From a virus (taxonomy: Duplodnaviria; Caudoviricetes), in IMG/VR virus record IMGVR_UViG_3300028048_001169, positions 96,001 to 160,000 of that record: a stretch of 64,000 nt of DNA. One strand, 5' to 3'. This document shows, piece after piece, positions 1-64,000 of the stretch. The position numbers were made by a program, and so were the translations under genes. The first letter of the stretch is position 1. Every line of letters starts with the position of its first letter. The notes beneath the pieces were generated by a model. The model had not been told where the DNA came from. It saw only the letters and a list, made by a program, of their open reading frames with translations, and searched no databases.

Positions 1-157
1 TGGAGTAGGGCCTAAGCAGGTAGGTGAGAATCCTTTAAATCGAAGTGGAAATCGTCTATAAATATTTATAGATATTGATATAGTCTCAACGTCTAGGTAA
101 CACCTAGAGAAGTTCATAAGAGAACTGCATAGTGTAGCGAACTATGTGAAGATACTG
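1..157 (+). ncRNA. Group I intron in gyrB (3' part; 5' end lies outside the window)
   Basis: GATATAGTC S/P7' element near 77-85; ends in G157 directly before the GyrB Toprim motif VFPIRGK; nt 3-41 closely resemble 42855-42896 of the RNAP intron. Confidence 0.8.
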
Positions 158-349
158 GTCTTTCCTATACGAGGAAAAATGCCAAATGCTTTCCGTACTT
201 CTAGATCTAACTTCTTTGCTAACGAAGAAGTACAGGGAATCTATAAGATAATTACTGGTAATGATATTAGTAATTATAATAAACACTTAGATCCAATAAA
301 AGATGTAGAGTGGGAAAAGATTATTATAATGGCTGATGCCGATGTGGAT
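158..349 (+). CDS. gyrB: DNA gyrase/type IIA topoisomerase subunit B, internal exon (Toprim)
   Basis: VFPIRGKMPN ... KIIIMADADVD matches GyrB LPLRGKILN ... IIIMTDADVDG. Confidence 0.9.
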
Positions 350-1446
350 AAATTCGTATTATTAGATGCTAGATAATACGAGACCGTCCGAAAATACTTT
401 TCGCAAAGACCATGCGGGTCATTAATATGGCTAACGGTAGAAGTTGGATAAGACTGTCATATGAAGCCGAGAGGAGATATATGACCAAAGAAAAAAGACG
501 AAGCAGCTTCAGAAGAAACGCTAAGGTCCAGAAATGGATAGCTGCCAAAACCGTGTGAATCTATTAATATTTTAGCATGTATATTACATATCATTATTAT
601 ACGATAGGGAGGTATAACAATGATAGGTATATACAAAATCACAAATTTAGTAACTGGAAGATGTTACATAGGACAATCTAAAGATATAGATGAAAGATTT
701 AAACAGCATTTTTATCATTCAGACTCTATTGTAGATAAAAACTTAAAGTTATATGGAAAAGATCACTTTAAGTTCGAAGTTTTAGAAGTTTGTAATGAAA
801 ATGAATTAGATGAAAAAGAAGCATACTATATAAGAAAATATAATAGTATTATGTATGGGTATAATCTAATTCAAGGAGGTCAGCACAATATTGGTGAAAG
901 CAATCCCAATTCCAAATTAACAGAAATTGATATTTATAATATAAGAGAAATGTATAAAAACCATAATAATAAGAGAGATGTATATTCTAAATATTCTGAC
1001 AAAATATCTGAATATTATTTTTCAAATTTATGGGAAGGTAAGAGTTGGACCAATATACATATGGATGTATATACAAAAGAAAATATTGATTATTATAAAT
1101 ATAAAACTTCTGTTGGTGAAAATAGCTTTAATTCTAAATTTACAGATCAAGAAGTAATGGAATTGCGAACCGAATATATTAATAAAAATGCTAGAGAAAT
1201 TTATGAATCTGTAAAAGATAAATGTAGCTACAACACATTGCAATCTATATTGTGGGGTAGATATTACAAACATCTTCCGGTATATGATAAAAAGAATAAA
1301 ATGTGGAAAAATTAATAGAAGCATGTATCGACTATCCTCTTGAGGAGGAGTACTCTTGCTATTGGTACGCGAGGGGAAATAGTATTCTAGTAATCATACT
1401 AGTAAAATATAGTCAGGCTTAATATGAAAATATTAAGATGTGCACG
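350..1446 (+). ncRNA. Group I intron in gyrB carrying a homing endonuclease
   Basis: Exon ends in U (GAT|), intron ends in G (ACG|GGA); removal restores DADVD-GAHI in frame; IGS GTCCG 386-390 pairs with TGGAT; P7 GACTAT ~1330 and ATATAGTC ~1407-1414. Confidence 0.9.
620..1315 (+). CDS. Intron-encoded GIY-YIG homing endonuclease
   Basis: N-terminal GIYKITN...CYIGQS..R motif; two C-terminal GExNxNSKxT DNA-binding repeats; GGAGG RBS. Confidence 0.92.
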   Translation: MIGIYKITNLVTGRCYIGQSKDIDERFKQHFYHSDSIVDKNLKLYGKDHFKFEVLEVCNENELDEKEAYYIRKYNSIMYGYNLIQGGQHNIGESNPNSKLTEIDIYNIREMYKNHNNKRDVYSKYSDKISEYYFSNLWEGKSWTNIHMDVYTKENIDYYKYKTSVGENSFNSKFTDQEVMELRTEYINKNAREIYESVKDKCSYNTLQSILWGRYYKHLPVYDKKNKMWKN

Positions 1447-2307
1447 GGAGCACATATAGCATCATTGTTTATTCGATTCATATTCATGTATATGCCTCAG
1501 CTTATCGAAGCAGGTAAAGTATATAAAGCAGTACCTCCATTATATTCTATTCCTGTAGGTAAGAATGAAGAATATTTTATACAGAATATTGATTTCGTAA
1601 AGTATGTACAGAAGTTATTTGCTAAGAATAACAATCTGTCTCATATGAATAAGAAGAACATGACACCGAAAGAATGTACTGTATTCTTTATGCAAAACCA
1701 GGATTACGTATATTGGTTAGAGAAACTTAGTAAGACCTATGCAGTAAATCCTAAGTTAATGGAGATGGCTTTATTTGATTATTACAATAAGACATCGTTC
1801 AAAGCATTAAAGAAACATGTAGAAGATGCTTATCGATTCATGACAGTTAAGAAAGAGAAAGATACATTAATTTATGAGGGTATTATTGGAGATGCAAATA
1901 TTCTCTTTATGAATGATCGTCTCGTAAACGACTGTAAGCCTATTCTTGATATTATTGAAAAGAATAAAGAGCTGCAGTATCGCATGAATGGTGCAGTATG
2001 TACAATCTACGATGTCATGAAGGGCTTTGAAAAGGCTCAACCAAATCATCTACAGAGATATAAGGGTCTGGGTGAGATGGATGAAGATCAACTTGCTGTA
2101 TCTACATTAATCCCTGCAGGAAGTAGTGTAAAGATATCAAAAGATGGTAGTAATAAGAAAGTCGAAGTATATGGAAACAGAACACTGATTCGATATACAT
2201 TAGAAGACATCAAGGAGGAAGTAGGAATTGTTAGACAGTTTGAGTCAGACTTCTCACAGCTGTTTAAATATGTCGGCAATGTAACCAGACAGGATTTGTT
2301 AGATTAA
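1447..2307 (+). CDS. gyrB: DNA gyrase subunit B, last exon
   Basis: GAHIASL...PPLY and LQRYKGLGEM motifs. Confidence 0.92.
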   Translation, partial: GAHIASLFIRFIFMYMPQLIEAGKVYKAVPPLYSIPVGKNEEYFIQNIDFVKYVQKLFAKNNNLSHMNKKNMTPKECTVFFMQNQDYVYWLEKLSKTYAVNPKLMEMALFDYYNKTSFKALKKHVEDAYRFMTVKKEKDTLIYEGIIGDANILFMNDRLVNDCKPILDIIEKNKELQYRMNGAVCTIYDVMKGFEKAQPNHLQRYKGLGEMDEDQLAVSTLIPAGSSVKISKDGSNKKVEVYGNRTLIRYTLEDIKEEVGIVRQFESDFSQLFKYVGNVTRQDLLD

Positions 2308-2432
2308 GGAGAATAAATTGGTTCAAAGACTAGTAGATGGAATCGGAAACTTAGGATTTATTCCGAAAGCGTTCATTGTAGTTTTTGTATTATTAGGAAT
2401 GATATTAATGAATCCAAAAGAAGATTCATTGG

Positions 2433-2885
2433 ATGACTTCGACAAATGGGAGGAACAAGATGGTAGTTCCGGTAGACGCCGTCATTAATCCAAATGACGC
2501 AAGTGTACTATGGTATGATATCCCGAACTTTCCAGGATATCAAATATCAAATAATGGGTATATACGGTCATTCAAACAATACCGTAAGTACCCATTAGGT
2601 ACTTTAGTAAAATTCTGTAATAAAGAATGTACTAAGATTCAATTAACTAATAGCAACAATCAAAGGGTAATAGTAACAATACAAATGATACATGAGCTTG
2701 TTTCAAAATATCAGATACAACCGGATGGAACTTGTTCGGTGAAGATTCAGGGGAGAAATAGTCGTATGTGTATCAATCCTGATCAAGATATTGACTATGG
2801 AGTTGTAGTATCTAAACCAGTTCCAGTAAACAATGAGCCGGTTTCAATGCCAACGTTTAATATACCAGACGTTCCATTGGAATAA
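2433..2885 (+). CDS. NUMOD4 motif protein with no clear HNH domain (start may be 2460)
   Basis: WYDIPNFPGYQISNNGYIRS is a NUMOD4-type motif. Confidence 0.6.
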   Translation: MTSTNGRNKMVVPVDAVINPNDASVLWYDIPNFPGYQISNNGYIRSFKQYRKYPLGTLVKFCNKECTKIQLTNSNNQRVIVTIQMIHELVSKYQIQPDGTCSVKIQGRNSRMCINPDQDIDYGVVVSKPVPVNNEPVSMPTFNIPDVPLE

Positions 2886-2898
2886 GAGTGGAGGAAGT

Positions 2899-3303
2899 AT
2901 GAAAAAGAGATTATCAATGTTATTAGCAACTGGAGTTATTTTGTCTAGTGCTATTCTATTCAGTGGATGTGAAGATGAGTCTATTAGGGTGAATGAAAAC
3001 ATTACACAGCAGGCTCAGAACTTTAACGTTTATCGCCGTGTCACTGTGATTAATTGTATTAAAGGAGATACATTATTCACAATGGAAGGATTGATGAATA
3101 TTGAAGCTGATACTAAAGACAAACAATTAGAGATTATTGTTGAGACTGATAAAGGTAAATATAAGAAACACTTTATTGGTCTATCTGATAATGTAACTTA
3201 TACTGTAGAAGATATTTCAGGATCTCAGGTATCTAAATATCATTATGAGATTAATTATAATCCTAAGATGTGGATTCCATTTGAGTTTAAGAATATTGAT
3301 TAA
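2899..3303 (+). CDS. Putative lipoprotein
   Basis: GAGGA RBS before ATG 2899; MKKRLS + hydrophobic stretch + lipobox FSGC. Confidence 0.7.
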   Translation: MKKRLSMLLATGVILSSAILFSGCEDESIRVNENITQQAQNFNVYRRVTVINCIKGDTLFTMEGLMNIEADTKDKQLEIIVETDKGKYKKHFIGLSDNVTYTVEDISGSQVSKYHYEINYNPKMWIPFEFKNID

Positions 3304-3530
3304 GGAGGATAAGGAGGGGAGTCCTTACGAATAATATTCAATTAGAAACAATTAAAGTTGGTCCAGTAAATCCTATTAATCCAGCAACAGATTATGATTA
3401 TCATCAGAGAGAATACGGTAATCACAAATCTAAGAAAGCTGAAGATATATTTCAGGATAAATTAGACCAAGAAATAAAGAAACTTAGAACAGGTAAAAAT
3501 TAAGATTTACATTAATACGTACATCTTAGT

Positions 3531-3670
3531 AATGGCTAAATAATATGTAATACATGGTTTTCACTTCAACTTTTATCATGTAATCAATCTTGGACTGCCT
3601 CCAATTCATAAATATTATTTAGTCAAGATCTTCTTTGGGCTTAGAGGTTTGCTGTTCTCTAAGCCCATTT
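3531..3670 (+). ncRNA. Putative small structured RNA with its own late promoter and terminator
   Basis: TACA-N6-TA at 3520-3531; closing stem 3533-3546/3612-3625; inner hairpins; terminator 3636-3670. Confidence 0.5.
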
Positions 3671-3700
3671 AATGTAAATTCAATAGAAGGGAAATAAAAT

Positions 3701-6076
3701 ATGTCAATCGATAAAGAAAATATTATCGAGAAAGATGCCGCTACGTTGTATCGAGACGATATGGTCAAGTATCTTATTATTATTAATAGACGTAGAGCAT
3801 TCCCCGATGTTATAGATGGATTTAAACCAATTCAGAGAAGATTAATCTATGATATGTTTAAGCAGGGTGCTACCTCTTTTAAGAATAGAATTAAATCTTC
3901 TGCTATTGTCGGAGATACTATGAAGAATTTCTCCGGTCATGGTGATAGTGGTACATATGGTGCTCTAGAACCAATGGCAAGTTGGTATAAGGTTAAAATG
4001 CCATTAATCGCAACAAAAGGTAACTGGGGATCAATTATGGGTGACGGTCCAGCTGCCGCACGATATACAGAGGCTGGTTTAACCGATTTCTGTTTTGAAA
4101 ATGTCATTGGAGAATTAAGAGATTCTAAGGGTGTAGTAGATTGGATTGATAACTATTCAAGAACAACCTATGAACCAGAATTCTTACCAGTAAGATTACC
4201 ATTATTATTAATCAATGGATCGTTTGGTATTGGTGTAGGAATTGCTACAAATATACCTACTCATAATCTTGTTGAAGTTTGTGAAGAGACACGTAAACTG
4301 ATTAAGGATCCTAACTATTCTCCATATCTAGTACCAGACTGCTGCCAGCCTTGTAAGATTATTGGTGATGAGAAAACCTTTAAGCAGATTTGTAGAACTG
4401 GTACTGGTAAATACCGTGTAAGAGGTAATGTAACAACTGGTGAACAAAAAGGTCATCCTATGATTTATATTCATAGTTTACCAGATGGTGTATCTACTAG
4501 TAAGGTCGTTGATAAACTCAACGATATAGTAGCAGCAAAACAATTACCAATGATTCAGGATATTTTTGATGCATCTACATCAAATGTAGATATTCGTATC
4601 AAACTTCGTAAAGGTTCTGATCCTAATTACGTTGTTCAGGTATTATATACAAAGACTGATGTAGAAACTCCTGTATCTGTAAACTTCCAAGTTGTACAGG
4701 GAGTTAATCCAAAGAGAATGGGTTATAAGGAATACTTGAACAGCTTTATTCAGCAGAGAGCTACAACAAAGTTCCGTCTGTATTGTAATAAGCTGAAAGA
4801 TTCAACCACTCGTTGGAATCAGTTGACTGCTTATATTAAGATTATGGAATCTGGTAAGTTAGATCAGCTGGTTAAGATGATTCGTAAGAATAAGTCTATC
4901 AGTACAGATGAATTAACCGAGTTCTTAATCAAGAAGATTAAAGTAAACGATCTCCAAGCAAAGTTTATTCTTGATACAAATATTGCTCGTTTATCCGAGG
5001 GATATTATAAGAAGTATAAGAATGAATTAAAAGAATTAGTACCAATGATGGAGTATTATCGTTCTGTCGTAGAGGGTAATGGATCTGCTATTCTGAAAGA
5101 GATTGATCATGAACTTCTTGAGATTGAAAAGAAGTATGGTACACCTAGATTATGTACAATGATGCGTTCTTCTGACGATACAAATATTCCTAAGGGAACA
5201 TTTAAAGTTGTTATCACAAAGAAGAATATGATTCGTAAAATACCAGATGCAGATAAGCTGAATGTTATCCGTGGTGATGATCCTAAGTTTGTAATTCGTG
5301 GAGATAATAGAGAATCTGTTCTCTTATTTGATAATAAGGGTAAAGTATTCAAATTACCAATCCATAAGATTCCTGTAACAGATAAGAGTGCTATGGGAAC
5401 CGATGTAAGAATTCTTTGTAAGAATCTCACTGCAAATATTCTTGCAGTATATTATGAACCTACGATCAAAAAGATTGTAGAAGGTAAGAGAAAGCATTTC
5501 TTAACTATTGTAACAAGATATAATACGATTAAGAATGTTGATCTCAATGACTTTGTCAATGTATCACCTTCTGGTTTAATGTACAGCAAGATCAAGGATA
5601 TGGATGAAGTTACTGGTTTAGGTATTGTTCCTGGAGACTTAGATATCATTATTTATTCTAAGCAGAAAGCATTACGTACTTCTATGAAGCAGCTACCAAT
5701 CTTCAAGAGAAGTGCTACTGGTAATAAAGCAATGAATACAAATAGTGAAGTAGAAGGTGTTGCTGTTGTATATCCTGATACGGAGTATATTGTAGTCATT
5801 ACAGAAAAAGGTAGAATCAATAAGTTTGCTGTATCAGGTTTATCAGCACATCGTAGAGGTGGAGCTGGAATGAACGTCATTAAGTTGAAACCAGGTGATA
5901 GTATTCGATCTATCTGTTGTGCAACAGATCGTGATGAAATTCGTATTGTTACTACGGATGGAGTTATAGAAATTCCTGTAGCAGATATTAAGTTACGTAC
6001 TAGTGTTGCTCCTGGAGATCAGATTCAGAAGTTCAAAGGAACAATTATTCGTTGTAACGTAATGATAAAGAAATAA
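3701..6076 (+). CDS. gyrA: DNA gyrase subunit A
   Basis: RAFPDVIDGFKPIQRR, HGDS, AAARYTE catalytic Tyr, GIGVGIATNIPTHN; C-terminal pinwheel repeats with RRGGAG. Confidence 0.95.
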   Translation: MSIDKENIIEKDAATLYRDDMVKYLIIINRRRAFPDVIDGFKPIQRRLIYDMFKQGATSFKNRIKSSAIVGDTMKNFSGHGDSGTYGALEPMASWYKVKMPLIATKGNWGSIMGDGPAAARYTEAGLTDFCFENVIGELRDSKGVVDWIDNYSRTTYEPEFLPVRLPLLLINGSFGIGVGIATNIPTHNLVEVCEETRKLIKDPNYSPYLVPDCCQPCKIIGDEKTFKQICRTGTGKYRVRGNVTTGEQKGHPMIYIHSLPDGVSTSKVVDKLNDIVAAKQLPMIQDIFDASTSNVDIRIKLRKGSDPNYVVQVLYTKTDVETPVSVNFQVVQGVNPKRMGYKEYLNSFIQQRATTKFRLYCNKLKDSTTRWNQLTAYIKIMESGKLDQLVKMIRKNKSISTDELTEFLIKKIKVNDLQAKFILDTNIARLSEGYYKKYKNELKELVPMMEYYRSVVEGNGSAILKEIDHELLEIEKKYGTPRLCTMMRSSDDTNIPKGTFKVVITKKNMIRKIPDADKLNVIRGDDPKFVIRGDNRESVLLFDNKGKVFKLPIHKIPVTDKSAMGTDVRILCKNLTANILAVYYEPTIKKIVEGKRKHFLTIVTRYNTIKNVDLNDFVNVSPSGLMYSKIKDMDEVTGLGIVPGDLDIIIYSKQKALRTSMKQLPIFKRSATGNKAMNTNSEVEGVAVVYPDTEYIVVITEKGRINKFAVSGLSAHRRGGAGMNVIKLKPGDSIRSICCATDRDEIRIVTTDGVIEIPVADIKLRTSVAPGDQIQKFKGTIIRCNVMIKK

Positions 6077-6086
6077 TAATAAGACG

Positions 6087-6123
6087 GTGGTAGGAGTTAT
6101 ATCCTACCACTTTCTTTTTTTTT
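6087..6123 (+). terminator. Intrinsic terminator after gyrA
   Basis: GTGGTAGGA/TCCTACCAC hairpin followed by a T run. Confidence 0.85.
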
Positions 6124-6167
6124 GTAAAAGTTCCGTATTTGAGTTATATAATATAGCGTTGTAAAGA
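6121..6167 (+). promoter_or_regulatory. Early-type phage promoter (near-identical copy at 59614-59660)
   Basis: TTTGTAAAAGTT..GAGTTATATAATATAGCGTTGTAAAGA, a variant of the recurrent TATATTATA motif. Confidence 0.65.
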
Positions 6168-6234
6168 CAAAAGCAAAAATCCTAAATTAATAATTTAGGT
6201 CGGTGGAGATAGTATCAAGAGCCGAGGAGAAACT

Positions 6235-6735
6235 ATGGGAACAAATAATAAGAAAGCAAACAACACTCTGAACCCTGTATTTTCAATCGATGAGCTTGAA
6301 GAGAGATGTGATCGTGCTAAAGACAAGATTGAGATCGCTAATCTCAAAAAAGAACTTAAGGAAAAGATCGATCAGATTACTGAGGAACTCGGTGAAATGC
6401 CTGAGCTGGAACCTCAACCTCTTGACTTCTCAGTAGATAATGAAATAGATTATGAGAAGTTTTCTGCAAAGCGTGCACGTAAGCAGGCTTCTAAAGTAAT
6501 GAGTAGAAAGATCTTGATGGAGGAAAGAGATGTTCTGGCTCTTGTAGATCAGGCTTCCTATGATGGAGAGTCAAAACTCGTTCTCAAAGATGGGGATGAG
6601 CATATCATCAATGGTAGGAACTTCATGTTTGATACTGAGTACTTCCTCATTAATGGTTTTGATGTAGTCAAGTTATTAAAGCTTGGTTATACAGTTGCAT
6701 TTAGAGGAAAGAAAATGTGCATTAAGTGGAGTTAA
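6235..6735 (+). CDS. Hypothetical early protein
   Basis: GAGGAG RBS; own promoter and downstream terminator (~6766-6798). Confidence 0.75.
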   Translation: MGTNNKKANNTLNPVFSIDELEERCDRAKDKIEIANLKKELKEKIDQITEELGEMPELEPQPLDFSVDNEIDYEKFSAKRARKQASKVMSRKILMEERDVLALVDQASYDGESKLVLKDGDEHIINGRNFMFDTEYFLINGFDVVKLLKLGYTVAFRGKKMCIKWS

Positions 6736-6818
6736 TCCGCTGGCATGCATTAACTAAAAAAAGATTAGTAGGTCTTCACAACCTACTTTTCTTTTTTTGT
6801 AAGTAATATGAATTTGAG

Positions 6819-6830
6819 TCATATATTATA
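6819..6830 (+). promoter_or_regulatory. Early-type promoter motif TCATATATTATA
   Basis: Exact 12-mer also at 10492, 13885, 24501, 40613 and 44241; variants at 16684 and 59637; always just upstream of an RBS. Confidence 0.75.
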
Positions 6831-6879
6831 TAACTGTAATTATTATAACTATATTAGTGTAAATCAAGGAGGACGTAAA

Positions 6880-8211
6880 ATGGAAAGCTACATGAAATTG
6901 CAGTATGATGAGAATAATAATCTTATCGTAGAAGATGAAGGAGGTATAAAGACATATCGTGAATACGATAAGCAGAATCATTTAATCAGTAAGAAACGTT
7001 GTCAGATGTTTGGTACTACAGAATTGCCGGTTAGTGTTGATATGTTTGTATATGATGGCGATTCAGATAAAGATTTGAGATTGATTAAGATCGTAGATTC
7101 TGCAGCTCATACTGTAACTCAAATCTATTATGCAGATCTCTATCCAGAAGGATTAGAACGTATTTTGAAAACGGTAACTAGAGATCGTAAGTTTGATGTA
7201 GACCCGGATACATCAGAACCTACTCAGACGATTAAAGATTATCATTTTGTTGTGGAGCCGGATACAACAGAAGTTCATATAACCAGAAATCTTGATGATA
7301 AGATTATATCTATCAAGACAGTTTCTTGTTATGAAAAATATAGAGCTAATCTGTATTGCAACGTTCCACCGTATGATAAGTATATATTCCCATACAACGA
7401 GAAACGTGTTGTATGGGAATATGGTAATCTAGAAAGTGGATATGCTACAACAGTTAATATAGTATATCTGTACAATAATAAATTGATTCGTAGCTCTGTT
7501 TCATCTATCACTAACGGTAATCAAGATAATATCCGGTATGTATACGATCAAGATATCTGGTATGTATATGATAAAGATGATTATTTATTATCATCACAAA
7601 TCTGTATTACAAGATCACCAGAAGCATCAGTAGATGAAGATGATACGATTGATATTTATTACTATTACTACGATGAATTCTATGGTGGTGAGCAAGCTTA
7701 TAGTATTGATCATTATCATAAAGCAAATAATAAGAGTCATAAGTACATCAGTTTCGCAGCTACACCAAGTGATGACAAATACGATATTACATTCTATCTA
7801 GATTCAGATATTGTTGATAAAACAAAGAGTTATCAGGTTGAATTGTTGAAAGATAAAGATGGTAATGTTGTATGGGATAAATTCACGTATAAGAATAGTC
7901 ACGATAGTAGAATATATCGCGACTATGATGAGAATCAAAATATTATTCGTGAAAAAGTAATTGCAAAATCAATGCCTGGTCAGCAAATTCTTGTTACAAA
8001 TGGTAATAAGAATATGAGTTACTATAAGTATAATGAAGCTAATAAACCTATCTTAGCTGTTCATCACATTGGTACTGCATATTACGTTGAGGAATATATT
8101 TATGATGAAAACAATAATTTAATAGAAGAGCTTAGAGCATCTGATGTCGAAGAAGCTAAAGAGATATACGAAAAGCTTAAAGAGGAGGTAGATGCTCGTA
8201 TTGACAAATAG
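6880..8211 (+). CDS. Tyr/Asp-rich protein with YD/RHS-like repeats
   Basis: Repeated YDENNNLI, YDKQNHLI, YDENQNII motifs; AAGGAGG RBS before ATG 6880. Confidence 0.65.
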   Translation: MESYMKLQYDENNNLIVEDEGGIKTYREYDKQNHLISKKRCQMFGTTELPVSVDMFVYDGDSDKDLRLIKIVDSAAHTVTQIYYADLYPEGLERILKTVTRDRKFDVDPDTSEPTQTIKDYHFVVEPDTTEVHITRNLDDKIISIKTVSCYEKYRANLYCNVPPYDKYIFPYNEKRVVWEYGNLESGYATTVNIVYLYNNKLIRSSVSSITNGNQDNIRYVYDQDIWYVYDKDDYLLSSQICITRSPEASVDEDDTIDIYYYYYDEFYGGEQAYSIDHYHKANNKSHKYISFAATPSDDKYDITFYLDSDIVDKTKSYQVELLKDKDGNVVWDKFTYKNSHDSRIYRDYDENQNIIREKVIAKSMPGQQILVTNGNKNMSYYKYNEANKPILAVHHIGTAYYVEEYIYDENNNLIEELRASDVEEAKEIYEKLKEEVDARIDK

Positions 8212-8222
8212 GGGGTGACCTT

Positions 8223-8699
8223 GTGAATTACGAACGGGTATTTCTACCAGAAGATATGGATGCAGAACTAAGAAAGCTTTGGGAAAATACCTCATTTCTT
8301 TCAAAAGAAATAGAATCTTCTATGGATAATTTGAAAGATTTAGCGGAGAATAATAAGCCAAAAGCTGTACGTGTTTTAGATGATGCTATAGAGAATTTTA
8401 ATTTATTATTAAAATATCTGAAAGATATAATTACAATGGAAATGGAGCGATCAACAGATGATAATCGTTCTAATAGAGTAAGTTCTGCATCTAAAGCAAT
8501 TGAATTAGTTACCAATCAAGTCGGTAAATGTAAGTCATTAAAAGATACAATAGTTACAGAGTTACGTGATATTGTACATGGTAGAGTATATAATGCAAAT
8601 AGAAAACCGATTGATTACATTAGAGAAAATATAATTATGGATTTTTATCATGATTATGGTAACTATATAAGGTCGTCAGATGACGAATACTGCTATTAA
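8223..8699 (+). CDS. Hypothetical protein
   Basis: 158-aa ORF in operon, followed by a terminator. Confidence 0.7.
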   Translation: MNYERVFLPEDMDAELRKLWENTSFLSKEIESSMDNLKDLAENNKPKAVRVLDDAIENFNLLLKYLKDIITMEMERSTDDNRSNRVSSASKAIELVTNQVGKCKSLKDTIVTELRDIVHGRVYNANRKPIDYIRENIIMDFYHDYGNYIRSSDDEYCY

Positions 8700-8808
8700 G
8701 AATAAAGGGGCATTTAGTCCCCTTTATTTTTTTGTAAATTTTTACTATCTCTAACACATAATCATAACAAATTATATCTTAAATATGAGGAAAAGAGGTA
8801 ATAATTTT

Positions 8809-10044
8809 ATGGCTACAGGTTCTATTTTGATGGATAAGTTTAATGAACGTATGAAAAAATCTAAAGCTAAGAATAATGATGAGGAGTTTGAAGTTCTTTA
8901 TCCAACTGGATTCTTAAGCTTAGATTATTTAAATGGATCAATGATTCATGTTGACGGTAATGATATTCATGCAAAGTATCGTTCTACTGGAATTGTTGAT
9001 GGATCTTCTAATATGTTTATTGGACGTTCCGGTTGTGGTAAATCTACTCTAGTATTCCAGATTATTGGTAATATTGCTAGAAGATTTCCTAATTCTGATA
9101 TCTATATTGATGATATTGAAGGTTCTCTTCCAATGTCTCGTAAGGAATTCTTGCTAGGATTAGATGAACAGGAATTAAAGAAGAGAGTTAAATTCCGTAA
9201 TACTGGAATTACAACAGAGAGTGTATATGATCGTATCAAAACGATTCATGATATTAAAGTAGAGAATCGCACAGAGTTCGAATATGATACCGGATTATTT
9301 GATACATACGGTAACAAGATTTTCAAGCTGGTACCAACAATCTATCTTATTGATTCATTTGCAATGCTTATGCCAGATGATGTATTAGAGAAAGGTGAGA
9401 TTGATGGTGGTATGGGAGCTACAAAAGTAGCAAAGCAGAATACCCAGTTAGTAAAGAAGATTTCTCAGTTATTAAGAGAAGCTAATATTATTCTGATTTC
9501 TGTCAATCATATCAACGATGATCCTCAGACTGGATTCTTACCAAAGCCAGCACAGATTTCTGGTCTTAAAGTTGGTGAGAGACTTCCTGGTGGTAAAACT
9601 GCTCTATACATTGCAAATAACTTATTCCGCTTAGATGATAAGGGTACTCTAAAAGAGGGAGAAGGTTATGGAATTGCAGGTCAGGTTGTTGATGTAAGTA
9701 TCATTAAGTCTAGAACAAATCGTAATAAGACATCTGTACCATTAATCTTTGATAAGACAAACGGTCATTTTGATGAAGAATTATCAATGTTCCACTATCT
9801 CAAGATTAATGGATGTATTGGTGGAGCTGGACGTTCTATGTTTTTAGATGGTGCTCCAGATATCAAGTTCTCTCAGAAAGAATTCTTGGATAAACTTCAC
9901 GAATCTGTTGAACTCCAGTTAGCTTTTGCAAAAGCTTGTCGTAACGAATTAGACAAGTTACTCTTTGATGTAGAGAATAAGAAAGCCACTATCAGTTCCT
10001 TTAATCTTATGGATGCTATTAACAATTTGGAAGATGTGGGATAA
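8809..10044 (+). CDS. RecA/UvsX-like recombinase
   Basis: YPTGFLSLDYL, Walker A GRSGCGKST, Walker B YLIDS, ILISVNH, PGGK..LY. Confidence 0.85.
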   Translation: MATGSILMDKFNERMKKSKAKNNDEEFEVLYPTGFLSLDYLNGSMIHVDGNDIHAKYRSTGIVDGSSNMFIGRSGCGKSTLVFQIIGNIARRFPNSDIYIDDIEGSLPMSRKEFLLGLDEQELKKRVKFRNTGITTESVYDRIKTIHDIKVENRTEFEYDTGLFDTYGNKIFKLVPTIYLIDSFAMLMPDDVLEKGEIDGGMGATKVAKQNTQLVKKISQLLREANIILISVNHINDDPQTGFLPKPAQISGLKVGERLPGGKTALYIANNLFRLDDKGTLKEGEGYGIAGQVVDVSIIKSRTNRNKTSVPLIFDKTNGHFDEELSMFHYLKINGCIGGAGRSMFLDGAPDIKFSQKEFLDKLHESVELQLAFAKACRNELDKLLFDVENKKATISSFNLMDAINNLEDVG

Positions 10045-10047
10045 TTT

Positions 10048-10479
10048 ATGATTATGAATAAAATTGAGCAGGAATCATTTGAAGAGTATACAAGTATTGT
10101 AATAGATACTATGTATGAATCAGTTAATGATGATGAAGAGATTAGTTGTGAAGTGTTAGAAGATGATGAAATGAATGACGGTATAGGTAATATACCGTCA
10201 TTTGTCGGTAATGATGTTATTTTCGTAAAAGAACCTGTCAAAGTTCCATTAATGACAGTATTTAACGAGATAGAACTTACAAAAACATTTGTTAGTTTTG
10301 CTGTATCTTATCGACAGATATATGAAGCATATTTCAAAACAGGTACTGATCCAGATCAAGCTGCGTATTCAATCCTTGATGTGATGCGTAATAATGGTGA
10401 TATAAGAAATATCAATAATTTATATCTTGAGGGAATGAGTTTAGCATATTATCTTAAAAATCAAGCGTATAAAGAGTAA
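10048..10479 (+). CDS. Hypothetical acidic protein
   Basis: ORF directly after the recombinase. Confidence 0.65.
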   Translation: MIMNKIEQESFEEYTSIVIDTMYESVNDDEEISCEVLEDDEMNDGIGNIPSFVGNDVIFVKEPVKVPLMTVFNEIELTKTFVSFAVSYRQIYEAYFKTGTDPDQAAYSILDVMRNNGDIRNINNLYLEGMSLAYYLKNQAYKE

Positions 10480-10595
10480 AATTAAATATAATCATATATT
10501 ATAAATACGTAACCATAAAAGATTATATTTAATCAAGGAGGTAACTTAATGGCTTTATTATTACGCTACAGAAGCACATATGAAATTCATAAGAT

Positions 10596-11000
10596 ATGGG
10601 GGATATGAAGATGGTGACTGAGGAATATGAATTACTTGATGGTAGAACCATTAGAGTCAAGTATGATCGACTCGGAATGTGTAAGATTTCTGGAAAGAAT
10701 ATGGAAGCATTCGTTAAAGAATTCAATGCATCTTATCGACAGGCAAAAATTCTAGAAAAGATTAAAGAGAATTATGCCTTGATGAAGGCAGATGAACACA
10801 AGAAGGGATATTGGATAGTTGAAGATATAGAACCCGGAAGAATTTGGAAGTGTCATTGCTCTAATTGTGGAAAAGATCCACAAGAGTATATATCTGGCAC
10901 CGAAAATTGGTGGTTATCTAGTTTGCCAAAATATTGTCCTACTTGTGGAACGGAAATGAAGATGAAGACCGAAATAATAATGAGTTCAGAAGATGTATAA
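10596..11000 (+). CDS. Zn-ribbon protein
   Basis: GYW...CSNCG...YCPTCG, typical of small Clostridial phage proteins. Confidence 0.65.
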   Translation: MGDMKMVTEEYELLDGRTIRVKYDRLGMCKISGKNMEAFVKEFNASYRQAKILEKIKENYALMKADEHKKGYWIVEDIEPGRIWKCHCSNCGKDPQEYISGTENWWLSSLPKYCPTCGTEMKMKTEIIMSSEDV

Positions 11001-11032
11001 TAGTTAATGTATTATAAGAAAGGAAGGCTAAT

Positions 11033-11188
11033 ATGAAAGAAGGTACAATCACAGTAGAAATCTTTGAAGAGGATGGTGTTAATTATGCATTTATAGCAGA
11101 AGATAATTCTTCTGGAGCTAAGTATGCAGTAGACTCAAATGAAGATATTGCAGAGTCGTTAAAGAATTATTTGGATAATCAGAGGTAA
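11033..11188 (+). CDS. Small hypothetical protein (51 aa)
   Basis: AAGGAAGG RBS; MKEGTITVEIFEEDG...; below the ORF track cutoff. Confidence 0.6.
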   Translation: MKEGTITVEIFEEDGVNYAFIAEDNSSGAKYAVDSNEDIAESLKNYLDNQR

Positions 11189-11403
11189 TGAATATGATGA
11201 ATCATAAAGAAGAATTATTACAGGTTCTTGAGATCTTAAATCGATCAGCAGAATGTCATCAGGATTTAGATGAGATTCGTTTCACTGTTATTGGATCAAA
11301 GAAGCAGGAAGAAACTGAAATCTCTAAATTCAAATTCGGTGCTAAGACTGTACTTGAAGATTTTAAATATCTTGAAGATCTTGTAAGGAATGACATCAAA
11401 TAA
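11188..11403 (+). CDS. Hypothetical protein
   Basis: TAATG-coupled ORF. Confidence 0.6.
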   Translation: MNMMNHKEELLQVLEILNRSAECHQDLDEIRFTVIGSKKQEETEISKFKFGAKTVLEDFKYLEDLVRNDIK

Positions 11404-11423
11404 ATCAAAGGAGATTTATTACA

Positions 11424-13838
11424 ATGGCAGGTTACGATTTTATCGACAAAGTTGAAGACGCTAATAAACGTATTGGTGGGAAAATGGAGCATATGCTGGG
11501 TTCCGGTCTTATGCAGCCATTGAATAACTGTGAAGCTGGTGCCAGAAAGATTATGGCTTATTCTCATAAAACAGCTGTACTTCCATTATTACAAGGAGAG
11601 AAAGCTGTATGGGAAACTGGATATGAACAGGCATTCTCTATTCATAGTAGTTCTATTCGTACACCAGAACAGGGCTTTACGAATAATGATATTGATCCGA
11701 ATAGATTTCAGATGATATCTAATTTTACGAAGAATTATCATGAGCTGGTTATGCCAGAAGATCCAAATGTAGTTCCAGTATCTGATAATTATAGAGTAGC
11801 AGGAAAGGTATCAAAGTTCAGTTTTAGTCCTAATCATCATTACTATCTATTATTAGCAGATGAGCAGAATAAGATTTTAGATGTGGTGGAGAGAATCTCT
11901 TATCACGCTATTACTGAGTCTTATGGATATCTGTATAATAATACAACCATGGATAATCTTCAAGTTGGAGAGATGATTCCTAGAGGAACAATTCTTAGAA
12001 AATCATTAGCATTTGATGAGCATATGAATCGTACAGATGGAGTTAACTTCAATGTAGCGTACATGAGTTTGGATAAGAATATGGAAGATTCTATTATTTT
12101 CTCCGATGTTGCTGCGAAAAAGTTGACATCTCCACTGATTAAACCAGTAGAGATTATGATCAATGAGAATGATATTCCGTTGAATCTTTATGGTAATGAT
12201 AAGATATATAAAGCAATTCCTGATATTGGAGAAGATATTAAGGATAGTGTCTTAATCGGATTACGTAAAGAAAAGAGAGAAGAAAGCGTTTATACACAAT
12301 CAGCAGAACGTTTACGCCATACGATGATGTCTGATGTAAAATATACCTTGACGGGTAAAGTTATTGACATTGATATCATGTGTAATAACGTTGACTTCTT
12401 AAATACTAATTATTACAATTCTCAGTTCAAGATGTATTATGATGAATTGCAGAGAATGAGTTCTGAGTTAGTATCTCTCGTAACAAACTATGAAGTTAAT
12501 GGTTATAAGTTAACTTATGCTCTTCAAAAAGTATTTGCAAATGCTAAGAGAGTACTAAACAAAGATCAGTACATTGGTAAGAAGTTATTCTCAAATATTG
12601 TTCTTCAAGTTGTTGTATTAGAGGAGAGAGATATTCAGGTGGGAGATAAAACATCAAACCGTTATGGTGGTAAAGGTGTAATCTCTTCAATATTACCACA
12701 AGCATTGATGCCAAGATTTAATGGTAATGAGCATGTTGATGTTATTTTGAATTCAAATGGTGTATATGGACGAGAAAATCCAGGACAGTTATTTGAGTTA
12801 TCCGTAACACATATTGGTTGTGAGATTCTGAATCGAATCAAACGTGGTGAATATGCTAGTATGGATGAAGCATTCAAAGATATTATTACTTATATCAGTT
12901 TCATCAGTAAGGAACAAGCAAATAGTCTATCCACAATGCTATCGCATTTTAGCAATGAGGAGAAATCATTCTATTTGAATTCTATTCTTATGGATGGAGC
13001 AATTCATCTATCAGCAGAACCAATATCAGAAGCAATTGACATTGATACATTAGCTGAAATGTATAAAACATTCCCTTGGGTACATCAGGTTAATATTGAA
13101 GTTCCTATGAGAGATTCAAACGGAGATATTCGTTATGTACCTGCACGTAGACCAATTGTAGTAGGTAAACAGTTTACCTTCCGATTGAAACAGTATGCTG
13201 AAGAAAAATTCTCAGCTACATCTCTATCTGCTACAAATATTCGTAACGAAAATACAAAGTCAAAAGCAGCAAGAGATTATAGAGAATTATATTCCAATAC
13301 ACCAATTCGTTTTGGTAATATGGAAACCAATGATATGAACCATCTTGGTGCAGGTTATGTTATTACAAACCTTATGATTCATTCTATATCACCACATGCT
13401 CGTTTATTAACAGAGCAGATGTTTACAGAAGATCCATATCATATTGATATTCGATTAGACGATGAATCGACCAACCGCTCTGCAGAAATTGCGAATACAT
13501 ATCTTAAGACCATTGGTCGTAGACTTATCTTTACAAAACGTAAGAAAGTTCGTTATAAGATTCTTCAGAATCCAATGTATAGTGTAAAACCTCTTCATAC
13601 GGTTCCACTATATAAAGTTTCTGATCCTAACTTTGATTTTGATAAAGATTGGGAAGAGAGACAAGAGTTGGAAAAGAAGAAAGCAAAAGATAAGAATATT
13701 AAGCCTGTATTCTCTAAGTATGCAGCTATTGATACTGAAAGACGTATTCAACAGTTCAATGATGAAGTTGATCAAAGATATCGCGATCATCTGAAAGCAA
13801 TGAAGAAAGAAGAACGTAAGAAGTATTACAATAAATAA
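11424..13838 (+). CDS. Phage multisubunit RNA polymerase beta subunit, C-terminal half (probably non-virion RNAP)
   Basis: GVNFNVAYM, NMEDSII, VGDKTSNRYGGKGVIS, DVILNSNGVYGRENPGQLFE, IRFGNME. Confidence 0.92.
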   Translation: MAGYDFIDKVEDANKRIGGKMEHMLGSGLMQPLNNCEAGARKIMAYSHKTAVLPLLQGEKAVWETGYEQAFSIHSSSIRTPEQGFTNNDIDPNRFQMISNFTKNYHELVMPEDPNVVPVSDNYRVAGKVSKFSFSPNHHYYLLLADEQNKILDVVERISYHAITESYGYLYNNTTMDNLQVGEMIPRGTILRKSLAFDEHMNRTDGVNFNVAYMSLDKNMEDSIIFSDVAAKKLTSPLIKPVEIMINENDIPLNLYGNDKIYKAIPDIGEDIKDSVLIGLRKEKREESVYTQSAERLRHTMMSDVKYTLTGKVIDIDIMCNNVDFLNTNYYNSQFKMYYDELQRMSSELVSLVTNYEVNGYKLTYALQKVFANAKRVLNKDQYIGKKLFSNIVLQVVVLEERDIQVGDKTSNRYGGKGVISSILPQALMPRFNGNEHVDVILNSNGVYGRENPGQLFELSVTHIGCEILNRIKRGEYASMDEAFKDIITYISFISKEQANSLSTMLSHFSNEEKSFYLNSILMDGAIHLSAEPISEAIDIDTLAEMYKTFPWVHQVNIEVPMRDSNGDIRYVPARRPIVVGKQFTFRLKQYAEEKFSATSLSATNIRNENTKSKAARDYRELYSNTPIRFGNMETNDMNHLGAGYVITNLMIHSISPHARLLTEQMFTEDPYHIDIRLDDESTNRSAEIANTYLKTIGRRLIFTKRKKVRYKILQNPMYSVKPLHTVPLYKVSDPNFDFDKDWEERQELEKKKAKDKNIKPVFSKYAAIDTERRIQQFNDEVDQRYRDHLKAMKKEERKKYYNK

Positions 13839-14010
13839 TTATATGAGGAGATGTCTTTGGATGTCTCCTTAAAATTATTTATAGTCATATATTATAAATA
13901 GGTATAGACAATACCATTAAGTATTGATTTATATAAAAATAATATAGATAAGGAGGTTATAATAACACGTAGTCCATTAATCAACCAAAGTAGTAGAGGA
14001 GTTTTTTAGA

Positions 14011-14289
14011 ATGTCGGCAACAAATTATAATGCTAAGGGTATTGAAGTTAAAGAAGCATTTGTACAGATGAATAACCACGTTAGTACATCTGCTCCTACA
14101 CAGTTCTTTGAAGTAACAAACGAGAATCGTAGAGCTGAAATTACCTTTGCACCTAGTAAAGATTTTTGGTTTGATATTTCTAAGGATGAAGATTGTAATA
14201 TCGACATCTATCTTCATGTAAACCCTAAGCATCTCATAGCTGCAGTACCACAAGTTCTCAGTGCAGCTAAGAGAGTTGTAACTATGTAA
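14011..14289 (+). CDS. Hypothetical protein
   Basis: GAGGAG RBS; downstream of the early motif at 13885. Confidence 0.65.
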   Translation: MSATNYNAKGIEVKEAFVQMNNHVSTSAPTQFFEVTNENRRAEITFAPSKDFWFDISKDEDCNIDIYLHVNPKHLIAAVPQVLSAAKRVVTM

Positions 14290-14319
14290 GAGAGGAGTTG
14301 TAAAGAAAGATCAAGCTAT

Positions 14320-16686
14320 ATGAGTGATAGTAAAGCATTTGATCAACATTCACGTGATGTTGATGATTTGAATTATTTTCAGATGATCTTTAACGAATTA
14401 CTTAAGTCTAATATATCTGTAATTACATTAGAAGCTGCCCAGCGTCTTTCTGACAGAGCAGTATATTATGAGTCATTACAAACACATGATGAAACTCAAG
14501 TGGCTGCTATGAAAACATTATTGATGATTTGTAATGTGTTATATGGTAGAACTGATATGTTAGTATTACCAGTGGATGATGGAGTATATGATCTATTGTT
14601 AGAATCATATAAAAAGTATGATCCTCATTTCCAAGTAGGATCAGCAGTTGTTCAATTTCGTTCTCAAGCAGAACAACTGAATCCAAAGATTAAAGAGATA
14701 ACTTGTCCTTTAGTAAAGCTTCCTGAAGTAGAACGTGATGAGATGAGACAGGCTGTATTTCATCGATTATCTAGTTTTGATCAGCATAAGTTTACAAGTT
14801 TGGACTTTCATGAGGTTCCGCCTACAGAGCCTGTGTATATCTCTAAGCGTGAGCATAATACAAAGCATCATCATCCAGAACTAGTAGGAACATTAGACAA
14901 GTGTAAATTTGTTACAGATCAAGAAGCCATTGGATTTGGTTCTTATAATGATTCTAATGTAAAGATATTGGAACGAGATTTTTTCCAAAAACATATAGCT
15001 GCTGGAATTATAACACCAGATCAAGATCTAGAAATGATTCTAGAGCTTAAATATGATGGTGTTAGTGTAGAAGCAGATTGTGGATTTGAAGTAGAATCAG
15101 CAAGGTCTAGGGGTGACACTGGTATCGGTGAAGCTTCTGATATGACACCAATATTAAAAGGATATAGATTTCCTTATAATACAGTAATCAAAGATCCAAT
15201 CGGTATTAAGTTTGAAGCAATCATGACAAAGAGTGCTCTTGAAGAATTCAATAGACGTAGACAAACTACATATGCAAATTGTAGAACTGCTATTGTTGGA
15301 TTATTTGGAGCTAGTGATGCTTACTTATACAGAGATCTCATTACATTGGTTCCATTGGCTGTTGATAGGAATCAAGTACCAGAGATTAAGAATCGTATGG
15401 AAGAAATAGAATTCTGTAATAAATTATTCCGTACGCACGGTGAACCATTAAGATCTATGTATATTCATGGCACCGTAAATCAATTATTATACCAGATTAA
15501 GAAGTTTGCAGATGAAGCGTATGCCTTCAGAGATTATGCAGATTTTATGTTTGATGGCATTGTTGTATCCTATTTAGATGAAGGAATCCGTCATAGATTG
15601 GGTAGAGAGAATTATATCAATAAATTCTCTATGGCTGTAAAATTCAATCCATTGGCAAAGATGACCAGATTCGTAGGATATAGCTATGAAGTAGGACAAG
15701 ATGGTAGAGTTTGTCCTATGATTCATTATCTACCAGTCGAATTCTTTGGAACCAATCACAATAAATCAACAGGTAGTAGTTTATCTAGATTTAAAGCATT
15801 GAATCTTAAAGTTGGTGATATTATCAAAGTCACTTATGTGAATGATGTAATGCCATATGTCAATGCAGTTGATTGTAAAGAGAATCGAGACAATCCAAAT
15901 CCAGTAGAACAATTCCCAACACATTGTCCTGTATGTGGTTCAGAATTGGTAGTATCTCCTACTGGAAAAACAGCATATTGTCCTAATTTAAACTGTGATG
16001 CGAAAGTATTAAGCAGAATGGTTAATATGCTACAAAAGATGAATATCAAAGGATTTGCAGAATCCACGATCAATAGTTTAGAAGTAAAGACTTTCTATGA
16101 CTTAATGCAATTGACATATGATAACGTTGCTCCTATCATTGGTCCAGGCAATGCATCCAATCTTATGGAAGGATTGAATCAAATTCGTAACGGAGGATTA
16201 TTTGATTATATCTTATTAGGATCTTTAGGATTCACAGGTGTTGCATCTAATACTTGGAAACTGATCTTTAGTAATATAAGATTAAATGACTTCGTTGCAA
16301 TGATTCATAATTATCCAAAAGAATTACGTACAAAGTTAATCGGTATTCATGGAATTGGCTCTAAGGCTGTGGAAACAATTATGAATGAATACCCATATTA
16401 TGCTAGAGATATTGATTATATCATAGCATATTGTAAATATCGCGATACTCTCGACGGCAGATCATTACAGATTAGATTCAGTGGTTGTAGGAATTTACAA
16501 TTATCAGAACAATTGATTAATCTTGGATATGATGCTCAGAGTAACGCAGGTGTAAGTAAGAAAACCGATATACTCATAGTTCCGTATAAAGGTTACAATA
16601 GCAAAAAAGTATCCAAGGTTTCGGATCACTGTAAAATAGTTGCAATTGATGACTTTATGTCTGACATGCAAAAATATTTGCAGTAA
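14320..16686 (+). CDS. ligA: NAD-dependent DNA ligase
   Basis: DDGVYD, ELKYDG adenylation motif, SRGD, DGIVV, AVKF, C4 Zn finger CPVC...CPNLNC, HhH motifs, C-terminal BRCT. Confidence 0.93.
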   Translation: MSDSKAFDQHSRDVDDLNYFQMIFNELLKSNISVITLEAAQRLSDRAVYYESLQTHDETQVAAMKTLLMICNVLYGRTDMLVLPVDDGVYDLLLESYKKYDPHFQVGSAVVQFRSQAEQLNPKIKEITCPLVKLPEVERDEMRQAVFHRLSSFDQHKFTSLDFHEVPPTEPVYISKREHNTKHHHPELVGTLDKCKFVTDQEAIGFGSYNDSNVKILERDFFQKHIAAGIITPDQDLEMILELKYDGVSVEADCGFEVESARSRGDTGIGEASDMTPILKGYRFPYNTVIKDPIGIKFEAIMTKSALEEFNRRRQTTYANCRTAIVGLFGASDAYLYRDLITLVPLAVDRNQVPEIKNRMEEIEFCNKLFRTHGEPLRSMYIHGTVNQLLYQIKKFADEAYAFRDYADFMFDGIVVSYLDEGIRHRLGRENYINKFSMAVKFNPLAKMTRFVGYSYEVGQDGRVCPMIHYLPVEFFGTNHNKSTGSSLSRFKALNLKVGDIIKVTYVNDVMPYVNAVDCKENRDNPNPVEQFPTHCPVCGSELVVSPTGKTAYCPNLNCDAKVLSRMVNMLQKMNIKGFAESTINSLEVKTFYDLMQLTYDNVAPIIGPGNASNLMEGLNQIRNGGLFDYILLGSLGFTGVASNTWKLIFSNIRLNDFVAMIHNYPKELRTKLIGIHGIGSKAVETIMNEYPYYARDIDYIIAYCKYRDTLDGRSLQIRFSGCRNLQLSEQLINLGYDAQSNAGVSKKTDILIVPYKGYNSKKVSKVSDHCKIVAIDDFMSDMQKYLQ

Positions 16687-16741
16687 TATATTATAAATAT
16701 AGATCCTAGAAACTTTATTAACTATCAAGGAGGAAATAACA

Positions 16742-17344
16742 ATGTTAAAGTTAATGGAAACCCAGATCCCAACCAGTTTCAGCAAGGCACTCTACAATGA
16801 CAAGGGATATGATCTTCACAGAGATCAGACTAATGTTGTTGCTGACATCTTATTTACAGGTGTAGCAGAATGTCTGGGTGATATTAAGACAAGAGAGACT
16901 CCAGTTGCATTTGTATTCCAGGAGAATAATCTTGACTTTATTGCTGGTGCACTGATCCAGTATATGCCTAATGAGGACGATCCTACACTTCCTGGTTCTT
17001 GGAGCTATACTTGGACTTGGAATAAGGATGATATTCCAGAGGATGCTGTTATTCGTACAACAAATGACGTAGGTCTCAGCAGCTATTTCCGTGGTGTATC
17101 TCAGTCTAAGTATGGTATGGCTTTTGAGAATTCTGCTGCTGTAACCGAAGTACTGAGATCATTCATGCTTACTGTACGTCAGTGGTTAGATGAGAATGCA
17201 TCTGAGACTGAAGAAGTTGGTGTTGAGGCTGAAGGTGTATTCCAGGCTTCTGTTGTTGTTGAGAATGGCGAGAAGATCTTTGCCCTGATTCCAGAGGGAG
17301 AGATCAAGAAGCTGATCAAGGATGATGCTGCTATTGAGAAGTAA
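16742..17344 (+). CDS. Conserved-looking acidic hypothetical protein
   Basis: AAGGAGG RBS, early motif at 16684, downstream terminator; biased codon usage suggests high expression. Confidence 0.75.
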   Translation: MLKLMETQIPTSFSKALYNDKGYDLHRDQTNVVADILFTGVAECLGDIKTRETPVAFVFQENNLDFIAGALIQYMPNEDDPTLPGSWSYTWTWNKDDIPEDAVIRTTNDVGLSSYFRGVSQSKYGMAFENSAAVTEVLRSFMLTVRQWLDENASETEEVGVEAEGVFQASVVVENGEKIFALIPEGEIKKLIKDDAAIEK

Positions 17345-17418
17345 TTCTCAATACAGCTGTTAACTTAATAATCGATAGGGAGGTTCTTCGGAACCTCTCT
17401 ATTTTTTCCAAAAGGAAG

Positions 17419-18102
17419 ATGATTATGGATTTTAAGAGAGCAACCCTTGAGGGAAAAATGGTTGACGTTGTTAGTGTAGATGAACTACAGAAGAATCGAG
17501 ATATTTATGAAACTGGTAATGTTGGAATCGAGATACAGAAACATACAGGAGAAGAATATGTTCTGCCTTATAGACCAGATAATGTTACCTGTAATCGACC
17601 AGGAGTTTATAATATCAAGGATACTAACAATGACGTCGTAGGTAATATTATTGTCTATCCAGATGATGATGTAGCTGAAGATTACAAACCAGAAGTAGTA
17701 GATCTTACAAGTGCATCATCTATGGAAGAATATATTGAAAAACAAGGACGTCTAAAGTCTTTGGAAAATGAAATTCTGACAACTCCAGATAATATCATTC
17801 ATCCACATATTGGTCCTGAAGATACAGCTTTAATGAGAGCTCTAAAAACAGCGATCATTGAGAAGCATATTGATATTGATAAATATCAAGATGGATACGG
17901 AGATAACTTTCCAAACGATAAGAGAAAGTTAAAAGATAGTGATATATCTATCAGGTTGGCAGAACGTCACTTTAAAGTATTAGGGATTAAAGCAGAGATT
18001 GTGTTATCTGATGCATCTCCTGATACACCAAATCCTATTGGAAAAGAGATTAAGATACCTATTACGTATGGTGATAATGAGGAGACTGACATAAATGAAT
18101 AG
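17419..18102 (+). CDS. Hypothetical protein
   Basis: 227-aa ORF overlapping the start of the RNAP beta-N gene. Confidence 0.75.
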   Translation: MIMDFKRATLEGKMVDVVSVDELQKNRDIYETGNVGIEIQKHTGEEYVLPYRPDNVTCNRPGVYNIKDTNNDVVGNIIVYPDDDVAEDYKPEVVDLTSASSMEEYIEKQGRLKSLENEILTTPDNIIHPHIGPEDTALMRALKTAIIEKHIDIDKYQDGYGDNFPNDKRKLKDSDISIRLAERHFKVLGIKAEIVLSDASPDTPNPIGKEIKIPITYGDNEETDINE

Positions 18103-20014
18103 AATAACTCAAAGTCAATTCATGCACACGTTTAACGTAGAACACAGAGAAGCGTTTAATCCAATCTATTTCGAGCGTTCAAATAAAGATATTATGGATG
18201 CTATGAAAAAGATTATTATGTCTTGTGAACGAGATAAATATTTTACTCTGAAGGTTATCTCCCTCAGAGAAATATATGATTATGAAGAAATTTATAACAG
18301 TCTCAGAGATTATCAAGAAGAACGTAAAAAGAGGAACAGTAAAGTTCCTAATTCATATGACTATATTGATATTCGTGATTCTGATATCATGCTCCTAGAA
18401 GTTATCTATTTTGTTCGTCATAATGGTACAGAGAAGCAAGATGTGTATGAGACGCTTCCTGATGGAACGAAGAAAAAGAAAGCTAGCTCTGTAGATGTAA
18501 GAGACCCTTATCAGAAATTAAAGGTTTACATTGCATTACCAAGATTTGTTAATAAGTACTACTTTAGAATGAATGGAAATTACTACTCAACAATTTTCCA
18601 GATCGTTGATGGTAGTACTTATAATAATTCAACCACAAACAATGGTCCTAACAAGAAAGCAGATTGTATTACTTTCAAATCATTGTTCATGGCTACCAGA
18701 GTATATAGAAAGTACAAAGATATAGTAGACATTTGTAGTGGTACAACTATTCGTGCTACTATTTATGGGTCTAAAATCTTTAGTACATTTATTGACTGTA
18801 TGCTATATATTCTAGCAAATTATGGCATGATTGGAGCATTTGATTTTTTAGATATTAATTGTGTATCAGTAGGAAGCGAACCTATTGTAAGCGATGAATA
18901 TTTTAATTTCTCAAGCCATAATGTCATAATTAGTGTACCAAAGCATTGTTTCCAAGATCCTATGGTACAAAGCTTAGTGGTAACCATTTATAATGCTATC
19001 TCTAAAGATACAAAAGTCAATGACTTATACAATATCCGATTCTGGATTCGTGCTTTAGGATATGCTTATAAAGGTGGTAATACATTAGACAAAGGTCTCT
19101 TTGTTCTAGACTCTGTTGATGGTATTTATGATATCAATACAAGAGATGAACTACATTTACCAGATGATAAGAAACGTAATATTTATGATATCTTACGCTG
19201 GATTATGAGAGAGTTTAAATATCTTAAAGATAAAGATAATGTTGATGTGACATTAAAACGTATTCGAATTGCTGAATACATTGCTCATATCTACGCGACA
19301 AAGATATCAAAAGGTATTCGTAGAATATCTGATGCTGGTAAACGAGTAACACTGAATAGTGTTGTTCGAGCTATTCGTACCGATCCAATGTATATCATTA
19401 AGAATATCATTAATATGTCTAACTTAGTATCATATGTAGACCTGGTTAATGATAATGATGCTTTATTGGCACTTAAATATACCTATAAAGGTATTTCTGG
19501 TTTAGGAGAGGATGGAACTTCTATTCAAAGAAGCTATCGGTATGTAGATGCTTCACATGCTGGTATATTGGATTTAGATGCATCTGGTGCATCAGATCCT
19601 GGAATGACAGGATTAATTTGTCCAATGACTCCTATGTATAATGGAAGTTTTACCAATTTCAAAGAACCAGATTTTTGGGAAAAAGATTACAAACATTTTC
19701 AAACAGAATGGGAAGAGAAACAGCCAAAGGGAAAACCTGTATTTAAGATTGTTAATCAGGAACTCTATGACAAACAAATGGCTAATGTAGTTCAAGATTA
19801 TCATGATCTTAGACAAGAAGTGATCGATACTTCGTTAGTTATTGATCGAGCTATCTGCCCATTCTATAATATTCATGATCCGTCCATAGATTATTCTACC
19901 GTCGGTTCACTATTAGATAATAGTAACAATGAAATAGAAGCTCCAAAAGCATCATTGTTCACTTATAATGTAACCGAAGAAGATGATGGAGGATTAGACG
20001 ATTATGATGAATGA
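18095..20014 (+). CDS. Phage multisubunit RNA polymerase beta subunit, N-terminal half
   Basis: IALP...YFRMNGNYY..IFQIVD; GISGLG; RYVDASHAGILDLDASGASDPGMTG (cf. [23 protein letters not shown]). Confidence 0.8.
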   Translation: MNRITQSQFMHTFNVEHREAFNPIYFERSNKDIMDAMKKIIMSCERDKYFTLKVISLREIYDYEEIYNSLRDYQEERKKRNSKVPNSYDYIDIRDSDIMLLEVIYFVRHNGTEKQDVYETLPDGTKKKKASSVDVRDPYQKLKVYIALPRFVNKYYFRMNGNYYSTIFQIVDGSTYNNSTTNNGPNKKADCITFKSLFMATRVYRKYKDIVDICSGTTIRATIYGSKIFSTFIDCMLYILANYGMIGAFDFLDINCVSVGSEPIVSDEYFNFSSHNVIISVPKHCFQDPMVQSLVVTIYNAISKDTKVNDLYNIRFWIRALGYAYKGGNTLDKGLFVLDSVDGIYDINTRDELHLPDDKKRNIYDILRWIMREFKYLKDKDNVDVTLKRIRIAEYIAHIYATKISKGIRRISDAGKRVTLNSVVRAIRTDPMYIIKNIINMSNLVSYVDLVNDNDALLALKYTYKGISGLGEDGTSIQRSYRYVDASHAGILDLDASGASDPGMTGLICPMTPMYNGSFTNFKEPDFWEKDYKHFQTEWEEKQPKGKPVFKIVNQELYDKQMANVVQDYHDLRQEVIDTSLVIDRAICPFYNIHDPSIDYSTVGSLLDNSNNEIEAPKASLFTYNVTEEDDGGLDDYDE

Positions 20015-20255
20015 TGTAGTATTTGTATACTCGGAATTACAAATTAAAGAACGTAACGAAATATTGAATAAACAAGGCAAAAGATTTGTATGTGGAAAGC
20101 TCTATACTGGAGCTGGTAATAAACCATTCTCTAGAATTATCAAAGAGAAAGATTTAGATGCTATGAAATCACAATATCCAGATATGAAGATTATTGGTCA
20201 AGGTAACAAATCCAATTTTCGTTATGTAAACGTGTCATCAGAATTAAATATTTAA
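20004..20255 (+). CDS. Hypothetical protein
   Basis: Overlapping ORF followed by a terminator. Confidence 0.65.
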   Translation: MMNDVVFVYSELQIKERNEILNKQGKRFVCGKLYTGAGNKPFSRIIKEKDLDAMKSQYPDMKIIGQGNKSNFRYVNVSSELNI

Positions 20256-20310
20256 GATATAATAGAGGTAGATATAATCTACCTCTATTTTTCTTTATAA
20301 GGAGTTATTT

Positions 20311-21012
20311 ATGTTTAATATAACAGCAGAAGAGCTTGTTGATTTATACAATGATATTGTTATTGTCAACGAAGCAGCAAAAGGTGAATATACTTCATTG
20401 GAAATTCAGAATGCGGAACGTAGAAGAAGGATTCATGTAGATGAATTAACATCTTCTGAGATTGAAGCTATTGATAAGCAAATTAATGCTAAATCTTTAC
20501 GATCTCCATATTATATATCTGATTACCATAATTATACAGAGCTTCATATTTATTGTGATCCTGAAAATCATATTGATGCAACCGATGATAAAATGTGGTA
20601 TGTTAGAATGGAGCCATCGTTTAAAGGCCTAAATCGCATTTTATCAATCGTTGCGGATTATGATACATTTACATTTAATTTGCCAAATAGTGACGAATCA
20701 ATAGAAATAATTAAAGATGAATTTAGTTATTTCTTTTCACGGATTCAAAGTCTATATGTAACTACAGGTATAATGTCATTAGTAGGAACAGATGGAAAGA
20801 GAAATCCAACACCATTTGATTTACTTAGAGATTTATTTTTATACTCTAATCTAGGTCCTGCTTATAAGATTGAAAATGCCTTAATAGATAAGGCTGTAAA
20901 AGATCTATATGAGCTAATAATCAAAGCTCCAAATGCAGTACCTGTAATTAAAGATCCAGAGGCAGCTGCATCTATTATTACAAATGCAATGGGATATTTT
21001 CAAATATTGTAG
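20311..21012 (+). CDS. Hypothetical protein
   Basis: AAGGAG RBS; 233 aa. Confidence 0.7.
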   Translation: MFNITAEELVDLYNDIVIVNEAAKGEYTSLEIQNAERRRRIHVDELTSSEIEAIDKQINAKSLRSPYYISDYHNYTELHIYCDPENHIDATDDKMWYVRMEPSFKGLNRILSIVADYDTFTFNLPNSDESIEIIKDEFSYFFSRIQSLYVTTGIMSLVGTDGKRNPTPFDLLRDLFLYSNLGPAYKIENALIDKAVKDLYELIIKAPNAVPVIKDPEAAASIITNAMGYFQIL

Positions 21013-21294
21013 GTGATGAATATGCGATATGCTATGTATCATGAAGACTACAGGATATGTAATCATTGTGGTCAAAAAGCAGTTACTGCGATTGATAAGT
21101 TTTTAAGACCTACTGATGTCTTGATTTATCCAATCGTAAAGTTTCATTGTAATGCTTGTAATACAGATTTCTTTCCTAAATGGGTAAAGAATCAAGCTGG
21201 AGAAATGATTCCAGTATGTACAGGTGATTATGTGAAGGAAGAAACCGCTGAAAGTATTATTAAATTCTCTGAAGAAAATGTAAGAGAGTTCTAA
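21013..21294 (+). CDS. Zn-ribbon protein
   Basis: CNHC...CNAC. Confidence 0.65.
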   Translation: MMNMRYAMYHEDYRICNHCGQKAVTAIDKFLRPTDVLIYPIVKFHCNACNTDFFPKWVKNQAGEMIPVCTGDYVKEETAESIIKFSEENVREF

Positions 21295-21394
21295 CAAAAT
21301 TCAGTCTATTAGCCTTTTATTGGGCTAATAGGCTTTTACAATAGAAATTTATATACATTCCAACTTATTAATGAGAAATCGAAAGGAGCCTATT

Positions 21395-21517
21395 ATGAAG
21401 AAACAGACTAAACCAGTAAAAGTAAAAGATGTATTAATTGTCAAAGAGATCGTACCAGAGAAAGCTGTTGCTGTAACTGCAAAGTTACGCAAGAAGTCAG
21501 CATTATTTGTAGCATAA
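21395..21517 (+). CDS. Small basic protein (40 aa)
   Basis: AAAGGAG RBS; MKKQTKPVKVKDVL...; late-type motif AACT-N6-TG at ~21362. Confidence 0.5.
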   Translation: MKKQTKPVKVKDVLIVKEIVPEKAVAVTAKLRKKSALFVA

Positions 21518-21539
21518 TATAAAGAGGGAGTTATACACC

Positions 21540-24278
21540 ATGAGAATATTATATGTAAAATTGGTCGGATATATTGGTCTCTATAATGGAATAGGAAAAT
21601 CTGAATTAGCAATTAATTTTGCTAATAGTAAGAACAATATAACGGTCATTAGTGGAGCAAATGGTTGCGGCAAATCAACCTTGCTCAATGCATTAAATAT
21701 TCTTCCGGATACAAACGATAACTTTATTCCTAATATAGGAGCATCTAAGGAATTAAAGATAGCTCATGAAGATACACTTTATGAGATATTTATTAATCAT
21801 CCTGTAGATGGTAAAGGAAATCGTAGTACGACTAAAGTGTCAATTAAGAAGAATGGGATGGAATTGAATCCAAATGGTAACGTTAGCAGTTACAAAGAAA
21901 TCATTTTTGATGAATTCGAATTGGACGGAAATTTCATTACCCTTTCTCATTTATCTGGAGATGATAGGGGGCTCGCTGATAAGAAACCAGCAGAACGTAA
22001 AAAGTTCATTGCTAATATCAGTACATCTCTAGATACATATAATGCAATTCATAAAAATTTAAACAAGAAAGCGAATGTATATAAATCTTACATCAATAAC
22101 CTTAGTGGAAAAATTCAAAGTATTGGAGATGAAACAAATCTTCAAAATACAAAAATATCTTTAGCTAATCGACGTTCTAGATTAGATAAAGAAATTGATG
22201 ATTTGAAAGCTGAGGTTATTGAGAGTAAGACGTTAATTTCTGTTAGTGATCCTAATGGCTTACTTCAGCAGAAATATGAAGAAGCAGATAAAGATTGTAA
22301 AGAATTGAAATTACAATCAAATAAAGCATTCTCTTTTTTACGTTCTTATTATGAATCTCATTATAAACCGGAAGATCTAGAGTTAACCTTAGATGCTATT
22401 GGAAAAAGAAAAGAAGATATTGATACATCTACAGCAGAATATTCTAATAAGATTGAATCAAATAATAATGCGATTAAGATTCATATGACAACAATGGAAA
22501 ACAATAAGGCAACCATTGCTCGTAATAAGATCCGCATTGATAAATTGAAACAGGAAATCAATCCAGAATTAGAATCTCAGTTAGTAGAAACAAAAAATAA
22601 GATAGGAATCATAGAAGATGCTTTCCATGAAGTTGGTATAACAGATATAGATAATATCTCTAGTTCCGAAATTAATCAGGTTATTGTATTATTACAGAAT
22701 TTTATAGAGAGTATTGATCGAATCTATGAGTTGATACCAGCAGATAGTTTAGCAGAGTTCTGTGATATCATATTGAACAGTACCATTGGTAATGAATTAG
22801 ATAAGTGTAATAAGATAATATCCAATACAAAGGATAGTTTGAATAACGCTTATATCAAATTGACAGAATTGCAAAATGATTATGATATTTTATCAGACCT
22901 AGACCATAGACCAGATAAATGTAAAATTGATCATTGCTATTTCTTATCAAAGCCAATGGAGGTACTGAAGAAATATGATTTGAAAGAAGACTTAGAAGTT
23001 CTTATTAAGAATATTAAGTCTACTATCGAAGATATGCGTCTAACAATACATATTAACGAGGAGATGGTGCAAAAACTAAAGAGTTACTCTTCTAGCGAGT
23101 CCATTTTAGGGACGATTACGACACAGGTGAATGCAAATGAGACGATTTTAAAGAAAATCAGTACGTTTATACGACTACTTGATAAAAACGCCTTATATGA
23201 GCTGATTTCGAATGGTAACAGATTTAATGAATATCGAGACCTTACGATGCTAAGAAATATAGCAAATTATATTACTGAGTATAAATCATTAACTCGTATA
23301 TATGATAAGCTATTAAATGAGAAACAAACAAACAATCATAATATTCAAGCGTTAGCAGAATATGAATCTGAAATGGAATTGAGCCAATCAGCATATGACA
23401 CTCAATTAAAAGAGATTAATAAACTGACAGAAGAGAATAAATTCTTAAATGGTTTATTAACTACTCTAGGAAATCAAAAGAAGATGATCGATGAATTATC
23501 CAATCGATATAATCAATGGGTGGAAGTCGATAATAAGTATCAAAAACGTTCAGATGATTTTGAAAAGATTTCTCAACAATCAAAAGGTCTTAGTGTTGTA
23601 TTAAATAAGATGGGTGATCTAGTACAACAAATACAGACAAAAGAGAATGAGAGAAAACCAATTGAAGATCAGGAGAAGAACATTGATTCTCAATTAATGA
23701 TCTTACAGTCATATCACCAAGAATATGCAATGTATCAAGAACGATATGATATTGTCAATAAATTGAAGAAGTACAGTTCACCAACAGCTGGTGGTATTCA
23801 AACATTGTTTATGCAGTTATATATGAGCAAGACATTGGAATTAGCCAATCAGTTATTAGGAATGATCTTCCAAGGACAGTATCAATTATTAGATTATGTC
23901 ATTAATGCAGATGAATTCAGAATGCCATTTATTGGTAACGGATTAGCAGTTGATGATATATCTTCTGGATCTACATCTCAGGTTTGTATTATGGGTATGA
24001 TTATTAATCTCGTTTTATTAAATCAAGCTAGTACGAAATATAATATTACTAGACTAGATGAGATTGATGGTGGACTAGATCATGCAAATCGATATATGTT
24101 TGTCGATATTCTGCAGAGAATTATTCAGATCTTACATATAGAACAGCTATTTATTATTAGCCATTCAGCTGAATCAGCATTGAGTAACGTAGACGTTATT
24201 CAATTAGCACCTATACCGGACTACGAAGATGTATTCAGTGGAGCAAATATAATCTATTCGTATAGTTGGGAACAATAA
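21540..24278 (+). CDS. sbcC: SbcC/Rad50-like SMC ATPase
   Basis: Walker A GANGCGKS, long coiled coils, central CxxxxC hook-like motif, signature SSG, Walker B LDEIDGGLD, IISH. Confidence 0.9.
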   Translation: MRILYVKLVGYIGLYNGIGKSELAINFANSKNNITVISGANGCGKSTLLNALNILPDTNDNFIPNIGASKELKIAHEDTLYEIFINHPVDGKGNRSTTKVSIKKNGMELNPNGNVSSYKEIIFDEFELDGNFITLSHLSGDDRGLADKKPAERKKFIANISTSLDTYNAIHKNLNKKANVYKSYINNLSGKIQSIGDETNLQNTKISLANRRSRLDKEIDDLKAEVIESKTLISVSDPNGLLQQKYEEADKDCKELKLQSNKAFSFLRSYYESHYKPEDLELTLDAIGKRKEDIDTSTAEYSNKIESNNNAIKIHMTTMENNKATIARNKIRIDKLKQEINPELESQLVETKNKIGIIEDAFHEVGITDIDNISSSEINQVIVLLQNFIESIDRIYELIPADSLAEFCDIILNSTIGNELDKCNKIISNTKDSLNNAYIKLTELQNDYDILSDLDHRPDKCKIDHCYFLSKPMEVLKKYDLKEDLEVLIKNIKSTIEDMRLTIHINEEMVQKLKSYSSSESILGTITTQVNANETILKKISTFIRLLDKNALYELISNGNRFNEYRDLTMLRNIANYITEYKSLTRIYDKLLNEKQTNNHNIQALAEYESEMELSQSAYDTQLKEINKLTEENKFLNGLLTTLGNQKKMIDELSNRYNQWVEVDNKYQKRSDDFEKISQQSKGLSVVLNKMGDLVQQIQTKENERKPIEDQEKNIDSQLMILQSYHQEYAMYQERYDIVNKLKKYSSPTAGGIQTLFMQLYMSKTLELANQLLGMIFQGQYQLLDYVINADEFRMPFIGNGLAVDDISSGSTSQVCIMGMIINLVLLNQASTKYNITRLDEIDGGLDHANRYMFVDILQRIIQILHIEQLFIISHSAESALSNVDVIQLAPIPDYEDVFSGANIIYSYSWEQ

Positions 24279-24305
24279 CGTAATATAGAGAAAGGAGATA
24301 GCTAT

Positions 24306-24440
24306 ATGAAAGATAAATCACTCCATAAAAAAGCAGTGTTTTCAAAGAAATGGTATCGTTGCTTTGTAGATGCTGTTGCTAAGAAACGTAACTGTAAACT
24401 GTGTACAATGAGATCAATTTGTAAGAATTGTTTAAAATAA
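24306..24440 (+). CDS. Small Cys-rich basic protein (44 aa)
   Basis: AAAGGAG RBS; CKLC...CKNC. Confidence 0.55.
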   Translation: MKDKSLHKKAVFSKKWYRCFVDAVAKKRNCKLCTMRSICKNCLK

Positions 24441-24565
24441 TATAGTATCCAATAGGGTATAAATCCCTATTGGATTTCTTGTTATTAAACTATTTTTGAA
24501 TCATATATTATAAGTGTGTAGTAGAACATAGAAATCAAACAATCATAGAAAGAGAGGTAGTTGAA

Positions 24566-25684
24566 ATGTTTGATCTATTTACAATGGCGGATCCGCTGAT
24601 TTTCTTTGAGGTAAGAAAAGCTGAGAGGGAAGCTAATCGAGCTTTAAAAGAATGCAAGAAGTGTGAGGAACGTGCAAAAGAGAAAAAAGAAATCCAGAAG
24701 TCAGTAAAGAATTTTAAGGACCACATCAATAATGTGAAACATACAAATAAAGATGTGGCTGAAGCAACCGGAACACCTTATACACCTGAGAATACTCCAG
24801 AAGATATTACAGAGCAAGCTGATAATATCAAGAAAGCAGCAGATACGATTCATGATATGCTGTATCCTGTTGTATATAATGATAATGAAGTTTCTGTAGT
24901 GCCAAATGAAGTATTTGAAGAGGATCGATTAGAAGATGTAAACAATGTACCTGAGCCAAAGTTAAAGAAGGAGATCAATGATGATCTTGTTGAAACTTTT
25001 GCAAAGGTATTACCAGGAGTTCCAGTTGTATTTGAAGCAACAGTAGATACTTATAATCCTAAGTCTGGTGGTGATTGTGGATTAGTAAAGATGCATGTAT
25101 TGCCGACCAAGACGACTTACTTTGTAGACCTGAACAATATCATGGGTGATGGTTATAATGTATTAATGACCAATCCGTATGATGGTAAATTGCTCTTTGT
25201 TAATACGGAGCGATGCCCTGAGTATATTCTGAAAGTAATAACAGAGGGATATACATTGACACCGGAAGATATCGTTCATATTAATGCTGGACGATTTGAT
25301 CCTGATATCTATCACTTCATAGATTTCTCTGGATTTGGTGATCATCTAAAGAATATGACTATGAAGGACAAAGAGCATCTTGAGTACACACTCCATAAAA
25401 TCATGAATCATGATTGGGAGAATGTATTAGGATATCCTCTGTATAGATGTCGTTTTGAATCTTATGCAGATACAGCAAACTTTACATTGATATCTGATAA
25501 GCATACAAGACATCAGAATGTCTTTACAGATCGAAAGTTGTATTCTCGATTCCGTAAGATGTATGTAACAAATAGCGAGTATGATCGCTATAATGAATAT
25601 TTCCGTATCAATGTAAAAGCAGGTAAAATTGTCGATGTTGCTAGAAATGGAGAAACAATTTCAGCCAAGGATCTTTATTTGTAG
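24566..25684 (+). CDS. Hypothetical early protein
   Basis: Early motif at 24501; GAGG RBS; 372 aa. Confidence 0.75.
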   Translation: MFDLFTMADPLIFFEVRKAEREANRALKECKKCEERAKEKKEIQKSVKNFKDHINNVKHTNKDVAEATGTPYTPENTPEDITEQADNIKKAADTIHDMLYPVVYNDNEVSVVPNEVFEEDRLEDVNNVPEPKLKKEINDDLVETFAKVLPGVPVVFEATVDTYNPKSGGDCGLVKMHVLPTKTTYFVDLNNIMGDGYNVLMTNPYDGKLLFVNTERCPEYILKVITEGYTLTPEDIVHINAGRFDPDIYHFIDFSGFGDHLKNMTMKDKEHLEYTLHKIMNHDWENVLGYPLYRCRFESYADTANFTLISDKHTRHQNVFTDRKLYSRFRKMYVTNSEYDRYNEYFRINVKAGKIVDVARNGETISAKDLYL

Positions 25685-26014
25685 AAAAATATTACAGCAC
25701 ACACATTAAAGTAATGAAATCATAAAAATAAACTTGCTAGTAGGATGTAATGAATTACGTAAAGAAATGTCTTGAATGGTTGTGATTCGAGAAATAGAGA
25801 TATGAAGTTGAACTGTAATTCAGTGGAAATATCCGATATACGAGCTTGTACTGTTATCGTCATTCATTACGGGTTAAACTAGATAATATAATACCAATCA
25901 ATTTCATCTTTACTATATTTTTGGTACATTGTTATATCCGCACACATATAAAAATAAAGCCATGTTTTTATTTAAGGGAGTAATTGATAGATAATAATTG
26001 ATTGGTATTATTAC

Positions 26015-26086
26015 TGGACTATAGCCAAGCGGTAAGGCCCAGGACTTTGACTCCTGTATTCCCGGGTTCGAATCCCGGTAGTCTAG
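26015..26086 (+). tRNA. tRNA-Gln(TTG)
   Basis: Cloverleaf, anticodon loop CTTTGAC, GGTTCGAATCC T-arm; no encoded CCA. Confidence 0.93.
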
Positions 26087-26402
26087 CGTAAAACGTTAAC
26101 TTAGTTTCGTTGTACAATCAAATCACACGCAAGGTGGAATTAGGTTTAAAAGGCAAGTGATCATTTGCTAATTCAGGTTGTAGGTATGCTCATTCCGACG
26201 TTCTCCTGAAATTAAAAATCTAAGACTTAGAGGTTGGACCTACAGGATTGTAGGCTCGAGTCTTAGGTTTTATTTTTATGATTAAGGGTTTAGGAACAGT
26301 AAAATCGGGTTAAAATGTTCTGGCTGTTAATAATATAATAATAATCGTTGAAATTAATCATTTGCGGTAAACATTAACGGCTTCTCCGATCTCCTTTATT
26401 TA

Positions 26403-26483
26403 GGGTAGGTAGCGAATCGGCAAACGCGGCGGACTGTAAATCCGTTTCCTATGGAGTAGTGGGCTCGACACCCACCCTGCCCA
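26403..26483 (+). tRNA. tRNA-Tyr(GTA)
   Basis: GGACTGTAAATCC anticodon arm, long variable arm; T-loop has CTCGACA. Confidence 0.9.
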
Positions 26484-26741
26484 TTGGTAAATTGTTACAT
26501 TTTTACTTATTTTCTGTAACAATTTACCAAAAGGTTCTTTTTAATGACTCGGACTTACGATGGCTCTTAGGTTCGAGTCACAAAGTACTAGCTCATTCGT
26601 GGTTTTTTCCTTTTTCTCTTAACCACGAAGAGTACCCATCCTTTTACGTTACCGCGATGTATATACATCAAAAACTTATTTATGTTACGTTACCATACAT
26701 AAATAGCTGCTCTAGAGTTTAGCGTTTAAATAGAGCAATTT

Positions 26742-26815
26742 GGACCTTTAGCTCAGTTGGTTAGAGCAACCGGCTCATAACCGGTCGGTCCTGGGTTCGA
26801 GTCCCAGAGGGTCCA
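26742..26815 (+). tRNA. tRNA-Ile2(CAT) (lysidine type; Met not excluded)
   Basis: GGACCTTTAGCTCAGTTGGTTAGAGC...GGCTCATAACC resembles Firmicute tRNA-Ile2. Confidence 0.88.
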
Positions 26816-26823
26816 TTTAATAT

Positions 26824-26895
26824 GGCTCGTTGGTCAAGCGGTTAAGACATCGCCCTTTCACGGCGGTAACACGAGTTCGATTCTCGTACGAGTCA
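26824..26895 (+). tRNA. tRNA-Glu(TTC)
   Basis: GGTCAAGCGGTTAAGAC D-arm; CCCTTTCACGG anticodon arm. Confidence 0.93.
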
Positions 26896-26977
26896 TCTCT
26901 AGGTACTTGGACACTATCTAGAGAAAATGCATTTTCTTTTAGGGCGTGAGTAGCTCTCCTCACACAAAATTTGCCAT

Positions 26978-27050
26978 AGCGTAGTAATTCAATGATAGAA
27001 TACAAATCAATTTGATTTGAAATTATAGGTTTAATTCCTATACTACGCTA
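26978..27050 (+). pseudogene. tRNA-like element / pseudo-tRNA
   Basis: All four stems pair, but the anticodon loop (CAATTTG) lacks U33, the T-loop is TTTAATT and the D-loop GG is lost. Confidence 0.6.
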
Positions 27051-27184
27051 TTAGAACCACACTCCTATGGTTCTAACTCCATCCAATTCTATGCTTGAGT
27101 AATAGATGTTTATATTCTGAGAGTATTTTTACTTAAATTTATGCTGTTTTCAGGTAAATTTTGAATTGACATCTATTACTCTAT

Positions 27185-27257
27185 GGGCCTATAACTCAGT
27201 TGGCAGAGTACATGATTTTTAATCATGATGTCTTGGGTTCGAATCCCAATGGGCTCA
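27185..27257 (+). tRNA. tRNA-Lys(TTT)
   Basis: CATGA-TTTTTAA-TCATG anticodon arm; GGTTCGAATCC T-arm. Confidence 0.9.
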
Positions 27258-27528
27258 GTTGGTTCTATTATATTCAGTTCTACTACACGTTTGATATTGC
27301 TTTTGTCGAAGTTATCCATAGTATTAAACGCTCCTTGATTTGCTTTGAATATAATAGAGCCTAAGAAAAGAAAACAGTGCCTATCCATACAAAATCCATC
27401 AAACTGTTTTCTTTTTTTCTGGACTAGGGGAATTTTGGTTGGTCCCCTTTGTTATTACCTCATACATTTTTTATCTATAGGGATTGGTTACCCCTATAGA
27501 TAAAAATATGTCTTTTCTCTATATAGAA

Positions 27529-27540
27529 AACATACTATTA
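27529..27540 (+). promoter_or_regulatory. Late-type promoter AACA-N6-TA
   Basis: AACATACTATTA upstream of the giant tail gene; same spacing at 53660, 54926, 61621 and (minus strand) 52988-52999. Confidence 0.65.
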
Positions 27541-27574
27541 ATATATTCTATATAGAGAAGGAGGGTATATTCTA

Positions 27575-30500
27575 ATGGCTAATTTATTTGGAAATAATAA
27601 GCGTAAAACCCCAGATCGCTTTACCAAAATCAATGCATTAACTTATGCTCGTAATGTTGGTAAATCATTTGGTTATGCTTTTATTGACAATTTTAACAAC
27701 ATGGCTCCTACAACAGCAGCACTGTTGAAAGAGTCAAATGATTTAAAGAATGAGATGTTTGCAAATATCTCTAGCTTTAAATCTAAGGCAACTGATTTTG
27801 ATAAATCCGGTACAGCTAGTATTGTACTAGAAGGAGCCAAGGACTTCCGCAATAATTTAGTTGCAGATATTCGTAATGGTACTTGGTATAATAAACAAAG
27901 AATCGAAAAGGCTAATGATGAAATAGCAAGTGATGCTTTCGGTATTAGCTTAGATGACTTTGGTGATTTTGATAGTGATTTTGATTTCGATACAGGTGAT
28001 GATATGGACTTCGATACAGATGTAACTGTATCGGCAGAAGAAGCTAATGCTAAAGCAATATCTAGTGCTGTATCAGAAGCATCCCAAAGAGCAGCAGGTG
28101 CTGTTTCAATGGCAACTGCACAATCTGCAGAATATGTAGTAACTTCAAATAGAGCTAATACAAAGGCTTTATATAATGGCATGACTTCAGGATTTGGTAA
28201 GATCAATGTAGGTCTTGCTGCCATTAATACGAATATATCTGCTTTGATGGAGCTGGGCAAACCATTAACTGATCATATGCAGAATAGTTCCAAATTCTAT
28301 ATTGCTACTTCTCAATATCAAGAAAAGTCATTAGCATTATTGGAACAAATTGCAAAGAATACTACTCCTCCAGAAATTAAGCGTAAATCTGCTAAGAAAG
28401 GTACTACTATAAATGATCTTGTAACAGCTGATGGATTATTAGACATTAGTGCATACAAGGATTTTGTACAGACTCAGTTTAAGGACATGACTTCCATGTT
28501 TACTTCTAGTCTTGATATGATTGGCGGAGCTAAGAATGGTATGAAGATGCTTACAGCATCTCCAGGACAATTATTATTACCATTCTTAACTGGTCAGTTA
28601 TTTAATATACGTGGTAGCAAAACTAATCGTACATTAAAACAGGCTATATCTGGATTTGATAAAGCTTTATCTGGAATGGCTACTGGATTGATGGCAAAGG
28701 CTAAAGCAACAGACTTTAGTGGTATGGGAATGATTGGTGAACTCTTAAATGTATTAAGAGATAACTTTATTCCTAATTCTGGATTAAAGACTAAGATTAA
28801 TACTGGTAACTATGTAAAGGGTAGAGTTGATTGGACTGGTAAAGCAGATAAAGCATTACGAGAAGTAATTCCTACACAATTAGGAAAGATCTTATCTGCT
28901 ATTACTGGAGAACAAGCTAGAACCTTTGATTATGAAACTGGTAAATGGGTTCCTATCAAGGATATAGAGACAGATGCTCATAATCGTAAGATGAGAGCTG
29001 CTCGATCTGCAGGTGGAGATTTCTTTAGTGATATTAAATCATCAGTTAATAAGTCTAATATGACTAAAAAAGGTAAAGAAGCCTATAATGAGCAGGTAGA
29101 TGCTTTCTTAATGAAGATGATGATGAATGACAGTCAAGACTTCATTAAACTTACTGATGATAGATTCTGGAGAGAAAGAGGCTCTGAATATAAGGACGTT
29201 ATTTCCGAGAAAGTATTTAAAGATTTCCAGAAGAGGGCAAAGGCTGTTGCTAGACGTAATCCTGGTTCTAGAAGTGAGTTAGCTTCTAATTTCTATAGTG
29301 CTAGAGCATCTTATGGTAGAGGAACAGAGAATTCTGATAACTTAGAATATATGCTTCATAATGGATCTATGGATTTTGGTAATAAGCAATCTATGGGTCT
29401 TAGAAGATTAGATGAGTTTGATAAAGATAATTTGTTCTATCTCAGAGGTATCTATACTTATACTGGTTATCTTGCTAATAACTTTAAATACCTTATACCT
29501 GGAGTAGATACAGGTGGATTTAATAGTAATATGGTTGTATTGGAAGGATTCCCAGATCCTACAAAATCCAACAATAATATTGGTAAAGTTAATAATAGGG
29601 CTAAGAAGAAATCTGCTCCTAGAGGAAACATGAAGATGTCCTCTGATGTAGATGCAGATTTAGATGCTGTTTATAGATATAATGAAGATACCGATGAAGA
29701 TGCTTTCTTAGATTCTTTAGGTGATGAACTTAGAGAATATTATGAGAAATCTAAAAGAGGTGAAGTTGATAAAGATCCTACAAAGGATAATAAAATCGGT
29801 TTAGCTCGTAGTGCTTATAAGAGGAAGAATGATGTTCGAGGTAAGATAGGAAACGCTTATCGTAAGATAGCAGATTCTGATTCTAGAGCTGGAAAAATCT
29901 TATCAGCATTCGAGAATACATTGGATGTAACAACAGATAGTGTTAGTGATATGCTTGATAGTGTATCCAGAGGCATCAATGACTTTGTTTATGGTAAGCC
30001 AGGTCAAGAAAAGGGTACTTCTATTGCTGATACAGTAAAGACTGGATTACGGTCTATTACAGATGCATTGGTGGATAACGTTAAAGTATTCTTACCAGAT
30101 TTCGTTGTTGATTTTGCTACAAGTATTTGGAAATCTATCAATGAAAATGAGCATGTAAAGAACTTTAAAGAGAAAACTAAAGGTTCATTGAAGAATGTAG
30201 CTAAGTGGTTTGTTCCTCAAAAAGTAAGAGAGTTCTTTAGTGGTAAAGAAGAGGAACCTCAAGCAGAAGCAGAAGGTGCTAGTGGTTCTGGTTTATTCGG
30301 ATCATCTTTATTCAATACAGTATACGCTGCTCAGAATAGTATCTTTACTGGTTATGCTGGTGGCGCTAGTAGAAGAAATAGAAGCAATACAAAAACTAAT
30401 ACGAAGACTAAGAGTGAATATAATAACTCTAAGAAGAAAAATCGTAGAGGTAAACGTCAAAGCCGATCTGGTGCCAATAGATCAAAAGTAAATGCAGGTG

Positions 30501-33500
30501 CAGATGACGATGCAGCTGCCGCGGATGAGGTGATTGAAAGAGCCTCTGATAAGATTGCTAGATTTATGACAGATAAATTATCAGGATTTATCGCTGATCA
30601 TAATCCTAAGACTGAAAAAGAAACCATCCAGAATAATATCAATAAGATGCTGAAAGAAGCTGATATTGGTGCTATGGGTGCTGGTGCTGTTATTGGTGGT
30701 GGATTATCATTAGTAACAGGTGCTTTCTTAGGACCTATTGCTGCTGCTGGTGTTGGAGCTGCAATTGGATTTGTAACAAAGTCCAATACTGCTCAAGAAT
30801 TACTCTTTGGTAAATTAACCACTGATGAAGATGGTAACGTTAGTCGTGAAGGTGGAATTGTAAAGAAAGATCTTGCCAATTTCATAACGAAAAATGTACC
30901 TTCTATGGCTAAAGGAGGCGGAATTGGTGCAGTAGCAGGAACATTCTTAGGATCACCATTACTCGGATCTATCGTTGGTGCTGGTATTGGATTCGTTAGT
31001 TCTTCAGAGAATGCTAAGAAGACATTATTCGGTGACTTAGTAGAAGAAGTAGATGAGAATGGTAATACACATAAAGTAAGAGCCGGTGGTCTTGTATCTA
31101 AGAAGATTCAAGATATGGTTAAGAAAGGTGCCTTTGGAGCTTCAGCTGGAGCTGCTGCTGGATTATTAATAGGACCATTTGGACCTGTTGGTAACTTAAT
31201 GGTTGGTTCTGCTCTTGGATTTGCATCTACAACAGATAAATTCCAGAAATGGTTCTTTGGTGATAAAGATGAAAATGGTAAGTTCAAATTCGGTAAAGGT
31301 GGTTTCTCTGAAAAGATCCGAAAAGAAATGTTTGAGCCTATCGTTGGTATCTTTGATAAGCTTAGTAAGAGAATTACAGAACAGATCAAAGAATTAGGCC
31401 ATACATTTAAGAAGTGGTTAAAGCAATTTATTCTTAAGAAAGTACTTGGTGGATTAGCTACTTGGATCTTTGGTAAAGCAAAGATTGGTAGAGCAATTGC
31501 TAGTGCTGGTAAAAAAGTTGCTACTGGTGCATGGAATATTATTACTAAGCCAGGACAGATGATTAATAATGCTCTTGAAAGAGGTAACCTTGCAAAGGGT
31601 TATGGTATTGAAAATACAACATCTGTAGAACGTAACTTAATGCGTGCTGGTTTTAGAGTTCAAGAAGATGGTACCGTTGTAGATCGTAATGGTAACTTAG
31701 CATTCAACAGTATTCAAGAAGCAGCTCAATCTGGTATAGCAGCGCATGGAAAAGCTGCCAATACAATGGGTGCTAGAATTGATACAGCATTACAGTTATT
31801 CACTGATCCGGAAGAAGCAACGAAACTTAGAACTCTTCTTGGTCAAGCTAATAGTGATGAACAAGCTCAGTTATCAGCTCGTATCAAAGGATCTACTGAT
31901 CTTTATGGTCAATTATTCAAGATTCAGCGAGAAGATGACAATAAAGCAAAAGCTGCTAGTAATTTACAGAAGTTATTTGCTAATGGTAGAATCAAAGGTA
32001 CAACTGAAGAAGAGGTAGCTGAAGAACTTCGTATGCTGATGAATTCCAGAAATGGATTCATGAAGAATCGTTATAAAGATAATGAGAAGTTTAGCGAAGA
32101 AGATATCTCTGGTTTATCTAAACTTATTAGCAATGCTAATAAGAACATTGCAAATGCTAATACAAATGCTAGAAGCAGTGTTGTTGAGATGATTTCTGGT
32201 AAGATGCGTGAAGCTGGTTATACCGATGCAGAAATCGAAAGATTTACCAAGGGTAGCAAGAGTGATAAATACTTAATGAGAATGGCTTCTCAGTTAGGTG
32301 TCAATATTAAACGAATGGAAAAAGATGGTGCTAAGACTGTTGATTCCGTTGTTATTGATACAATCCCTGGACTGCTCCAGAATATTAAGAACGCTATTAC
32401 AGAAGGTGTAAGTACTATTACTCAAGATACAAAGACTGGTGTAACGAAACTTGCAACAGGAATAGAAAGAATTTACAACCATTTCCGTTACGGTAAAATG
32501 GGAGATGCAATGAATGATCTCTATTCTGATGTAGGTGATGTTGCTGGAACAGTATCTAGACTTCCTGGAGATCTATTCAACTTAGGTAGAACCGGTGTTA
32601 AAGGTGTATCTGATGCTACCAGAGAAATGTATGGAGAGTACTTAAAGGAACAAACCAAGAAGTATCAAAGCAAAAAAGCTGCTAGAGCTAACAGATACAA
32701 AGAGCATACAGATACAGCAGGTTCTGGATCTGGATTATTTGGATTTGGCGCTGGTGGCGGAAAGGTACGTAACCAGTTTGGTACGTTAGTAGATAGTAAT
32801 GAAGATATCGCTTCACAACAACGTAAGAAAGATACTGCAATGCGAAACAATGCGTTGTTTAGTATTAGTTCTATGGGCGGTGGAGTTTCTTCTCTTGTAT
32901 CTGGAATGAATAAGATTGTAAGTGGTTTATTCGGAGACAAGAAAGAAAAGAAGAAATCATTATTCTCTAAACTTACTGAATTAATCACTGGTGGTACTGG
33001 ATTACTCGGCGGATTATTATCAGGTATCTTTGGCTTCTTTGGTGGAGGCGGATTATCAAGTGCCTCTGGTATCGTTGGTAAAGTGCTCAATGCATTTGGA
33101 GGTAAAGGTGCTTTCAGTAATATCTTACGTGGTGCTTTAATTGCAACTGTAGGAACTGGTATCGTTAAAGGTACTTATGATACATTAGCAAACAGAGTAA
33201 CTAATGGTGCTATTGGTCGTGGATATGGACAAATGGGCACTTCATCTAATGCTAGTTACACTGGATTAACTGCTATGGATGCTAGTGGTAATATGGTAGC
33301 TGTTGCTATGGATGGTAATGGTAATCCTGTTACGGATGAGAATGGTAACTATATATCTACAAATGGTCAAGCATTAGATCCTTCTAGAACACAAGTTACA
33401 GAATCTTATGCTACTAGATCTCTTGGTGAGCGTGAACGAGATAAGATTGGACGTACTTTGCTCACATATGGTCCAAAGAAAGCATTCAAGAGTAGTATTG

Positions 33501-36500
33501 CTGGATTTGGTGTTAATAAGATAGCTAAGAGTCTTAAGTTAGATAAGTTAGCTGGAACTAAAGTTGGTCAAAAAGTAGTTGGTGCTGCTAAGGATAAATT
33601 TAATACCTTATTAGGAAAGGGTATTATCAATAGTAAACTTGGTACCAAACTTGCTGGTAGATATGAAGCAAAAGTTGCAAAAGAAGCTGCTGTAAAGCGA
33701 GCTAAGGATATTTCGAAACATTCTGTTCAGAAAGCCATTGCTCGTCATAATAGAAAGCTTATGAAACGTGGAAGCGAGAAGCTTGTAGCAGAATCAACAC
33801 AATCTGCTATGAAGAAGATCGCTAAAGATGCCGCTACAGAAACTACAAAGAATAGTGTATATAACGGCATTAAAGAAGGTCTCACCAAAGCGTTTAATAA
33901 GATTTGTACAGTAATTCCTAAATTCAAAGGTCAGCAAAAAGTATTAGCTGGAGCAGCTGATGACATTGCAGAGGCTGCTGCTAAAAAGGCTGCTAAGCAA
34001 ACAGGTGAAGCTGCTGCTAAGATTGCTGCTAAAGTTGCAGCTGGCTTTGTATGGTTTACAAAAATTGCATTTGTAATTTCAGATTTCTGGTCTGGTTATG
34101 AAGATGCTACAACAACATGGAAGGTTAAAAAAGCTAGTACTTCTCAGAAGTTAATTAGTGGATTACTTCGTGTTGTATTAAACCTCAATCCATTAATTGG
34201 TATGCTTCTTCCTGATTCTTTAGTTATGGATATTCTTATTGATACAGTTGCACCTATCTTAGGAATTGATGTACGAAAGATCAAGAGTGAGAGAGCTGCT
34301 GCTGAAGAAGAGTTAAAAGAATACAATGAAGCTAACGGTACTAATTATTCTTGGAGTGAGTATAATAAACAAGTACTTGGAAATTATACAACTGGAGAGA
34401 AAATTGGTAACTGGTTCAAAAATACATTCACTAGTGTCAAGAATGTATTCACTGGTGGCAAGAAGTCTTCAAAAACACAGAAAGCATCTAATACTGCTAC
34501 AAAAGCAACTGGTGCTAGTGGATCTGGCTTATTAGGATATGCTGGTGGTAGTAGTGGACGCCGTACAGCTGCACCTAGCATTGGATTAGATCGTATTACA
34601 ACTGGAGTTGGTAATTACTTAGGTAATGATATTGACTCTAAGAGTATGAGAGATCTGAGCAAGATGTATGATGATATGGAAAAAGCTGCAAAGCATGGAA
34701 ATATCACTGGTGTAACAAAAGCTAGCGAACGTACTATGAAGAAGCTGAATGCTAAGAATTCTGGTATGAGTCGTACCTTTGGTATTATCAGTAAGCTTGG
34801 TATGTTTGCTTATACATCTACTGCTATGATGAATAAGTTTACTGCTAAGGATAGTGTTGTTTCATCAACAACTTCTGAAGTAACTGGTACTGATGATACT
34901 TCTAATGGTAAAGGTAAATCTTCATCTAAGAATGGTAAGGGTATCCTTGGTACAATTGGCGGAGCTATTGTTAGTCTTGGAAAGACAATTTCTGGTTGGT
35001 TTGCTGGTAAAGGTTCAGGATTAACTGGTTATGCTGGTGGATCTTCTGAAGTTGTTTCTCAGTTAGATAGTAAATATTCCAATATTTCTGTTGGTGGTAA
35101 GTCTATGGCTGAGAATGGATGTGGACCTGCATCTGCTGTTATGGCATTGGATTCTCTTGGTAAATCATCTTCTGTAAGCAGTGCTGCTAGTATTGCTAAT
35201 AATTATCAGGTTACTGGAGGAACTGATGCATCTTACTTCCGTGATATGTTTAGTCGTAATGGTGTAGACTCTAGCTATGTACAAGGCGATGGAGTTAAAT
35301 CTGCAGTTGCTAGTGGAAATCCTGTTGTATTAATGGGACAAGATTCTAGCAATACAAGTAAAGCAAATTCACCATTTGGACCTAATAATCACTACGTTGT
35401 TGCTAATGGATACGATAGTAATGGTAACATTAATATCAGTGATCCAGAAACAGGTAACCATTCTTATAGTCCAAGTATTCTTGATAACGTTAAGATTGGT
35501 ATTGCTGCATCAGGTAGTAGACGAAGAAGAAAGCGTAACAATACGTCTTCTAGAGCTAACCATGCTGTTCATTTTGCTGCATCTGGTAGCAAAAAGAATA
35601 ACAAGACAAAGGGTGGAGCTCTTAAAATGACCATGGAGAACTGTAGAAAAGAGAATCTTGGTGTATGGTCAGAACCTACAGTAGAAGAACTCAATGCATT
35701 TATTAAGAAGAAAAACCCAACATCTCCATTCAATGGACATGGTGACGTATTTATTCGTGCTGGTAAAGCTTCTGGACTTGATCCTAGATATATCTTAGCT
35801 CATGCAGCTTTTGAATCAGCTTGGGGTACTTCTAAAATCTGTAGAGAGAAGAATAACTACTTTGGTATCGCTGCCTTCGATAGTAATCCATATAATTCTG
35901 CCAAGAGATTTGGATCTGGATTAGAAGCTGGAATTATTGGAGGTGCATGTTGGATCGCTGAGCATTACTATCACGGTTCTTATGATCAAACATGTATCTA
36001 TAAGATGAGATGGAATAACAACGTACACCAATATGCAACTGATCCAAAATGGGATACAAAGATTGCTGGTCTTATGGCTAAAATGCCTGCTAATACCAAA
36101 TTGACTTTAGCAAAGGGTGTAAAGAGCACTGTATTAAGTAGTCTGGGTGAGAGTGGATCATCTGTTTCTGGAGATGCATCTGGTGGTGTATCTGGTGATG
36201 CTACTGGTTCTTCAAGCAATTCTTCATCTACTGGATTACTTGGTTCTATCATCAATACATTCAGCAATGCTTTTGGTAAAGTCTTTGGAGGTAATGAAGA
36301 ATCTTCTGATGATTCATCATCTTCTTCATCTGATAGTGGTACTGCAAATGGTGCTGATTACACGAATTCTATCAAAACTGCAACTACTGCTGAAGGTAAA
36401 GCATTAGCAAATAGCTTTATTAATAAAGCTGCTAGTAAGATGGATTACGTTGAAGGAGCTGGAAATGATACAATGTTTGGTAAGTTTATGGGTGTAAATA

Positions 36501-37462
36501 AACAACCTTGGTGTGCATCATTTGTAAGCTGGGCAATGTCTGAAGCTGCTGGTGGAAAAGATAAAGCTGCTGTACCTTTACGTGGTCCTGTATCTGCATC
36601 TGTAGATGGATTATGGAGTAACTTCAAATCACATAATGCAATGACTTCAAATCCTGCTCCTGGTGATATCGTTATCTATAAGAACGGAACTTCCCACACT
36701 GGTCTTGTAGAGAAGGTAGAAGGAAATAAGATTACTACAATCGAAGGTAATACTTCTGGTGGTAATGGATTTAGTCGTAACGGTGGTATGGTTGCTCGTA
36801 AGACATTTACACTAGGAGATGGAAGCTACAAAGCAAAGCATCTTACTGGATTTGGTAGACCTGATTGGGATAATGGATCTACTGCTGCTAAAGCTGAAAA
36901 GAAGAAGCAGAATAAACGTAAGAAGCAAATGGAAAAGCATGGTACGAATGTATCTACTACAAAGCAAACTTCATTTGGTACAGTTCCTAATTACACAAGT
37001 TCCAGCTTAGGCAGTAACATGATGAATTATACCATTCCGAAAGTAGCTAAAAAGGGTGGTAAAGGATCTGGTCTTATTGGATATGGTGGCGGAGCTAGTG
37101 GATCAACTGGAAGAGTTATGCTTGATTCATCTGTATTTTCAGGTGCTATTTCTAAAGCAGAAAATACCAAAAAGGTTGGTAGTAGATCAACTACTAAGAC
37201 TGGTATCATGACATCTATGTCAAAAGACTCAGCTGCTTTACTCAAGATTATTATTGAGCTAATAACAAGTATTGTACAGAATACAGATCGTATTGAAGGA
37301 ATCTATTCATTACTTGAAACTTATTGTAATAGATCGGGTAATGCTGAACTTCAAAATGCTGTTAAGGAACAAAAGTCATCTTATGTTCCTAGAGAAACAT
37401 CTAATAATTTAGATAGTTTAGCAGATCTTCGTAGAATGTGTGATGCTATATTAGCAGGTTAA
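27575..37462 (+). CDS. Giant (3295 aa) tape-measure-like/tail-associated lytic protein with C39 peptidase, GH73 glucosaminidase and CHAP domains
   Basis: Gly/Ala-rich helical and glycine-zipper segments; SQLD..Y...GCGPASAVMA...HYVV (C39); HAAFESAWG..NNYFGIAAFD..YATDPKW (GH73); PWCASFVSW..HTGLV..TIEGN (CHAP). Confidence 0.88.
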   Translation: MANLFGNNKRKTPDRFTKINALTYARNVGKSFGYAFIDNFNNMAPTTAALLKESNDLKNEMFANISSFKSKATDFDKSGTASIVLEGAKDFRNNLVADIRNGTWYNKQRIEKANDEIASDAFGISLDDFGDFDSDFDFDTGDDMDFDTDVTVSAEEANAKAISSAVSEASQRAAGAVSMATAQSAEYVVTSNRANTKALYNGMTSGFGKINVGLAAINTNISALMELGKPLTDHMQNSSKFYIATSQYQEKSLALLEQIAKNTTPPEIKRKSAKKGTTINDLVTADGLLDISAYKDFVQTQFKDMTSMFTSSLDMIGGAKNGMKMLTASPGQLLLPFLTGQLFNIRGSKTNRTLKQAISGFDKALSGMATGLMAKAKATDFSGMGMIGELLNVLRDNFIPNSGLKTKINTGNYVKGRVDWTGKADKALREVIPTQLGKILSAITGEQARTFDYETGKWVPIKDIETDAHNRKMRAARSAGGDFFSDIKSSVNKSNMTKKGKEAYNEQVDAFLMKMMMNDSQDFIKLTDDRFWRERGSEYKDVISEKVFKDFQKRAKAVARRNPGSRSELASNFYSARASYGRGTENSDNLEYMLHNGSMDFGNKQSMGLRRLDEFDKDNLFYLRGIYTYTGYLANNFKYLIPGVDTGGFNSNMVVLEGFPDPTKSNNNIGKVNNRAKKKSAPRGNMKMSSDVDADLDAVYRYNEDTDEDAFLDSLGDELREYYEKSKRGEVDKDPTKDNKIGLARSAYKRKNDVRGKIGNAYRKIADSDSRAGKILSAFENTLDVTTDSVSDMLDSVSRGINDFVYGKPGQEKGTSIADTVKTGLRSITDALVDNVKVFLPDFVVDFATSIWKSINENEHVKNFKEKTKGSLKNVAKWFVPQKVREFFSGKEEEPQAEAEGASGSGLFGSSLFNTVYAAQNSIFTGYAGGASRRNRSNTKTNTKTKSEYNNSKKKNRRGKRQSRSGANRSKVNAGADDDAAAADEVIERASDKIARFMTDKLSGFIADHNPKTEKETIQNNINKMLKEADIGAMGAGAVIGGGLSLVTGAFLGPIAAAGVGAAIGFVTKSNTAQELLFGKLTTDEDGNVSREGGIVKKDLANFITKNVPSMAKGGGIGAVAGTFLGSPLLGSIVGAGIGFVSSSENAKKTLFGDLVEEVDENGNTHKVRAGGLVSKKIQDMVKKGAFGASAGAAAGLLIGPFGPVGNLMVGSALGFASTTDKFQKWFFGDKDENGKFKFGKGGFSEKIRKEMFEPIVGIFDKLSKRITEQIKELGHTFKKWLKQFILKKVLGGLATWIFGKAKIGRAIASAGKKVATGAWNIITKPGQMINNALERGNLAKGYGIENTTSVERNLMRAGFRVQEDGTVVDRNGNLAFNSIQEAAQSGIAAHGKAANTMGARIDTALQLFTDPEEATKLRTLLGQANSDEQAQLSARIKGSTDLYGQLFKIQREDDNKAKAASNLQKLFANGRIKGTTEEEVAEELRMLMNSRNGFMKNRYKDNEKFSEEDISGLSKLISNANKNIANANTNARSSVVEMISGKMREAGYTDAEIERFTKGSKSDKYLMRMASQLGVNIKRMEKDGAKTVDSVVIDTIPGLLQNIKNAITEGVSTITQDTKTGVTKLATGIERIYNHFRYGKMGDAMNDLYSDVGDVAGTVSRLPGDLFNLGRTGVKGVSDATREMYGEYLKEQTKKYQSKKAARANRYKEHTDTAGSGSGLFGFGAGGGKVRNQFGTLVDSNEDIASQQRKKDTAMRNNALFSISSMGGGVSSLVSGMNKIVSGLFGDKKEKKKSLFSKLTELITGGTGLLGGLLSGIFGFFGGGGLSSASGIVGKVLNAFGGKGAFSNILRGALIATVGTGIVKGTYDTLANRVTNGAIGRGYGQMGTSSNASYTGLTAMDASGNMVAVAMDGNGNPVTDENGNYISTNGQALDPSRTQVTESYATRSLGERERDKIGRTLLTYGPKKAFKSSIAGFGVNKIAKSLKLDKLAGTKVGQKVVGAAKDKFNTLLGKGIINSKLGTKLAGRYEAKVAKEAAVKRAKDISKHSVQKAIARHNRKLMKRGSEKLVAESTQSAMKKIAKDAATETTKNSVYNGIKEGLTKAFNKICTVIPKFKGQQKVLAGAADDIAEAAAKKAAKQTGEAAAKIAAKVAAGFVWFTKIAFVISDFWSGYEDATTTWKVKKASTSQKLISGLLRVVLNLNPLIGMLLPDSLVMDILIDTVAPILGIDVRKIKSERAAAEEELKEYNEANGTNYSWSEYNKQVLGNYTTGEKIGNWFKNTFTSVKNVFTGGKKSSKTQKASNTATKATGASGSGLLGYAGGSSGRRTAAPSIGLDRITTGVGNYLGNDIDSKSMRDLSKMYDDMEKAAKHGNITGVTKASERTMKKLNAKNSGMSRTFGIISKLGMFAYTSTAMMNKFTAKDSVVSSTTSEVTGTDDTSNGKGKSSSKNGKGILGTIGGAIVSLGKTISGWFAGKGSGLTGYAGGSSEVVSQLDSKYSNISVGGKSMAENGCGPASAVMALDSLGKSSSVSSAASIANNYQVTGGTDASYFRDMFSRNGVDSSYVQGDGVKSAVASGNPVVLMGQDSSNTSKANSPFGPNNHYVVANGYDSNGNINISDPETGNHSYSPSILDNVKIGIAASGSRRRRKRNNTSSRANHAVHFAASGSKKNNKTKGGALKMTMENCRKENLGVWSEPTVEELNAFIKKKNPTSPFNGHGDVFIRAGKASGLDPRYILAHAAFESAWGTSKICREKNNYFGIAAFDSNPYNSAKRFGSGLEAGIIGGACWIAEHYYHGSYDQTCIYKMRWNNNVHQYATDPKWDTKIAGLMAKMPANTKLTLAKGVKSTVLSSLGESGSSVSGDASGGVSGDATGSSSNSSSTGLLGSIINTFSNAFGKVFGGNEESSDDSSSSSSDSGTANGADYTNSIKTATTAEGKALANSFINKAASKMDYVEGAGNDTMFGKFMGVNKQPWCASFVSWAMSEAAGGKDKAAVPLRGPVSASVDGLWSNFKSHNAMTSNPAPGDIVIYKNGTSHTGLVEKVEGNKITTIEGNTSGGNGFSRNGGMVARKTFTLGDGSYKAKHLTGFGRPDWDNGSTAAKAEKKKQNKRKKQMEKHGTNVSTTKQTSFGTVPNYTSSSLGSNMMNYTIPKVAKKGGKGSGLIGYGGGASGSTGRVMLDSSVFSGAISKAENTKKVGSRSTTKTGIMTSMSKDSAALLKIIIELITSIVQNTDRIEGIYSLLETYCNRSGNAELQNAVKEQKSSYVPRETSNNLDSLADLRRMCDAILAG

Positions 37463-37543
37463 AGTTTAATGAGAGGGTGTCATTTTCACCCTCTCTTAAC
37501 TTTTATATAAAAGCTTTAATTATATAAATGAGGTGGTGAATTT

Positions 37544-39193
37544 ATGTCATATTCAAAAGGAACTGATGGTGGTAGTGGTGGAGCACAAACTAATGCTAAA
37601 CATGTAGAAGAAAAATTATCTGATAAAGAAAAAGAAGAAAGAAAAAGGATAGTAAAAGCTCAAAAAGCAGCATACAATGCGGTACGAAAATCTGGAAAAA
37701 AAGTATCTGATTTTGATCCATATGGAAATGATGCTGAGTTTAAGAAGCATACTAATGGAGTTGGTGGTGGCTCTTCATATATACCAGGTGTACTTACATC
37801 CGGATCTATAAATGGTATATTTGGAATGCCGTACCAATTTCTACCATCTGTAGATAGACGAGTTTATGTAGAGGGAAATACGAATGATAATACTATAATG
37901 GGTAGAAAGTATGCAGAGAAAGTTGCATCTCATCTACCATTATTATTTTTAACCCCATGTCGCCAAGTATTCATGGAGGGATTTGATGCATCAGATCAAG
38001 AGAGTGTTCTTGGTAGTATTGTAAATGGTGCCGGTATAGCTGGTGCTATTGGTGGTAATGGTGTTGTTGAAAGTAGTTTATTAAAGAAAACAGGTAGATA
38101 CTACAGTGCAAAATATGCTTGGGCTGAGTACTATCGTTGTGTAAATAAACTAGCAACACAGGTTGCTGTTTTATGCGGTTTACAGGACGAGTTATCTTCA
38201 GATGGTGTTAATCTAGCCAGTGAAGATTGGGTAAATAAAAAATTTCATAACGAAAGTTTTGATAGATATTTTGCTGCTAAAAAATCAGTTGTATTATACG
38301 TTGATGGATTAACAACAGTAGATGATTCTTTTTCAAATTCAACAACTGATTCATCATTAGCATCAACAATCAATGGTTTTGGAGAGCAAGCAAGAGAATT
38401 ACGATTTATTACTGGTGGATCTAGTGGCTTAAGTGCAATCTATGACAAAGGTTCTGAAATGGCACAAGATATAACAAAAGATCTCACATCAATTACTGAA
38501 AGATTCGGAGGAGCATCGCTTACAGAAGGTATGCTAGGAGATTTAGCAAAAACTGGTGTAAGTACTGTTTTAACTGGTGGTAAGATTATATTCCCTAAGA
38601 TTTGGGGAGATTCTTCTTATAGTAGGTCTTATAGCTTCTCTATTAAATTAAGATCACCAGATCATGATTCTTATAGTATTTATCGTAATATACTGATACC
38701 ATACTTACATTTATTAGCACTTGTAATGCCACAGTCTTTAACATCTGGTCCGGGTGCACAAAATCCAAATGCATATGATACACCGTTCTTAGTACGTGCA
38801 TATGCAAAAGGAATGTTTAATATTAATATGGGTATGATAACAAGTATGGATGTTACCAGAGGAGCAGAAGCTCAATGGAATGATCAGGGATTGCCAACAC
38901 AGATGGATATTAATATTACCATAGAAGATCTGTATACAAGTTTATATTTGTCAAACCCTAAAGGTATTAATTATTTCCGCAATACATTTGATATTATTAC
39001 GAATACTGAAATGGTAGATTACTTGGCAAATTTATCAGGTCTAAACGTTGCAGCTGAAACTGTTACACGACAAGTACAGTTGTTCAAATATATGGTGGCA
39101 GCCGACTTCGCTAGAACACCTTCAAATATTTATAATTATTTTGAAAACGGTGTTACAAATCTAATAAGAAGAGCATTTGAACGTTTATTCTAA
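37544..39193 (+). CDS. Putative virion structural (baseplate/tail) protein
   Basis: Follows the giant tail gene behind a late-type motif (AACT-N6-TA ~37498); C-terminal PKIW.DS...RSYSF..L...GMITS...W...GLPT pattern. Confidence 0.6.
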   Translation: MSYSKGTDGGSGGAQTNAKHVEEKLSDKEKEERKRIVKAQKAAYNAVRKSGKKVSDFDPYGNDAEFKKHTNGVGGGSSYIPGVLTSGSINGIFGMPYQFLPSVDRRVYVEGNTNDNTIMGRKYAEKVASHLPLLFLTPCRQVFMEGFDASDQESVLGSIVNGAGIAGAIGGNGVVESSLLKKTGRYYSAKYAWAEYYRCVNKLATQVAVLCGLQDELSSDGVNLASEDWVNKKFHNESFDRYFAAKKSVVLYVDGLTTVDDSFSNSTTDSSLASTINGFGEQARELRFITGGSSGLSAIYDKGSEMAQDITKDLTSITERFGGASLTEGMLGDLAKTGVSTVLTGGKIIFPKIWGDSSYSRSYSFSIKLRSPDHDSYSIYRNILIPYLHLLALVMPQSLTSGPGAQNPNAYDTPFLVRAYAKGMFNINMGMITSMDVTRGAEAQWNDQGLPTQMDINITIEDLYTSLYLSNPKGINYFRNTFDIITNTEMVDYLANLSGLNVAAETVTRQVQLFKYMVAADFARTPSNIYNYFENGVTNLIRRAFERLF

Positions 39194-39285
39194 GTATAAT
39201 AAATAGACAGGAATCTTTGTGTTCCTGTCTATATTTGATATTTACACGGATATTAACTTATTAATATATAAAGGAGGTAATATAC

Positions 39286-39678
39286 ATGAGTTCTATCATA
39301 CCATCACTAAACCTATCAAAAGCAATTACTGATCAGTATAACAGAGTTAACGATTTAAAAAATTCTAATGCATCTACAGAAGCATTAGGAATTGATTATA
39401 GTCGACTGGATACCAAAACAAAAGGAATGCTAAAGGATAGCATTGCATCTGCTATAGTGAATTATAAAAAGTATGACATGTATCCAGAGACAAAAGAATA
39501 CCTGGATCAGTTATTCAAACAGAATATGGGTACTTCATTTACAATTGAATATAAGAAATTAAAAGACGACTTATGTGATATTAATGTAGAGGGTAATCTA
39601 AGAGAAACCATTCAGTTGGTATTGATCAACAGAGCAAGAGAATTATATCTTGATATGACATTAAACCCTACAGTGTAA
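39286..39678 (+). CDS. Hypothetical protein whose stop codon overlaps the first repeat unit
   Basis: AAGGAGG RBS; late-type motif ~39256; no terminator between it and the array. Confidence 0.7.
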   Translation: MSSIIPSLNLSKAITDQYNRVNDLKNSNASTEALGIDYSRLDTKTKGMLKDSIASAIVNYKKYDMYPETKEYLDQLFKQNMGTSFTIEYKKLKDDLCDINVEGNLRETIQLVLINRARELYLDMTLNPTV

Positions 39679-40595
39679 ACCCGCTAAAAATAAGGGTTTT
39701 ATACTCTTGGTATACCAAGACCATATAATCCACTGTTTATGGGCTTTATGGAAGGTGTGATTTTATACTGTTTGTGCACTCTTTCAATCATTAACTTCCT
39801 GTTCGATATGGCGTCAAACCCGCTTAAAATAAGGGTTTTATACTCTTCCAATTTGGAAGACCACATAACCCAGTATTTATGGGCTTTGTAGGAGGTTTGG
39901 TTTTATAATGATTATACACCTTTTAAATAACATATAATGGTGTATTTTTTGAGATGTCCTCCCAAACCCGCTAAAAATAAGGCTTATGAACTCTTCATAT
40001 AGGGAGAGTACATAACCCAGTATTTACGGGCTTTGTGGAGGGTGTGGTTTTATAATGATTATACACCTTTCAAATAGATTCCCTGTATTTTGATATGTCG
40101 TCAAACCCGCTAAAAATAAGGGTTTTATCCTCTTCCAATAGGGAGACCATAAAATCCCGTATTTACGGGCTTTGTGAGGTATTGTTGCATAATGCTGGCT
40201 ATGTTTTTCAAATTAGAAAACCTGTATCTTGACATTGCTTCAAACCCGCTAAAAATAAGGGTTATGTACTCTCCCTAAACCAAGAGTACATAATCCACTG
40301 TTTATGGGCTTTGTGGGGTGTGGTTATATAACGATTATATACCTTCAAAATACATATCACTGTTTATTTTAGTAAGGTCTCAAACCCGCTTAAAATAAGG
40401 GTTATGTACTCTTGGTATACCAAGAGCACATAATCCAGTATTTATGGGCTTTGTAGAAGGTTTGATTTTATAATGATTATATACCTTCAAAATACATATC
40501 ACTGTTTATTTTAGTAAGGTCTCAAACCCGCTTAAAATAAGGGTTTTATACTCTCCCAATACCAAGAGCACATAACCCAGTATTTATGGGCTTTG
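39677..40595. repeat. Tandem array of 7 imperfect palindromic ~140-bp units
   Basis: Units start at 39677, 39816, 39964, 40103, 40242, 40382, 40524; each AAACCCGCTWAAAATAAGGGTT-central dyad-AAYCCAGTATTTAYGGGCTTTG plus a ~65-75 bp related spacer. Confidence 0.95.
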
Positions 40596-40677
40596 CTTAA
40601 AAATATTTTGAATCATATATTATAAATGTGGTAATATATAAGCTCGTCTATAATTATAACGTAAAAAGGAGGATATT

Positions 40678-41283
40678 ATGAATAACGAGTTTAATTTTCA
40701 AGAAACAATCGATCAGATTCAAGAATTCACTGCATTGGATTTAGGTACAGTAAAAGTATTTAAAGCTGATAACCAACATCCATATTTTGATCTTATTGAT
40801 GTATGCAAGATTATTGGATTTTCTTCTTCTGACGCTACATCAAGAATGAAGCAAGAACTAATTTGTATGAGTAGTGCTCTACATTCATTAAGCGGTAAGT
40901 ATAAGTTTATTAATGAATATCCTGTTATGATTGATATTAGAACAACAGAAATAGCATCTGGTCGTGGTTTTGGCGGAAAATCTTATGAACGAAATGTTAC
41001 TAAAACATATATATCAGAGTCTGCTATGTATCATATCATAGGAAGAGCATCAACTCCGAGTGCAATGATATTTAATGCTTGGGTAAGTGCTGTATTACTT
41101 CCTAAAGTAAGACAAGTTGGAGCTGATCGTTCTATTGAGTTATTAGAGGAGGAGATTCAGAAGTTAAAGTTGGAAGTACTTAATAAGCAAAATGCAATTG
41201 ATCGTTGGGAGAACTATATTACAAAGAACGGAGGAATTCAAATCAATATGTCTGATTTTATCAGATCTAATTTAGAGGCATAA
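40678..41283 (+). CDS. BRO-N family DNA-binding protein (antirepressor-like)
   Basis: PYFDLIDVCKIIG...YISESAMYHIIGRASTPSAMIFNAWV...LLPKVRQVG, then a coiled coil. Confidence 0.8.
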   Translation: MNNEFNFQETIDQIQEFTALDLGTVKVFKADNQHPYFDLIDVCKIIGFSSSDATSRMKQELICMSSALHSLSGKYKFINEYPVMIDIRTTEIASGRGFGGKSYERNVTKTYISESAMYHIIGRASTPSAMIFNAWVSAVLLPKVRQVGADRSIELLEEEIQKLKLEVLNKQNAIDRWENYITKNGGIQINMSDFIRSNLEA

Positions 41284-41307
41284 ACTGTAGTAAAGGAGTG
41301 TAACACT

Positions 41308-42669
41308 TTGAATTTAGAAGAATCACGTATTACGGTTAACTATTCTTATCCTGATAATATGGATTGGGAATACACAGCACACATGGAGCGTATTGACTTT
41401 GATAAAGAATGTGCTTTAGATATAGAAACTGGAAATGGTTTCATTATAGCGCCACCAAAGACAACTATTAAGAAGGATATTAAAGATCCAGATGGAATCT
41501 TTAGTCCTAAATTTGGTCAGAAATTGGGAGATCTAAATCCATTCATTGATCGTTATAGTTGTGAATGTGGTAATTTAAAATCACGTATCAACAATGGTAT
41601 TGAATGTCCTATATGCCATACGAAATGTAAATCTGTTGGTGATAATTTTAAGATGTTTGGATGGATTAAATTGAAACCAGAATACCCAATCATCCATCCA
41701 GATATATATGTAAACCTAGATTCATTCTTTGGACGTTCAAAATATGATAAGAAATCTCGTAATAGAGAAAAGGGGTCGAAGTTAAGAAACATTATCGAAT
41801 ATGATATTCCAATTGATCTGAATGGTAATGAATCTGAATTGATTTCAATCGAAAAACCAGATGAACCTTTCTTTGGAAAAGGAATGATTTATTTCTATAA
41901 TCATTTCGATGAAATTATGCATTATTATTATCAAAAGAATCCTAAGAAGAAAGAACTCTATGATGATATTATGAAAGATAGAGAGAAAGTATTTACACAT
42001 TCTCTACCAGTCTTCACAACACATCTTAGACCAATGGATATATCTTCTGGATCAATGTATTTTGAACGTTGTACAGCGATATATAATATGATGGTAAAGG
42101 AAGCTCATCATGTAAATAGAACTGATACAAAAGCAAATAGAACTCCAAAGGTAAAAGCACAAGAGTTGTTCAAATTACAGATGAAGTTCAACGAATTATA
42201 CACAGAGGTTGTACAAATTCTGAATGGTAAGCGTGGACAACTTAGAATGCTAGTTGGAGGAAGATATAACTTCTCTGCACGATGTGTTATTCGTCAGGAA
42301 CCTTCTTTACGAATTGATTATATCAAATTACCTTATAAAGCTTTAGTTATTATACTAAAAGCTCAGATAGAGAATTTACTCCATAGAATGTATAATATAT
42401 CATTCCAAGAAGCATATGATCGATGGGAACGATCTTTGGACAAGATAGATCCTATTATATTAAAGATTCTAAATTCTCTTATTGAACATGGTCACGTTAA
42501 TCCTGAAACTGGAGAAACAGAACCAGGAATTCCATTTATTATTAATCGAAATCCTACTATCAATTATGGTTCTATTATTCAAGTATTCTGTGTTGGTATT
42601 AATCTAAATGATTTTACCATGGCAATATCTCTCCAGGTATTAAAAGGATTATGTGCTGACTTCGACGGT
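41308..42669 (+). CDS. Phage RNA polymerase beta' subunit N-terminal half, exon 1
   Basis: DGIFSPKFG, Zn finger CECG..CPICH, FGWIKL, GKRGQLR...GRYNFSARCVI, NRNPTI, ADFDG. Confidence 0.92.
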
Positions 42670-42991
42670 AAACGTAAAAAGTACATTGCCGTCGTTAAAG
42701 CTATCTAACTGCTGGAAACTGCTTAGAGCTTATTCTACCAAAGTGTGACAATGAATAAGATTGGACAATCAGCAACGAAGTCTCTGTATAGAGAAACGCT
42801 CAACGACTATCGAAAAGCAAAGTAATTCGAGAAATACGGTTACAATTGTTAGTAGAGTAGGGCCTAAAATTTAGGTAGGTGAAATTCCTTTAAATCCAAA
42901 CGGTAGCCAATATATGTACGGTAATAGTGCATATATTGAAGATATAGTCTGTGTTATATAGAAATATATAATGTCGTTATAATAAATAACG
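42670..42991 (+). ncRNA. Group I intron (322 nt, no ORF) inside the RNAP catalytic ADFDG/D motif
   Basis: GGT| donor with IGS GCCGTCG (42688-42694) pairing CGACGGT; P10 GTACATT/GATGTAC; P7 GACTAT 42805 and GATATAGTC 42941; terminal G42991; splicing gives ADFDG-DVLNIML in frame. Confidence 0.92.
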
Positions 42992-43240
42992 GATGTACTC
43001 AACATCATGCTCCTTATTAACCAAGCATTCTATATTAGAGCATATCAGATATTTAATCCTAGAAATTGTATGTATATTTCTAGATCAAATGGTATGTGTA
43101 ATAAGGATGTATTGCCTCAAAGAGATACACTTATTAATAGTAATACAATTGTCGGATTAGTAAAAGATAAATATTCTCAAGATGACTTGAAGATGATCAC
43201 CAAGCTCTTAGATATTAATCAGGCTAGTCCAGTTCATTAA
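42992..43240 (+). CDS. Phage RNA polymerase beta' N-terminal half, exon 2 (spliced product 536 aa)
   Basis: DVLNIMLL...FNPRN.MYISR.NG...PQRD. Confidence 0.88.
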   Translation, partial: DVLNIMLLINQAFYIRAYQIFNPRNCMYISRSNGMCNKDVLPQRDTLINSNTIVGLVKDKYSQDDLKMITKLLDINQASPVH

Positions 43241-43290
43241 TGCTTAATAGATAGTGGGAGAGATAGTTTGTCTCCCACTATTTTATTTTT

Positions 43291-44253
43291 ATGAGGAGGG
43301 ATATTATGGTAGAAGAAAAAGAACCAATATTCACACTTATACATGAATATGATGATCAACGACATACAACATCACAAGTATTAGTTCAAGATACTATTGA
43401 TGATATAGGAGATATATCGTTATGTAGAGATTATCTTGGACAAGAAGTACTTACAAATGTATCTGGTATTGGAGATCAAGATATTAAAGTAAAAACTCCT
43501 GCTGATGAAGAAGGATATAAAATAGAAGATAATATTGTATTCGAATTATCTTTATTAAAGTCAGAAGTAGAACATGGTGGTATTTGTATATGGGAGCGTG
43601 TTAATGCTAATACGACATGTACGTATCAATTAGGTATTCGTAGTATGGACATCAAGTTCCGAGACAATGTATATTATACAGTAGCTGATCATAGTTTTTA
43701 TGCTATGAAAGAAGATGATTATCTAAGCGAACAACGATATGGGCAACCATTATACTATGAAGCTCATATGATTGATGATGATCGAGTGTATATCATAGAC
43801 CATTCAATTAATGAATCTTATGTCATTAATTGTGCAGAAACAGAACCTGAAAAACAAATGGAAATGGAACTAATACCAGTAACAGATCTTAGTGGTCCGG
43901 ATATTAAGAATAATTATAATTTGATGCTGCATGGTGATCATTATAATATCTTTTATCGTGGATATGAAAACATGGTAAACTATTATAATTTACGTGGTGG
44001 TGAATTATTCTACTGTAAATATATTGATTATGGGGAAAATGGATATTACAGTAGTATTTATAAAGTCCCTGTTGTGTCAATGGTAGGAAAAACTATCATG
44101 GATTCTGATAACTATCACCCATATTGTATCGAATCATGGGAGATAACAGATAATATATCTGGTTTTAGGTGCCATAAAAAGGAGTATGTGATTCTTACAA
44201 ACGAAGAAGAAATTGAATTTGTAAAAACAAATATCGAGAATCATATATTATAA
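43291..44253 (+). CDS. Hypothetical acidic Tyr-rich protein
   Basis: GAGGAGG RBS (likely start 43306). Confidence 0.7.
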   Translation: MRRDIMVEEKEPIFTLIHEYDDQRHTTSQVLVQDTIDDIGDISLCRDYLGQEVLTNVSGIGDQDIKVKTPADEEGYKIEDNIVFELSLLKSEVEHGGICIWERVNANTTCTYQLGIRSMDIKFRDNVYYTVADHSFYAMKEDDYLSEQRYGQPLYYEAHMIDDDRVYIIDHSINESYVINCAETEPEKQMEMELIPVTDLSGPDIKNNYNLMLHGDHYNIFYRGYENMVNYYNLRGGELFYCKYIDYGENGYYSSIYKVPVVSMVGKTIMDSDNYHPYCIESWEITDNISGFRCHKKEYVILTNEEEIEFVKTNIENHIL

Positions 44254-44304
44254 AAGAGTAGCATATATGTAGTTATTTTTTAATCACTAGAAAGGAAACA
44301 AAAA

Positions 44305-44604
44305 ATGAGTAAAGCAGGTAAGTTAGCAATTGTAGCATTGGGATTAGGAGTTGCAAATGTAGTAGTAAATGCAATTGTGGTGAAGAAACTCCATGATCAT
44401 CACGGTATCAATGAGTATTTACTAGGCAAATCGGAAGCACAGGATGATGTGATTGATAGTATCTATCACAGAATGGTAGATGACACTACCTCTATACCAT
44501 ATCCTAAGTTTGATATGAAGAATCTTATGAAAGATTTTCCATTAGATGTTGAAGATGATACCGATGACGATGAAGATGATCTTTATGAAGAAGATGATGA
44601 TTAA
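44305..44604 (+). CDS. Membrane-anchored protein with acidic tail
   Basis: N-terminal hydrophobic helix; D/E-rich C-terminus; early motif at 44241. Confidence 0.7.
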   Translation: MSKAGKLAIVALGLGVANVVVNAIVVKKLHDHHGINEYLLGKSEAQDDVIDSIYHRMVDDTTSIPYPKFDMKNLMKDFPLDVEDDTDDDEDDLYEEDDD

Positions 44605-44654
44605 TATCTTTGAGGATCTCTAGAATCACAGAATGGATAGGAGGTAATAACTAG

Positions 44655-45053
44655 ATGCTAGAACATGAACCAGAATATATAGACAGATTAAAATTAATAC
44701 CAGATAGATGTGATTATGATGATCTAGTAGCTGTCTCAGTAGATCAAATTTTCCATGAAGAAGTTGCGGATGTAGTGGAGCGAGAAAAATATGATCTATT
44801 AAAATTAGCGTATGATACATTAAGACGTGCACTATCATGTAATAGATCTATTGTTATTCCGGAAGGAGCAACTTTCGGAGATATGTTTATGGCTATGTTT
44901 CCAAACTGCAAAGTTTCTGAACATGATGTACATGGTTATATGGAAATGAAATGTGGTGTAGATGTAATAATTGCTTCTGAATATCGATATTACTCAACGT
45001 GGATTCCTTCTAGTTTGTGGAACGCACCATACAAAATAGAAAGTGAGGAATAA
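44655..45053 (+). CDS. Hypothetical protein
   Basis: IPEGATFGDM...WNAPYKIESEE, a pattern common in Clostridial phage small genes. Confidence 0.7.
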   Translation: MLEHEPEYIDRLKLIPDRCDYDDLVAVSVDQIFHEEVADVVEREKYDLLKLAYDTLRRALSCNRSIVIPEGATFGDMFMAMFPNCKVSEHDVHGYMEMKCGVDVIIASEYRYYSTWIPSSLWNAPYKIESEE

Positions 45054-45056
45054 GAT

Positions 45057-45389
45057 ATGAAGAAATTGTTTATTTCACAGCCTATGAAAGGTAAAACAGA
45101 TGAAGAAATCGAGGCTGAAAGAGAAAAGGTTATTGCTTCTGTAAAGGGAGCATTGGGTGAAGATGTAGAGGTTATTGATAATTTCTTTGATATAATCCGT
45201 TCATATGATGTGAGACCATTGTGGTTTTTAGGCAAGTCTTTGCAGCTGCTATCAACCGCAGATATAGCATATTTTGCAGAAGGATGGGAAGATGCTAGAG
45301 GCTGTAAGATCGAGCATCAGTGTGCAGATGAATATGGCATTCCATTAATCATTGAAGACTATGCAGAGCAGAAAGAAAGTGAGGAATAA
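45057..45389 (+). CDS. DUF4406-like (nucleoside 2-deoxyribosyltransferase-fold) protein
   Basis: KLFISQPMKG...LLSTAD.AYF..GWEDARGCKIEH. Confidence 0.7.
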   Translation: MKKLFISQPMKGKTDEEIEAEREKVIASVKGALGEDVEVIDNFFDIIRSYDVRPLWFLGKSLQLLSTADIAYFAEGWEDARGCKIEHQCADEYGIPLIIEDYAEQKESEE

Positions 45390-45392
45390 TAT

Positions 45393-45665
45393 ATGAAAGT
45401 AAATATATGCGGAATACTACACACTGTAATCGAGTGTGATGATAAATTTAATGCACATTTCGGTCAGATAGATTATAAGGCTTGTGAGATCAGGATTAAT
45501 AAAGACATGACACAGGAGGCTAAAGAAGAGACATTGTGTCATGAGATGGTACATGGCATATTTGCTCATCTTGGTTATGATGATTATGATGCAAATGAAC
45601 AGTTAGTACAAGCATTGGGAAATGCTATATACCAGGGTTTCAAAGTCAAGACGATAGAAGAATGA
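45393..45665 (+). CDS. Small HExxH zincin-like protein
   Basis: GQIDY...IRI...TLCHEMVH...E. Confidence 0.7.
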   Translation: MKVNICGILHTVIECDDKFNAHFGQIDYKACEIRINKDMTQEAKEETLCHEMVHGIFAHLGYDDYDANEQLVQALGNAIYQGFKVKTIEE

Positions 45666-45725
45666 TAATCAGACTTGCTAGTGTGCATCATTGGTCATAT
45701 TGATCAGTAGAAAGAGAGGATAAAA

Positions 45726-45935
45726 ATGAAAGAAATGAAAGTTTATCGTGTATTTAAGTTTAATCCATTTGGAAAAGAAGAACTTGTAGGAATTGCTAAA
45801 ACAGAGAAAGGTGCATTAGCAATTTTAAAGAGAGAGTTTCCGTATATGAGAGGTAAGATCGAAAATAAAGATCTTAGATCAGATGCTCAAGCTACATACT
45901 GTCGCGATGTGCGAGAGGTAAAGGTAGAAGATTAA
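45726..45935 (+). CDS. Hypothetical protein
   Basis: GAGG RBS; cassette region. Confidence 0.65.
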   Translation: MKEMKVYRVFKFNPFGKEELVGIAKTEKGALAILKREFPYMRGKIENKDLRSDAQATYCRDVREVKVED

Positions 45936-45975
45936 AACTTGTTGGAAACGACATGTTCAAAAGCGAGGATAAATA

Positions 45976-46227
45976 ATGGAAAAATCAGAAGCAACCTATC
46001 AGTATTGTGAAGAAGCACATGGTAATGGAATGTTTTTCATTACGGATTGTTGTGGAAACAGAATGTATAGTGTTGATAATAACCCTATGAAATATCATGG
46101 GTGCTTATGCCCGAAATGTTTCAATGTTGATAATAAAACAGTGACGTTGTATTTACGTGGAACACCAGAAGGCATAAGAGTGTTTAATGAACGTGCTATG
46201 AAAGCAGAAAGCGAGGTAAGGAAATGA
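45976..46227 (+). CDS. Cys-rich hypothetical protein
   Basis: CC and CPKC motifs; GAGG RBS. Confidence 0.65.
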   Translation: MEKSEATYQYCEEAHGNGMFFITDCCGNRMYSVDNNPMKYHGCLCPKCFNVDNKTVTLYLRGTPEGIRVFNERAMKAESEVRK

Positions 46228-46377
46228 CAAGATTTAGTTCATTTACTGACAAAGAGTTAGATGTTATAGAAGAAGCATTTTATATCCAAGGGGTACTGCT
46301 TCTCGTTGAGGAAGTCGAAAGAGAGAAAAATTTCAGAATCAGAGAAAGCAGAAAGCGAGGTAAGGAAATTACAAGGG

Positions 46378-46638
46378 ATGAAAGCGATTGTTAATTTGCC
46401 AAAAGATGTGCTAGAACATCCGCATAATTATTGTTGCTATGCAGTTGCAGATCAAATAAAGGGAAATTACACACCTATTTCACAGACTGAAATAACAGAG
46501 GGTGAATTAGCAGAGTTCCTTAATAAGCTGAATAATCTTGCCAGCGACTATGGATTAGTCGTTGGTGGGTATCAGCAGGAGGAAGAAATGCTGCAACTGT
46601 TGATGATTAAGACTATTGAAGAGAAAGGAAAGGAATAA
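46378..46638 (+). CDS. Hypothetical protein
   Basis: ATG at 46378 downstream of a duplicated junction motif. Confidence 0.55.
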   Translation: MKAIVNLPKDVLEHPHNYCCYAVADQIKGNYTPISQTEITEGELAEFLNKLNNLASDYGLVVGGYQQEEEMLQLLMIKTIEEKGKE

Positions 46639-46797
46639 AATAATGAAGAGATTCTATATAACACCAAGTATATTTTGGGAAACAAATGACAATGGAGTAG
46701 GAAAGTTTACGATTGCGTGGTTATAGATTTATTTGGATATTAACTATCGTAAAAAGAAATGATGATTAATTCATAGATTGGATAAGGAGGAATTCTG

Positions 46798-47193
46798 ATG
46801 GTTGTTGTACCTGGATGGATGGCTATTTTAATTGGTTGTCTTTTAATAGCATTGATCATTGCTTTTTGTGCAACTATTTATTATTACTATGATATCGACA
46901 AATCTAATGCTGAAGTTCTAAAATCTGTCAAGGATGTATGTAAGATAAATGATAAGATTATTGATAATTATAACGATTATATTGATATAACAGATAAGGA
47001 GATAAAGCTATTAAAATCATTAATCGATACATCTAATAATGTTGCTGATAGTCATAGTAAAGAAATTGACTTACTATCCGAAAGGATAAATACATTAAAA
47101 TCCTTAATTGATATGGATCATGAGTCGATTAAAAATCTATCAGAACGTAGCATCTCGCTTGGTGAAAATCTAGAGAGGGATGAATGTGTTTGA
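46798..47193 (+). CDS. Membrane-anchored coiled-coil protein
   Basis: N-terminal TM helix; internal KEIxLL/LKSLID repeats. Confidence 0.7.
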   Translation: MVVVPGWMAILIGCLLIALIIAFCATIYYYYDIDKSNAEVLKSVKDVCKINDKIIDNYNDYIDITDKEIKLLKSLIDTSNNVADSHSKEIDLLSERINTLKSLIDMDHESIKNLSERSISLGENLERDECV

Positions 47194-47402
47194 TTTTAAC
47201 AAGAATAGTGAGGATAAGATATGACAGATAAAGAAAAACAAATCAATGCGCAGGTGATTGCTATAAGAGCAAACTTGCATGATATCATGAAAGATATTGA
47301 GCCGAAAGGACTATATAACAAGTTGGTTGGTCTTGATAGGCAAGTATACAAGATAAGAGAGATTGTAAAAGCTGAGGATTAATATAGAAGAAAGGGGTAT
47401 GT

Positions 47403-47951
47403 ATGATTCATTGCAAGGAAACAAGATCAATGCTTAAACCAATTGAAAAACTCATCTATGATAATATTAAAAATCATTTTTTAAGATTATGGTTTGTTAC
47501 TGATAAACGTGCAAGAGATTTAGCAGACACAGTTGTAATTCATGGATGTAATTCCGATACATATCGTGACATTGGTATCTATAATGCATATATTTCTAAA
47601 AAATATGGTGTTGATGTGTTTGATTGTTGTCCTGATATTGAGACAATAGAAGCAATGTATAATATGTTCGCAATGGTTGAAGACACATCTGATGTAGTTG
47701 CCGATCAAGAGGAACCGGAAATTATTAATTATAAAGCTTGCTGGGAAGCTCTACAAGATCATGTTGATCATGTCATTGATCGGTTAAGTGAGAATAAGGA
47801 GAGTTCACGCAACGCTTCAGAATTATTATCATCGTATCTTGATATCAGTAACCAGATGAAATTCATCGAAGAGTCAGATCTCAACTCTCATTGGTCTAAA
47901 CTATCAACTGCTGATAAGATCAAAGCACTGCAGAATATAGATATACGGTAG
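47403..47951 (+). CDS. Hypothetical protein
   Basis: 182-aa ORF with RBS. Confidence 0.65.
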   Translation: MIHCKETRSMLKPIEKLIYDNIKNHFLRLWFVTDKRARDLADTVVIHGCNSDTYRDIGIYNAYISKKYGVDVFDCCPDIETIEAMYNMFAMVEDTSDVVADQEEPEIINYKACWEALQDHVDHVIDRLSENKESSRNASELLSSYLDISNQMKFIEESDLNSHWSKLSTADKIKALQNIDIR

Positions 47952-47969
47952 AAAGGAGAATATGATAAT

Positions 47970-48182
47970 ATGGCAAGAGAAGAACAAATGATGTTATATT
48001 GTCCGATATGTGGTGCAGAAAACAAAGTATCAACATACAAACGTTATCATCGCAAAGAAATAATTCCAACACATCTTCGTGTTTCGGATACAAGAGAATA
48101 CGAAACACTAGTTGCTGATATATTTTGTTTATCTTGTAAACACAATATTTCAATAAAGGGAGATAATAAGTTATATGGTTGA
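47970..48182 (+). CDS. Zn-ribbon protein
   Basis: YCPICG...CLSC. Confidence 0.65.
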   Translation: MAREEQMMLYCPICGAENKVSTYKRYHRKEIIPTHLRVSDTREYETLVADIFCLSCKHNISIKGDNKLYG

Positions 48183-48453
48183 TAAAGTATACTGCCCAAT
48201 CTGTGGGAAAGAAGCAAAGACACGTCATGTTGAAACATCTTTTCCATTACTTATTGATCCAAATGATATGTATTACGATCTTACCATGACAGGATCTGTC
48301 AAATTTACTGAAAGGACAGATATATCTGGAACAGTTGTTTGTATGGATCCTGATTGTAGTTGGGAAACAAATTTCAAATATACAGAAGAACGAACTGGTA
48401 CGCTTTCTAGGAAGAGTATAGGTTCAAAAGTTGAGGTAGTTTATGACAAATAA
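48175..48453 (+). CDS. Zn-ribbon protein
   Basis: YCPICG...CMDPDC. Confidence 0.65.
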   Translation: MVDKVYCPICGKEAKTRHVETSFPLLIDPNDMYYDLTMTGSVKFTERTDISGTVVCMDPDCSWETNFKYTEERTGTLSRKSIGSKVEVVYDK

Positions 48454-48652
48454 AGAGATGAAAGAACAATCATTAAACTCCTATAATTCGAGGAGTTTAC
48501 TACCGGAGGGTAAGATGAAGGAAGATTCAACTCTCGATAAAGTAAGAGTTGAATTGGAGAAGCAAGAGAAATGGCTAGCAGAAGCAGGATATAACGCCTA
48601 CAATGTTAGCATAGCATTCAATTCAATAAGATTAGCAGCAACTGAAAAATAA
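48443..48652 (+). CDS. Hypothetical protein
   Basis: Overlapping ORF at the end of the operon. Confidence 0.55.
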   Translation: MTNKEMKEQSLNSYNSRSLLPEGKMKEDSTLDKVRVELEKQEKWLAEAGYNAYNVSIAFNSIRLAATEK

Positions 48653-48815
48653 TAAACATGGGTGCTTGAGAAACAACGGCTGTAAATAAAAGATAGTACC
48701 GTTTATTGGTACTATCTTTTATTTTTTTATTTTCTTATAGCAAACTAATGAATAGATAATGTAAAATTTTGATAAATCACATCTCTATAATATCAATAAA
48801 GGAGGATATTAGAAT

Positions 48816-49634
48816 ATGAATAAATTTGAAGAAATGTATAAAGATAATAATACATTATTACCATCACCATATGATGGAAGAGATTATCATTTGGATTCTT
48901 TAATTCCTAGAGGATCAATGGAGATCCCAGATACATATGAGACGGAGCGTACTCCATTTATTTATGACCAGGGTAACTCAAATGAATGTGCTGCTTGTTC
49001 TTATAATACTATTCGCTTCTTACAGGAAGCAGATATAGAGAATGGCGGTTCAGGTATTCCTGATAAGTTTGCTCCTAGCTTTAATTATGCTAACCGCCCA
49101 GTAGGAGAAGATTTTGAGGGTATGTATTTAAGAACAGTTTGTTCAAAAGGTCGTGAAGGATCTATTCCTTGGAATGTCTTCCCTGGGTTCTATAATTATG
49201 CAAAGTGTAAGATGGAATTCTATAATAATAAAGATAAGTGGTTAGAAATGGCATCTGATTTTGCTATCACATCATTCTACCAGTGTACACATAGAGAACA
49301 GATGCAACAAGCTATTATGGAATGCAAAGGTATTATTGCTGGTATTCCTGTGTATGATTCTCTATACAATGTCGGTCCAGATGGCATTATTCATTATGAT
49401 CCATCAACTGATACAAAGAATCACGGTGGACATGCAATCACTTTGGTTGGATGGAAGAAAGATGAAGATGGTAAGATGTGGTGGAGAATGCAGAATTCTT
49501 GGGGAGAAGACTGGGCAGATCATGGTAGAGCTTGGTTACCAGAATCATATCCATTTATTGAGAATCCTTGGGCTGTTGTAGATTATAATATATCTACAAA
49601 GTGGGAAGAATACCGAGCAAAGTATAATCTTTAA
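48816..49634 (+). CDS. Papain-like (C1 family) cysteine peptidase
   Basis: DQGNSNECAAC, GGHAITLVGW, QNSWGEDWADHG. Confidence 0.88.
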   Translation: MNKFEEMYKDNNTLLPSPYDGRDYHLDSLIPRGSMEIPDTYETERTPFIYDQGNSNECAACSYNTIRFLQEADIENGGSGIPDKFAPSFNYANRPVGEDFEGMYLRTVCSKGREGSIPWNVFPGFYNYAKCKMEFYNNKDKWLEMASDFAITSFYQCTHREQMQQAIMECKGIIAGIPVYDSLYNVGPDGIIHYDPSTDTKNHGGHAITLVGWKKDEDGKMWWRMQNSWGEDWADHGRAWLPESYPFIENPWAVVDYNISTKWEEYRAKYNL

Positions 49635-49643
49635 TACAAAAAG

Positions 49644-49669
49644 CCCAGTAGGATATAATTCCTACTGGG
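49644..49669. terminator. Bidirectional terminator, CCCAGTAGGA family
   Basis: CCCAGTAGGA/TCCTACTGGG stem between convergent genes. Confidence 0.85.
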
Positions 49670-49676
49670 TATTTTC

Positions 49677-49967
49677 TTATGCTAAAATATATAAACAAAA
49701 TGCGATTGTATAGTGTAGAATTTGATCTACTAATATATCAATCTTTTTATACCGAGCTTTCATTGCATCAATATAAAAATGCGTTGCTAGTAATACAAGT
49801 AACCTATAATCGTATCCATATAAGAATGCAAATGGTAAGCAGTACAACATACAGTGTGCAAATAATAAGTACCAGTCTTTTCCTTTATTACTAGCTAAGT
49901 AATCATCTTGCAAGAAATAGTCTCCAATAAAATGACATAATACGAGACGAAATATATTCATAATCAT
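49677..49967 (-). CDS. DUF3307-like membrane protein
   Basis: HFIGDYFLQ, H..Y, HFYID, DQILH. Confidence 0.75.
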   Translation of the reverse strand: MIMNIFRLVLCHFIGDYFLQDDYLASNKGKDWYLLFAHCMLYCLPFAFLYGYDYRLLVLLATHFYIDAMKARYKKIDILVDQILHYTIAFCLYILA

Positions 49968-49989
49968 ATCATATTCTCCTTAATAATAT

Positions 49990-51402
49990 TTATACATCCA
50001 TTGGATTATCTTTATCTAATTCTGAAACTAGCATCTCTTTTTCACCAGCTTCTGGTACTACCTTATTATCAATAGCATCTTTTGCAGCTTCCTTCTCGTT
50101 CTTAATTGTTTCTTCCATTAAGAAACACTTATCAACAATTCGTTGCTGCTGTCTAAGATCTAATTTACAGAACTCCTCAAGTGATACTGGAGCTACAGAG
50201 CAATGATCTAATTTCTCTATAAAATCTTCCGTCTCTTTAAGCAAAATATCATCAGCAATAGCTTTCTTAAATACATCTGTTTCACCAGCAGAATGCTGAG
50301 TCTTCATACTGCAAAGAGAAATATCATGAGCATTGAATAACTTCTCTCCCTTTACAATGCATGGTAAATCATCAGACTCATGTAACTTCTCCTGTTGTTC
50401 TGCTTTATTCTTAGCATTCTGGCGAGTATCAGCAGATTCATAAGTAAATCCACGATTAAACATATCTCCACCGATCTTTAAGATATTGGTAGCAAGATCA
50501 ACCATATCTTTACCAGTTGCTGCTTCAATACGCTTCCAGTTATTAATATATGTACCAGAATAAGCATAAAGCATCATCTCTAAGAATACTGGGTATAGTT
50601 CTAATGCAAAGTGAGATCCTTTTCCATATAAGTATAACCAACGCTCCACAAATACATCTGTGGTTAACTGAGGCATCTTAAATGTCTTAGCTAAAGATGT
50701 TATGAATGTATGAATATTCTCAAAATCATCTTCTGCTACATAATAATAGTCAGCAGATTTAGCATCATTCATACTCATATGCATCATAGCCATAGATACA
50801 GATCTTGCCATTGATAAATCTAATCGCATAACGTTGTATCCGAAGTATACACCAAAGATATACAGAATACGATCACGATTCTGCATATAAGGAGTTAAAC
50901 GTAAGAAATCCATTAATCCACCAGCTAACTTCATAAAAGAAGATACAGAGTACTTCTGAATATTACCATTTCTGATTAATGCTTTTGTATCATTATAATA
51001 GATTTGCTGAGCTAATACTCCTAATAAATAAGTGGAGAACTTATCAATCTCTTTGCAATAGAATTGACCATTATCAAAACGAATCAATCCTGTTACATCT
51101 ACAAAGACACGATGCTTTTTATTAGCTTTTGGATCTTTTGCATAGAATACTTTAAAAGTAGCAGGTAATTCCTTATTATGTAATAAGAGAACAATATTAC
51201 CCTGCTCCAGCATACGATATACAACAGCAGAAGTAACACGAGACTTTAATGCTTCTCTTATGGGAGCAAATGCTGGATCTGCGTAATTAATACGTTGAGC
51301 ATTTAATAAAAAATCTAATAACTGTTTTTCAACCGTACCACCTTCTGCATTTACAATGCCATATAAGTAGCAATCGGCAAAATTCTTTGGTTTATTTATC
51401 AT
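49990..51402 (-). CDS. Putative virion (head) protein
   Basis: Late-type motif upstream on the minus strand; acidic tail with TYES/LHES, possible Glu-specific prohead protease sites. Confidence 0.55.
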   Translation of the reverse strand: MINKPKNFADCYLYGIVNAEGGTVEKQLLDFLLNAQRINYADPAFAPIREALKSRVTSAVVYRMLEQGNIVLLLHNKELPATFKVFYAKDPKANKKHRVFVDVTGLIRFDNGQFYCKEIDKFSTYLLGVLAQQIYYNDTKALIRNGNIQKYSVSSFMKLAGGLMDFLRLTPYMQNRDRILYIFGVYFGYNVMRLDLSMARSVSMAMMHMSMNDAKSADYYYVAEDDFENIHTFITSLAKTFKMPQLTTDVFVERWLYLYGKGSHFALELYPVFLEMMLYAYSGTYINNWKRIEAATGKDMVDLATNILKIGGDMFNRGFTYESADTRQNAKNKAEQQEKLHESDDLPCIVKGEKLFNAHDISLCSMKTQHSAGETDVFKKAIADDILLKETEDFIEKLDHCSVAPVSLEEFCKLDLRQQQRIVDKCFLMEETIKNEKEAAKDAIDNKVVPEAGEKEMLVSELDKDNPMDV

Positions 51403-51565
51403 GATAAATTAACCTTCCTTTCAATAGAATAATAAACGTTTATTTATATAAAAGTTAAAAGGCTAAAACCTAGCAGGGGTCAATATAAAATAAAAAGTGG
51501 AACAGGAATAAATCCTGTCCACTTTTAAAGTTTTAAGTAAATAAGTAGCAATTAATTTTGTTACT

Positions 51566-52828
51566 TTATGATTGAACAGTAGGAGTCTCATCTGTTGGTG
51601 CTGGCTCTGTTGGCTCATCATTATTGGTAGGAACAGGCCATACAACCGTACCATGAGCAGTAATAGAAAGATCAGTATCAACAGTCTTAGCTGCTAATGT
51701 CTTGCCTTCAGCTGTAGCAAGTGCTGCCAACTCATCATGATTCATAACCTTAAAGGTAGAATTCTTGATCTCAAGACGAGCCTTCTGTGCATACTGTGTA
51801 TCAATAGTAGCAACTGCAACGTCTTCTCCAACCGTTGATTTAACGGTAGCATTATCCTTAATCTCGAATGTAAGATCATTTGTACCATCCTGACCATTGT
51901 ATGTATATACACCAGTCATAGCAAGGAAACCGTAATTTACTGGTTCTACACCAGATTCTGTTACAAACTTACCAAGAGGGTATGTAACAGTAGATCCATT
52001 ATTAACAACCTTAGCATTCTCTCTTACAGTGATATGACCCATACGAGCCACAATACCACCTTCAACAGTAGCTGATCCGTGAATATCAACAGTATCCATA
52101 GATGCCTGATATACAGCAGCACAACCATCTGTAATAAGATGAGCGGATCCAGTAATATCAAAATTACCTGTAGATCCAATAGAAGCCTGGTTTGATACAG
52201 AGATACAAGAAGCTTCATCTGTATGGATTGTACCACCATTCATCTTGAATGTACCACCAGTCTCGCAAACAACACCATAGCAATAGTTAGGAGTTGTCTT
52301 ATCATCTGGTGTACGTGTATCAATAAGACCACCATGCATAATACATGTACCTGTAGCTCCAGTAACCTGAATAGCGGAGTATGTATTATGAGTTGTTGTC
52401 TTAATAGAACCAGTACCCTTAGAATCCTTAATGATTAATGTACCACCAGTTACATAGAAAGCATAAGCTATACATGTAATATGATGACCATTCAGATCTA
52501 CAATCAATGTCTTACCATTTGGTACGAATGTTGTTATGATCTTTCCATCATCACTCCTTGGTATTTCATAATCAGCAACTATCTTAACTTCGATGACATT
52601 ATCAATAGAGCTATTGATAGCATGAGCAATATCTGCTGGAGAACCTACACCTGGCTCAACAAGATCTGGATATACAACCTGAATAACACCCTGCTTTACA
52701 AGCTCATGATATACCTGAGGTCTTGGAGCAACAACTGGAGCATACCACTCACCAGCCTTAGGGTTATAACCATACTTTATATCCATTCCATTTGGAGCGA
52801 ATTCTCCGATCATTCCACTATTTACCAT
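51566..52828 (-). CDS. Beta-helix-like repeat protein, possibly a virion fibre or surface protein
   Basis: LIVDLNGHHI, GGTLIIKDSKGTGSI, GGTFKMNGGTI repeats; Pro/Thr-rich tail. Confidence 0.6.
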   Translation of the reverse strand: MVNSGMIGEFAPNGMDIKYGYNPKAGEWYAPVVAPRPQVYHELVKQGVIQVVYPDLVEPGVGSPADIAHAINSSIDNVIEVKIVADYEIPRSDDGKIITTFVPNGKTLIVDLNGHHITCIAYAFYVTGGTLIIKDSKGTGSIKTTTHNTYSAIQVTGATGTCIMHGGLIDTRTPDDKTTPNYCYGVVCETGGTFKMNGGTIHTDEASCISVSNQASIGSTGNFDITGSAHLITDGCAAVYQASMDTVDIHGSATVEGGIVARMGHITVRENAKVVNNGSTVTYPLGKFVTESGVEPVNYGFLAMTGVYTYNGQDGTNDLTFEIKDNATVKSTVGEDVAVATIDTQYAQKARLEIKNSTFKVMNHDELAALATAEGKTLAAKTVDTDLSITAHGTVVWPVPTNNDEPTEPAPTDETPTVQS

Positions 52829-52934
52829 TATCAGCTTCCTCCTTTACAACTTCTTCTCTAATAAGATTACCATCCTTGTCAATCTTAACATCGGATGTAA
52901 CCAGCTTGATAGAATCTTTTGTTACGTCTGGCAT
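52818..52934 (-). CDS. Small protein (38 aa)
   Basis: AAGGAGG RBS; MPDVTKDSIKLV...; AACA-N6-TA promoter 52988-52999. Confidence 0.55.
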   Translation of the reverse strand: MPDVTKDSIKLVTSDVKIDKDGNLIREEVVKEEADNGK

Positions 52935-53035
52935 GATATTTATACCTCCTTAATTTATATTGTTTAATAGCGCTATATATGCTATTTTATATAGATGTTT
53001 TAATAGCACATTATACTAATAAGGAGGTAGATAGT

Positions 53036-53395
53036 ATGTATTTGAAGATAAATATTATTAATAGTTATAGAAAAGACTCACGAATCGTTTATTTAGACTC
53101 TGTTAAATACAGGCCTCATTTTCATAATCATTATGACATTATGTTTTTCGACTCCAGTAGGTTATTAATATTTCAATTATTACTAGATAAATACCAATAT
53201 CAATTGGATTGGAGAAAAGCAAAGAAACGAGCAAAAGAAATCTATAAGATTATAAAATCAAATATAGATCGCGATAATGTCATTTTGTGCTTAAATATTA
53301 ATACTGATGATAACAGTATTGTATTATCATTATACTATAAATATTGTAAGGTAAATAATATTCTTTATAGCAATATTATGGAAGAAAATGTTTAA
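53036..53395 (+). CDS. Hypothetical protein
   Basis: AAGGAGG RBS before MYLKIN. Confidence 0.6.
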   Translation: MYLKINIINSYRKDSRIVYLDSVKYRPHFHNHYDIMFFDSSRLLIFQLLLDKYQYQLDWRKAKKRAKEIYKIIKSNIDRDNVILCLNINTDDNSIVLSLYYKYCKVNNILYSNIMEENV

Positions 53396-53422
53396 ATATA
53401 AAATTATTAGTATAACATATAA

Positions 53423-53640
53423 TTGAAGAGATAATTTAATTTTAATTGGTCACACATTATGTAGAAATACAAAAAATTCCGCGCCCCATGGTAAAGCAAA
53501 TGTGGAATAACAAGTAAAAACCCTTGCACATTGAAGAGTTAACAAACTTTCATTGTAAAATTCTTTTCGTTTTTTTTTCGAATTATCTCTTCAAGCCTTT
53601 CATAATCCCCAGTAGTGTCACTGTTCACTACTGGGGTTTT
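53423..53640 (+). ncRNA. Putative small structured RNA
   Basis: AACA-N6-TG promoter 53414-53425; perfect 14-bp closing stem 53423-53436/53581-53594; terminator 53607-53640. Confidence 0.55.
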
Positions 53641-53688
53641 TATATATTACAATGAGGGAAACATTCATATAATGAAGGAGGTTAATAT

Positions 53689-54333
53689 ATGATGACAGAA
53701 TCCAATAATGATATATACCTACAAGAATCTTTTACTGGTGATATCGATTATTTCGATCACCGTTTTGTTGATGATAAAATTCGTTCCTCTATGATGGAGA
53801 AAGATAAAGCAAAAAGATCTAGAAAGTTAGAAGAGACATTATACGATGTCATAATGAATATTACCAATGTATCAAAGCGTGCTATAAATTTTGAGAAATT
53901 ATATAAGGATCATTATAAGTATGATCATATTTTATATAAATCCGTACATCCAAATTTAAAGTATTTAAATGATGATGATAAAGAACGTTTAAGAGAATCT
54001 ATTGATAGTGCATTTAATAATGGTACTGCTGATTCTGTAGCAAGTGGTGTCGTAGGAGCTATCTTAGATGTATTAATACCTAAAGAGATTGGTATCTTAA
54101 AAGGATTAGCCGGTAAGTTTGCTCATAGTGTATTAACTGGCATTGGACGTGGTGCGTTCTTTGATATTTGTCCTGTTAAATTTAAGTCGATTGGAGAAGC
54201 TTTGGTTGTATATAAGAAAGCTGCTAAAGAATCTCGATTTAAGAGTGATGAAACTCGTAAGCAAGCTCAGTATTGCTACGAAGTAACAACACAGGTTATG
54301 GAAGACTTATTAAAATTATATAAGGAGTTGTAA
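53689..54333 (+). CDS. Hypothetical late protein (possible head protein)
   Basis: Late motif at 53660; N-terminal MTES/LQES motifs. Confidence 0.65.
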   Translation: MMTESNNDIYLQESFTGDIDYFDHRFVDDKIRSSMMEKDKAKRSRKLEETLYDVIMNITNVSKRAINFEKLYKDHYKYDHILYKSVHPNLKYLNDDDKERLRESIDSAFNNGTADSVASGVVGAILDVLIPKEIGILKGLAGKFAHSVLTGIGRGAFFDICPVKFKSIGEALVVYKKAAKESRFKSDETRKQAQYCYEVTTQVMEDLLKLYKEL

Positions 54334-54334
54334 T

Positions 54335-54616
54335 ATGGAATACTATATAGAAGCACTGGAGTATTTCAACGAATGTGATGCTCTATTAGAATTAAAACGT
54401 TCTGAAACACCAGAGAGTGAATTTGGAGTGCCAGAACAAAAGAAGTTTCCATTAATTGATGCAAAGCATGTGCAATCTGCTATTAAATTCTTTAATTATG
54501 TAGATCCTAAATATGAGAAAGAATTAGCTAGTAATATTAAACGTAAGATGAAAGAATATAATATTACAGATATACATGTTGGTGAGAAGAATCGGTTTTC
54601 TAAATATTATAATTAA
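54335..54616 (+). CDS. DUF6582-like small phage protein
   Basis: EFGVPEQKKFPLIDAKHVQSAIKFF. Confidence 0.6.
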   Translation: MEYYIEALEYFNECDALLELKRSETPESEFGVPEQKKFPLIDAKHVQSAIKFFNYVDPKYEKELASNIKRKMKEYNITDIHVGEKNRFSKYYN

Positions 54617-54635
54617 GGATGGTGAATAATAATTT

Positions 54636-54926
54636 ATGTATCAGCATTTTAGTGACTCTATTGTATTGTTTTTAAATACGTATATCAAGCAGAATAAATT
54701 AGATGGTGAAGTTCATGTTATCGATAAACACACTATCTATTTTACATTAAGTAATAATATTGAAGGAGAGTTTACCGATCAATCATATCATACTAATGAG
54801 TATGAATGTAAGATTGATACAGCATTATCTCCTTGCAGTAAGTACATTGACAAGACACAAGACATTGTATCTGTTAAATTAGAACTAAAAGATTTTTTAG
54901 ATACCATTCGTAGTATTCCACAATAA
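54636..54926 (+). CDS. Hypothetical protein
   Basis: ORF in operon. Confidence 0.6.
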   Translation: MYQHFSDSIVLFLNTYIKQNKLDGEVHVIDKHTIYFTLSNNIEGEFTDQSYHTNEYECKIDTALSPCSKYIDKTQDIVSVKLELKDFLDTIRSIPQ

Positions 54927-55073
54927 ACATATTAGTAATGGTTACTGCTGTGATTGTTTCTTGTTTTTTGTTTTCCTTTTACGTTAGAGAGAGGTGTTCT
55001 ACCTCTCTCTATAAATGTTTTTCTCTCACCACATTTATATAATATAATTGCATACAATACACTGAGGAGGTGC

Positions 55074-56411
55074 ATGTATTTGAGAAAGTATTACGTATTA
55101 GACACGAATATCTTAATTCAAACAGGTGGTTCTGGTATTAAGGGATTTGATGATAACTTTGTTGTTATCACTCATATTACATTAGAAGAACTTGATGGTT
55201 TGAAACGTGGAATGACAACAGGCTATGACGCAAGACAAGCATTAAAAATGATTGATGAAATCATTAAGGATGGTGATCCTAATAAGGGTATCAAAATGGA
55301 TAATGGTGGTACCTTTATTTTAGAACCAGATGGGGTATTACAAGAAAATTTACCAATTGGATGGAAGCTGGATAAACCAGACAATTGTATTATATCTGCT
55401 ACGATATCAATCAAGAAGAAACATAGTAGAAGTAAAGTTATTCTCGTAACTAATGATCGTGGTATGAGAATCAAAGCTCGTGCTGCTGGATTAGACGTAG
55501 AAGAATATAAGAATGGACAGATTCGTACAGAAAAGTTATATACTGGAAGAGTCGTTGTACCAGCATCTGCTGAATATGTAAATCGTCTATATAAGAACGG
55601 TGCTGTAGAGATTACAGATGAAGATTATTCACGATTTGGACTTGAATACCCATTTGTAGAAAATCAATATGTCCGAGTAGAAGACTTCGAAACAAATATG
55701 AGTCGTCATGCTGCTGAATGTGTTTTTCGCAATGGTAAACTCTATACATTAGATGAAGTTGCTAAGGTCGGTATTAAAGGACGTAATGAAGGTCAGAAGT
55801 ATGCAATCAATGCATTGTTAGATTCCGAAATACCACTAGTAGCATTGATTGGTCCTGCTGGATGTGGCAAGACATATATCTCATTAGCAATTGCGTTGTA
55901 TCTTATGAGAGAAAAGGGAGAATATGATAATATCTATATCTCTCGTTCTAATACAATTCCAGAACAAGAAGATTTAGGATTCTTACCAGGAGATCTTACA
56001 CAAAAGATGGATCCATTACTGTACCCGTTCCATGATAATTTAGAGAAATTAATGGGTATGGATGGTCAAGATGAATTACGAGAGTTAGAAGACTCAGGAC
56101 AGATTAGCATATGTCCTATGGCATATATTCGAGGACGTAGTATTGATCATGCATTTATTATCGTTGATGAAGCTCAAAATATCTCACAGAATCAGATGAA
56201 GACATTGGTTAGTCGTCTAGGAGAAGGTAGTAAGTTGGTTATCTGTGGAGATCCGGCTCAGATTGATAATAATAGATTAGATGCTAGAAGTAACGGATTG
56301 GTATACTGTGCTGATCGTATGAAAGGTCAAACTCGATTCTCACAAGTTACATTTACAGAAGATGAATGTGTACGTAGCGAGATTGCAAAGCTTGCTGCTA
56401 AATTATTATAA
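55074..56411 (+). CDS. phoH: PIN domain + PhoH ATPase (PhoH2/YlaK type)
   Basis: YVLDTNIL, EELD, D..I, LVTND (PIN); GPAGCGKT, LGFLPGDL..KM, YIRGRSI, DEAQN, GD..QID. Confidence 0.92.
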   Translation: MYLRKYYVLDTNILIQTGGSGIKGFDDNFVVITHITLEELDGLKRGMTTGYDARQALKMIDEIIKDGDPNKGIKMDNGGTFILEPDGVLQENLPIGWKLDKPDNCIISATISIKKKHSRSKVILVTNDRGMRIKARAAGLDVEEYKNGQIRTEKLYTGRVVVPASAEYVNRLYKNGAVEITDEDYSRFGLEYPFVENQYVRVEDFETNMSRHAAECVFRNGKLYTLDEVAKVGIKGRNEGQKYAINALLDSEIPLVALIGPAGCGKTYISLAIALYLMREKGEYDNIYISRSNTIPEQEDLGFLPGDLTQKMDPLLYPFHDNLEKLMGMDGQDELRELEDSGQISICPMAYIRGRSIDHAFIIVDEAQNISQNQMKTLVSRLGEGSKLVICGDPAQIDNNRLDARSNGLVYCADRMKGQTRFSQVTFTEDECVRSEIAKLAAKLL

Positions 56412-56417
56412 CAAGAA

Positions 56418-56443
56418 CCCAGTAGGACTAAGTTCCTACTGGG
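56418..56443. terminator. Bidirectional terminator, CCCAGTAGGA family
   Basis: Same stem as 49644; lies between convergent genes. Confidence 0.85.
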
Positions 56444-56470
56444 CTTTTGGTTTTATTGAATAAGAATTAT

Positions 56471-57391
56471 TTACTTTTTCTTCTTAGTCTTTTTAGCTTT
56501 AGGAACAATAACTTCCTTACGTAAAGCAACTGGTGCTTTCTTTGCTGTGTTATCAATGATAGCCCATGCTTCTTGGATCGGATAATCGTATGGTAATACA
56601 GCTACACCATTCTTACCCCATTCTGATCCCCAAGAGTTAAGGATTAATAATCCTTTTGCTGTCCAACCGATAGCCAGTACTGCATGATAACCTCTAAACT
56701 GATTATAATCATAGTTTCCATTATCTGGTGTACTAACCTCAGGCCACTTGAGATTATCTTCTAACATCCAGTCTGGACCATAGTCCTCGAAACATGGAAT
56801 AGAGATCAAAGCACTCTTGAAAGAATATACAGCCTGCTTAATCTGATTAATATCATTACATCTGTAATAGCTATCGATCTTATAACACTTACCTACTTTA
56901 TCAAGCTTTGCTTTATACTTATTTCTCTTGGCACGACACTGCTTAAATGTGCCCCAGTAATTAAAGTTAGTATAAGTACATGGTCCCATATCAGTAAGCT
57001 GATTTAAAGCCTCACTAATTATAGTTCCTTCTTCTGATACCTTTAAAATACTATTATCTGGTCTCATACCATAAATATCTGCTGGTGAGAAACGATAAGG
57101 ATTCTTTGTCTGTGCCTTCTCTGTAATATATCGACTTGCTGCCAAAGCACAAGCTCCACACATACCAGTTTCTCCCTGATCAAATACTTTTTCAGCCGGT
57201 AACTTTACAGAGATATAATGTGCTGGTAATTTCTGAGCAATAACTCTCTGTGCTGCTTTTGCACTCATAGCAACTGGTCTCTTACTACCATTCATCAAGT
57301 CCTGCATCTGATAATCGCGATCATCTGCTGGTGAAGGTTTAATGTAATCAAATGAATGACCTTCATAATGCTTTCTATTATCTTTAGCCAT
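56471..57391 (-). CDS. Papain-like (C1 family) cysteine peptidase, second paralogue
   Basis: DQGETGMCGAC, GYHAVLAIGW, LNSWGSEWGKNG. Confidence 0.88.
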   Translation of the reverse strand: MAKDNRKHYEGHSFDYIKPSPADDRDYQMQDLMNGSKRPVAMSAKAAQRVIAQKLPAHYISVKLPAEKVFDQGETGMCGACALAASRYITEKAQTKNPYRFSPADIYGMRPDNSILKVSEEGTIISEALNQLTDMGPCTYTNFNYWGTFKQCRAKRNKYKAKLDKVGKCYKIDSYYRCNDINQIKQAVYSFKSALISIPCFEDYGPDWMLEDNLKWPEVSTPDNGNYDYNQFRGYHAVLAIGWTAKGLLILNSWGSEWGKNGVAVLPYDYPIQEAWAIIDNTAKKAPVALRKEVIVPKAKKTKKKK

Positions 57392-57466
57392 ATAGGTATC
57401 CTCCTTTAGATAACATATGAAACTTAGTGTATTTATATTAGAGTTAATACAGATATAGAGATACTC

Positions 57467-58297
57467 TTATTTCGCTGCATATGTAATATATAGTGTAACA
57501 TAATGAGTTTTGATATCTGGATCTGGATCTACATTTTTGCATGACACCGATACAGTATTCGTTGTTGGATTATATGCAACAATTGCTGGATAATTCTTAT
57601 AATCAGTAGCTGTAATAGAATAGATATTATAATCAGAATAACTAGACAATTCCATTGTACCAAAGTACGGAGTTAATCCACCCCATTCATCTACATCAAC
57701 TACCATCTGAATTGTATCATGCATTACTAATCCATGTGCACCTTTATATGTCCATCCATTATTATATGTAGCATATCCATCTGATCCATCTTCAAAGAAG
57801 AATCGATAAATATATGGATATCCTTCTGTAACAGAAGCAAAAACATATCCTACTTTACCCCACCAATCTTTTGGAAATTCTGATTCAGAAGAAATAGAAC
57901 AATTCATAACAAAGAATTTCTTATAATACTTATTACTACGCTCTAATAAAGAGCCAGGATTCGTTATTATATGGTCATAATCTGCTACAATAATTGTAGA
58001 TGCTACACCATGATCAATAGATGCCCATCCAGTCCATATTTGTCTTACATGATCATACATACGCTCATATGAACCAGAACCATCTCTAGTAGAATATACT
58101 TGTCTAGTATATTTTGTTGACGGGTAACCATAAGATTCTGAATAATAAACACCATCTACTACTAAAATACCACCAATACCATTTACTGGAAATCCTCTAG
58201 AAGATGAAGCTTGTGAATCTTCTACAGCATAAATCTCTGTTCCTTTACAACCATTAAGATGAGAACCATCATAAATATTATCTCTACCATATGTCAT
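57467..58297 (-). CDS. Tail fibre-like protein with a pyocin-knob-like segment
   Basis: P....GILVV...TRQVY......YER......WTGW pattern; AAGGAGG RBS before MTYGRD. Confidence 0.55.
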   Translation of the reverse strand: MTYGRDNIYDGSHLNGCKGTEIYAVEDSQASSSRGFPVNGIGGILVVDGVYYSESYGYPSTKYTRQVYSTRDGSGSYERMYDHVRQIWTGWASIDHGVASTIIVADYDHIITNPGSLLERSNKYYKKFFVMNCSISSESEFPKDWWGKVGYVFASVTEGYPYIYRFFFEDGSDGYATYNNGWTYKGAHGLVMHDTIQMVVDVDEWGGLTPYFGTMELSSYSDYNIYSITATDYKNYPAIVAYNPTTNTVSVSCKNVDPDPDIKTHYVTLYITYAAK

Positions 58298-58500
58298 AAT
58301 GATAATAACCTCCTTTATTATACTAATGTAAACCCAATTTTGAAATATCATGCTTTTAATGTACTTGCAAAAAGTGTGTAGCAAACATAACATATATTTG
58401 TCACAATTTTTCTTCACTAACCCCATAGTAATAAGGAGTTAGAAGGTATAGGAGTGGATTTAACTTTAATATAAATAGAATATAGAAAGGAGTAAATATT

Positions 58501-59496
58501 GTGGACCTGTTAAAAGTGTCAGAAATTATAGATAAATATGCTAATAAAGCAGGAAATACTTATTTAAGTCCTGTTATATTCTTGGTACTTGTTGTTATTA
58601 TTCTAATCTTTTATTTTGCTCGTTATCGTGCAATCTGTAAAATTGATAGTGATGATGTTAATGATGATCCTGAATTAGAAAAACGTTATCATATGTATAC
58701 TCTATTTCACTGTGGATTAGAAGCATTAATGTGCTTGATTGTATCATATTTTATTATTGAAATTACAGATGCAAACATCAAAAGCTATATTATTAACTGG
58801 GTAATTGCACCAGCAATTGGTATCTTTGTATCTATTTATTGTGATAATAAGATTCTTATGCCATTTGAAGATTTACATGGTGGTAATCCATTAAATGATA
58901 AAGATCATCATAAAGATGATGATAAGAAATCACCGAAAAAATCTGATGATAAAATATCAATTATCATCAACCCATCTTCTCAGCAGCAAACAGTTAGCAC
59001 ATCTACAGAATCAGAAAAAGGTACATTACCTTCTACTGCTGTAGGTTCACCACTTCCAAATCAAATGGAACAATCTATCAGTGATACTAAAGCTGCTTGC
59101 AAAAAAATATTTACAGAGCATGAAGACGTAATAATAAAACGTATTGAAGATTTGGAAACATCAGTAGCAAATCAAACAAAGGATATAGATGATATTAAAG
59201 AATATATTATAACGGACCGTAAATCTCGATTAACAAGAGTTATTTATGCGGCTTTAGAACAAGGATATGTAAAACCTAAAGAAAATGCTGCTATACTAGA
59301 ACTCTATCATAAATATACTCGTTTAGTAGGAGAAGATCAAGAAATAGAAACATTATTTAAGGATCAATATTTAAAACTAAATGTTCATGAAGATCGACGA
59401 AAGAATAAAGTAGATGTTAATAATGATCGTCGTAGTAAAAGTAAAGATAGAGATGATAATCGAGACCGAGATGGAGATTTAACTAAGTATATATAA
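58501..59496 (+). CDS. Multi-TM membrane protein, holin-like candidate
   Basis: Three hydrophobic helices; C-terminal GYV...E...LY..Y..L.G motif seen in Firmicute phage lysis-module proteins. Confidence 0.5.
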   Translation: MDLLKVSEIIDKYANKAGNTYLSPVIFLVLVVIILIFYFARYRAICKIDSDDVNDDPELEKRYHMYTLFHCGLEALMCLIVSYFIIEITDANIKSYIINWVIAPAIGIFVSIYCDNKILMPFEDLHGGNPLNDKDHHKDDDKKSPKKSDDKISIIINPSSQQQTVSTSTESEKGTLPSTAVGSPLPNQMEQSISDTKAACKKIFTEHEDVIIKRIEDLETSVANQTKDIDDIKEYIITDRKSRLTRVIYAALEQGYVKPKENAAILELYHKYTRLVGEDQEIETLFKDQYLKLNVHEDRRKNKVDVNNDRRSKSKDRDDNRDRDGDLTKYI

Positions 59497-59499
59497 TTA

Positions 59500-59528
59500 C
59501 CCAGTAGGATTGTCCTACTGGGTTTTTA
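59500..59528 (+). terminator. Terminator, CCCAGTAGGA family
   Basis: CCCAGTAGGA-TTG-TCCTACTGGG-TTTTT. Confidence 0.85.
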
Positions 59529-59819
59529 ATTTTATGATATAGAAATGAACCAGTATCAATAAAAAGATTAAAATATATAGTCCAGTATTATAATAATTTT
59601 CAATATTAGAACCTTTGTAAAAGTTACTAGTTTAAGTTATATATTATAGCGTTGTAAAGAAGAAATATTATCATATTAATAAGGAGGAAACAATTATGAT
59701 AAAGAACTTTAGATTGATATGGTGACATATATGTCAGATCAGCAATGGAGAGGTTATATGATACTGAACGCCAGTTACTGTTTAAAGGTTATTATTGATG
59801 GAGATAATAAGGAGGACGT

Positions 59820-60005
59820 ATGAGTATGAAAAACTTTTTAAGTAAGCATCCAAAATTACACGCAGCCAAAGAAGCAATTCTTTGGCATGATTATAATGAT
59901 GAAAAGGCTAAAGAATTCTTCTTATCGTGGCTAGAAGTAATACTAATGTTTGCACTTTTCGGCGGTGGTTATATTCTCATCATCGGAAATTTGCCGGTTC
60001 ATTAA
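59820..60005 (+). CDS. Small membrane protein
   Basis: AAGGAGG RBS; C-terminal TM helix. Confidence 0.65.
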   Translation: MSMKNFLSKHPKLHAAKEAILWHDYNDEKAKEFFLSWLEVILMFALFGGGYILIIGNLPVH

Positions 60006-60109
60006 AAGAAAGATATAGTGGGATTTAATTATCCCACTTTTCTTTTTTCTTTTTCACATCAATATAATGTATCTATATTATATAAAATATTAATAAGGAG
60101 GACCTTATA

Positions 60110-60541
60110 ATGGCTACACTAGAACCTAAAGCAAGTACAGCTTCGATTCTGAAAGCTTCTAATCCAGTTTTAGCAAATAATGAGATCATCTTTGAAGTTC
60201 CTGATGAAGGTAATAAGGACGGTGGTATCAAAATGGGTGATGGTACATCATCTTATAACGATCTTCCATACTTAGCTTCTAATAATAAGATCAATGTTGT
60301 TGAGTCAACACTTACTGTTGCTAACTGGTCTAATGGAACTTATAGTTTTGAGTCTCAGTATCCAACATCTCGTTACATCGTTCAGATATCTATCAATAAG
60401 ACAGCATCTGAAGCAGCATTTAAAGCTTGGGCTGATGGTAACTTCTGCTCTAATGCTGATGCTAATGTTCTTAGAGTTGGTAACGGTGGAGTTCAACCGA
60501 CAGTTAATATTCCGGTTGTATTAGTCGTTACAGAAATCTAA
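60110..60541 (+). CDS. Tail fibre/adaptor protein with Mtd/hyaluronidase N-terminal-like motif
   Basis: NPVLANNEIIFE...IKMGDGTSSYNDLPY. Confidence 0.7.
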   Translation: MATLEPKASTASILKASNPVLANNEIIFEVPDEGNKDGGIKMGDGTSSYNDLPYLASNNKINVVESTLTVANWSNGTYSFESQYPTSRYIVQISINKTASEAAFKAWADGNFCSNADANVLRVGNGGVQPTVNIPVVLVVTEI

Positions 60542-60632
60542 TTTTCAATAAGAGATCCAGTGAGTGCAAAAACTCACTGGATTTTTATTTTTTACATATA
60601 CTAGAACTCTTTTATAATATAGGAGGTAGTAT

Positions 60633-60872
60633 ATGAAGAAAAACCATTATAAATTCCCTTTTGATTGTGGTAAATTTTGTCCATATTATCGTTCTTGGGA
60701 TCTAAGTATTGATGATTGGACAAATGCATGTGAAAAATTACATATGCAAATAGATGATTGCGATGCTTATGGTCCAGCAAAACTACAATCTATTTGTCCA
60801 TTATCTGAATATAAACGAAGATATTATAAATCACTATATAAAATAAAATCATTGTTTAAGAAAGGAAGATAA
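60633..60872 (+). CDS. Cys-rich hypothetical protein
   Basis: C...CPY...C...CPL; AGGAGG RBS. Confidence 0.6.
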   Translation: MKKNHYKFPFDCGKFCPYYRSWDLSIDDWTNACEKLHMQIDDCDAYGPAKLQSICPLSEYKRRYYKSLYKIKSLFKKGR

Positions 60873-60875
60873 TAT

Positions 60876-61280
60876 ATGAAGAATGAAAATGTACAATTAA
60901 TATATAATCCAGAACATGCATCACAAGGGGTTACTAATGTCCATTCAGAAGTACCTATAGCTAATAATGCATTACTAGATTATTCTGAATTAGCTGCAAT
61001 GGAATATGAAAGGATATCAAATATCAATACATTAGAAGAATATCTAGATTATAAATTAGATCTTCTAAAGACAAAAGATATTGATATGATTTTGTTTGAA
61101 CTAACTCGTATAGAAACGCTTATGACTAACTATAAAGCTCATGTATATTTTATGAAGGATCAAGGCGTATGTTGTAATGAAGATCTATATGATACACTAG
61201 AGCAGTATAAAGGCAAATTAATAAATTTATTACAACAGAAACACAGTGAGTTCAGTTGTATTAATCAAATGGAGGATTAG
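60876..61280 (+). CDS. Hypothetical protein
   Basis: ORF in operon. Confidence 0.6.
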   Translation: MKNENVQLIYNPEHASQGVTNVHSEVPIANNALLDYSELAAMEYERISNINTLEEYLDYKLDLLKTKDIDMILFELTRIETLMTNYKAHVYFMKDQGVCCNEDLYDTLEQYKGKLINLLQQKHSEFSCINQMED

Positions 61281-61284
61281 AACT

Positions 61285-61620
61285 ATGAATATTGTAGTTG
61301 GAAGTAGACATAGTGGAAAACTAACAAAGTTTCTGAACGATTTTATTGCTACAGATAATGCTATTATCATCTGTAATACTGTGAAACGAAAATATGATAT
61401 TATTTATCGTTTAAGCGTACTGGATCCACAAACCGATTATAATAATCGTGTTTATGTGTTCAAAGATGAAATTAGAGGTATTCCAATGGACACAAAAGTA
61501 TTTATTGATAAGGCTGACGAATTGCTAGGTAGACTAATTAGTTATGATATTCGAGAAGTATCAATAAATGAAGAATCTATTAATGATATTACAAAAACAA
61601 TACCACCTCATAGTAACTGA
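61285..61620 (+). CDS. Short degenerate P-loop protein
   Basis: NIVVGSRHSGKLT (Walker A-like) and VFIDKAD (Walker B-like). Confidence 0.5.
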   Translation: MNIVVGSRHSGKLTKFLNDFIATDNAIIICNTVKRKYDIIYRLSVLDPQTDYNNRVYVFKDEIRGIPMDTKVFIDKADELLGRLISYDIREVSINEESINDITKTIPPHSN

Positions 61621-61664
61621 AACATTATAGTAAATAAAAATCATTTATTAGAAGGAGAATAATT

Positions 61665-61808
61665 ATGACAAAAGAACAGAAATTTGTATTGTTAGAGAAC
61701 CGTTTATTCAGACTGATGGATTCACCAAAGAATATCAAGAGTAACGGTGTTGTTCGTAAATTAACACGTCAGTATAATCATATGAAGAAGGAACTTGGAT
61801 TAGCTTAA
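61665..61808 (+). CDS. Small basic protein (47 aa)
   Basis: AACA-N6-TA at 61621; AAGGAG RBS. Confidence 0.6.
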   Translation: MTKEQKFVLLENRLFRLMDSPKNIKSNGVVRKLTRQYNHMKKELGLA

Positions 61809-61888
61809 TATGATTTTGCTGGATCATATTTGGGGGAATATGATTGGATAAATAAGCCTAGTAGGATTAATCCTACTAGGCCATTTGT

Positions 61889-62410
61889 TTACCATTTATA
61901 ATTCTTATACTTCTTGTAGTAATCCTTAGCATTCTTAATACGATCTTTTACAACTGTATCATAGTTTGCAGGATTCTCAAATTCTTTACAGAAGATTTTT
62001 GTAGCCGATGTAACTGTAATTAATTTATTGGTTAATTTTGTATAAGTCTTACTAAAGGTAGTGACAAGCTCTTTATAAAGATACTGTAATTGAGGATGAG
62101 CATCACCAATGGATAATCCTCTTGCATCTATATACTTCTTAAGAGCTTCTTTACGAGACCAGTATGTCCACTGGCATAAGCCATAACCAGCTTTGTCTTT
62201 AACGAAATTCGTATATGTACCGTTATCAACGTTCTTGGTATAGGCACTATCACTCATTTTAAGCTTCTTCTCATAAGAGTTCTCCAAGTTTGTAGGATTA
62301 AAACCAGACTCGGCTTTAATATTACCCATAATTCCAGCAATTGCTTTCTTAGGTAATCCTTTCTCTGAAAAGAATCTCCAACATAATTTCTCTACTTCTA
62401 TAGTTGTCAT
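61889..62410 (-). CDS. Phage tail lysozyme (Phage_lysozyme2-like)
   Basis: AIAGIMGNIKAESGFNP...GYGLCQWT..R...F...FENP. Confidence 0.85.
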   Translation of the reverse strand: MTTIEVEKLCWRFFSEKGLPKKAIAGIMGNIKAESGFNPTNLENSYEKKLKMSDSAYTKNVDNGTYTNFVKDKAGYGLCQWTYWSRKEALKKYIDARGLSIGDAHPQLQYLYKELVTTFSKTYTKLTNKLITVTSATKIFCKEFENPANYDTVVKDRIKNAKDYYKKYKNYKW

Positions 62411-62555
62411 AAAAGCACTCCTTTCTCGGCTATTAGTATAATGTACATTGTTTCATGTAATGTCAGTAATCGATCGAGATTTCATATCTCTACGTAATAA
62501 AAATCTACAAATCTATTGACATATGTATAAATACTATATACTGAAAGGAGTTCAA

Positions 62556-62705
62556 ATGGAGTTAGAAAAAGATAACTTTTTATCTGTTTTGATGGAGAAT
62601 GATGAAGAGAAACTAAAAGATTATATATTAGAACATGGTAAGAAGCCAAAGCCACATGCTCCTCTTTATGTAATCCGAAAGGAGGAAGTTAATGATGACA
62701 AATGA
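62556..62705 (+). CDS. Small hypothetical protein
   Basis: AAAGGAG RBS before MELEKD. Confidence 0.55.
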   Translation: MELEKDNFLSVLMENDEEKLKDYILEHGKKPKPHAPLYVIRKEEVNDDK

Positions 62706-63219
62706 TCATCGTGAACCAGAAACAATGGAGGAATTGATTAGTGAGATTCGAAAGATTACAAAGAATCAGAAAGCTCAATCAATTTCTGACCAGGTTAGAG
62801 TTCAGCAAATGCTACTAAACGATCCAAACTATGAGGTGTCAATTTATGACAAATCAAAGGGTCGTATTGGTAGCAGAAATGTACATGACGAAGCAATTAG
62901 GTTTATAGCAGATACAACAGCTGCTATAACTGGACTGGACAAACAGTCTGCTAGAGAATGTGCAAAGAGTTACAAGTTTACTAAGAAAGATGCTAATTTC
63001 TTTTTAAACATGACTCATGACTTTATGCAAACTTATTTAGATACTGGTAGAAAACTGAATATTATTCAGACAGAAGATTCTGAGGCTTCTATTTTCTATC
63101 GTCAAATAGGTGTAAGAGAGAAAGTTATTCCTAGTAAGAATGGTAGTGTCAAAATACCAGGATATAAGAAAGTCATCGTACGATCAAAAGCACCGAAATA
63201 TATGAATAAGGAGATCTGA
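62692..63219 (+). CDS. Hypothetical protein
   Basis: AGGAGG RBS; 175 aa. Confidence 0.7.
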   Translation: MMTNDHREPETMEELISEIRKITKNQKAQSISDQVRVQQMLLNDPNYEVSIYDKSKGRIGSRNVHDEAIRFIADTTAAITGLDKQSARECAKSYKFTKKDANFFLNMTHDFMQTYLDTGRKLNIIQTEDSEASIFYRQIGVREKVIPSKNGSVKIPGYKKVIVRSKAPKYMNKEI

Positions 63220-63223
63220 TGTT

Positions 63224-63769
63224 ATGTACAAGGTATCAATTGAGCACCTTACACCTCAGAATCCTATTACGAGGGCGGGTATAGAATTAGGGGCTTGTAG
63301 AAAAGAAGATTTATCTGATCCACAAGCAAATTATGAACGAGGACTAAATGCATTTATATCATATCAAGATCCAATTAAGAATTTTATATTAATTCATATA
63401 TTGATTACTGATATTGATGATGAGGTATCTAACATTATAAAAGACTTTGTTCACAAATCAAAGAGAATCGAAATAGATGATCGATGTATTCTCATTCTAT
63501 CATTGCATGATTTTCGCAAATTATACAATATGCAATGTATAGAGAATGAACGAGTGAATCACGACTTCTATAATAGATTCATTGCTGAACTATGTAGACA
63601 ATTAGCATTGTACTCAGATGAATGGAAGAAAGTAATCAAAGAATATCTTATCTTTGATTGTGATTACTTTGAATTCTGCCCTAGAAACCATAGCTGTGGA
63701 AGACATCCAATCAAACAAGATGTTCCTAGTCGCATTGCAAAGTTAGCAGATAAGATAATAGATGATTAA
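63224..63769 (+). CDS. Degenerate ThyX-like protein lacking the central catalytic region
   Basis: N-terminal NPIT..G...G.C...D...NY.RGL and C-terminal L..YS.EW......C....CP...SCGR.P resemble Clostridial-phage ThyX ends; no RH/TH...SxR motif. Confidence 0.55.
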   Translation: MYKVSIEHLTPQNPITRAGIELGACRKEDLSDPQANYERGLNAFISYQDPIKNFILIHILITDIDDEVSNIIKDFVHKSKRIEIDDRCILILSLHDFRKLYNMQCIENERVNHDFYNRFIAELCRQLALYSDEWKKVIKEYLIFDCDYFEFCPRNHSCGRHPIKQDVPSRIAKLADKIIDD

Positions 63770-63835
63770 CAATCTAAATCCCGATAGGAAACCACTCCTA
63801 TCGGGTTATCTCATCTCAGTATTTAAAATTATTAA

Positions 63836-64000
63836 TTAAGCAAATAATCTTTCGATCTGCTCGTTGATATAACTCATATCAGCCTCGAACTCCTCAACTG
63901 TAGCGTAGCTCTGCTTGCTGACTATTATACTAGCGTCCTCTGGATCAAGGAACTCGTAAGTTACTTTAACGTCTTTACCAGCCTTCTTAAGAATGCCAAG
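63836..64000 (-). CDS. C-terminus of a gene entering from outside the window
   Basis: Open frame LGILKKAGKDVK...IERLFA* converging on the terminator at 63780-63805. Confidence 0.65.
   Translation of the reverse strand, partial: LGILKKAGKDVKVTYEFLDPEDASIIVSKQSYATVEEFEADMSYINEQIERLFA

Follow-up and report, generated by a model that had tools for sequence, protein, structure and literature searches.

What fills the long spacers between the tRNA genes of a large phage, and on what do they act? The question is raised by a phage from the cattle rumen, with a genome of 225 kb, whose five tRNA genes are set apart by long spacers in a 1.9-kb region (25685-27574) between a 372-aa gene and a giant gene for a 3295-aa virion-type protein; the region is among the two largest non-coding stretches of the genome. 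Coordinates are those of the window, that is, the whole 64,000-nucleotide stretch of DNA analysed here. The phage resembles AR9 and encodes RNA polymerases of its own; its host is probably Gram-positive, a rumen Firmicute to judge by the CHAP and glucosaminidase domains. The 1.9-kb stretch is a phage tRNA operon, probably of early timing, and its genes and gene-like elements are as follows:

26015-26087, + strand: tRNA-Gln(UUG), by ARAGORN and Rfam; CCA not encoded
26403-26483, + strand: tRNA-Tyr(GUA), by ARAGORN and Rfam; CCA not encoded
26741-26816, + strand: tRNA with a CAU anticodon (Met by ARAGORN), by ARAGORN and Rfam
26823-26897, + strand: tRNA-Glu(UUC), by ARAGORN and Rfam
26976-27051, + strand: AT-rich tRNA-like cloverleaf closed by an 11-bp stem; its anticodon loop, CAAUUUG, is aberrant
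27184-27258, + strand: tRNA-Lys(UUU), by ARAGORN and Rfam; CCA not encoded
27575-37462, + strand: gene of the 3295-aa virion-type protein, with C39-like peptidase, glucosaminidase and CHAP domains

The CAU tRNA and tRNA-Glu are separated by 6 nt (the pair spans 26741-26897), and CCA is encoded by none of the five tRNA genes. The tRNA-like element (26979-27049) gives a weak Rfam tRNA match of 38.2 bits and no ARAGORN call, and its fold has a z-score of -5.2. Neither an RNase III nor a CCA-adding enzyme was found among the products of the phage genome. The reading that we favour, with a probability of about 0.55, is that the spacers form closed stem-loops with roles in cis: in processing, end protection, termination and the timing of the giant gene.

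A first-pass annotation of this DNA had pointed to five inverted repeats between and around the tRNAs. All five are present, together with two further perfect stems and a number of other hairpins, and the spacers can be laid out from 5' to 3' as follows:

25747-25870, + strand: long-range 13-bp stem of GTAATGAATTACG with CGTCATTCATTAC, closing a fast-evolving interior of 98 nt
25888-25903/25996-26011, + strand: perfect 16-bp stem enclosing 92 nt, 3 nt before tRNA-Gln (dG -27.7, z -3.4)
26088-26212, + strand: conserved 125-nt element carrying UUCUCCUGA, a candidate small RNA
26215-26282, + strand: compound, terminator-like hairpin (dG -24.1, z -4.9), then UUUUAUUUUUAU
26484-26499/26515-26530, + strand: perfect 16-bp stem with a variable loop, directly after the discriminator base of tRNA-Tyr (z -7.8)
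26545-26580, + strand: hairpin, the first of five in 26545-26737; the first two have z-scores of -5.7 and -6.0
26591-26633, + strand: hairpin with the loop U6CCU5CUCUU, the second of that pair
26656-26669, 26676-26706 and 26708-26737, + strand: three hairpins (segment 26650-26740, z -2.4), the last stopping 3-4 nt before the CAU tRNA
27052-27075, + strand: 8-bp hairpin with the loop CACUCCUA, then ACUCCAUCC (z -4.4)
27097-27109/27169-27181, + strand: perfect 13-bp stem (14 bp folded) with a branched 59 nt inside, 2-3 nt before tRNA-Lys (z -5.8)
27261-27276/27346-27361, + strand: 16-nt arms, 94% complementary, perfect core of 13 (z -5.3); 16-17 bp folded, enclosing 69 nt that include CUCCUUGAUUU, 2 nt after tRNA-Lys
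27363-27378/27403-27418, + strand: 16-nt arms, 94% complementary, perfect core of 13 (z -5.8)
27426-27447, + strand: folded hairpin GGGGA...UCCCC, ahead of the 15-bp stem at 27468-27506
27468-27482/27492-27506, + strand: perfect 15-bp stem, beyond the five first described
27515-27528/27546-27559, + strand: perfect 14-bp stem, likewise beyond the five

These stems are far in excess of expectation. The tRNA region has seven perfect stems of 13 bp or more, compared with a mean of 0.008 in 500 dinucleotide shuffles and with 16 in the whole 225-kb genome. Fold z-scores range from -3.4 to -7.8 in 11 of the 15 segments and from -3.0 to +0.3 in the remaining 4. The hairpins also keep close to the tRNAs, since at six of the eight tRNA-adjacent spacer ends a hairpin lies within 4 nt, compared with 2.07 under random placement (P=0.001). 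The arm sequences of the different stems are mutually unrelated.

The spacers are represented in RNA libraries. Contigs identical to the window were recovered from RNA libraries for 25472-25984, 26100-26367, 26500-26632, 26858-27090 and 27272-27479, and the spacer contigs have word depths of 12-154, compared with 2.9 for the sole contig of the giant gene; this support consists of Logan contigs from two libraries of one rumen sample, which are blind to ends, strand and true levels. The tRNAs themselves, 26633-26737 and 27091-27271 have no such cover. RNA runs X17-X20, with small shares of the words, do not enter into this support.

Inverted repeats packed so densely into one of the genome's two largest non-coding stretches might also be a DNA-level element, in which cruciforms or protein-binding palindromes mark a replication origin, a packaging site or a recombination hot spot and the tRNAs are incidental. 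We regard this as highly improbable. The presence of the region in RNA libraries speaks against it, the mutually unrelated arms offer no repeated protein site, and cumulative GC skew changes monotonically and shows neither an extremum near 121-124 kb nor an origin signal. Further counter-evidence comes from the way in which the stems vary. Relatives were drawn from a protein index; searches of IMG/VR and JGI contigs (by protein or DNA pattern) and of GTDB genomes gave no useful ones. When the stems predicted in the window were followed through six relatives, 47 variant pair states were found, and pairing on the + strand, which is the tRNA strand, is kept in 31. Twenty-one of these 31 are kept only as G.U, which is C.A on the opposite strand, and 6 are of the opposite kind, pairing only on the - strand (binomial P=0.006). 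A palindrome would not be expected to show such a + strand bias, and DNA palindromes are disfavoured for that reason. Double compensatory changes account for 4 of the variant pair states.

Divergence is likewise distributed according to the predicted structure. From the 86% relative, the window differs at 12.3% of paired and 22.2% of unpaired positions (Fisher P=0.001), at 17.1% of four-fold sites in the adjacent gene and at 1.1% of tRNA positions; from the 96% relative, it differs at 2.6% and 6.5%, respectively (P=0.001). Because unpaired positions diverge at about the neutral rate and paired positions less, selection falls on the closing stems and not on the loop sequences. The spacers are RNA structures under selection on the + strand.

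The individual stems bear this out. In the stem at 25747-25870, one pair is T-A in the window, T.G in relative L006 and C-G in L010, and another goes from A-T to G.T, while part of its interior (25800-25860) is the most diverged block. The stem at 25888-26011 shows C-G to U.G and A-U to G.U in L010, and in the same relative the hairpin at 26215-26282 has three double compensatory changes, including the replacement of the inner stem CUACA/UGUAG by CUAUG/CAUAG. In the hairpin at 26484-26530, a G-C pair has become A-U in L006 (a double change) and G.U in L022, and an A-U pair has become G.U in L010, with substitutions and indels between relatives in its loop. Stem changes in the hairpins of 26545-26737 are mostly G.U. 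Within the 13 bp of the stem at 27097-27181, L022 and L024 show A-U to G.U and G-C to G.U, and sequencing-run variants with 27169 A>G give U.G. The stem at 27261-27361 has A-U to G.U in L024 and G.U to G-C in L023 and L024, and the hairpins of 27426-27506 have G-C to G.U in L022. One module can be lost altogether: a natural variant, L004, lacks 26216-26397 and with it the hairpin at 26215-26282 and two CTCC sites, so this module is dispensable.

The architecture reaches beyond recognizable sequence. In L020, whose giant-gene N-terminus is 45% identical, tRNA-Gln is followed by 1.5 kb of non-coding DNA that contains five perfect stems of 11 bp or more (expectation 0.12), and local alignment of its spacers with those of the window finds no similarity except tRNA-Gln. 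The spacer architecture persists in L020 without sequence similarity. L020 also carries a giant tRNA-like element (6896-7045) with a T-arm beside its closing stem. In the distant giant-gene homologues L016-L019, protein genes lie upstream and no tRNAs are found there.

Hairpins of this kind might nevertheless be debris, left by decayed tRNA genes or mobile endonucleases and without present function, as the degenerate tRNA-like element at 26979-27049, the T-loop-like GGYTCGAGTC words at 26252 and 26571, the T-arm relics and the HNH gene beside the tRNA-Gln of L020, and the turnover implied by the L004 deletion would suggest. Yet purifying selection acts on the paired positions, where compensatory changes are seen, perfect 13-16-bp stems stand about 1000-fold above expectation, hairpins lie flush with tRNA ends, and the same architecture recurs in L020 despite the absence of sequence similarity. 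We consider debris improbable.

The reading that the stem-loops work in cis can be set out as a sequence of steps. The operon lies downstream of an AR9-like early-promoter motif at 24501, and selection has shaped its spacers into a chain of closed stem-loops, in which the stems are functional and the interiors drift. We infer cuts by RNase P and RNase Z, a possible involvement of RNase III, end protection, terminator functions and the promoter assignments from sequence and predicted folding. Host RNase P would cut the 5' ends of the tRNAs and host RNase Z the 3' ends, the latter being assigned because no tRNA encodes CCA. Since the stems are flush with the tRNA ends (mostly 0-4 nt), such cuts would yield near-blunt stem-loops; the first-pass annotation had likewise supposed that RNase P/Z maturation frees the spacer RNAs, and the flush stems agree with that supposition. 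The stems would hold the AT-rich spacer RNA in a self-folded state with defined, exonuclease-resistant ends. Once RNase P had cut, the hairpin at 25888-26011 would close the upstream mRNA fragment at its 3' end, and processing intermediates would remain as stable by-products comparable to RNA C and RNA D of phage T4.

Two considerations temper the processing steps. Classical RNase III substrates are longer than the 13-16 bp of these stems, which counts against a role for this enzyme, and a structured leader 2-3 nt away from the site of RNase P might hinder cleavage just as readily as promote it. An insulation test gave a mixed picture: the tRNA-Lys cloverleaf has a pair probability of 0.92 in the native context and 0.58 with shuffled flanks, the native context beating 95% of the shuffles; tRNA-Tyr and tRNA-Gln fold slightly better in their native context, and for the Met and Glu tRNAs, which lie close together, the native context is the poorer one.

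Termination may be served by two of the hairpins. Only at 26215-26271, with UUUUAUUUUUAU, and at 27363-27418, running into U7, is a stem followed by a run of U; in the hairpin at 27363-27420, it is the 3' arm of a 16-bp A/U-rich stem that does so. The hairpins at 26215-26282 and 27363-27420 would serve as intrinsic terminators or attenuators. A scan for sigma-70 promoters and terminators found nothing above shuffle level, and these two hairpins escape a simple terminator scanner because their stems are AT-rich. The signals on which transcription of the operon and expression of the giant gene may depend are the following:

24501-24512, + strand: TCATATATTATA, early-promoter-type motif preceding the 372-aa gene; no other copy lies closer to the tRNAs on their upstream side
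27511-27562, + strand: hairpin with a 3' arm that extends into AAGGAGGG, the Shine-Dalgarno sequence (SD) of the 3295-aa gene
27529-27540, + strand: AACA-N6-TA, AR9-type late-promoter motif inside the loop of that hairpin

The first of these, TCATATATTATA, is a copy of the genome's most over-represented intergenic motif, as found by k-mer enrichment in intergenic DNA. It has six exact + strand copies in the window, none of them inside 25685-27574, and it resembles the AR9 early consensus AAATATATATTAT-(6N)-G (PMC5312081). It is a probable early promoter, used by the virion RNA polymerase if its likeness to AR9 is a guide. The AACA-N6-TA at 27529, a putative late promoter by its match to the AR9 late consensus (PMC5312081), is a short motif: AACA-N6-T[AG] occurs upstream of 26 of 221 genes and in 9 of 221 control windows.

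Taken together, the hairpin at 27511-27562 and the motif in its loop suggest a timing device for the giant gene, which we propose is insulated from the tRNA operon. Read-through RNA of the window is predicted to fold at -19.1 kcal/mol with the SD (AAGGA) paired, compared with -4.6 for RNA from 27540. Late transcripts starting in the loop would miss the 5' arm and would be translatable. In L020, CUCCUUUAUU pairs with AAUAAAGGAG, the SD of the giant-gene homologue, an AACA-N6-TA lies between them, and the predicted folding energy is -36.8 kcal/mol (z -5.5) for read-through RNA, in which AAUAAAGGAG is paired, and -2.2 for late-start RNA. In folding models, then, an upstream arm is shown to pair with the SD in two divergent relatives, the window phage and L020. 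In T4, the SDs of genes e, soc, 49 and I-TevI are sequestered on early read-through RNA, with late promoters within the structure (PMC3014915). As modelled here, the locus is like T4 gene e in that a late gene (here one with lysin domains) has its SD paired with a hairpin's 5' arm and in that the late-promoter motif lies inside the structure, so that late transcripts would be without the inhibitory arm. It is unlike gene e in having the AR9-like AACA-N6-TA in place of T4's TATAAATA, and in being predicted from sequence and folding in two relatives.

A different role had been proposed for the spacers at the outset, namely that tRNA maturation releases a battery of antisense RNAs whose anti-SD and anti-AUG sequences block translation initiation on host or early phage mRNAs. 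The complements quoted in its favour do exist: CTCCTTGATTT (27331-27341) is complementary to AAATCAAGGAG before the start at 6880, and TTATTACCTC (27452-27461) to GAGGTAATAA before the starts at 8809 and 44655. As a class, exact complements to ribosome-binding sites (RBSs) are at chance level, with an opposite-strand control that is equal or nearly so. Against 221 RBS windows, the spacers have 26 complementary 10-mers (15.6 +/- 5.1 in shuffles, P=0.03; reverse-complement control 22) and 9 complementary 11-mers (4.1 +/- 2.8, P=0.08; control 9).

Short motifs give a mixed answer, in which a modest anti-SD-like excess over shuffled background is seen and essentially no anti-AUG excess. CTCC occurs 7 times (2.3 in shuffles, P=0.01), CTCCT 5 times (0.9, P=0.004) and CCAT 8 times (3.8, P=0.03); CCTC, CCTCC, ACCTC, CCTT, CCTTT and CAT are not enriched in the spacers relative to shuffles. 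The mean best duplex energy to the 221 RBS windows, -17.97, is slightly better than the -16.81 +/- 0.30 of shuffles, in a comparison with few of these (13) and no accessibility term, and the best sites cluster in pyrimidine tracts (26600-20, 27320-40, 26940-60, 26200-20 and 26380-400), several of them in loops or linkers. The CUCCU enrichment and the slightly better RBS pairing are left over by a purely cis model. Small genes on the minus strand that would use CTCCT sites as SDs were also sought; the candidates were limited to one ORF of 6 codons and one of 47 codons antisense to tRNA-Lys, and the idea was rejected.

These observations bear on the broader idea that stem-loops released by RNase P/Z act in trans on host molecules, as regulators with anti-SD or C-rich loops, as sponges, as decoys or as counter-defence RNAs. 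To the excess of CTCC and CTCCT and the duplex energies may be added, in its favour, that spacer RNA is present in the libraries and that the 3 CTCC sites checkable in the 86% relative are all retained there. The hairpin at 27052-27075 is the most sRNA-like anti-SD presentation of the region: its loop CACUCCUA presumably resembles the C-rich, SD-targeting loops of Firmicute sRNAs, and its CUCCU is retained in L022-L024, even after insertion of CU in L024. The nearly invariant block at 26088-26212 resembles a functional RNA, and 3'ETS-leuZ of E. coli, a tRNA external transcribed spacer that serves as an sRNA sponge, is a tRNA-spacer RNA with a trans role. The RBS complements at chance level count against it, as do the lack of enrichment of CCTCC, CCTC, ACCTC and CAT, the loss of two CTCC sites in L004 and the drift of loops, which differ in sequence and length even between close relatives and whose unpaired positions diverge at about the synonymous rate (22%, compared with 17% at four-fold sites). 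A generic anti-SD would, moreover, strike the phage's own RBSs; because these are also of the AAGGAGG type, such a tract could not separate host from phage mRNAs. We judge action in trans to be possible but unlikely. The evidence supports a translation-blocking antisense battery weakly: the selected RNA structures, the RNA-library contigs and the modest CUCCU excess agree with it, and the chance-level complements and drifting loops do not. The sole anti-SD pairing with independent support is the one predicted in cis, on the downstream giant gene.

The block at 26088-26212 stands apart from the stem-loops. Compared with the 86% relative, it has two substitutions and one 7-nt deletion; it has no Rfam match and no ORF, and consensus folding makes no covariation visible, the sequence being too conserved. 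It is not accounted for by the cis model. A still more speculative proposal, which we hold to be rather doubtful, is that the tRNA operon also serves to manufacture small RNAs of the phage: exonuclease-resistant stem-loops freed by RNase P and Z would act in trans, along with the 125-nt RNA of 26088-26212, during takeover of a Gram-positive rumen host. If this were true, the CUCCU loops could titrate SDs or an SD-binding factor, or the RNAs could decoy host RNA-targeting defences.

Among known systems, the closest to the cis stem-loops favoured here are rnaC and rnaD of phage T4, whose products, RNA C and RNA D, lie in the T4 tRNA cluster and have unknown roles (PMC3014915); E. coli RNase III participates in T4 tRNA maturation (PMC4810235). 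T4 rnaC (species 1) and rnaD (species 2), like the present locus, are structured non-tRNA RNAs a few nucleotides from tRNAs on the same strand, and in the T4 annotation they are of about 120-140 nt and co-processed with the tRNAs. The L020 element at 6896-7045 is like the rnaC fold in having a T-arm next to its closing stem. The differences are that about a dozen hairpins are found here and two RNAs in T4; that most hairpins here are simple long stems with unconserved interiors, not tRNA-like, and the folds are unlike; and that here an AR9-like phage, equipped with RNA polymerases of its own, probably infects a Gram-positive host. A blastn search of the region against 50,697 phage records (INPHARED) matched tRNAs only and gave no similarity to rnaC or rnaD. 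Karamvirus VPA32 and the Bacillus phages Hobo and Bc431v3, among seven other phages compared, including T4 (six by stem count), also have long perfect stems in their tRNA clusters. The locus joins a descriptive class of structured spacers in phage tRNA operons, not a sequence family.

Two further comparisons can be drawn. In MHV-68, pre-miRNA hairpins lie immediately 3' of tRNA-like units and are cut out by tRNase Z, and for both these units and 3'ETS-leuZ, by-products of tRNA processing (by RNase P, E or Z) are functional RNAs. Bacteria are not known to have miRNA machinery, and unlike in these systems, selection at the present locus is on stems and not on single-stranded seed regions. The MHV-68 tRNA-like genes are listed in PMC4810235. 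The large ornate RNAs of the GOLLD, ROOL and manA type are similar in being structured non-coding RNAs adjoining phage tRNA genes, and the rumen is the habitat behind the name of ROOL (PMC12286853). Unlike these, the locus is a string of independent hairpins with drifting interiors and not one conserved multi-pseudoknot fold, and cmscan found no Rfam match to them, with only tRNA reported at the gathering threshold in the window and at E<=1 in 25600-27600.

The non-tRNA RNAs of phage tRNA clusters have been unexplained for decades, and this locus is an unusually clear case. With stems constrained, loops free and stems set against the tRNA ends, the indications are that selection acts on the closing helices and not on an antisense seed. 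With its SD-occluding hairpin and the late-promoter motif in the loop, the locus would carry the timing device of T4 gene e to AR9-like jumbo phages. For annotation, the long "empty" spacers in phage tRNA clusters deserve treatment as RNA genes or RNA-processing modules.

The locus is a 1,890-bp non-coding stretch (25685-27574) in a 225,070-bp IMG/VR virus record of 33% G+C, of which the window covers bases 96001-160000, and the runs that contain it are nearly all bovine gut or rumen metagenomes. Its 5' neighbour is a gene for a 372-aa protein without known family; its 3' neighbour, the giant gene, encodes a 3,295-aa protein with C39-like peptidase, glucosaminidase and CHAP domains. The features referred to are as follows.

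26015-27258 (outer limits), + strand: five tRNA genes found by ARAGORN, namely tRNA-Gln-UUG, tRNA-Tyr-GUA, a CAU (Met) tRNA, tRNA-Glu-UUC and tRNA-Lys-UUU
26979-27049, + strand: AT-rich tRNA-like element, found by Rfam only (38 bits)
27468-27506, + strand: extra perfect stem from an inverted-repeat search
27515-27559, + strand: extra perfect stem from the same search
27511-27562, + strand: last hairpin, in whose predicted fold UCUUU...CUCUAUAUAGAA pairs with UUCUAUAUAGAG-AAGGA

All five inverted repeats that the first-pass annotation had named between the tRNAs were recovered at the positions given, in addition to the two extra stems listed. In a count of maximal perfect Watson-Crick stems (loop no longer than 110 nt), the tRNA region has seven of at least 13 bp, against a mean of 0.008 in 500 dinucleotide shuffles; the whole genome holds 16 such stems, and 44% of them sit in the 0.8% of the genome that is the tRNA region. 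Fold z-scores ranged from -3.4 to -7.8 in 11 of 15 segments and from -3.0 to +0.3 in the other four, including 26088-26212. The structural observation is solid. The hairpins are also placed close to the tRNAs: at six of the eight tRNA-adjoining spacer ends a hairpin lies no more than 4 nt away, compared with 2.07 when the same hairpins are randomly repositioned inside the same spacers (P=0.001).

In Firmicute-type hosts, the 3' ends of tRNAs without an encoded CCA are made endonucleolytically by RNase Z. Since CCA is encoded in none of the five tRNAs, RNase Z would make their 3' ends, and because the hairpins are flush with the tRNAs, cutting by RNase P and RNase Z would yield stem-loops that are near-blunt. 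The 16-bp hairpin 25888-26011 would then form the 3' end of the upstream mRNA fragment, and the spacer products may persist, as T4 RNA C and D do. We favour, at a probability of about 0.55, the reading that the spacers of this tRNA operon are cis-acting modules for processing, stability, termination and occlusion.

Direct scans gave no relatives; close relatives were reached via a protein index and then aligned. One contig of 244 kb (L012) is identical; L022 is 96% identical over the whole region, L006 to L009 94% and L010 and L011 86% over the first 1.1 kb, and L023 and L024 96-98% over the last 0.73 kb. L004, a natural variant from a different run, is 95% identical with window 26216-26397 deleted; the deletion, whose junction at L004 positions 7640-7660 (window 26215/26398) falls between two similar CTCCT..ATT(T)A words, removes the terminator-like hairpin together with most of the leader of tRNA-Tyr.

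When stems predicted from the window alone were scored in these relatives, + strand pairing was kept in 31 of 47 variant pair states. Four are double compensatory changes, one in the hairpin after tRNA-Tyr (G-C to A-U) and three in 26215-26271, two of which turn the inner stem CUACA/UGUAG into CUAUG/CAUAG. One pair of the stem 25747-25759/25858-25870 is U-A, U.G and C-G across three relatives. Changes to G.U that would be C.A on the other strand outnumber the reverse kind by 21 to 6 (binomial P=0.006). Against the 86% relative, the tRNAs diverge by 1.1%, paired spacer positions by 12.3% and unpaired ones by 22.2% (Fisher P=0.001); four-fold degenerate sites in the adjacent gene diverge by 17.1%. 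The G.U asymmetry, the compensatory changes and the difference between paired and unpaired positions show that the spacer structures are selected at the RNA level on the tRNA strand. Pure evolutionary debris sits poorly with pairing kept in this way and is highly improbable; a function of the inverted repeats at the DNA level, which the G.U asymmetry speaks against, is less credible still. The helices are the selected parts and the loops behave neutrally, which is the main argument against loops as antisense seeds.

Directly 3' of tRNA-Gln lies a 125-nt block (26088-26212) conserved almost like the tRNAs, with two substitutions and one 7-nt deletion separating it from the 86% relative. Neither an ORF nor an Rfam match was found in it, and it varies too little for a fold test; we regard it as a candidate new small RNA. 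That some RNAs, including this nearly invariant block, act in trans is a minority possibility, to which its conservation lends some weight and the neutral loops do not.

The first-pass annotation had gone further, proposing that tRNA maturation releases a battery of antisense RNAs directed at Shine-Dalgarno (SD) and AUG sequences. Both complements that it quoted are present. We took 221 putative ribosome-binding site (RBS) windows genome-wide by a crude SD-based rule and searched the spacers for exact complements to them. These numbered 26 for 10-mers (shuffles 15.6 ± 5.1, P=0.03) and 9 for 11-mers (4.1 ± 2.8, P=0.08), while the reverse-complement spacer strand, which cannot be the RNA, gave 22 and 9; chance alone is thus expected to supply an 11-nt match to some RBS. 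As for the words said to recur, CTCC (7 vs 2.3 expected, P=0.01), CTCCT (5 vs 0.9, P=0.004) and CCAT (8 vs 3.8, P=0.03) exceed shuffles, whereas CCTC, CCTCC, ACCTC, CCTT, CCTTT and CAT show no enrichment in the spacers. CTCCT occurs 3.2 times per kb in the tRNA region, 1.2 in other intergenic DNA and 0.5 in coding DNA. The mean best duplex energy to RBS windows was -17.97 vs -16.81 ± 0.30 (13 shuffles only, accessibility term absent), with the best sites confined to a few pyrimidine tracts. The excess of anti-SD-like pyrimidine tracts is modest and real, and nothing in it is specific. Structured RNAs from tRNA processing are plausible; the antisense battery is unsupported, as the loops drift and the complements are at chance level.

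Two RNA libraries from one bovine-rumen sample gave contigs identical to window 25472-25984, 26100-26367, 26500-26632, 26858-27090 and 27272-27479; neither ends nor strand can be read from them. Word depth is 12-154 in these contigs, against 2.9 in the sole giant-gene contig. DNA carry-over would hardly produce a gap of 4- to 50-fold inside a single phage genome, and the contigs weakly favour transcription and persistence of the spacers. One contig spans from within the 372-aa gene to 25984. The top over-represented intergenic word of the genome, (A/T)CATATATTATA, resembles the early-promoter consensus of the Bacillus jumbo phage AR9, AAATATATATTAT-(6N)-G (PMC5312081), and for this reason the phage is taken to be AR9-like. 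The word has six exact + strand copies in the window as TCATATATTATA, each before genes (6819, 10492, 13885, 24501, 40613 and 44241); that at 24501 precedes the 372-aa gene, and no early-type motif lies within the tRNA region. The tRNAs probably make up the distal part of an early operon. Within it, 26215-26282 and 27363-27420 look like intrinsic terminators or attenuators, and AR9 RNA polymerases stop at predicted terminators (PMC5312081). In L004 the leader of tRNA-Tyr follows immediately on 26215, which shows that the first terminator-like module is dispensable in nature.

The predicted pairing of the last hairpin (27511-27562) would occlude the start of the giant-gene SD. The AR9 late-promoter consensus is AACA-(6N)-TA/G, its last base being the transcription start (PMC5312081). 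Here AACA-N6-T[AG] lies upstream of 26/221 genes vs 9/221 intragenic control windows, with a peak 30-50 nt before the start codon, and the hairpin loop holds a fitting AACA-TACTAT-TA (27529-27540). Predicted folding gives -19.1 kcal/mol for read-through RNA and -4.6 kcal/mol for RNA from 27540, which is without the 5' arm. Two distant relatives, L020 and L021 (45% identity over the first 500 residues of the giant protein, with an upstream SMC-like gene in common), have tRNA-Gln, then 1.5 kb of non-coding DNA, then the giant-gene homologue. Except for tRNA-Gln, this 1.5 kb has no sequence similarity to the window, but it is rich in perfect stems, with five of 11 bp or more (against an expected 0.12) and two of 13 bp or more (against 0.007); the plan is kept without the sequence. 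In L020, CUCCUUUAUU (7889-7898) is predicted to pair with the SD AAUAAAGGAG (7979-7988), the two arms enclose a terminator-like hairpin as well as an AACA-N6-TA motif, and predicted folding energies are -36.8 kcal/mol (z -5.5) for read-through and -2.2 for late-start RNA. As both genomes share this arrangement, the sole anti-SD pairing with comparative support would act in cis. The same arrangement is known for T4 genes e, soc, 49 and I-TevI (PMC3014915), and occlusion makes sense for a gene carrying lysin domains.

L020 also has a 150-nt cloverleaf-like element (6896-7045) closed by an 8-bp stem, with two long arms and, beside the 3' strand of that stem, a canonical T-arm (GCAGGUUCAACUCCUGC). 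It is called by no tRNA finder, and it is much like the fold predicted for T4 rnaC.

The tRNA-like element at 26979-27049 has 27% G+C, is without G18G19 and C56, has an anticodon loop CAAUUUG without U33, and has its closing stem extended to 11 bp. Possible identities are a pseudo-tRNA and a tRNA mimic that does not decode. We take tRNA-Gln-UUG, tRNA-Glu-UUC and tRNA-Lys-UUU to be 2-thiouridine-34 tRNAs, and the CAU tRNA, with its G1-C72 pair and D-arm, looks more elongator- or tRNA-Ile2-like than initiator-like. Logan contigs of all relatives end inside this CAU tRNA (L006-L010 at ~26775-26790). The CAU and Glu tRNAs draw hundreds of foreign contigs in every run, and assemblies of this phage therefore tend to fragment at the tRNA cluster. 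tRNA-Lys and tRNA-Tyr are known targets of anticodon nucleases and retron Eco7 (PMC4810235; PMC12673091), and the phage set may replace tRNAs cleaved by host defences.

Structured spacers in phage tRNA clusters are of a known kind. In T4, rnaC and rnaD are annotated small stable RNAs that adjoin tRNA-Arg and whose roles are still unknown (PMC3014915), and E. coli RNase III participates in T4 tRNA maturation (PMC4810235). Phages also carry GOLLD and ROOL RNAs close to tRNA islands (PMC12286853), but the models of these RNAs give no match in this tRNA region. Among the few other phage tRNA clusters that were sampled, Klebsiella Karamvirus VPA32 has long perfect stems of 16 and 15 bp on the tRNA strand, Bacillus phage Hobo has five that reach at least 11 bp, and Bacillus phage Bc431v3 has one of 16 bp that stops 14 nt short of the first tRNA (L025:257-304) and one of 11 bp flush with tRNA-His (L025:1789-1849); the clusters of Phass-1, T5-like TS3 and Arash have no long perfect stems. 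The loop of the 16-bp hairpin of Bc431v3, an unrelated phage, is UUUCUCCUCCGAUUUUC and holds an anti-SD-like CUCCUCC. Long perfect stems number ~4.6 per kb of spacer here vs 0-2 in the sampled phages. What makes the present locus distinctive is this stem density, the evidence of selection that points to stems and not loops, and the tie to a putative read-through occlusion device.

Follow-up and report, generated by a model that had tools for sequence, protein, structure and literature searches.

Between a conserved 130-aa open reading frame (ORF) and a BRO gene, the viral DNA analysed here (the window, 64,000 nucleotides in length) carries a tandem series of long palindromes whose half-sites occur in mixed combinations, and the locus raises the question of what such an array does, which proteins would read it and how its half-sites came to be shuffled. 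The window is contained in a virus record of 225,070 bp, about 92% complete. Split phage RNA polymerase subunits are encoded there, as are a UvsX-like recombinase and an SbcC-like protein, and the record therefore represents a jumbo phage of the phiKZ/AR9 type. Most sequencing runs in which the locus occurs are bovine gut metagenomes (16 studies), and the virus is a phiKZ/AR9-like jumbo phage of the cattle rumen. Logan contigs of run X1, possibly the source sample itself, are identical to units 2–5 over 546 nt. The locus is laid out as follows, in window coordinates:

39203–39232, no strand: bidirectional intrinsic-terminator-like hairpin that closes the virion gene block before the 130-aa ORF
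39286–39678, plus strand: conserved 130-aa ORF, outside the inserted module
39677–40594, no strand: array of seven intact dyads (A, 71–72 bp) alternating with six decayed copies (B, 68–76 bp)
39677–39747: A1, with 22-bp left arm, 28-bp core dyad at 39699–39726 and right arm; centre TGGTA/TACCA
39748–39815: B1, a decayed dyad copy, the 'spacer'
39816–39887: A2, core at 39838–39866; 11-bp centre TCCAA-T-TTGGA
39964–40034: A3, core at 39986–40013; centre TCATA/TAGGG
40103–40173: A4, core at 40125–40152; centre TCCAA/TAGGG
40242–40312: A5, core at 40264–40291; centre CCCTA/AACCA
40382–40452: A6, core at 40404–40431; centre TGGTA/TACCA
40524–40594: A7, core at 40546–40573; centre CCCAA/TACCA; ends 18 bp before the promoter motif
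39888–39963, 40035–40102, 40174–40241, 40313–40381 and 40453–40523: the other B copies
40613–40626, plus strand: early-type promoter motif TCATATATTATAA
40678–41283, plus strand: BRO gene, 201 aa; Bro-N at about residues 25–146 (Mbp1/KilA-N-like fold), then a C-terminal coiled coil
41308–42708, plus strand: 5' exon of the RNA polymerase beta-prime subunit gene, with an optional group I intron at about 42631–42971

The initial annotation had described a seven-unit palindrome array with a period of about 140 bp, and this description holds: successive units are spaced by 139, 148, 139, 139, 140 and 142 bp, and the dyad centres that it listed are as claimed, with that of unit 3 now added. An intact unit consists of a 22-bp left arm, a 28–29-bp core and a 21-bp right arm, and the core itself of six variable bases, TCT, a centre of 10–11 bp, AGA and again six variable bases. 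The array has a TRF score of 827 and is the sole long array within the window; with a matrix built from the units it is found at a single locus of the 225-kb genome, where the seven cores score 30–39 bits and the next site 12. The stretches between the dyads align with the intact units better than dinucleotide shuffles do (mean z 3.1; z above 2 in 17 of 28), and in strain L011 B equals A at 42 of 54 aligned columns. What had been called a spacer is a degenerate copy of the dyad, so that the array alternates intact and decayed monomers of about 70 bp.

Several more familiar identities were considered and rejected. The array is not a CRISPR array, as its spacers are homologous to one another and to the repeat, and a likeness by eye to a Cas9 repeat:anti-repeat was dropped for want of Rfam support, the spacers being decayed repeats. 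Matches to a sigma-70 promoter in each unit are rarer than in shuffles (9 versus 13.4), with an unconserved −35 position, and helical phasing of the unit lengths gave a Rayleigh p of 0.007 overall and of 0.22 without the modal 139–142 class. Scans of IMG/VR, JGI metagenomes and GTDB gave no match to the left-arm or core pattern, and blastn against phages and plasmids returned chance matches only.

The surroundings of the array give the first indication of its role. Copies of TCATATATTATAA occur 25 times in the genome, all on the plus strand and mostly 30–200 bp before a gene, and the motif resembles the early promoter consensus of phage AR9 (PMC5312081). A TAAAA element often precedes these copies. 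At the present locus the array lies just upstream of the motif at 40613 and BRO just downstream of it. In three related lineages a homolog of the 130-aa ORF (44–48% identity) is followed after 66–92 bp by beta-prime, with neither array nor BRO at that locus (in L042 the ORF after the homolog is a fragment, identified as beta-prime by its start); a TCATATATTATAA-like motif stands in this gap in L071 and L081, and four related phage records have no Bro-N gene. The absence of array and BRO from the three lineages, together with the shared promoter, shows that both are lineage-specific additions around an ancestral promoter and, since they lie on opposite sides of it, possibly the result of two insertions. 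L071, which has no array and no BRO, carries a perfect 26-bp palindrome just downstream of its beta-prime promoter (approximately L071:6415–6440).

The gene before the array had been described as an unterminated late gene that stops inside unit 1. Indeed no plus-strand terminator was found downstream of the 130-aa ORF, and its stop codon does overlap unit 1, to the extent of the first two bases only; the label of late gene is not secured, because the bidirectional terminator at 39203–39232 separates the ORF from the virion genes. The protein has no Pfam, PHROG or convincing Atlas match, and short or partial homologs occur in two distant jumbo phages (L001:7175–7369 and L043), in L001 at 630 bp upstream of beta-prime. 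Comparison of the 549-aa virion gene (window 37544–39193) with L023–L034 shows that the gene order downstream of it differs by clade: closer relatives continue with the 130-aa gene and beta-prime, distant relatives with other genes, and no similar array was seen at the 19 loci compared around the 549-aa gene in distant relatives. The group I intron of the beta-prime gene (Rfam RF00028, 68.9 bits) is optional among strains, products of 466 and 536 aa both occurring in the cluster.

The gene after the array was correctly recognised as a BRO-N gene: it matches PF02498 at 42.4 bits, versus a curated cut-off of 25.6 (E 1e-10), and is the sole Bro-N gene of the genome. Compared with canonical Bro-N it has an insertion of about 24 residues in the second helix region. 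A model built on a 32-row alignment reached a pLDDT of 76 (an earlier model from a shallow alignment, 35), and its best match is the Mbp1 DNA-binding domain (VIA Z 7.8, rmsd 2.5, 88 aligned), where a Z below 8 counts as moderate and can reflect a common fold only. A Foldseek search returned no match at E≤0.001, and a sequence search of the PDB yielded no Bro-N structure. As a homodimer BRO scored 0.60, with 0.02 for the best control, at least 90% agreement between runs in their contacts and a pLDDT of at least 80; of the solved pairs 20 of 30 attained the mark of 0.60, of the single chains 1 of 23. The modelling supports BRO as a predicted Mbp1-like homodimer suited to a dyad. Two 151-nt pieces of metatranscriptome X24 fall in BRO and none in the array, a coverage too thin to weigh.

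Near-identical phages, in which the neighbouring genes share 93–99% DNA identity, allow the comparison of unit number and half-sites that the initial annotation had proposed. Seven units are present in the window and L010 as well as in L004, L008 and L016, four in L009 and L020, three in L022 and at least three in L021, with mixed half-site combinations, as read from short-read assemblies that may be collapsed or chimeric. Conservation is distributed unevenly along the repeat: column identity is 96.5% in the left arm (18 of 22 columns invariant), 90% in the right arm, 72–79% in the variable core blocks and 76% in the B copy (3 of 69 columns invariant), and TCT and AGA are invariant. This implies that the array is under selection, because homogenisation alone would not leave just the arms and TCT/AGA conserved.

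What might the arms be conserved for? They match the E. coli IHF consensus (WATCAANNNNTTR) with one or two mismatches, a loose likeness. Arm motifs do not occur elsewhere in the phage genome, in which no HU/IHF gene was found, and in bacteria they recur at mobile-element ends. GTDB contains 21 exact matches to the right-arm 20-mer versus 1.5–2.7 expected, the matches not being independent: nine related loci adjoin a low-molecular-weight phosphatase gene at the end of a Tn916-type integrase element, another three come after a serine resolvase and three, in Alphaproteobacteria, are at tRNA-end-like sites. At several of the bacterial right-arm loci the motif stands between sets of short repeats that resemble arm-type sites, and one bacterial version of the motif matches the E. 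coli IHF consensus exactly. The left-arm pattern is present in 8 of 151 genomes of the family of a Lachnospiraceae isolate (reversed control, 0), where an integrase at guaA, a large serine recombinase, a tRNA promoter region and a Rep_trans gene are among the adjacent features. From these sequence likenesses we infer that the arms are putative sites for a host bending protein. Near Lachnospiraceae Bro-N genes the arm motif is not enriched (13 matches, 17 in the control).

The 22-bp IHF-type motif has a wider distribution of its own. In the form AAACCC-N9-11-GGGYTT it is found in gut Firmicutes and other bacteria, where it lies at the ends of integrative elements, follows resolvases and precedes some promoters (L044, L047–L052, L056–L061, L063, L064 and L119–L126), and a limited literature search found no description of it at gut Firmicutes element ends.

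The array is most likely a protein-docking array rather than a site-specific recombination cassette. An intact unit would be a composite site made of an IHF-type bending site, the 28-bp dyad with its fixed TCT and AGA, and a second bending site. On such a platform of double-stranded DNA it is most likely the BRO homodimer that would read the core, and the arms may be occupied by a host nucleoid protein. As the array abuts the early promoter of BRO and beta-prime, its simplest job would be to set the level or timing of this operon, through autoregulation by BRO or through titration of BRO. We consider the chances about evenly balanced that the array docks BRO together with a host bending protein and so tunes or titrates the BRO and beta-prime operon. 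Unit number and half-sites would then drift through general recombination while selection keeps the arms and TCT/AGA. The variation of BRO between strains, which is concentrated in its Bro-N domain (figures below), also speaks for docking, although with a pN/pS below 1 relaxed constraint may account for it. Among the points against the docking reading are that the arrays hold mixed half-sites common to several BRO alleles and not one cognate site for each allele, that array and BRO could be two insertions and that the IHF likeness is loose.

To our knowledge, no sequence-specific DNA target of any Bro-N protein is known. The locus therefore offers a candidate target with a natural allele series, at least six BRO alleles and 30 dyad variants, so that in vitro tests of the question need no host. 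For a jumbo phage that has its own RNA polymerases, it would also place a candidate regulatory platform on the early-to-late switch. The evidence comes from one phage lineage, and a limited literature search found no description of a jumbo phage, a Bro-N gene and repeats in this arrangement.

Phage HK022 has a binding site for its protein Roi together with an IHF site. Among known systems, such palindrome-plus-IHF modules with Bro-network proteins seem closest in logic to the present array, by analogy: in both, a variable palindrome and an IHF-type site are tied to an antirepressor-like protein of the Bro network, that is, the network of DNA-binding proteins of phages and satellites as defined in PMC10111431. 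Here, however, the dyad has two arms and 71 bp, is arrayed outside the gene, is without a recognisable copy in the coding sequence of BRO and belongs to a jumbo phage with its own RNA polymerases. That the array consists of silent copies of a palindrome within BRO was considered and rejected, as nhmmer gave no match and the six alleles contain no conserved dyad; the best unit-like site in BRO ranks 130 of 450,080 in the genome, with a score of about 0. In E. coli, BIME-1/RIP elements combine REP palindromes with an IHF site. They resemble the array in their tandem palindromes with IHF-type sites at the 3' end of a transcription unit, but here the sites flank the dyad, an inverse layout, at a single locus and with no REP signature seen.

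The host-like arms can also be read in another way. The units might mimic sites of the host or of mobile elements and so act as decoys that soak up a bending protein, dyad-binding regulators or defence proteins, in which case the diversity of the cores would cover host variants and BRO would be an incidental neighbour. Arms made of host-type motifs, confined to a single locus of the phage genome, are consistent with this, as is the stable pool of several core alleles common to all strains. The core pattern was not found, however, in 301 genomes of the sampled family (that of the Lachnospiraceae isolate) or in the viral and metagenome collections, and array and BRO are absent together in the relatives, which makes decoys an unlikely explanation.

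Array and BRO might instead diversify together as lock and key, the array serving as a reshuffling library of BRO sites. The BRO alleles share 84–96% identity with that of the window and hardly vary in the C-terminus: pN is 0.076 for residues 46–146, 0.016 in the C-terminus and 0.002–0.015 in neighbouring genes. The variable residues lie in three places, namely the beginning of the long second helix (52–58), the hairpin tip (88–96) and the predicted dimer interface (113–146), so that under the lock-and-key reading the alleles would differ in recognition helix, wing and dimer interface. The half-sites TGCTA, TAGCA and CACCA go with one BRO type (L020, L021, L022) and not with the other two (the window; L004/L008/L016), a pattern that physical linkage alone could produce and to which run X3 is a possible exception. 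The pN/pS of BRO is 0.40, and since it is below 1, relaxed constraint may explain the variation and positive selection is unsupported. We regard a co-diversifying module as rather improbable. If it existed, co-infecting strains could tell their own genomes from foreign ones or capture a rival's BRO, and the discrimination would take place at the promoter from which expression of the phage's own RNA polymerase starts.

The initial annotation had also pointed to the palindrome arrays (hrs) of baculoviruses and to a possible origin or centromere. Baculovirus hrs are tandem repeats with imperfect core palindromes of 28–30 bp, near bro genes (PMC4758234, PMC3230853). The parallel holds in form: the array shares with hrs palindromic repeats of about 28–30 bp (here a 28-bp core dyad in a monomer of about 70 bp), gain and loss of units between isolates, adjacency to an early promoter and a variable bro gene nearby. 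It fails in that hrs occupy many loci and the array only one of the record, which is about 92% complete; moreover, the array belongs to a bacterial virus and has IHF-type arms and alternating intact and decayed monomers. Origin or enhancer activity and binding of IE-1 are further marks of an hr; the likeness being one of form, the array does not count among the hrs. A partition site would find its model in pSK1 Par (PDB 8csh), a single-protein partition system with a winged-helix and coiled-coil dimer whose gene directly follows a repeat array, as does that of BRO with its winged-helix-like domain and coiled coil. The pSK1 repeats, however, are short and direct where the units here are dyads, the fold match is weak (Z 3.7) and this phage is of a lytic type. 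In three small gut phage contigs (L065, L066 and L068; L068:4886), the right-arm motif has three TGTAGT repeats on one side and three ACTACA repeats on the other, immediately downstream of a VapE-like primase gene; this candidate replication origin speaks for an hr-like role of the array. On the other side stand the single locus, the three related lineages with no array there, a genome-wide skew that shows no switch at the array and the lack of any tubulin (PF00091) found in the genome. An origin or centromere essential to the whole family is thus unlikely, and an hr-like origin or enhancer, or a pSK1-type partition site bound by BRO, is a doubtful reading of the present array.

Just as doubtful is the idea that the array functions as RNA, its hairpins being processed from the 3' region of the 130-aa transcript into a sponge or antitoxin mimic. 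It would accord with the lack of a plus-strand terminator after that ORF, with folding that beats shuffles in most units (z −0.7 to −5.1, both strands) and with two-sided changes in excess of shuffles (39 versus 22.8). Yet arm-to-arm copying also explains such covariation; at variable pairs the plus-strand mismatches are C.C (30), A.C (30) and G.U (9), with no wobble class above shuffle, no Rfam match reaches the gathering score and the arms are DNA-type motifs of element ends. The mismatches and the lack of an Rfam match speak for a site in DNA rather than a hairpin in RNA.

Strand exchange at the dyad centre, by a site-specific recombinase or telomere resolvase of phage or host, had been put forward as the cause of the shuffling. 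The shuffling itself is real: 30 distinct units contain 18 combinations of left and right half-sites, drawn from discrete haplotypes (nine distinct 4-mers versus 18 expected). The array resembles att/res and telomere-resolvase sites in its long dyad and its att-like flanking motifs, the same arm motif lying at real element ends of gut bacteria. The statistics of the cores point elsewhere; they rest on 30–31 non-independent units (30 distinct) from short-read assemblies, and p-values are indicative only because the units have common ancestry. The Mantel association of blocks on either side of the centre (r 0.17, p 0.006) is not below that between blocks within one arm (r 0.02 and 0.11), symmetric cores are over-represented (10 of 30 versus 5.4 expected), and 11 of 30 centres carry an extra base, 11 bp versus 10 bp. 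Exchange also occurs elsewhere in the unit, since intact and decayed subunits reassort: identical A units accompany unrelated B copies, and identical B copies accompany different A units. All nine core 4-mers are connected by single-base steps. Searches of the genome (G000, about 92% complete) for tyrosine or serine recombinases (PF00589, PF00239, PF07508) and for a protelomerase (PF16684) found none, although the enzyme could also come from the host. With no cognate enzyme found, no fixed crossover and a variable centre length, a recombinase substrate is very unlikely.

What the half-sites fit is arm-to-arm copying together with unequal exchange along the whole unit, not a fixed central crossover. 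Both arms use one pool of alleles, with six of nine core 4-mers and seven of 12 flank 6-mers found on both as reverse complements (0 in same-strand and in reversed controls). The co-variation of the flanks that had been reported is partial: it holds for the seven of 30 distinct units with symmetric flanks, more than the 1.9 expected, and not for the remaining ones. Nucleases of the SbcCD type are known to cleave hairpins, and template switching is an established route by which palindromes become perfect. General recombination of palindromes and repeats plausibly explains the shuffling, by copying from arm to arm inside a palindrome and unequal exchange between tandem units, in which UvsX and SbcC of the phage would plausibly assist.

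Finally, the array might be no more than a neutral or selfish repeat, derived from the captured end of a mobile element through amplification by slippage and now functionless. This would suit a lineage-specific array of 3–7 units in which half of the monomers are decayed, but near-invariant arms beside a diverged B copy imply selection and every spanning assembly retains at least three intact dyads, so that this reading is hardly credible.

Palindromes also occur within other Bro-N genes. Many Lachnospiraceae Bro-N genes (L089–L118, at about 1612–1666) contain a palindrome of 20–30 bp in the codons between the second helix and the hairpin, and in L117 and L118 it is perfect over 14 pairs.
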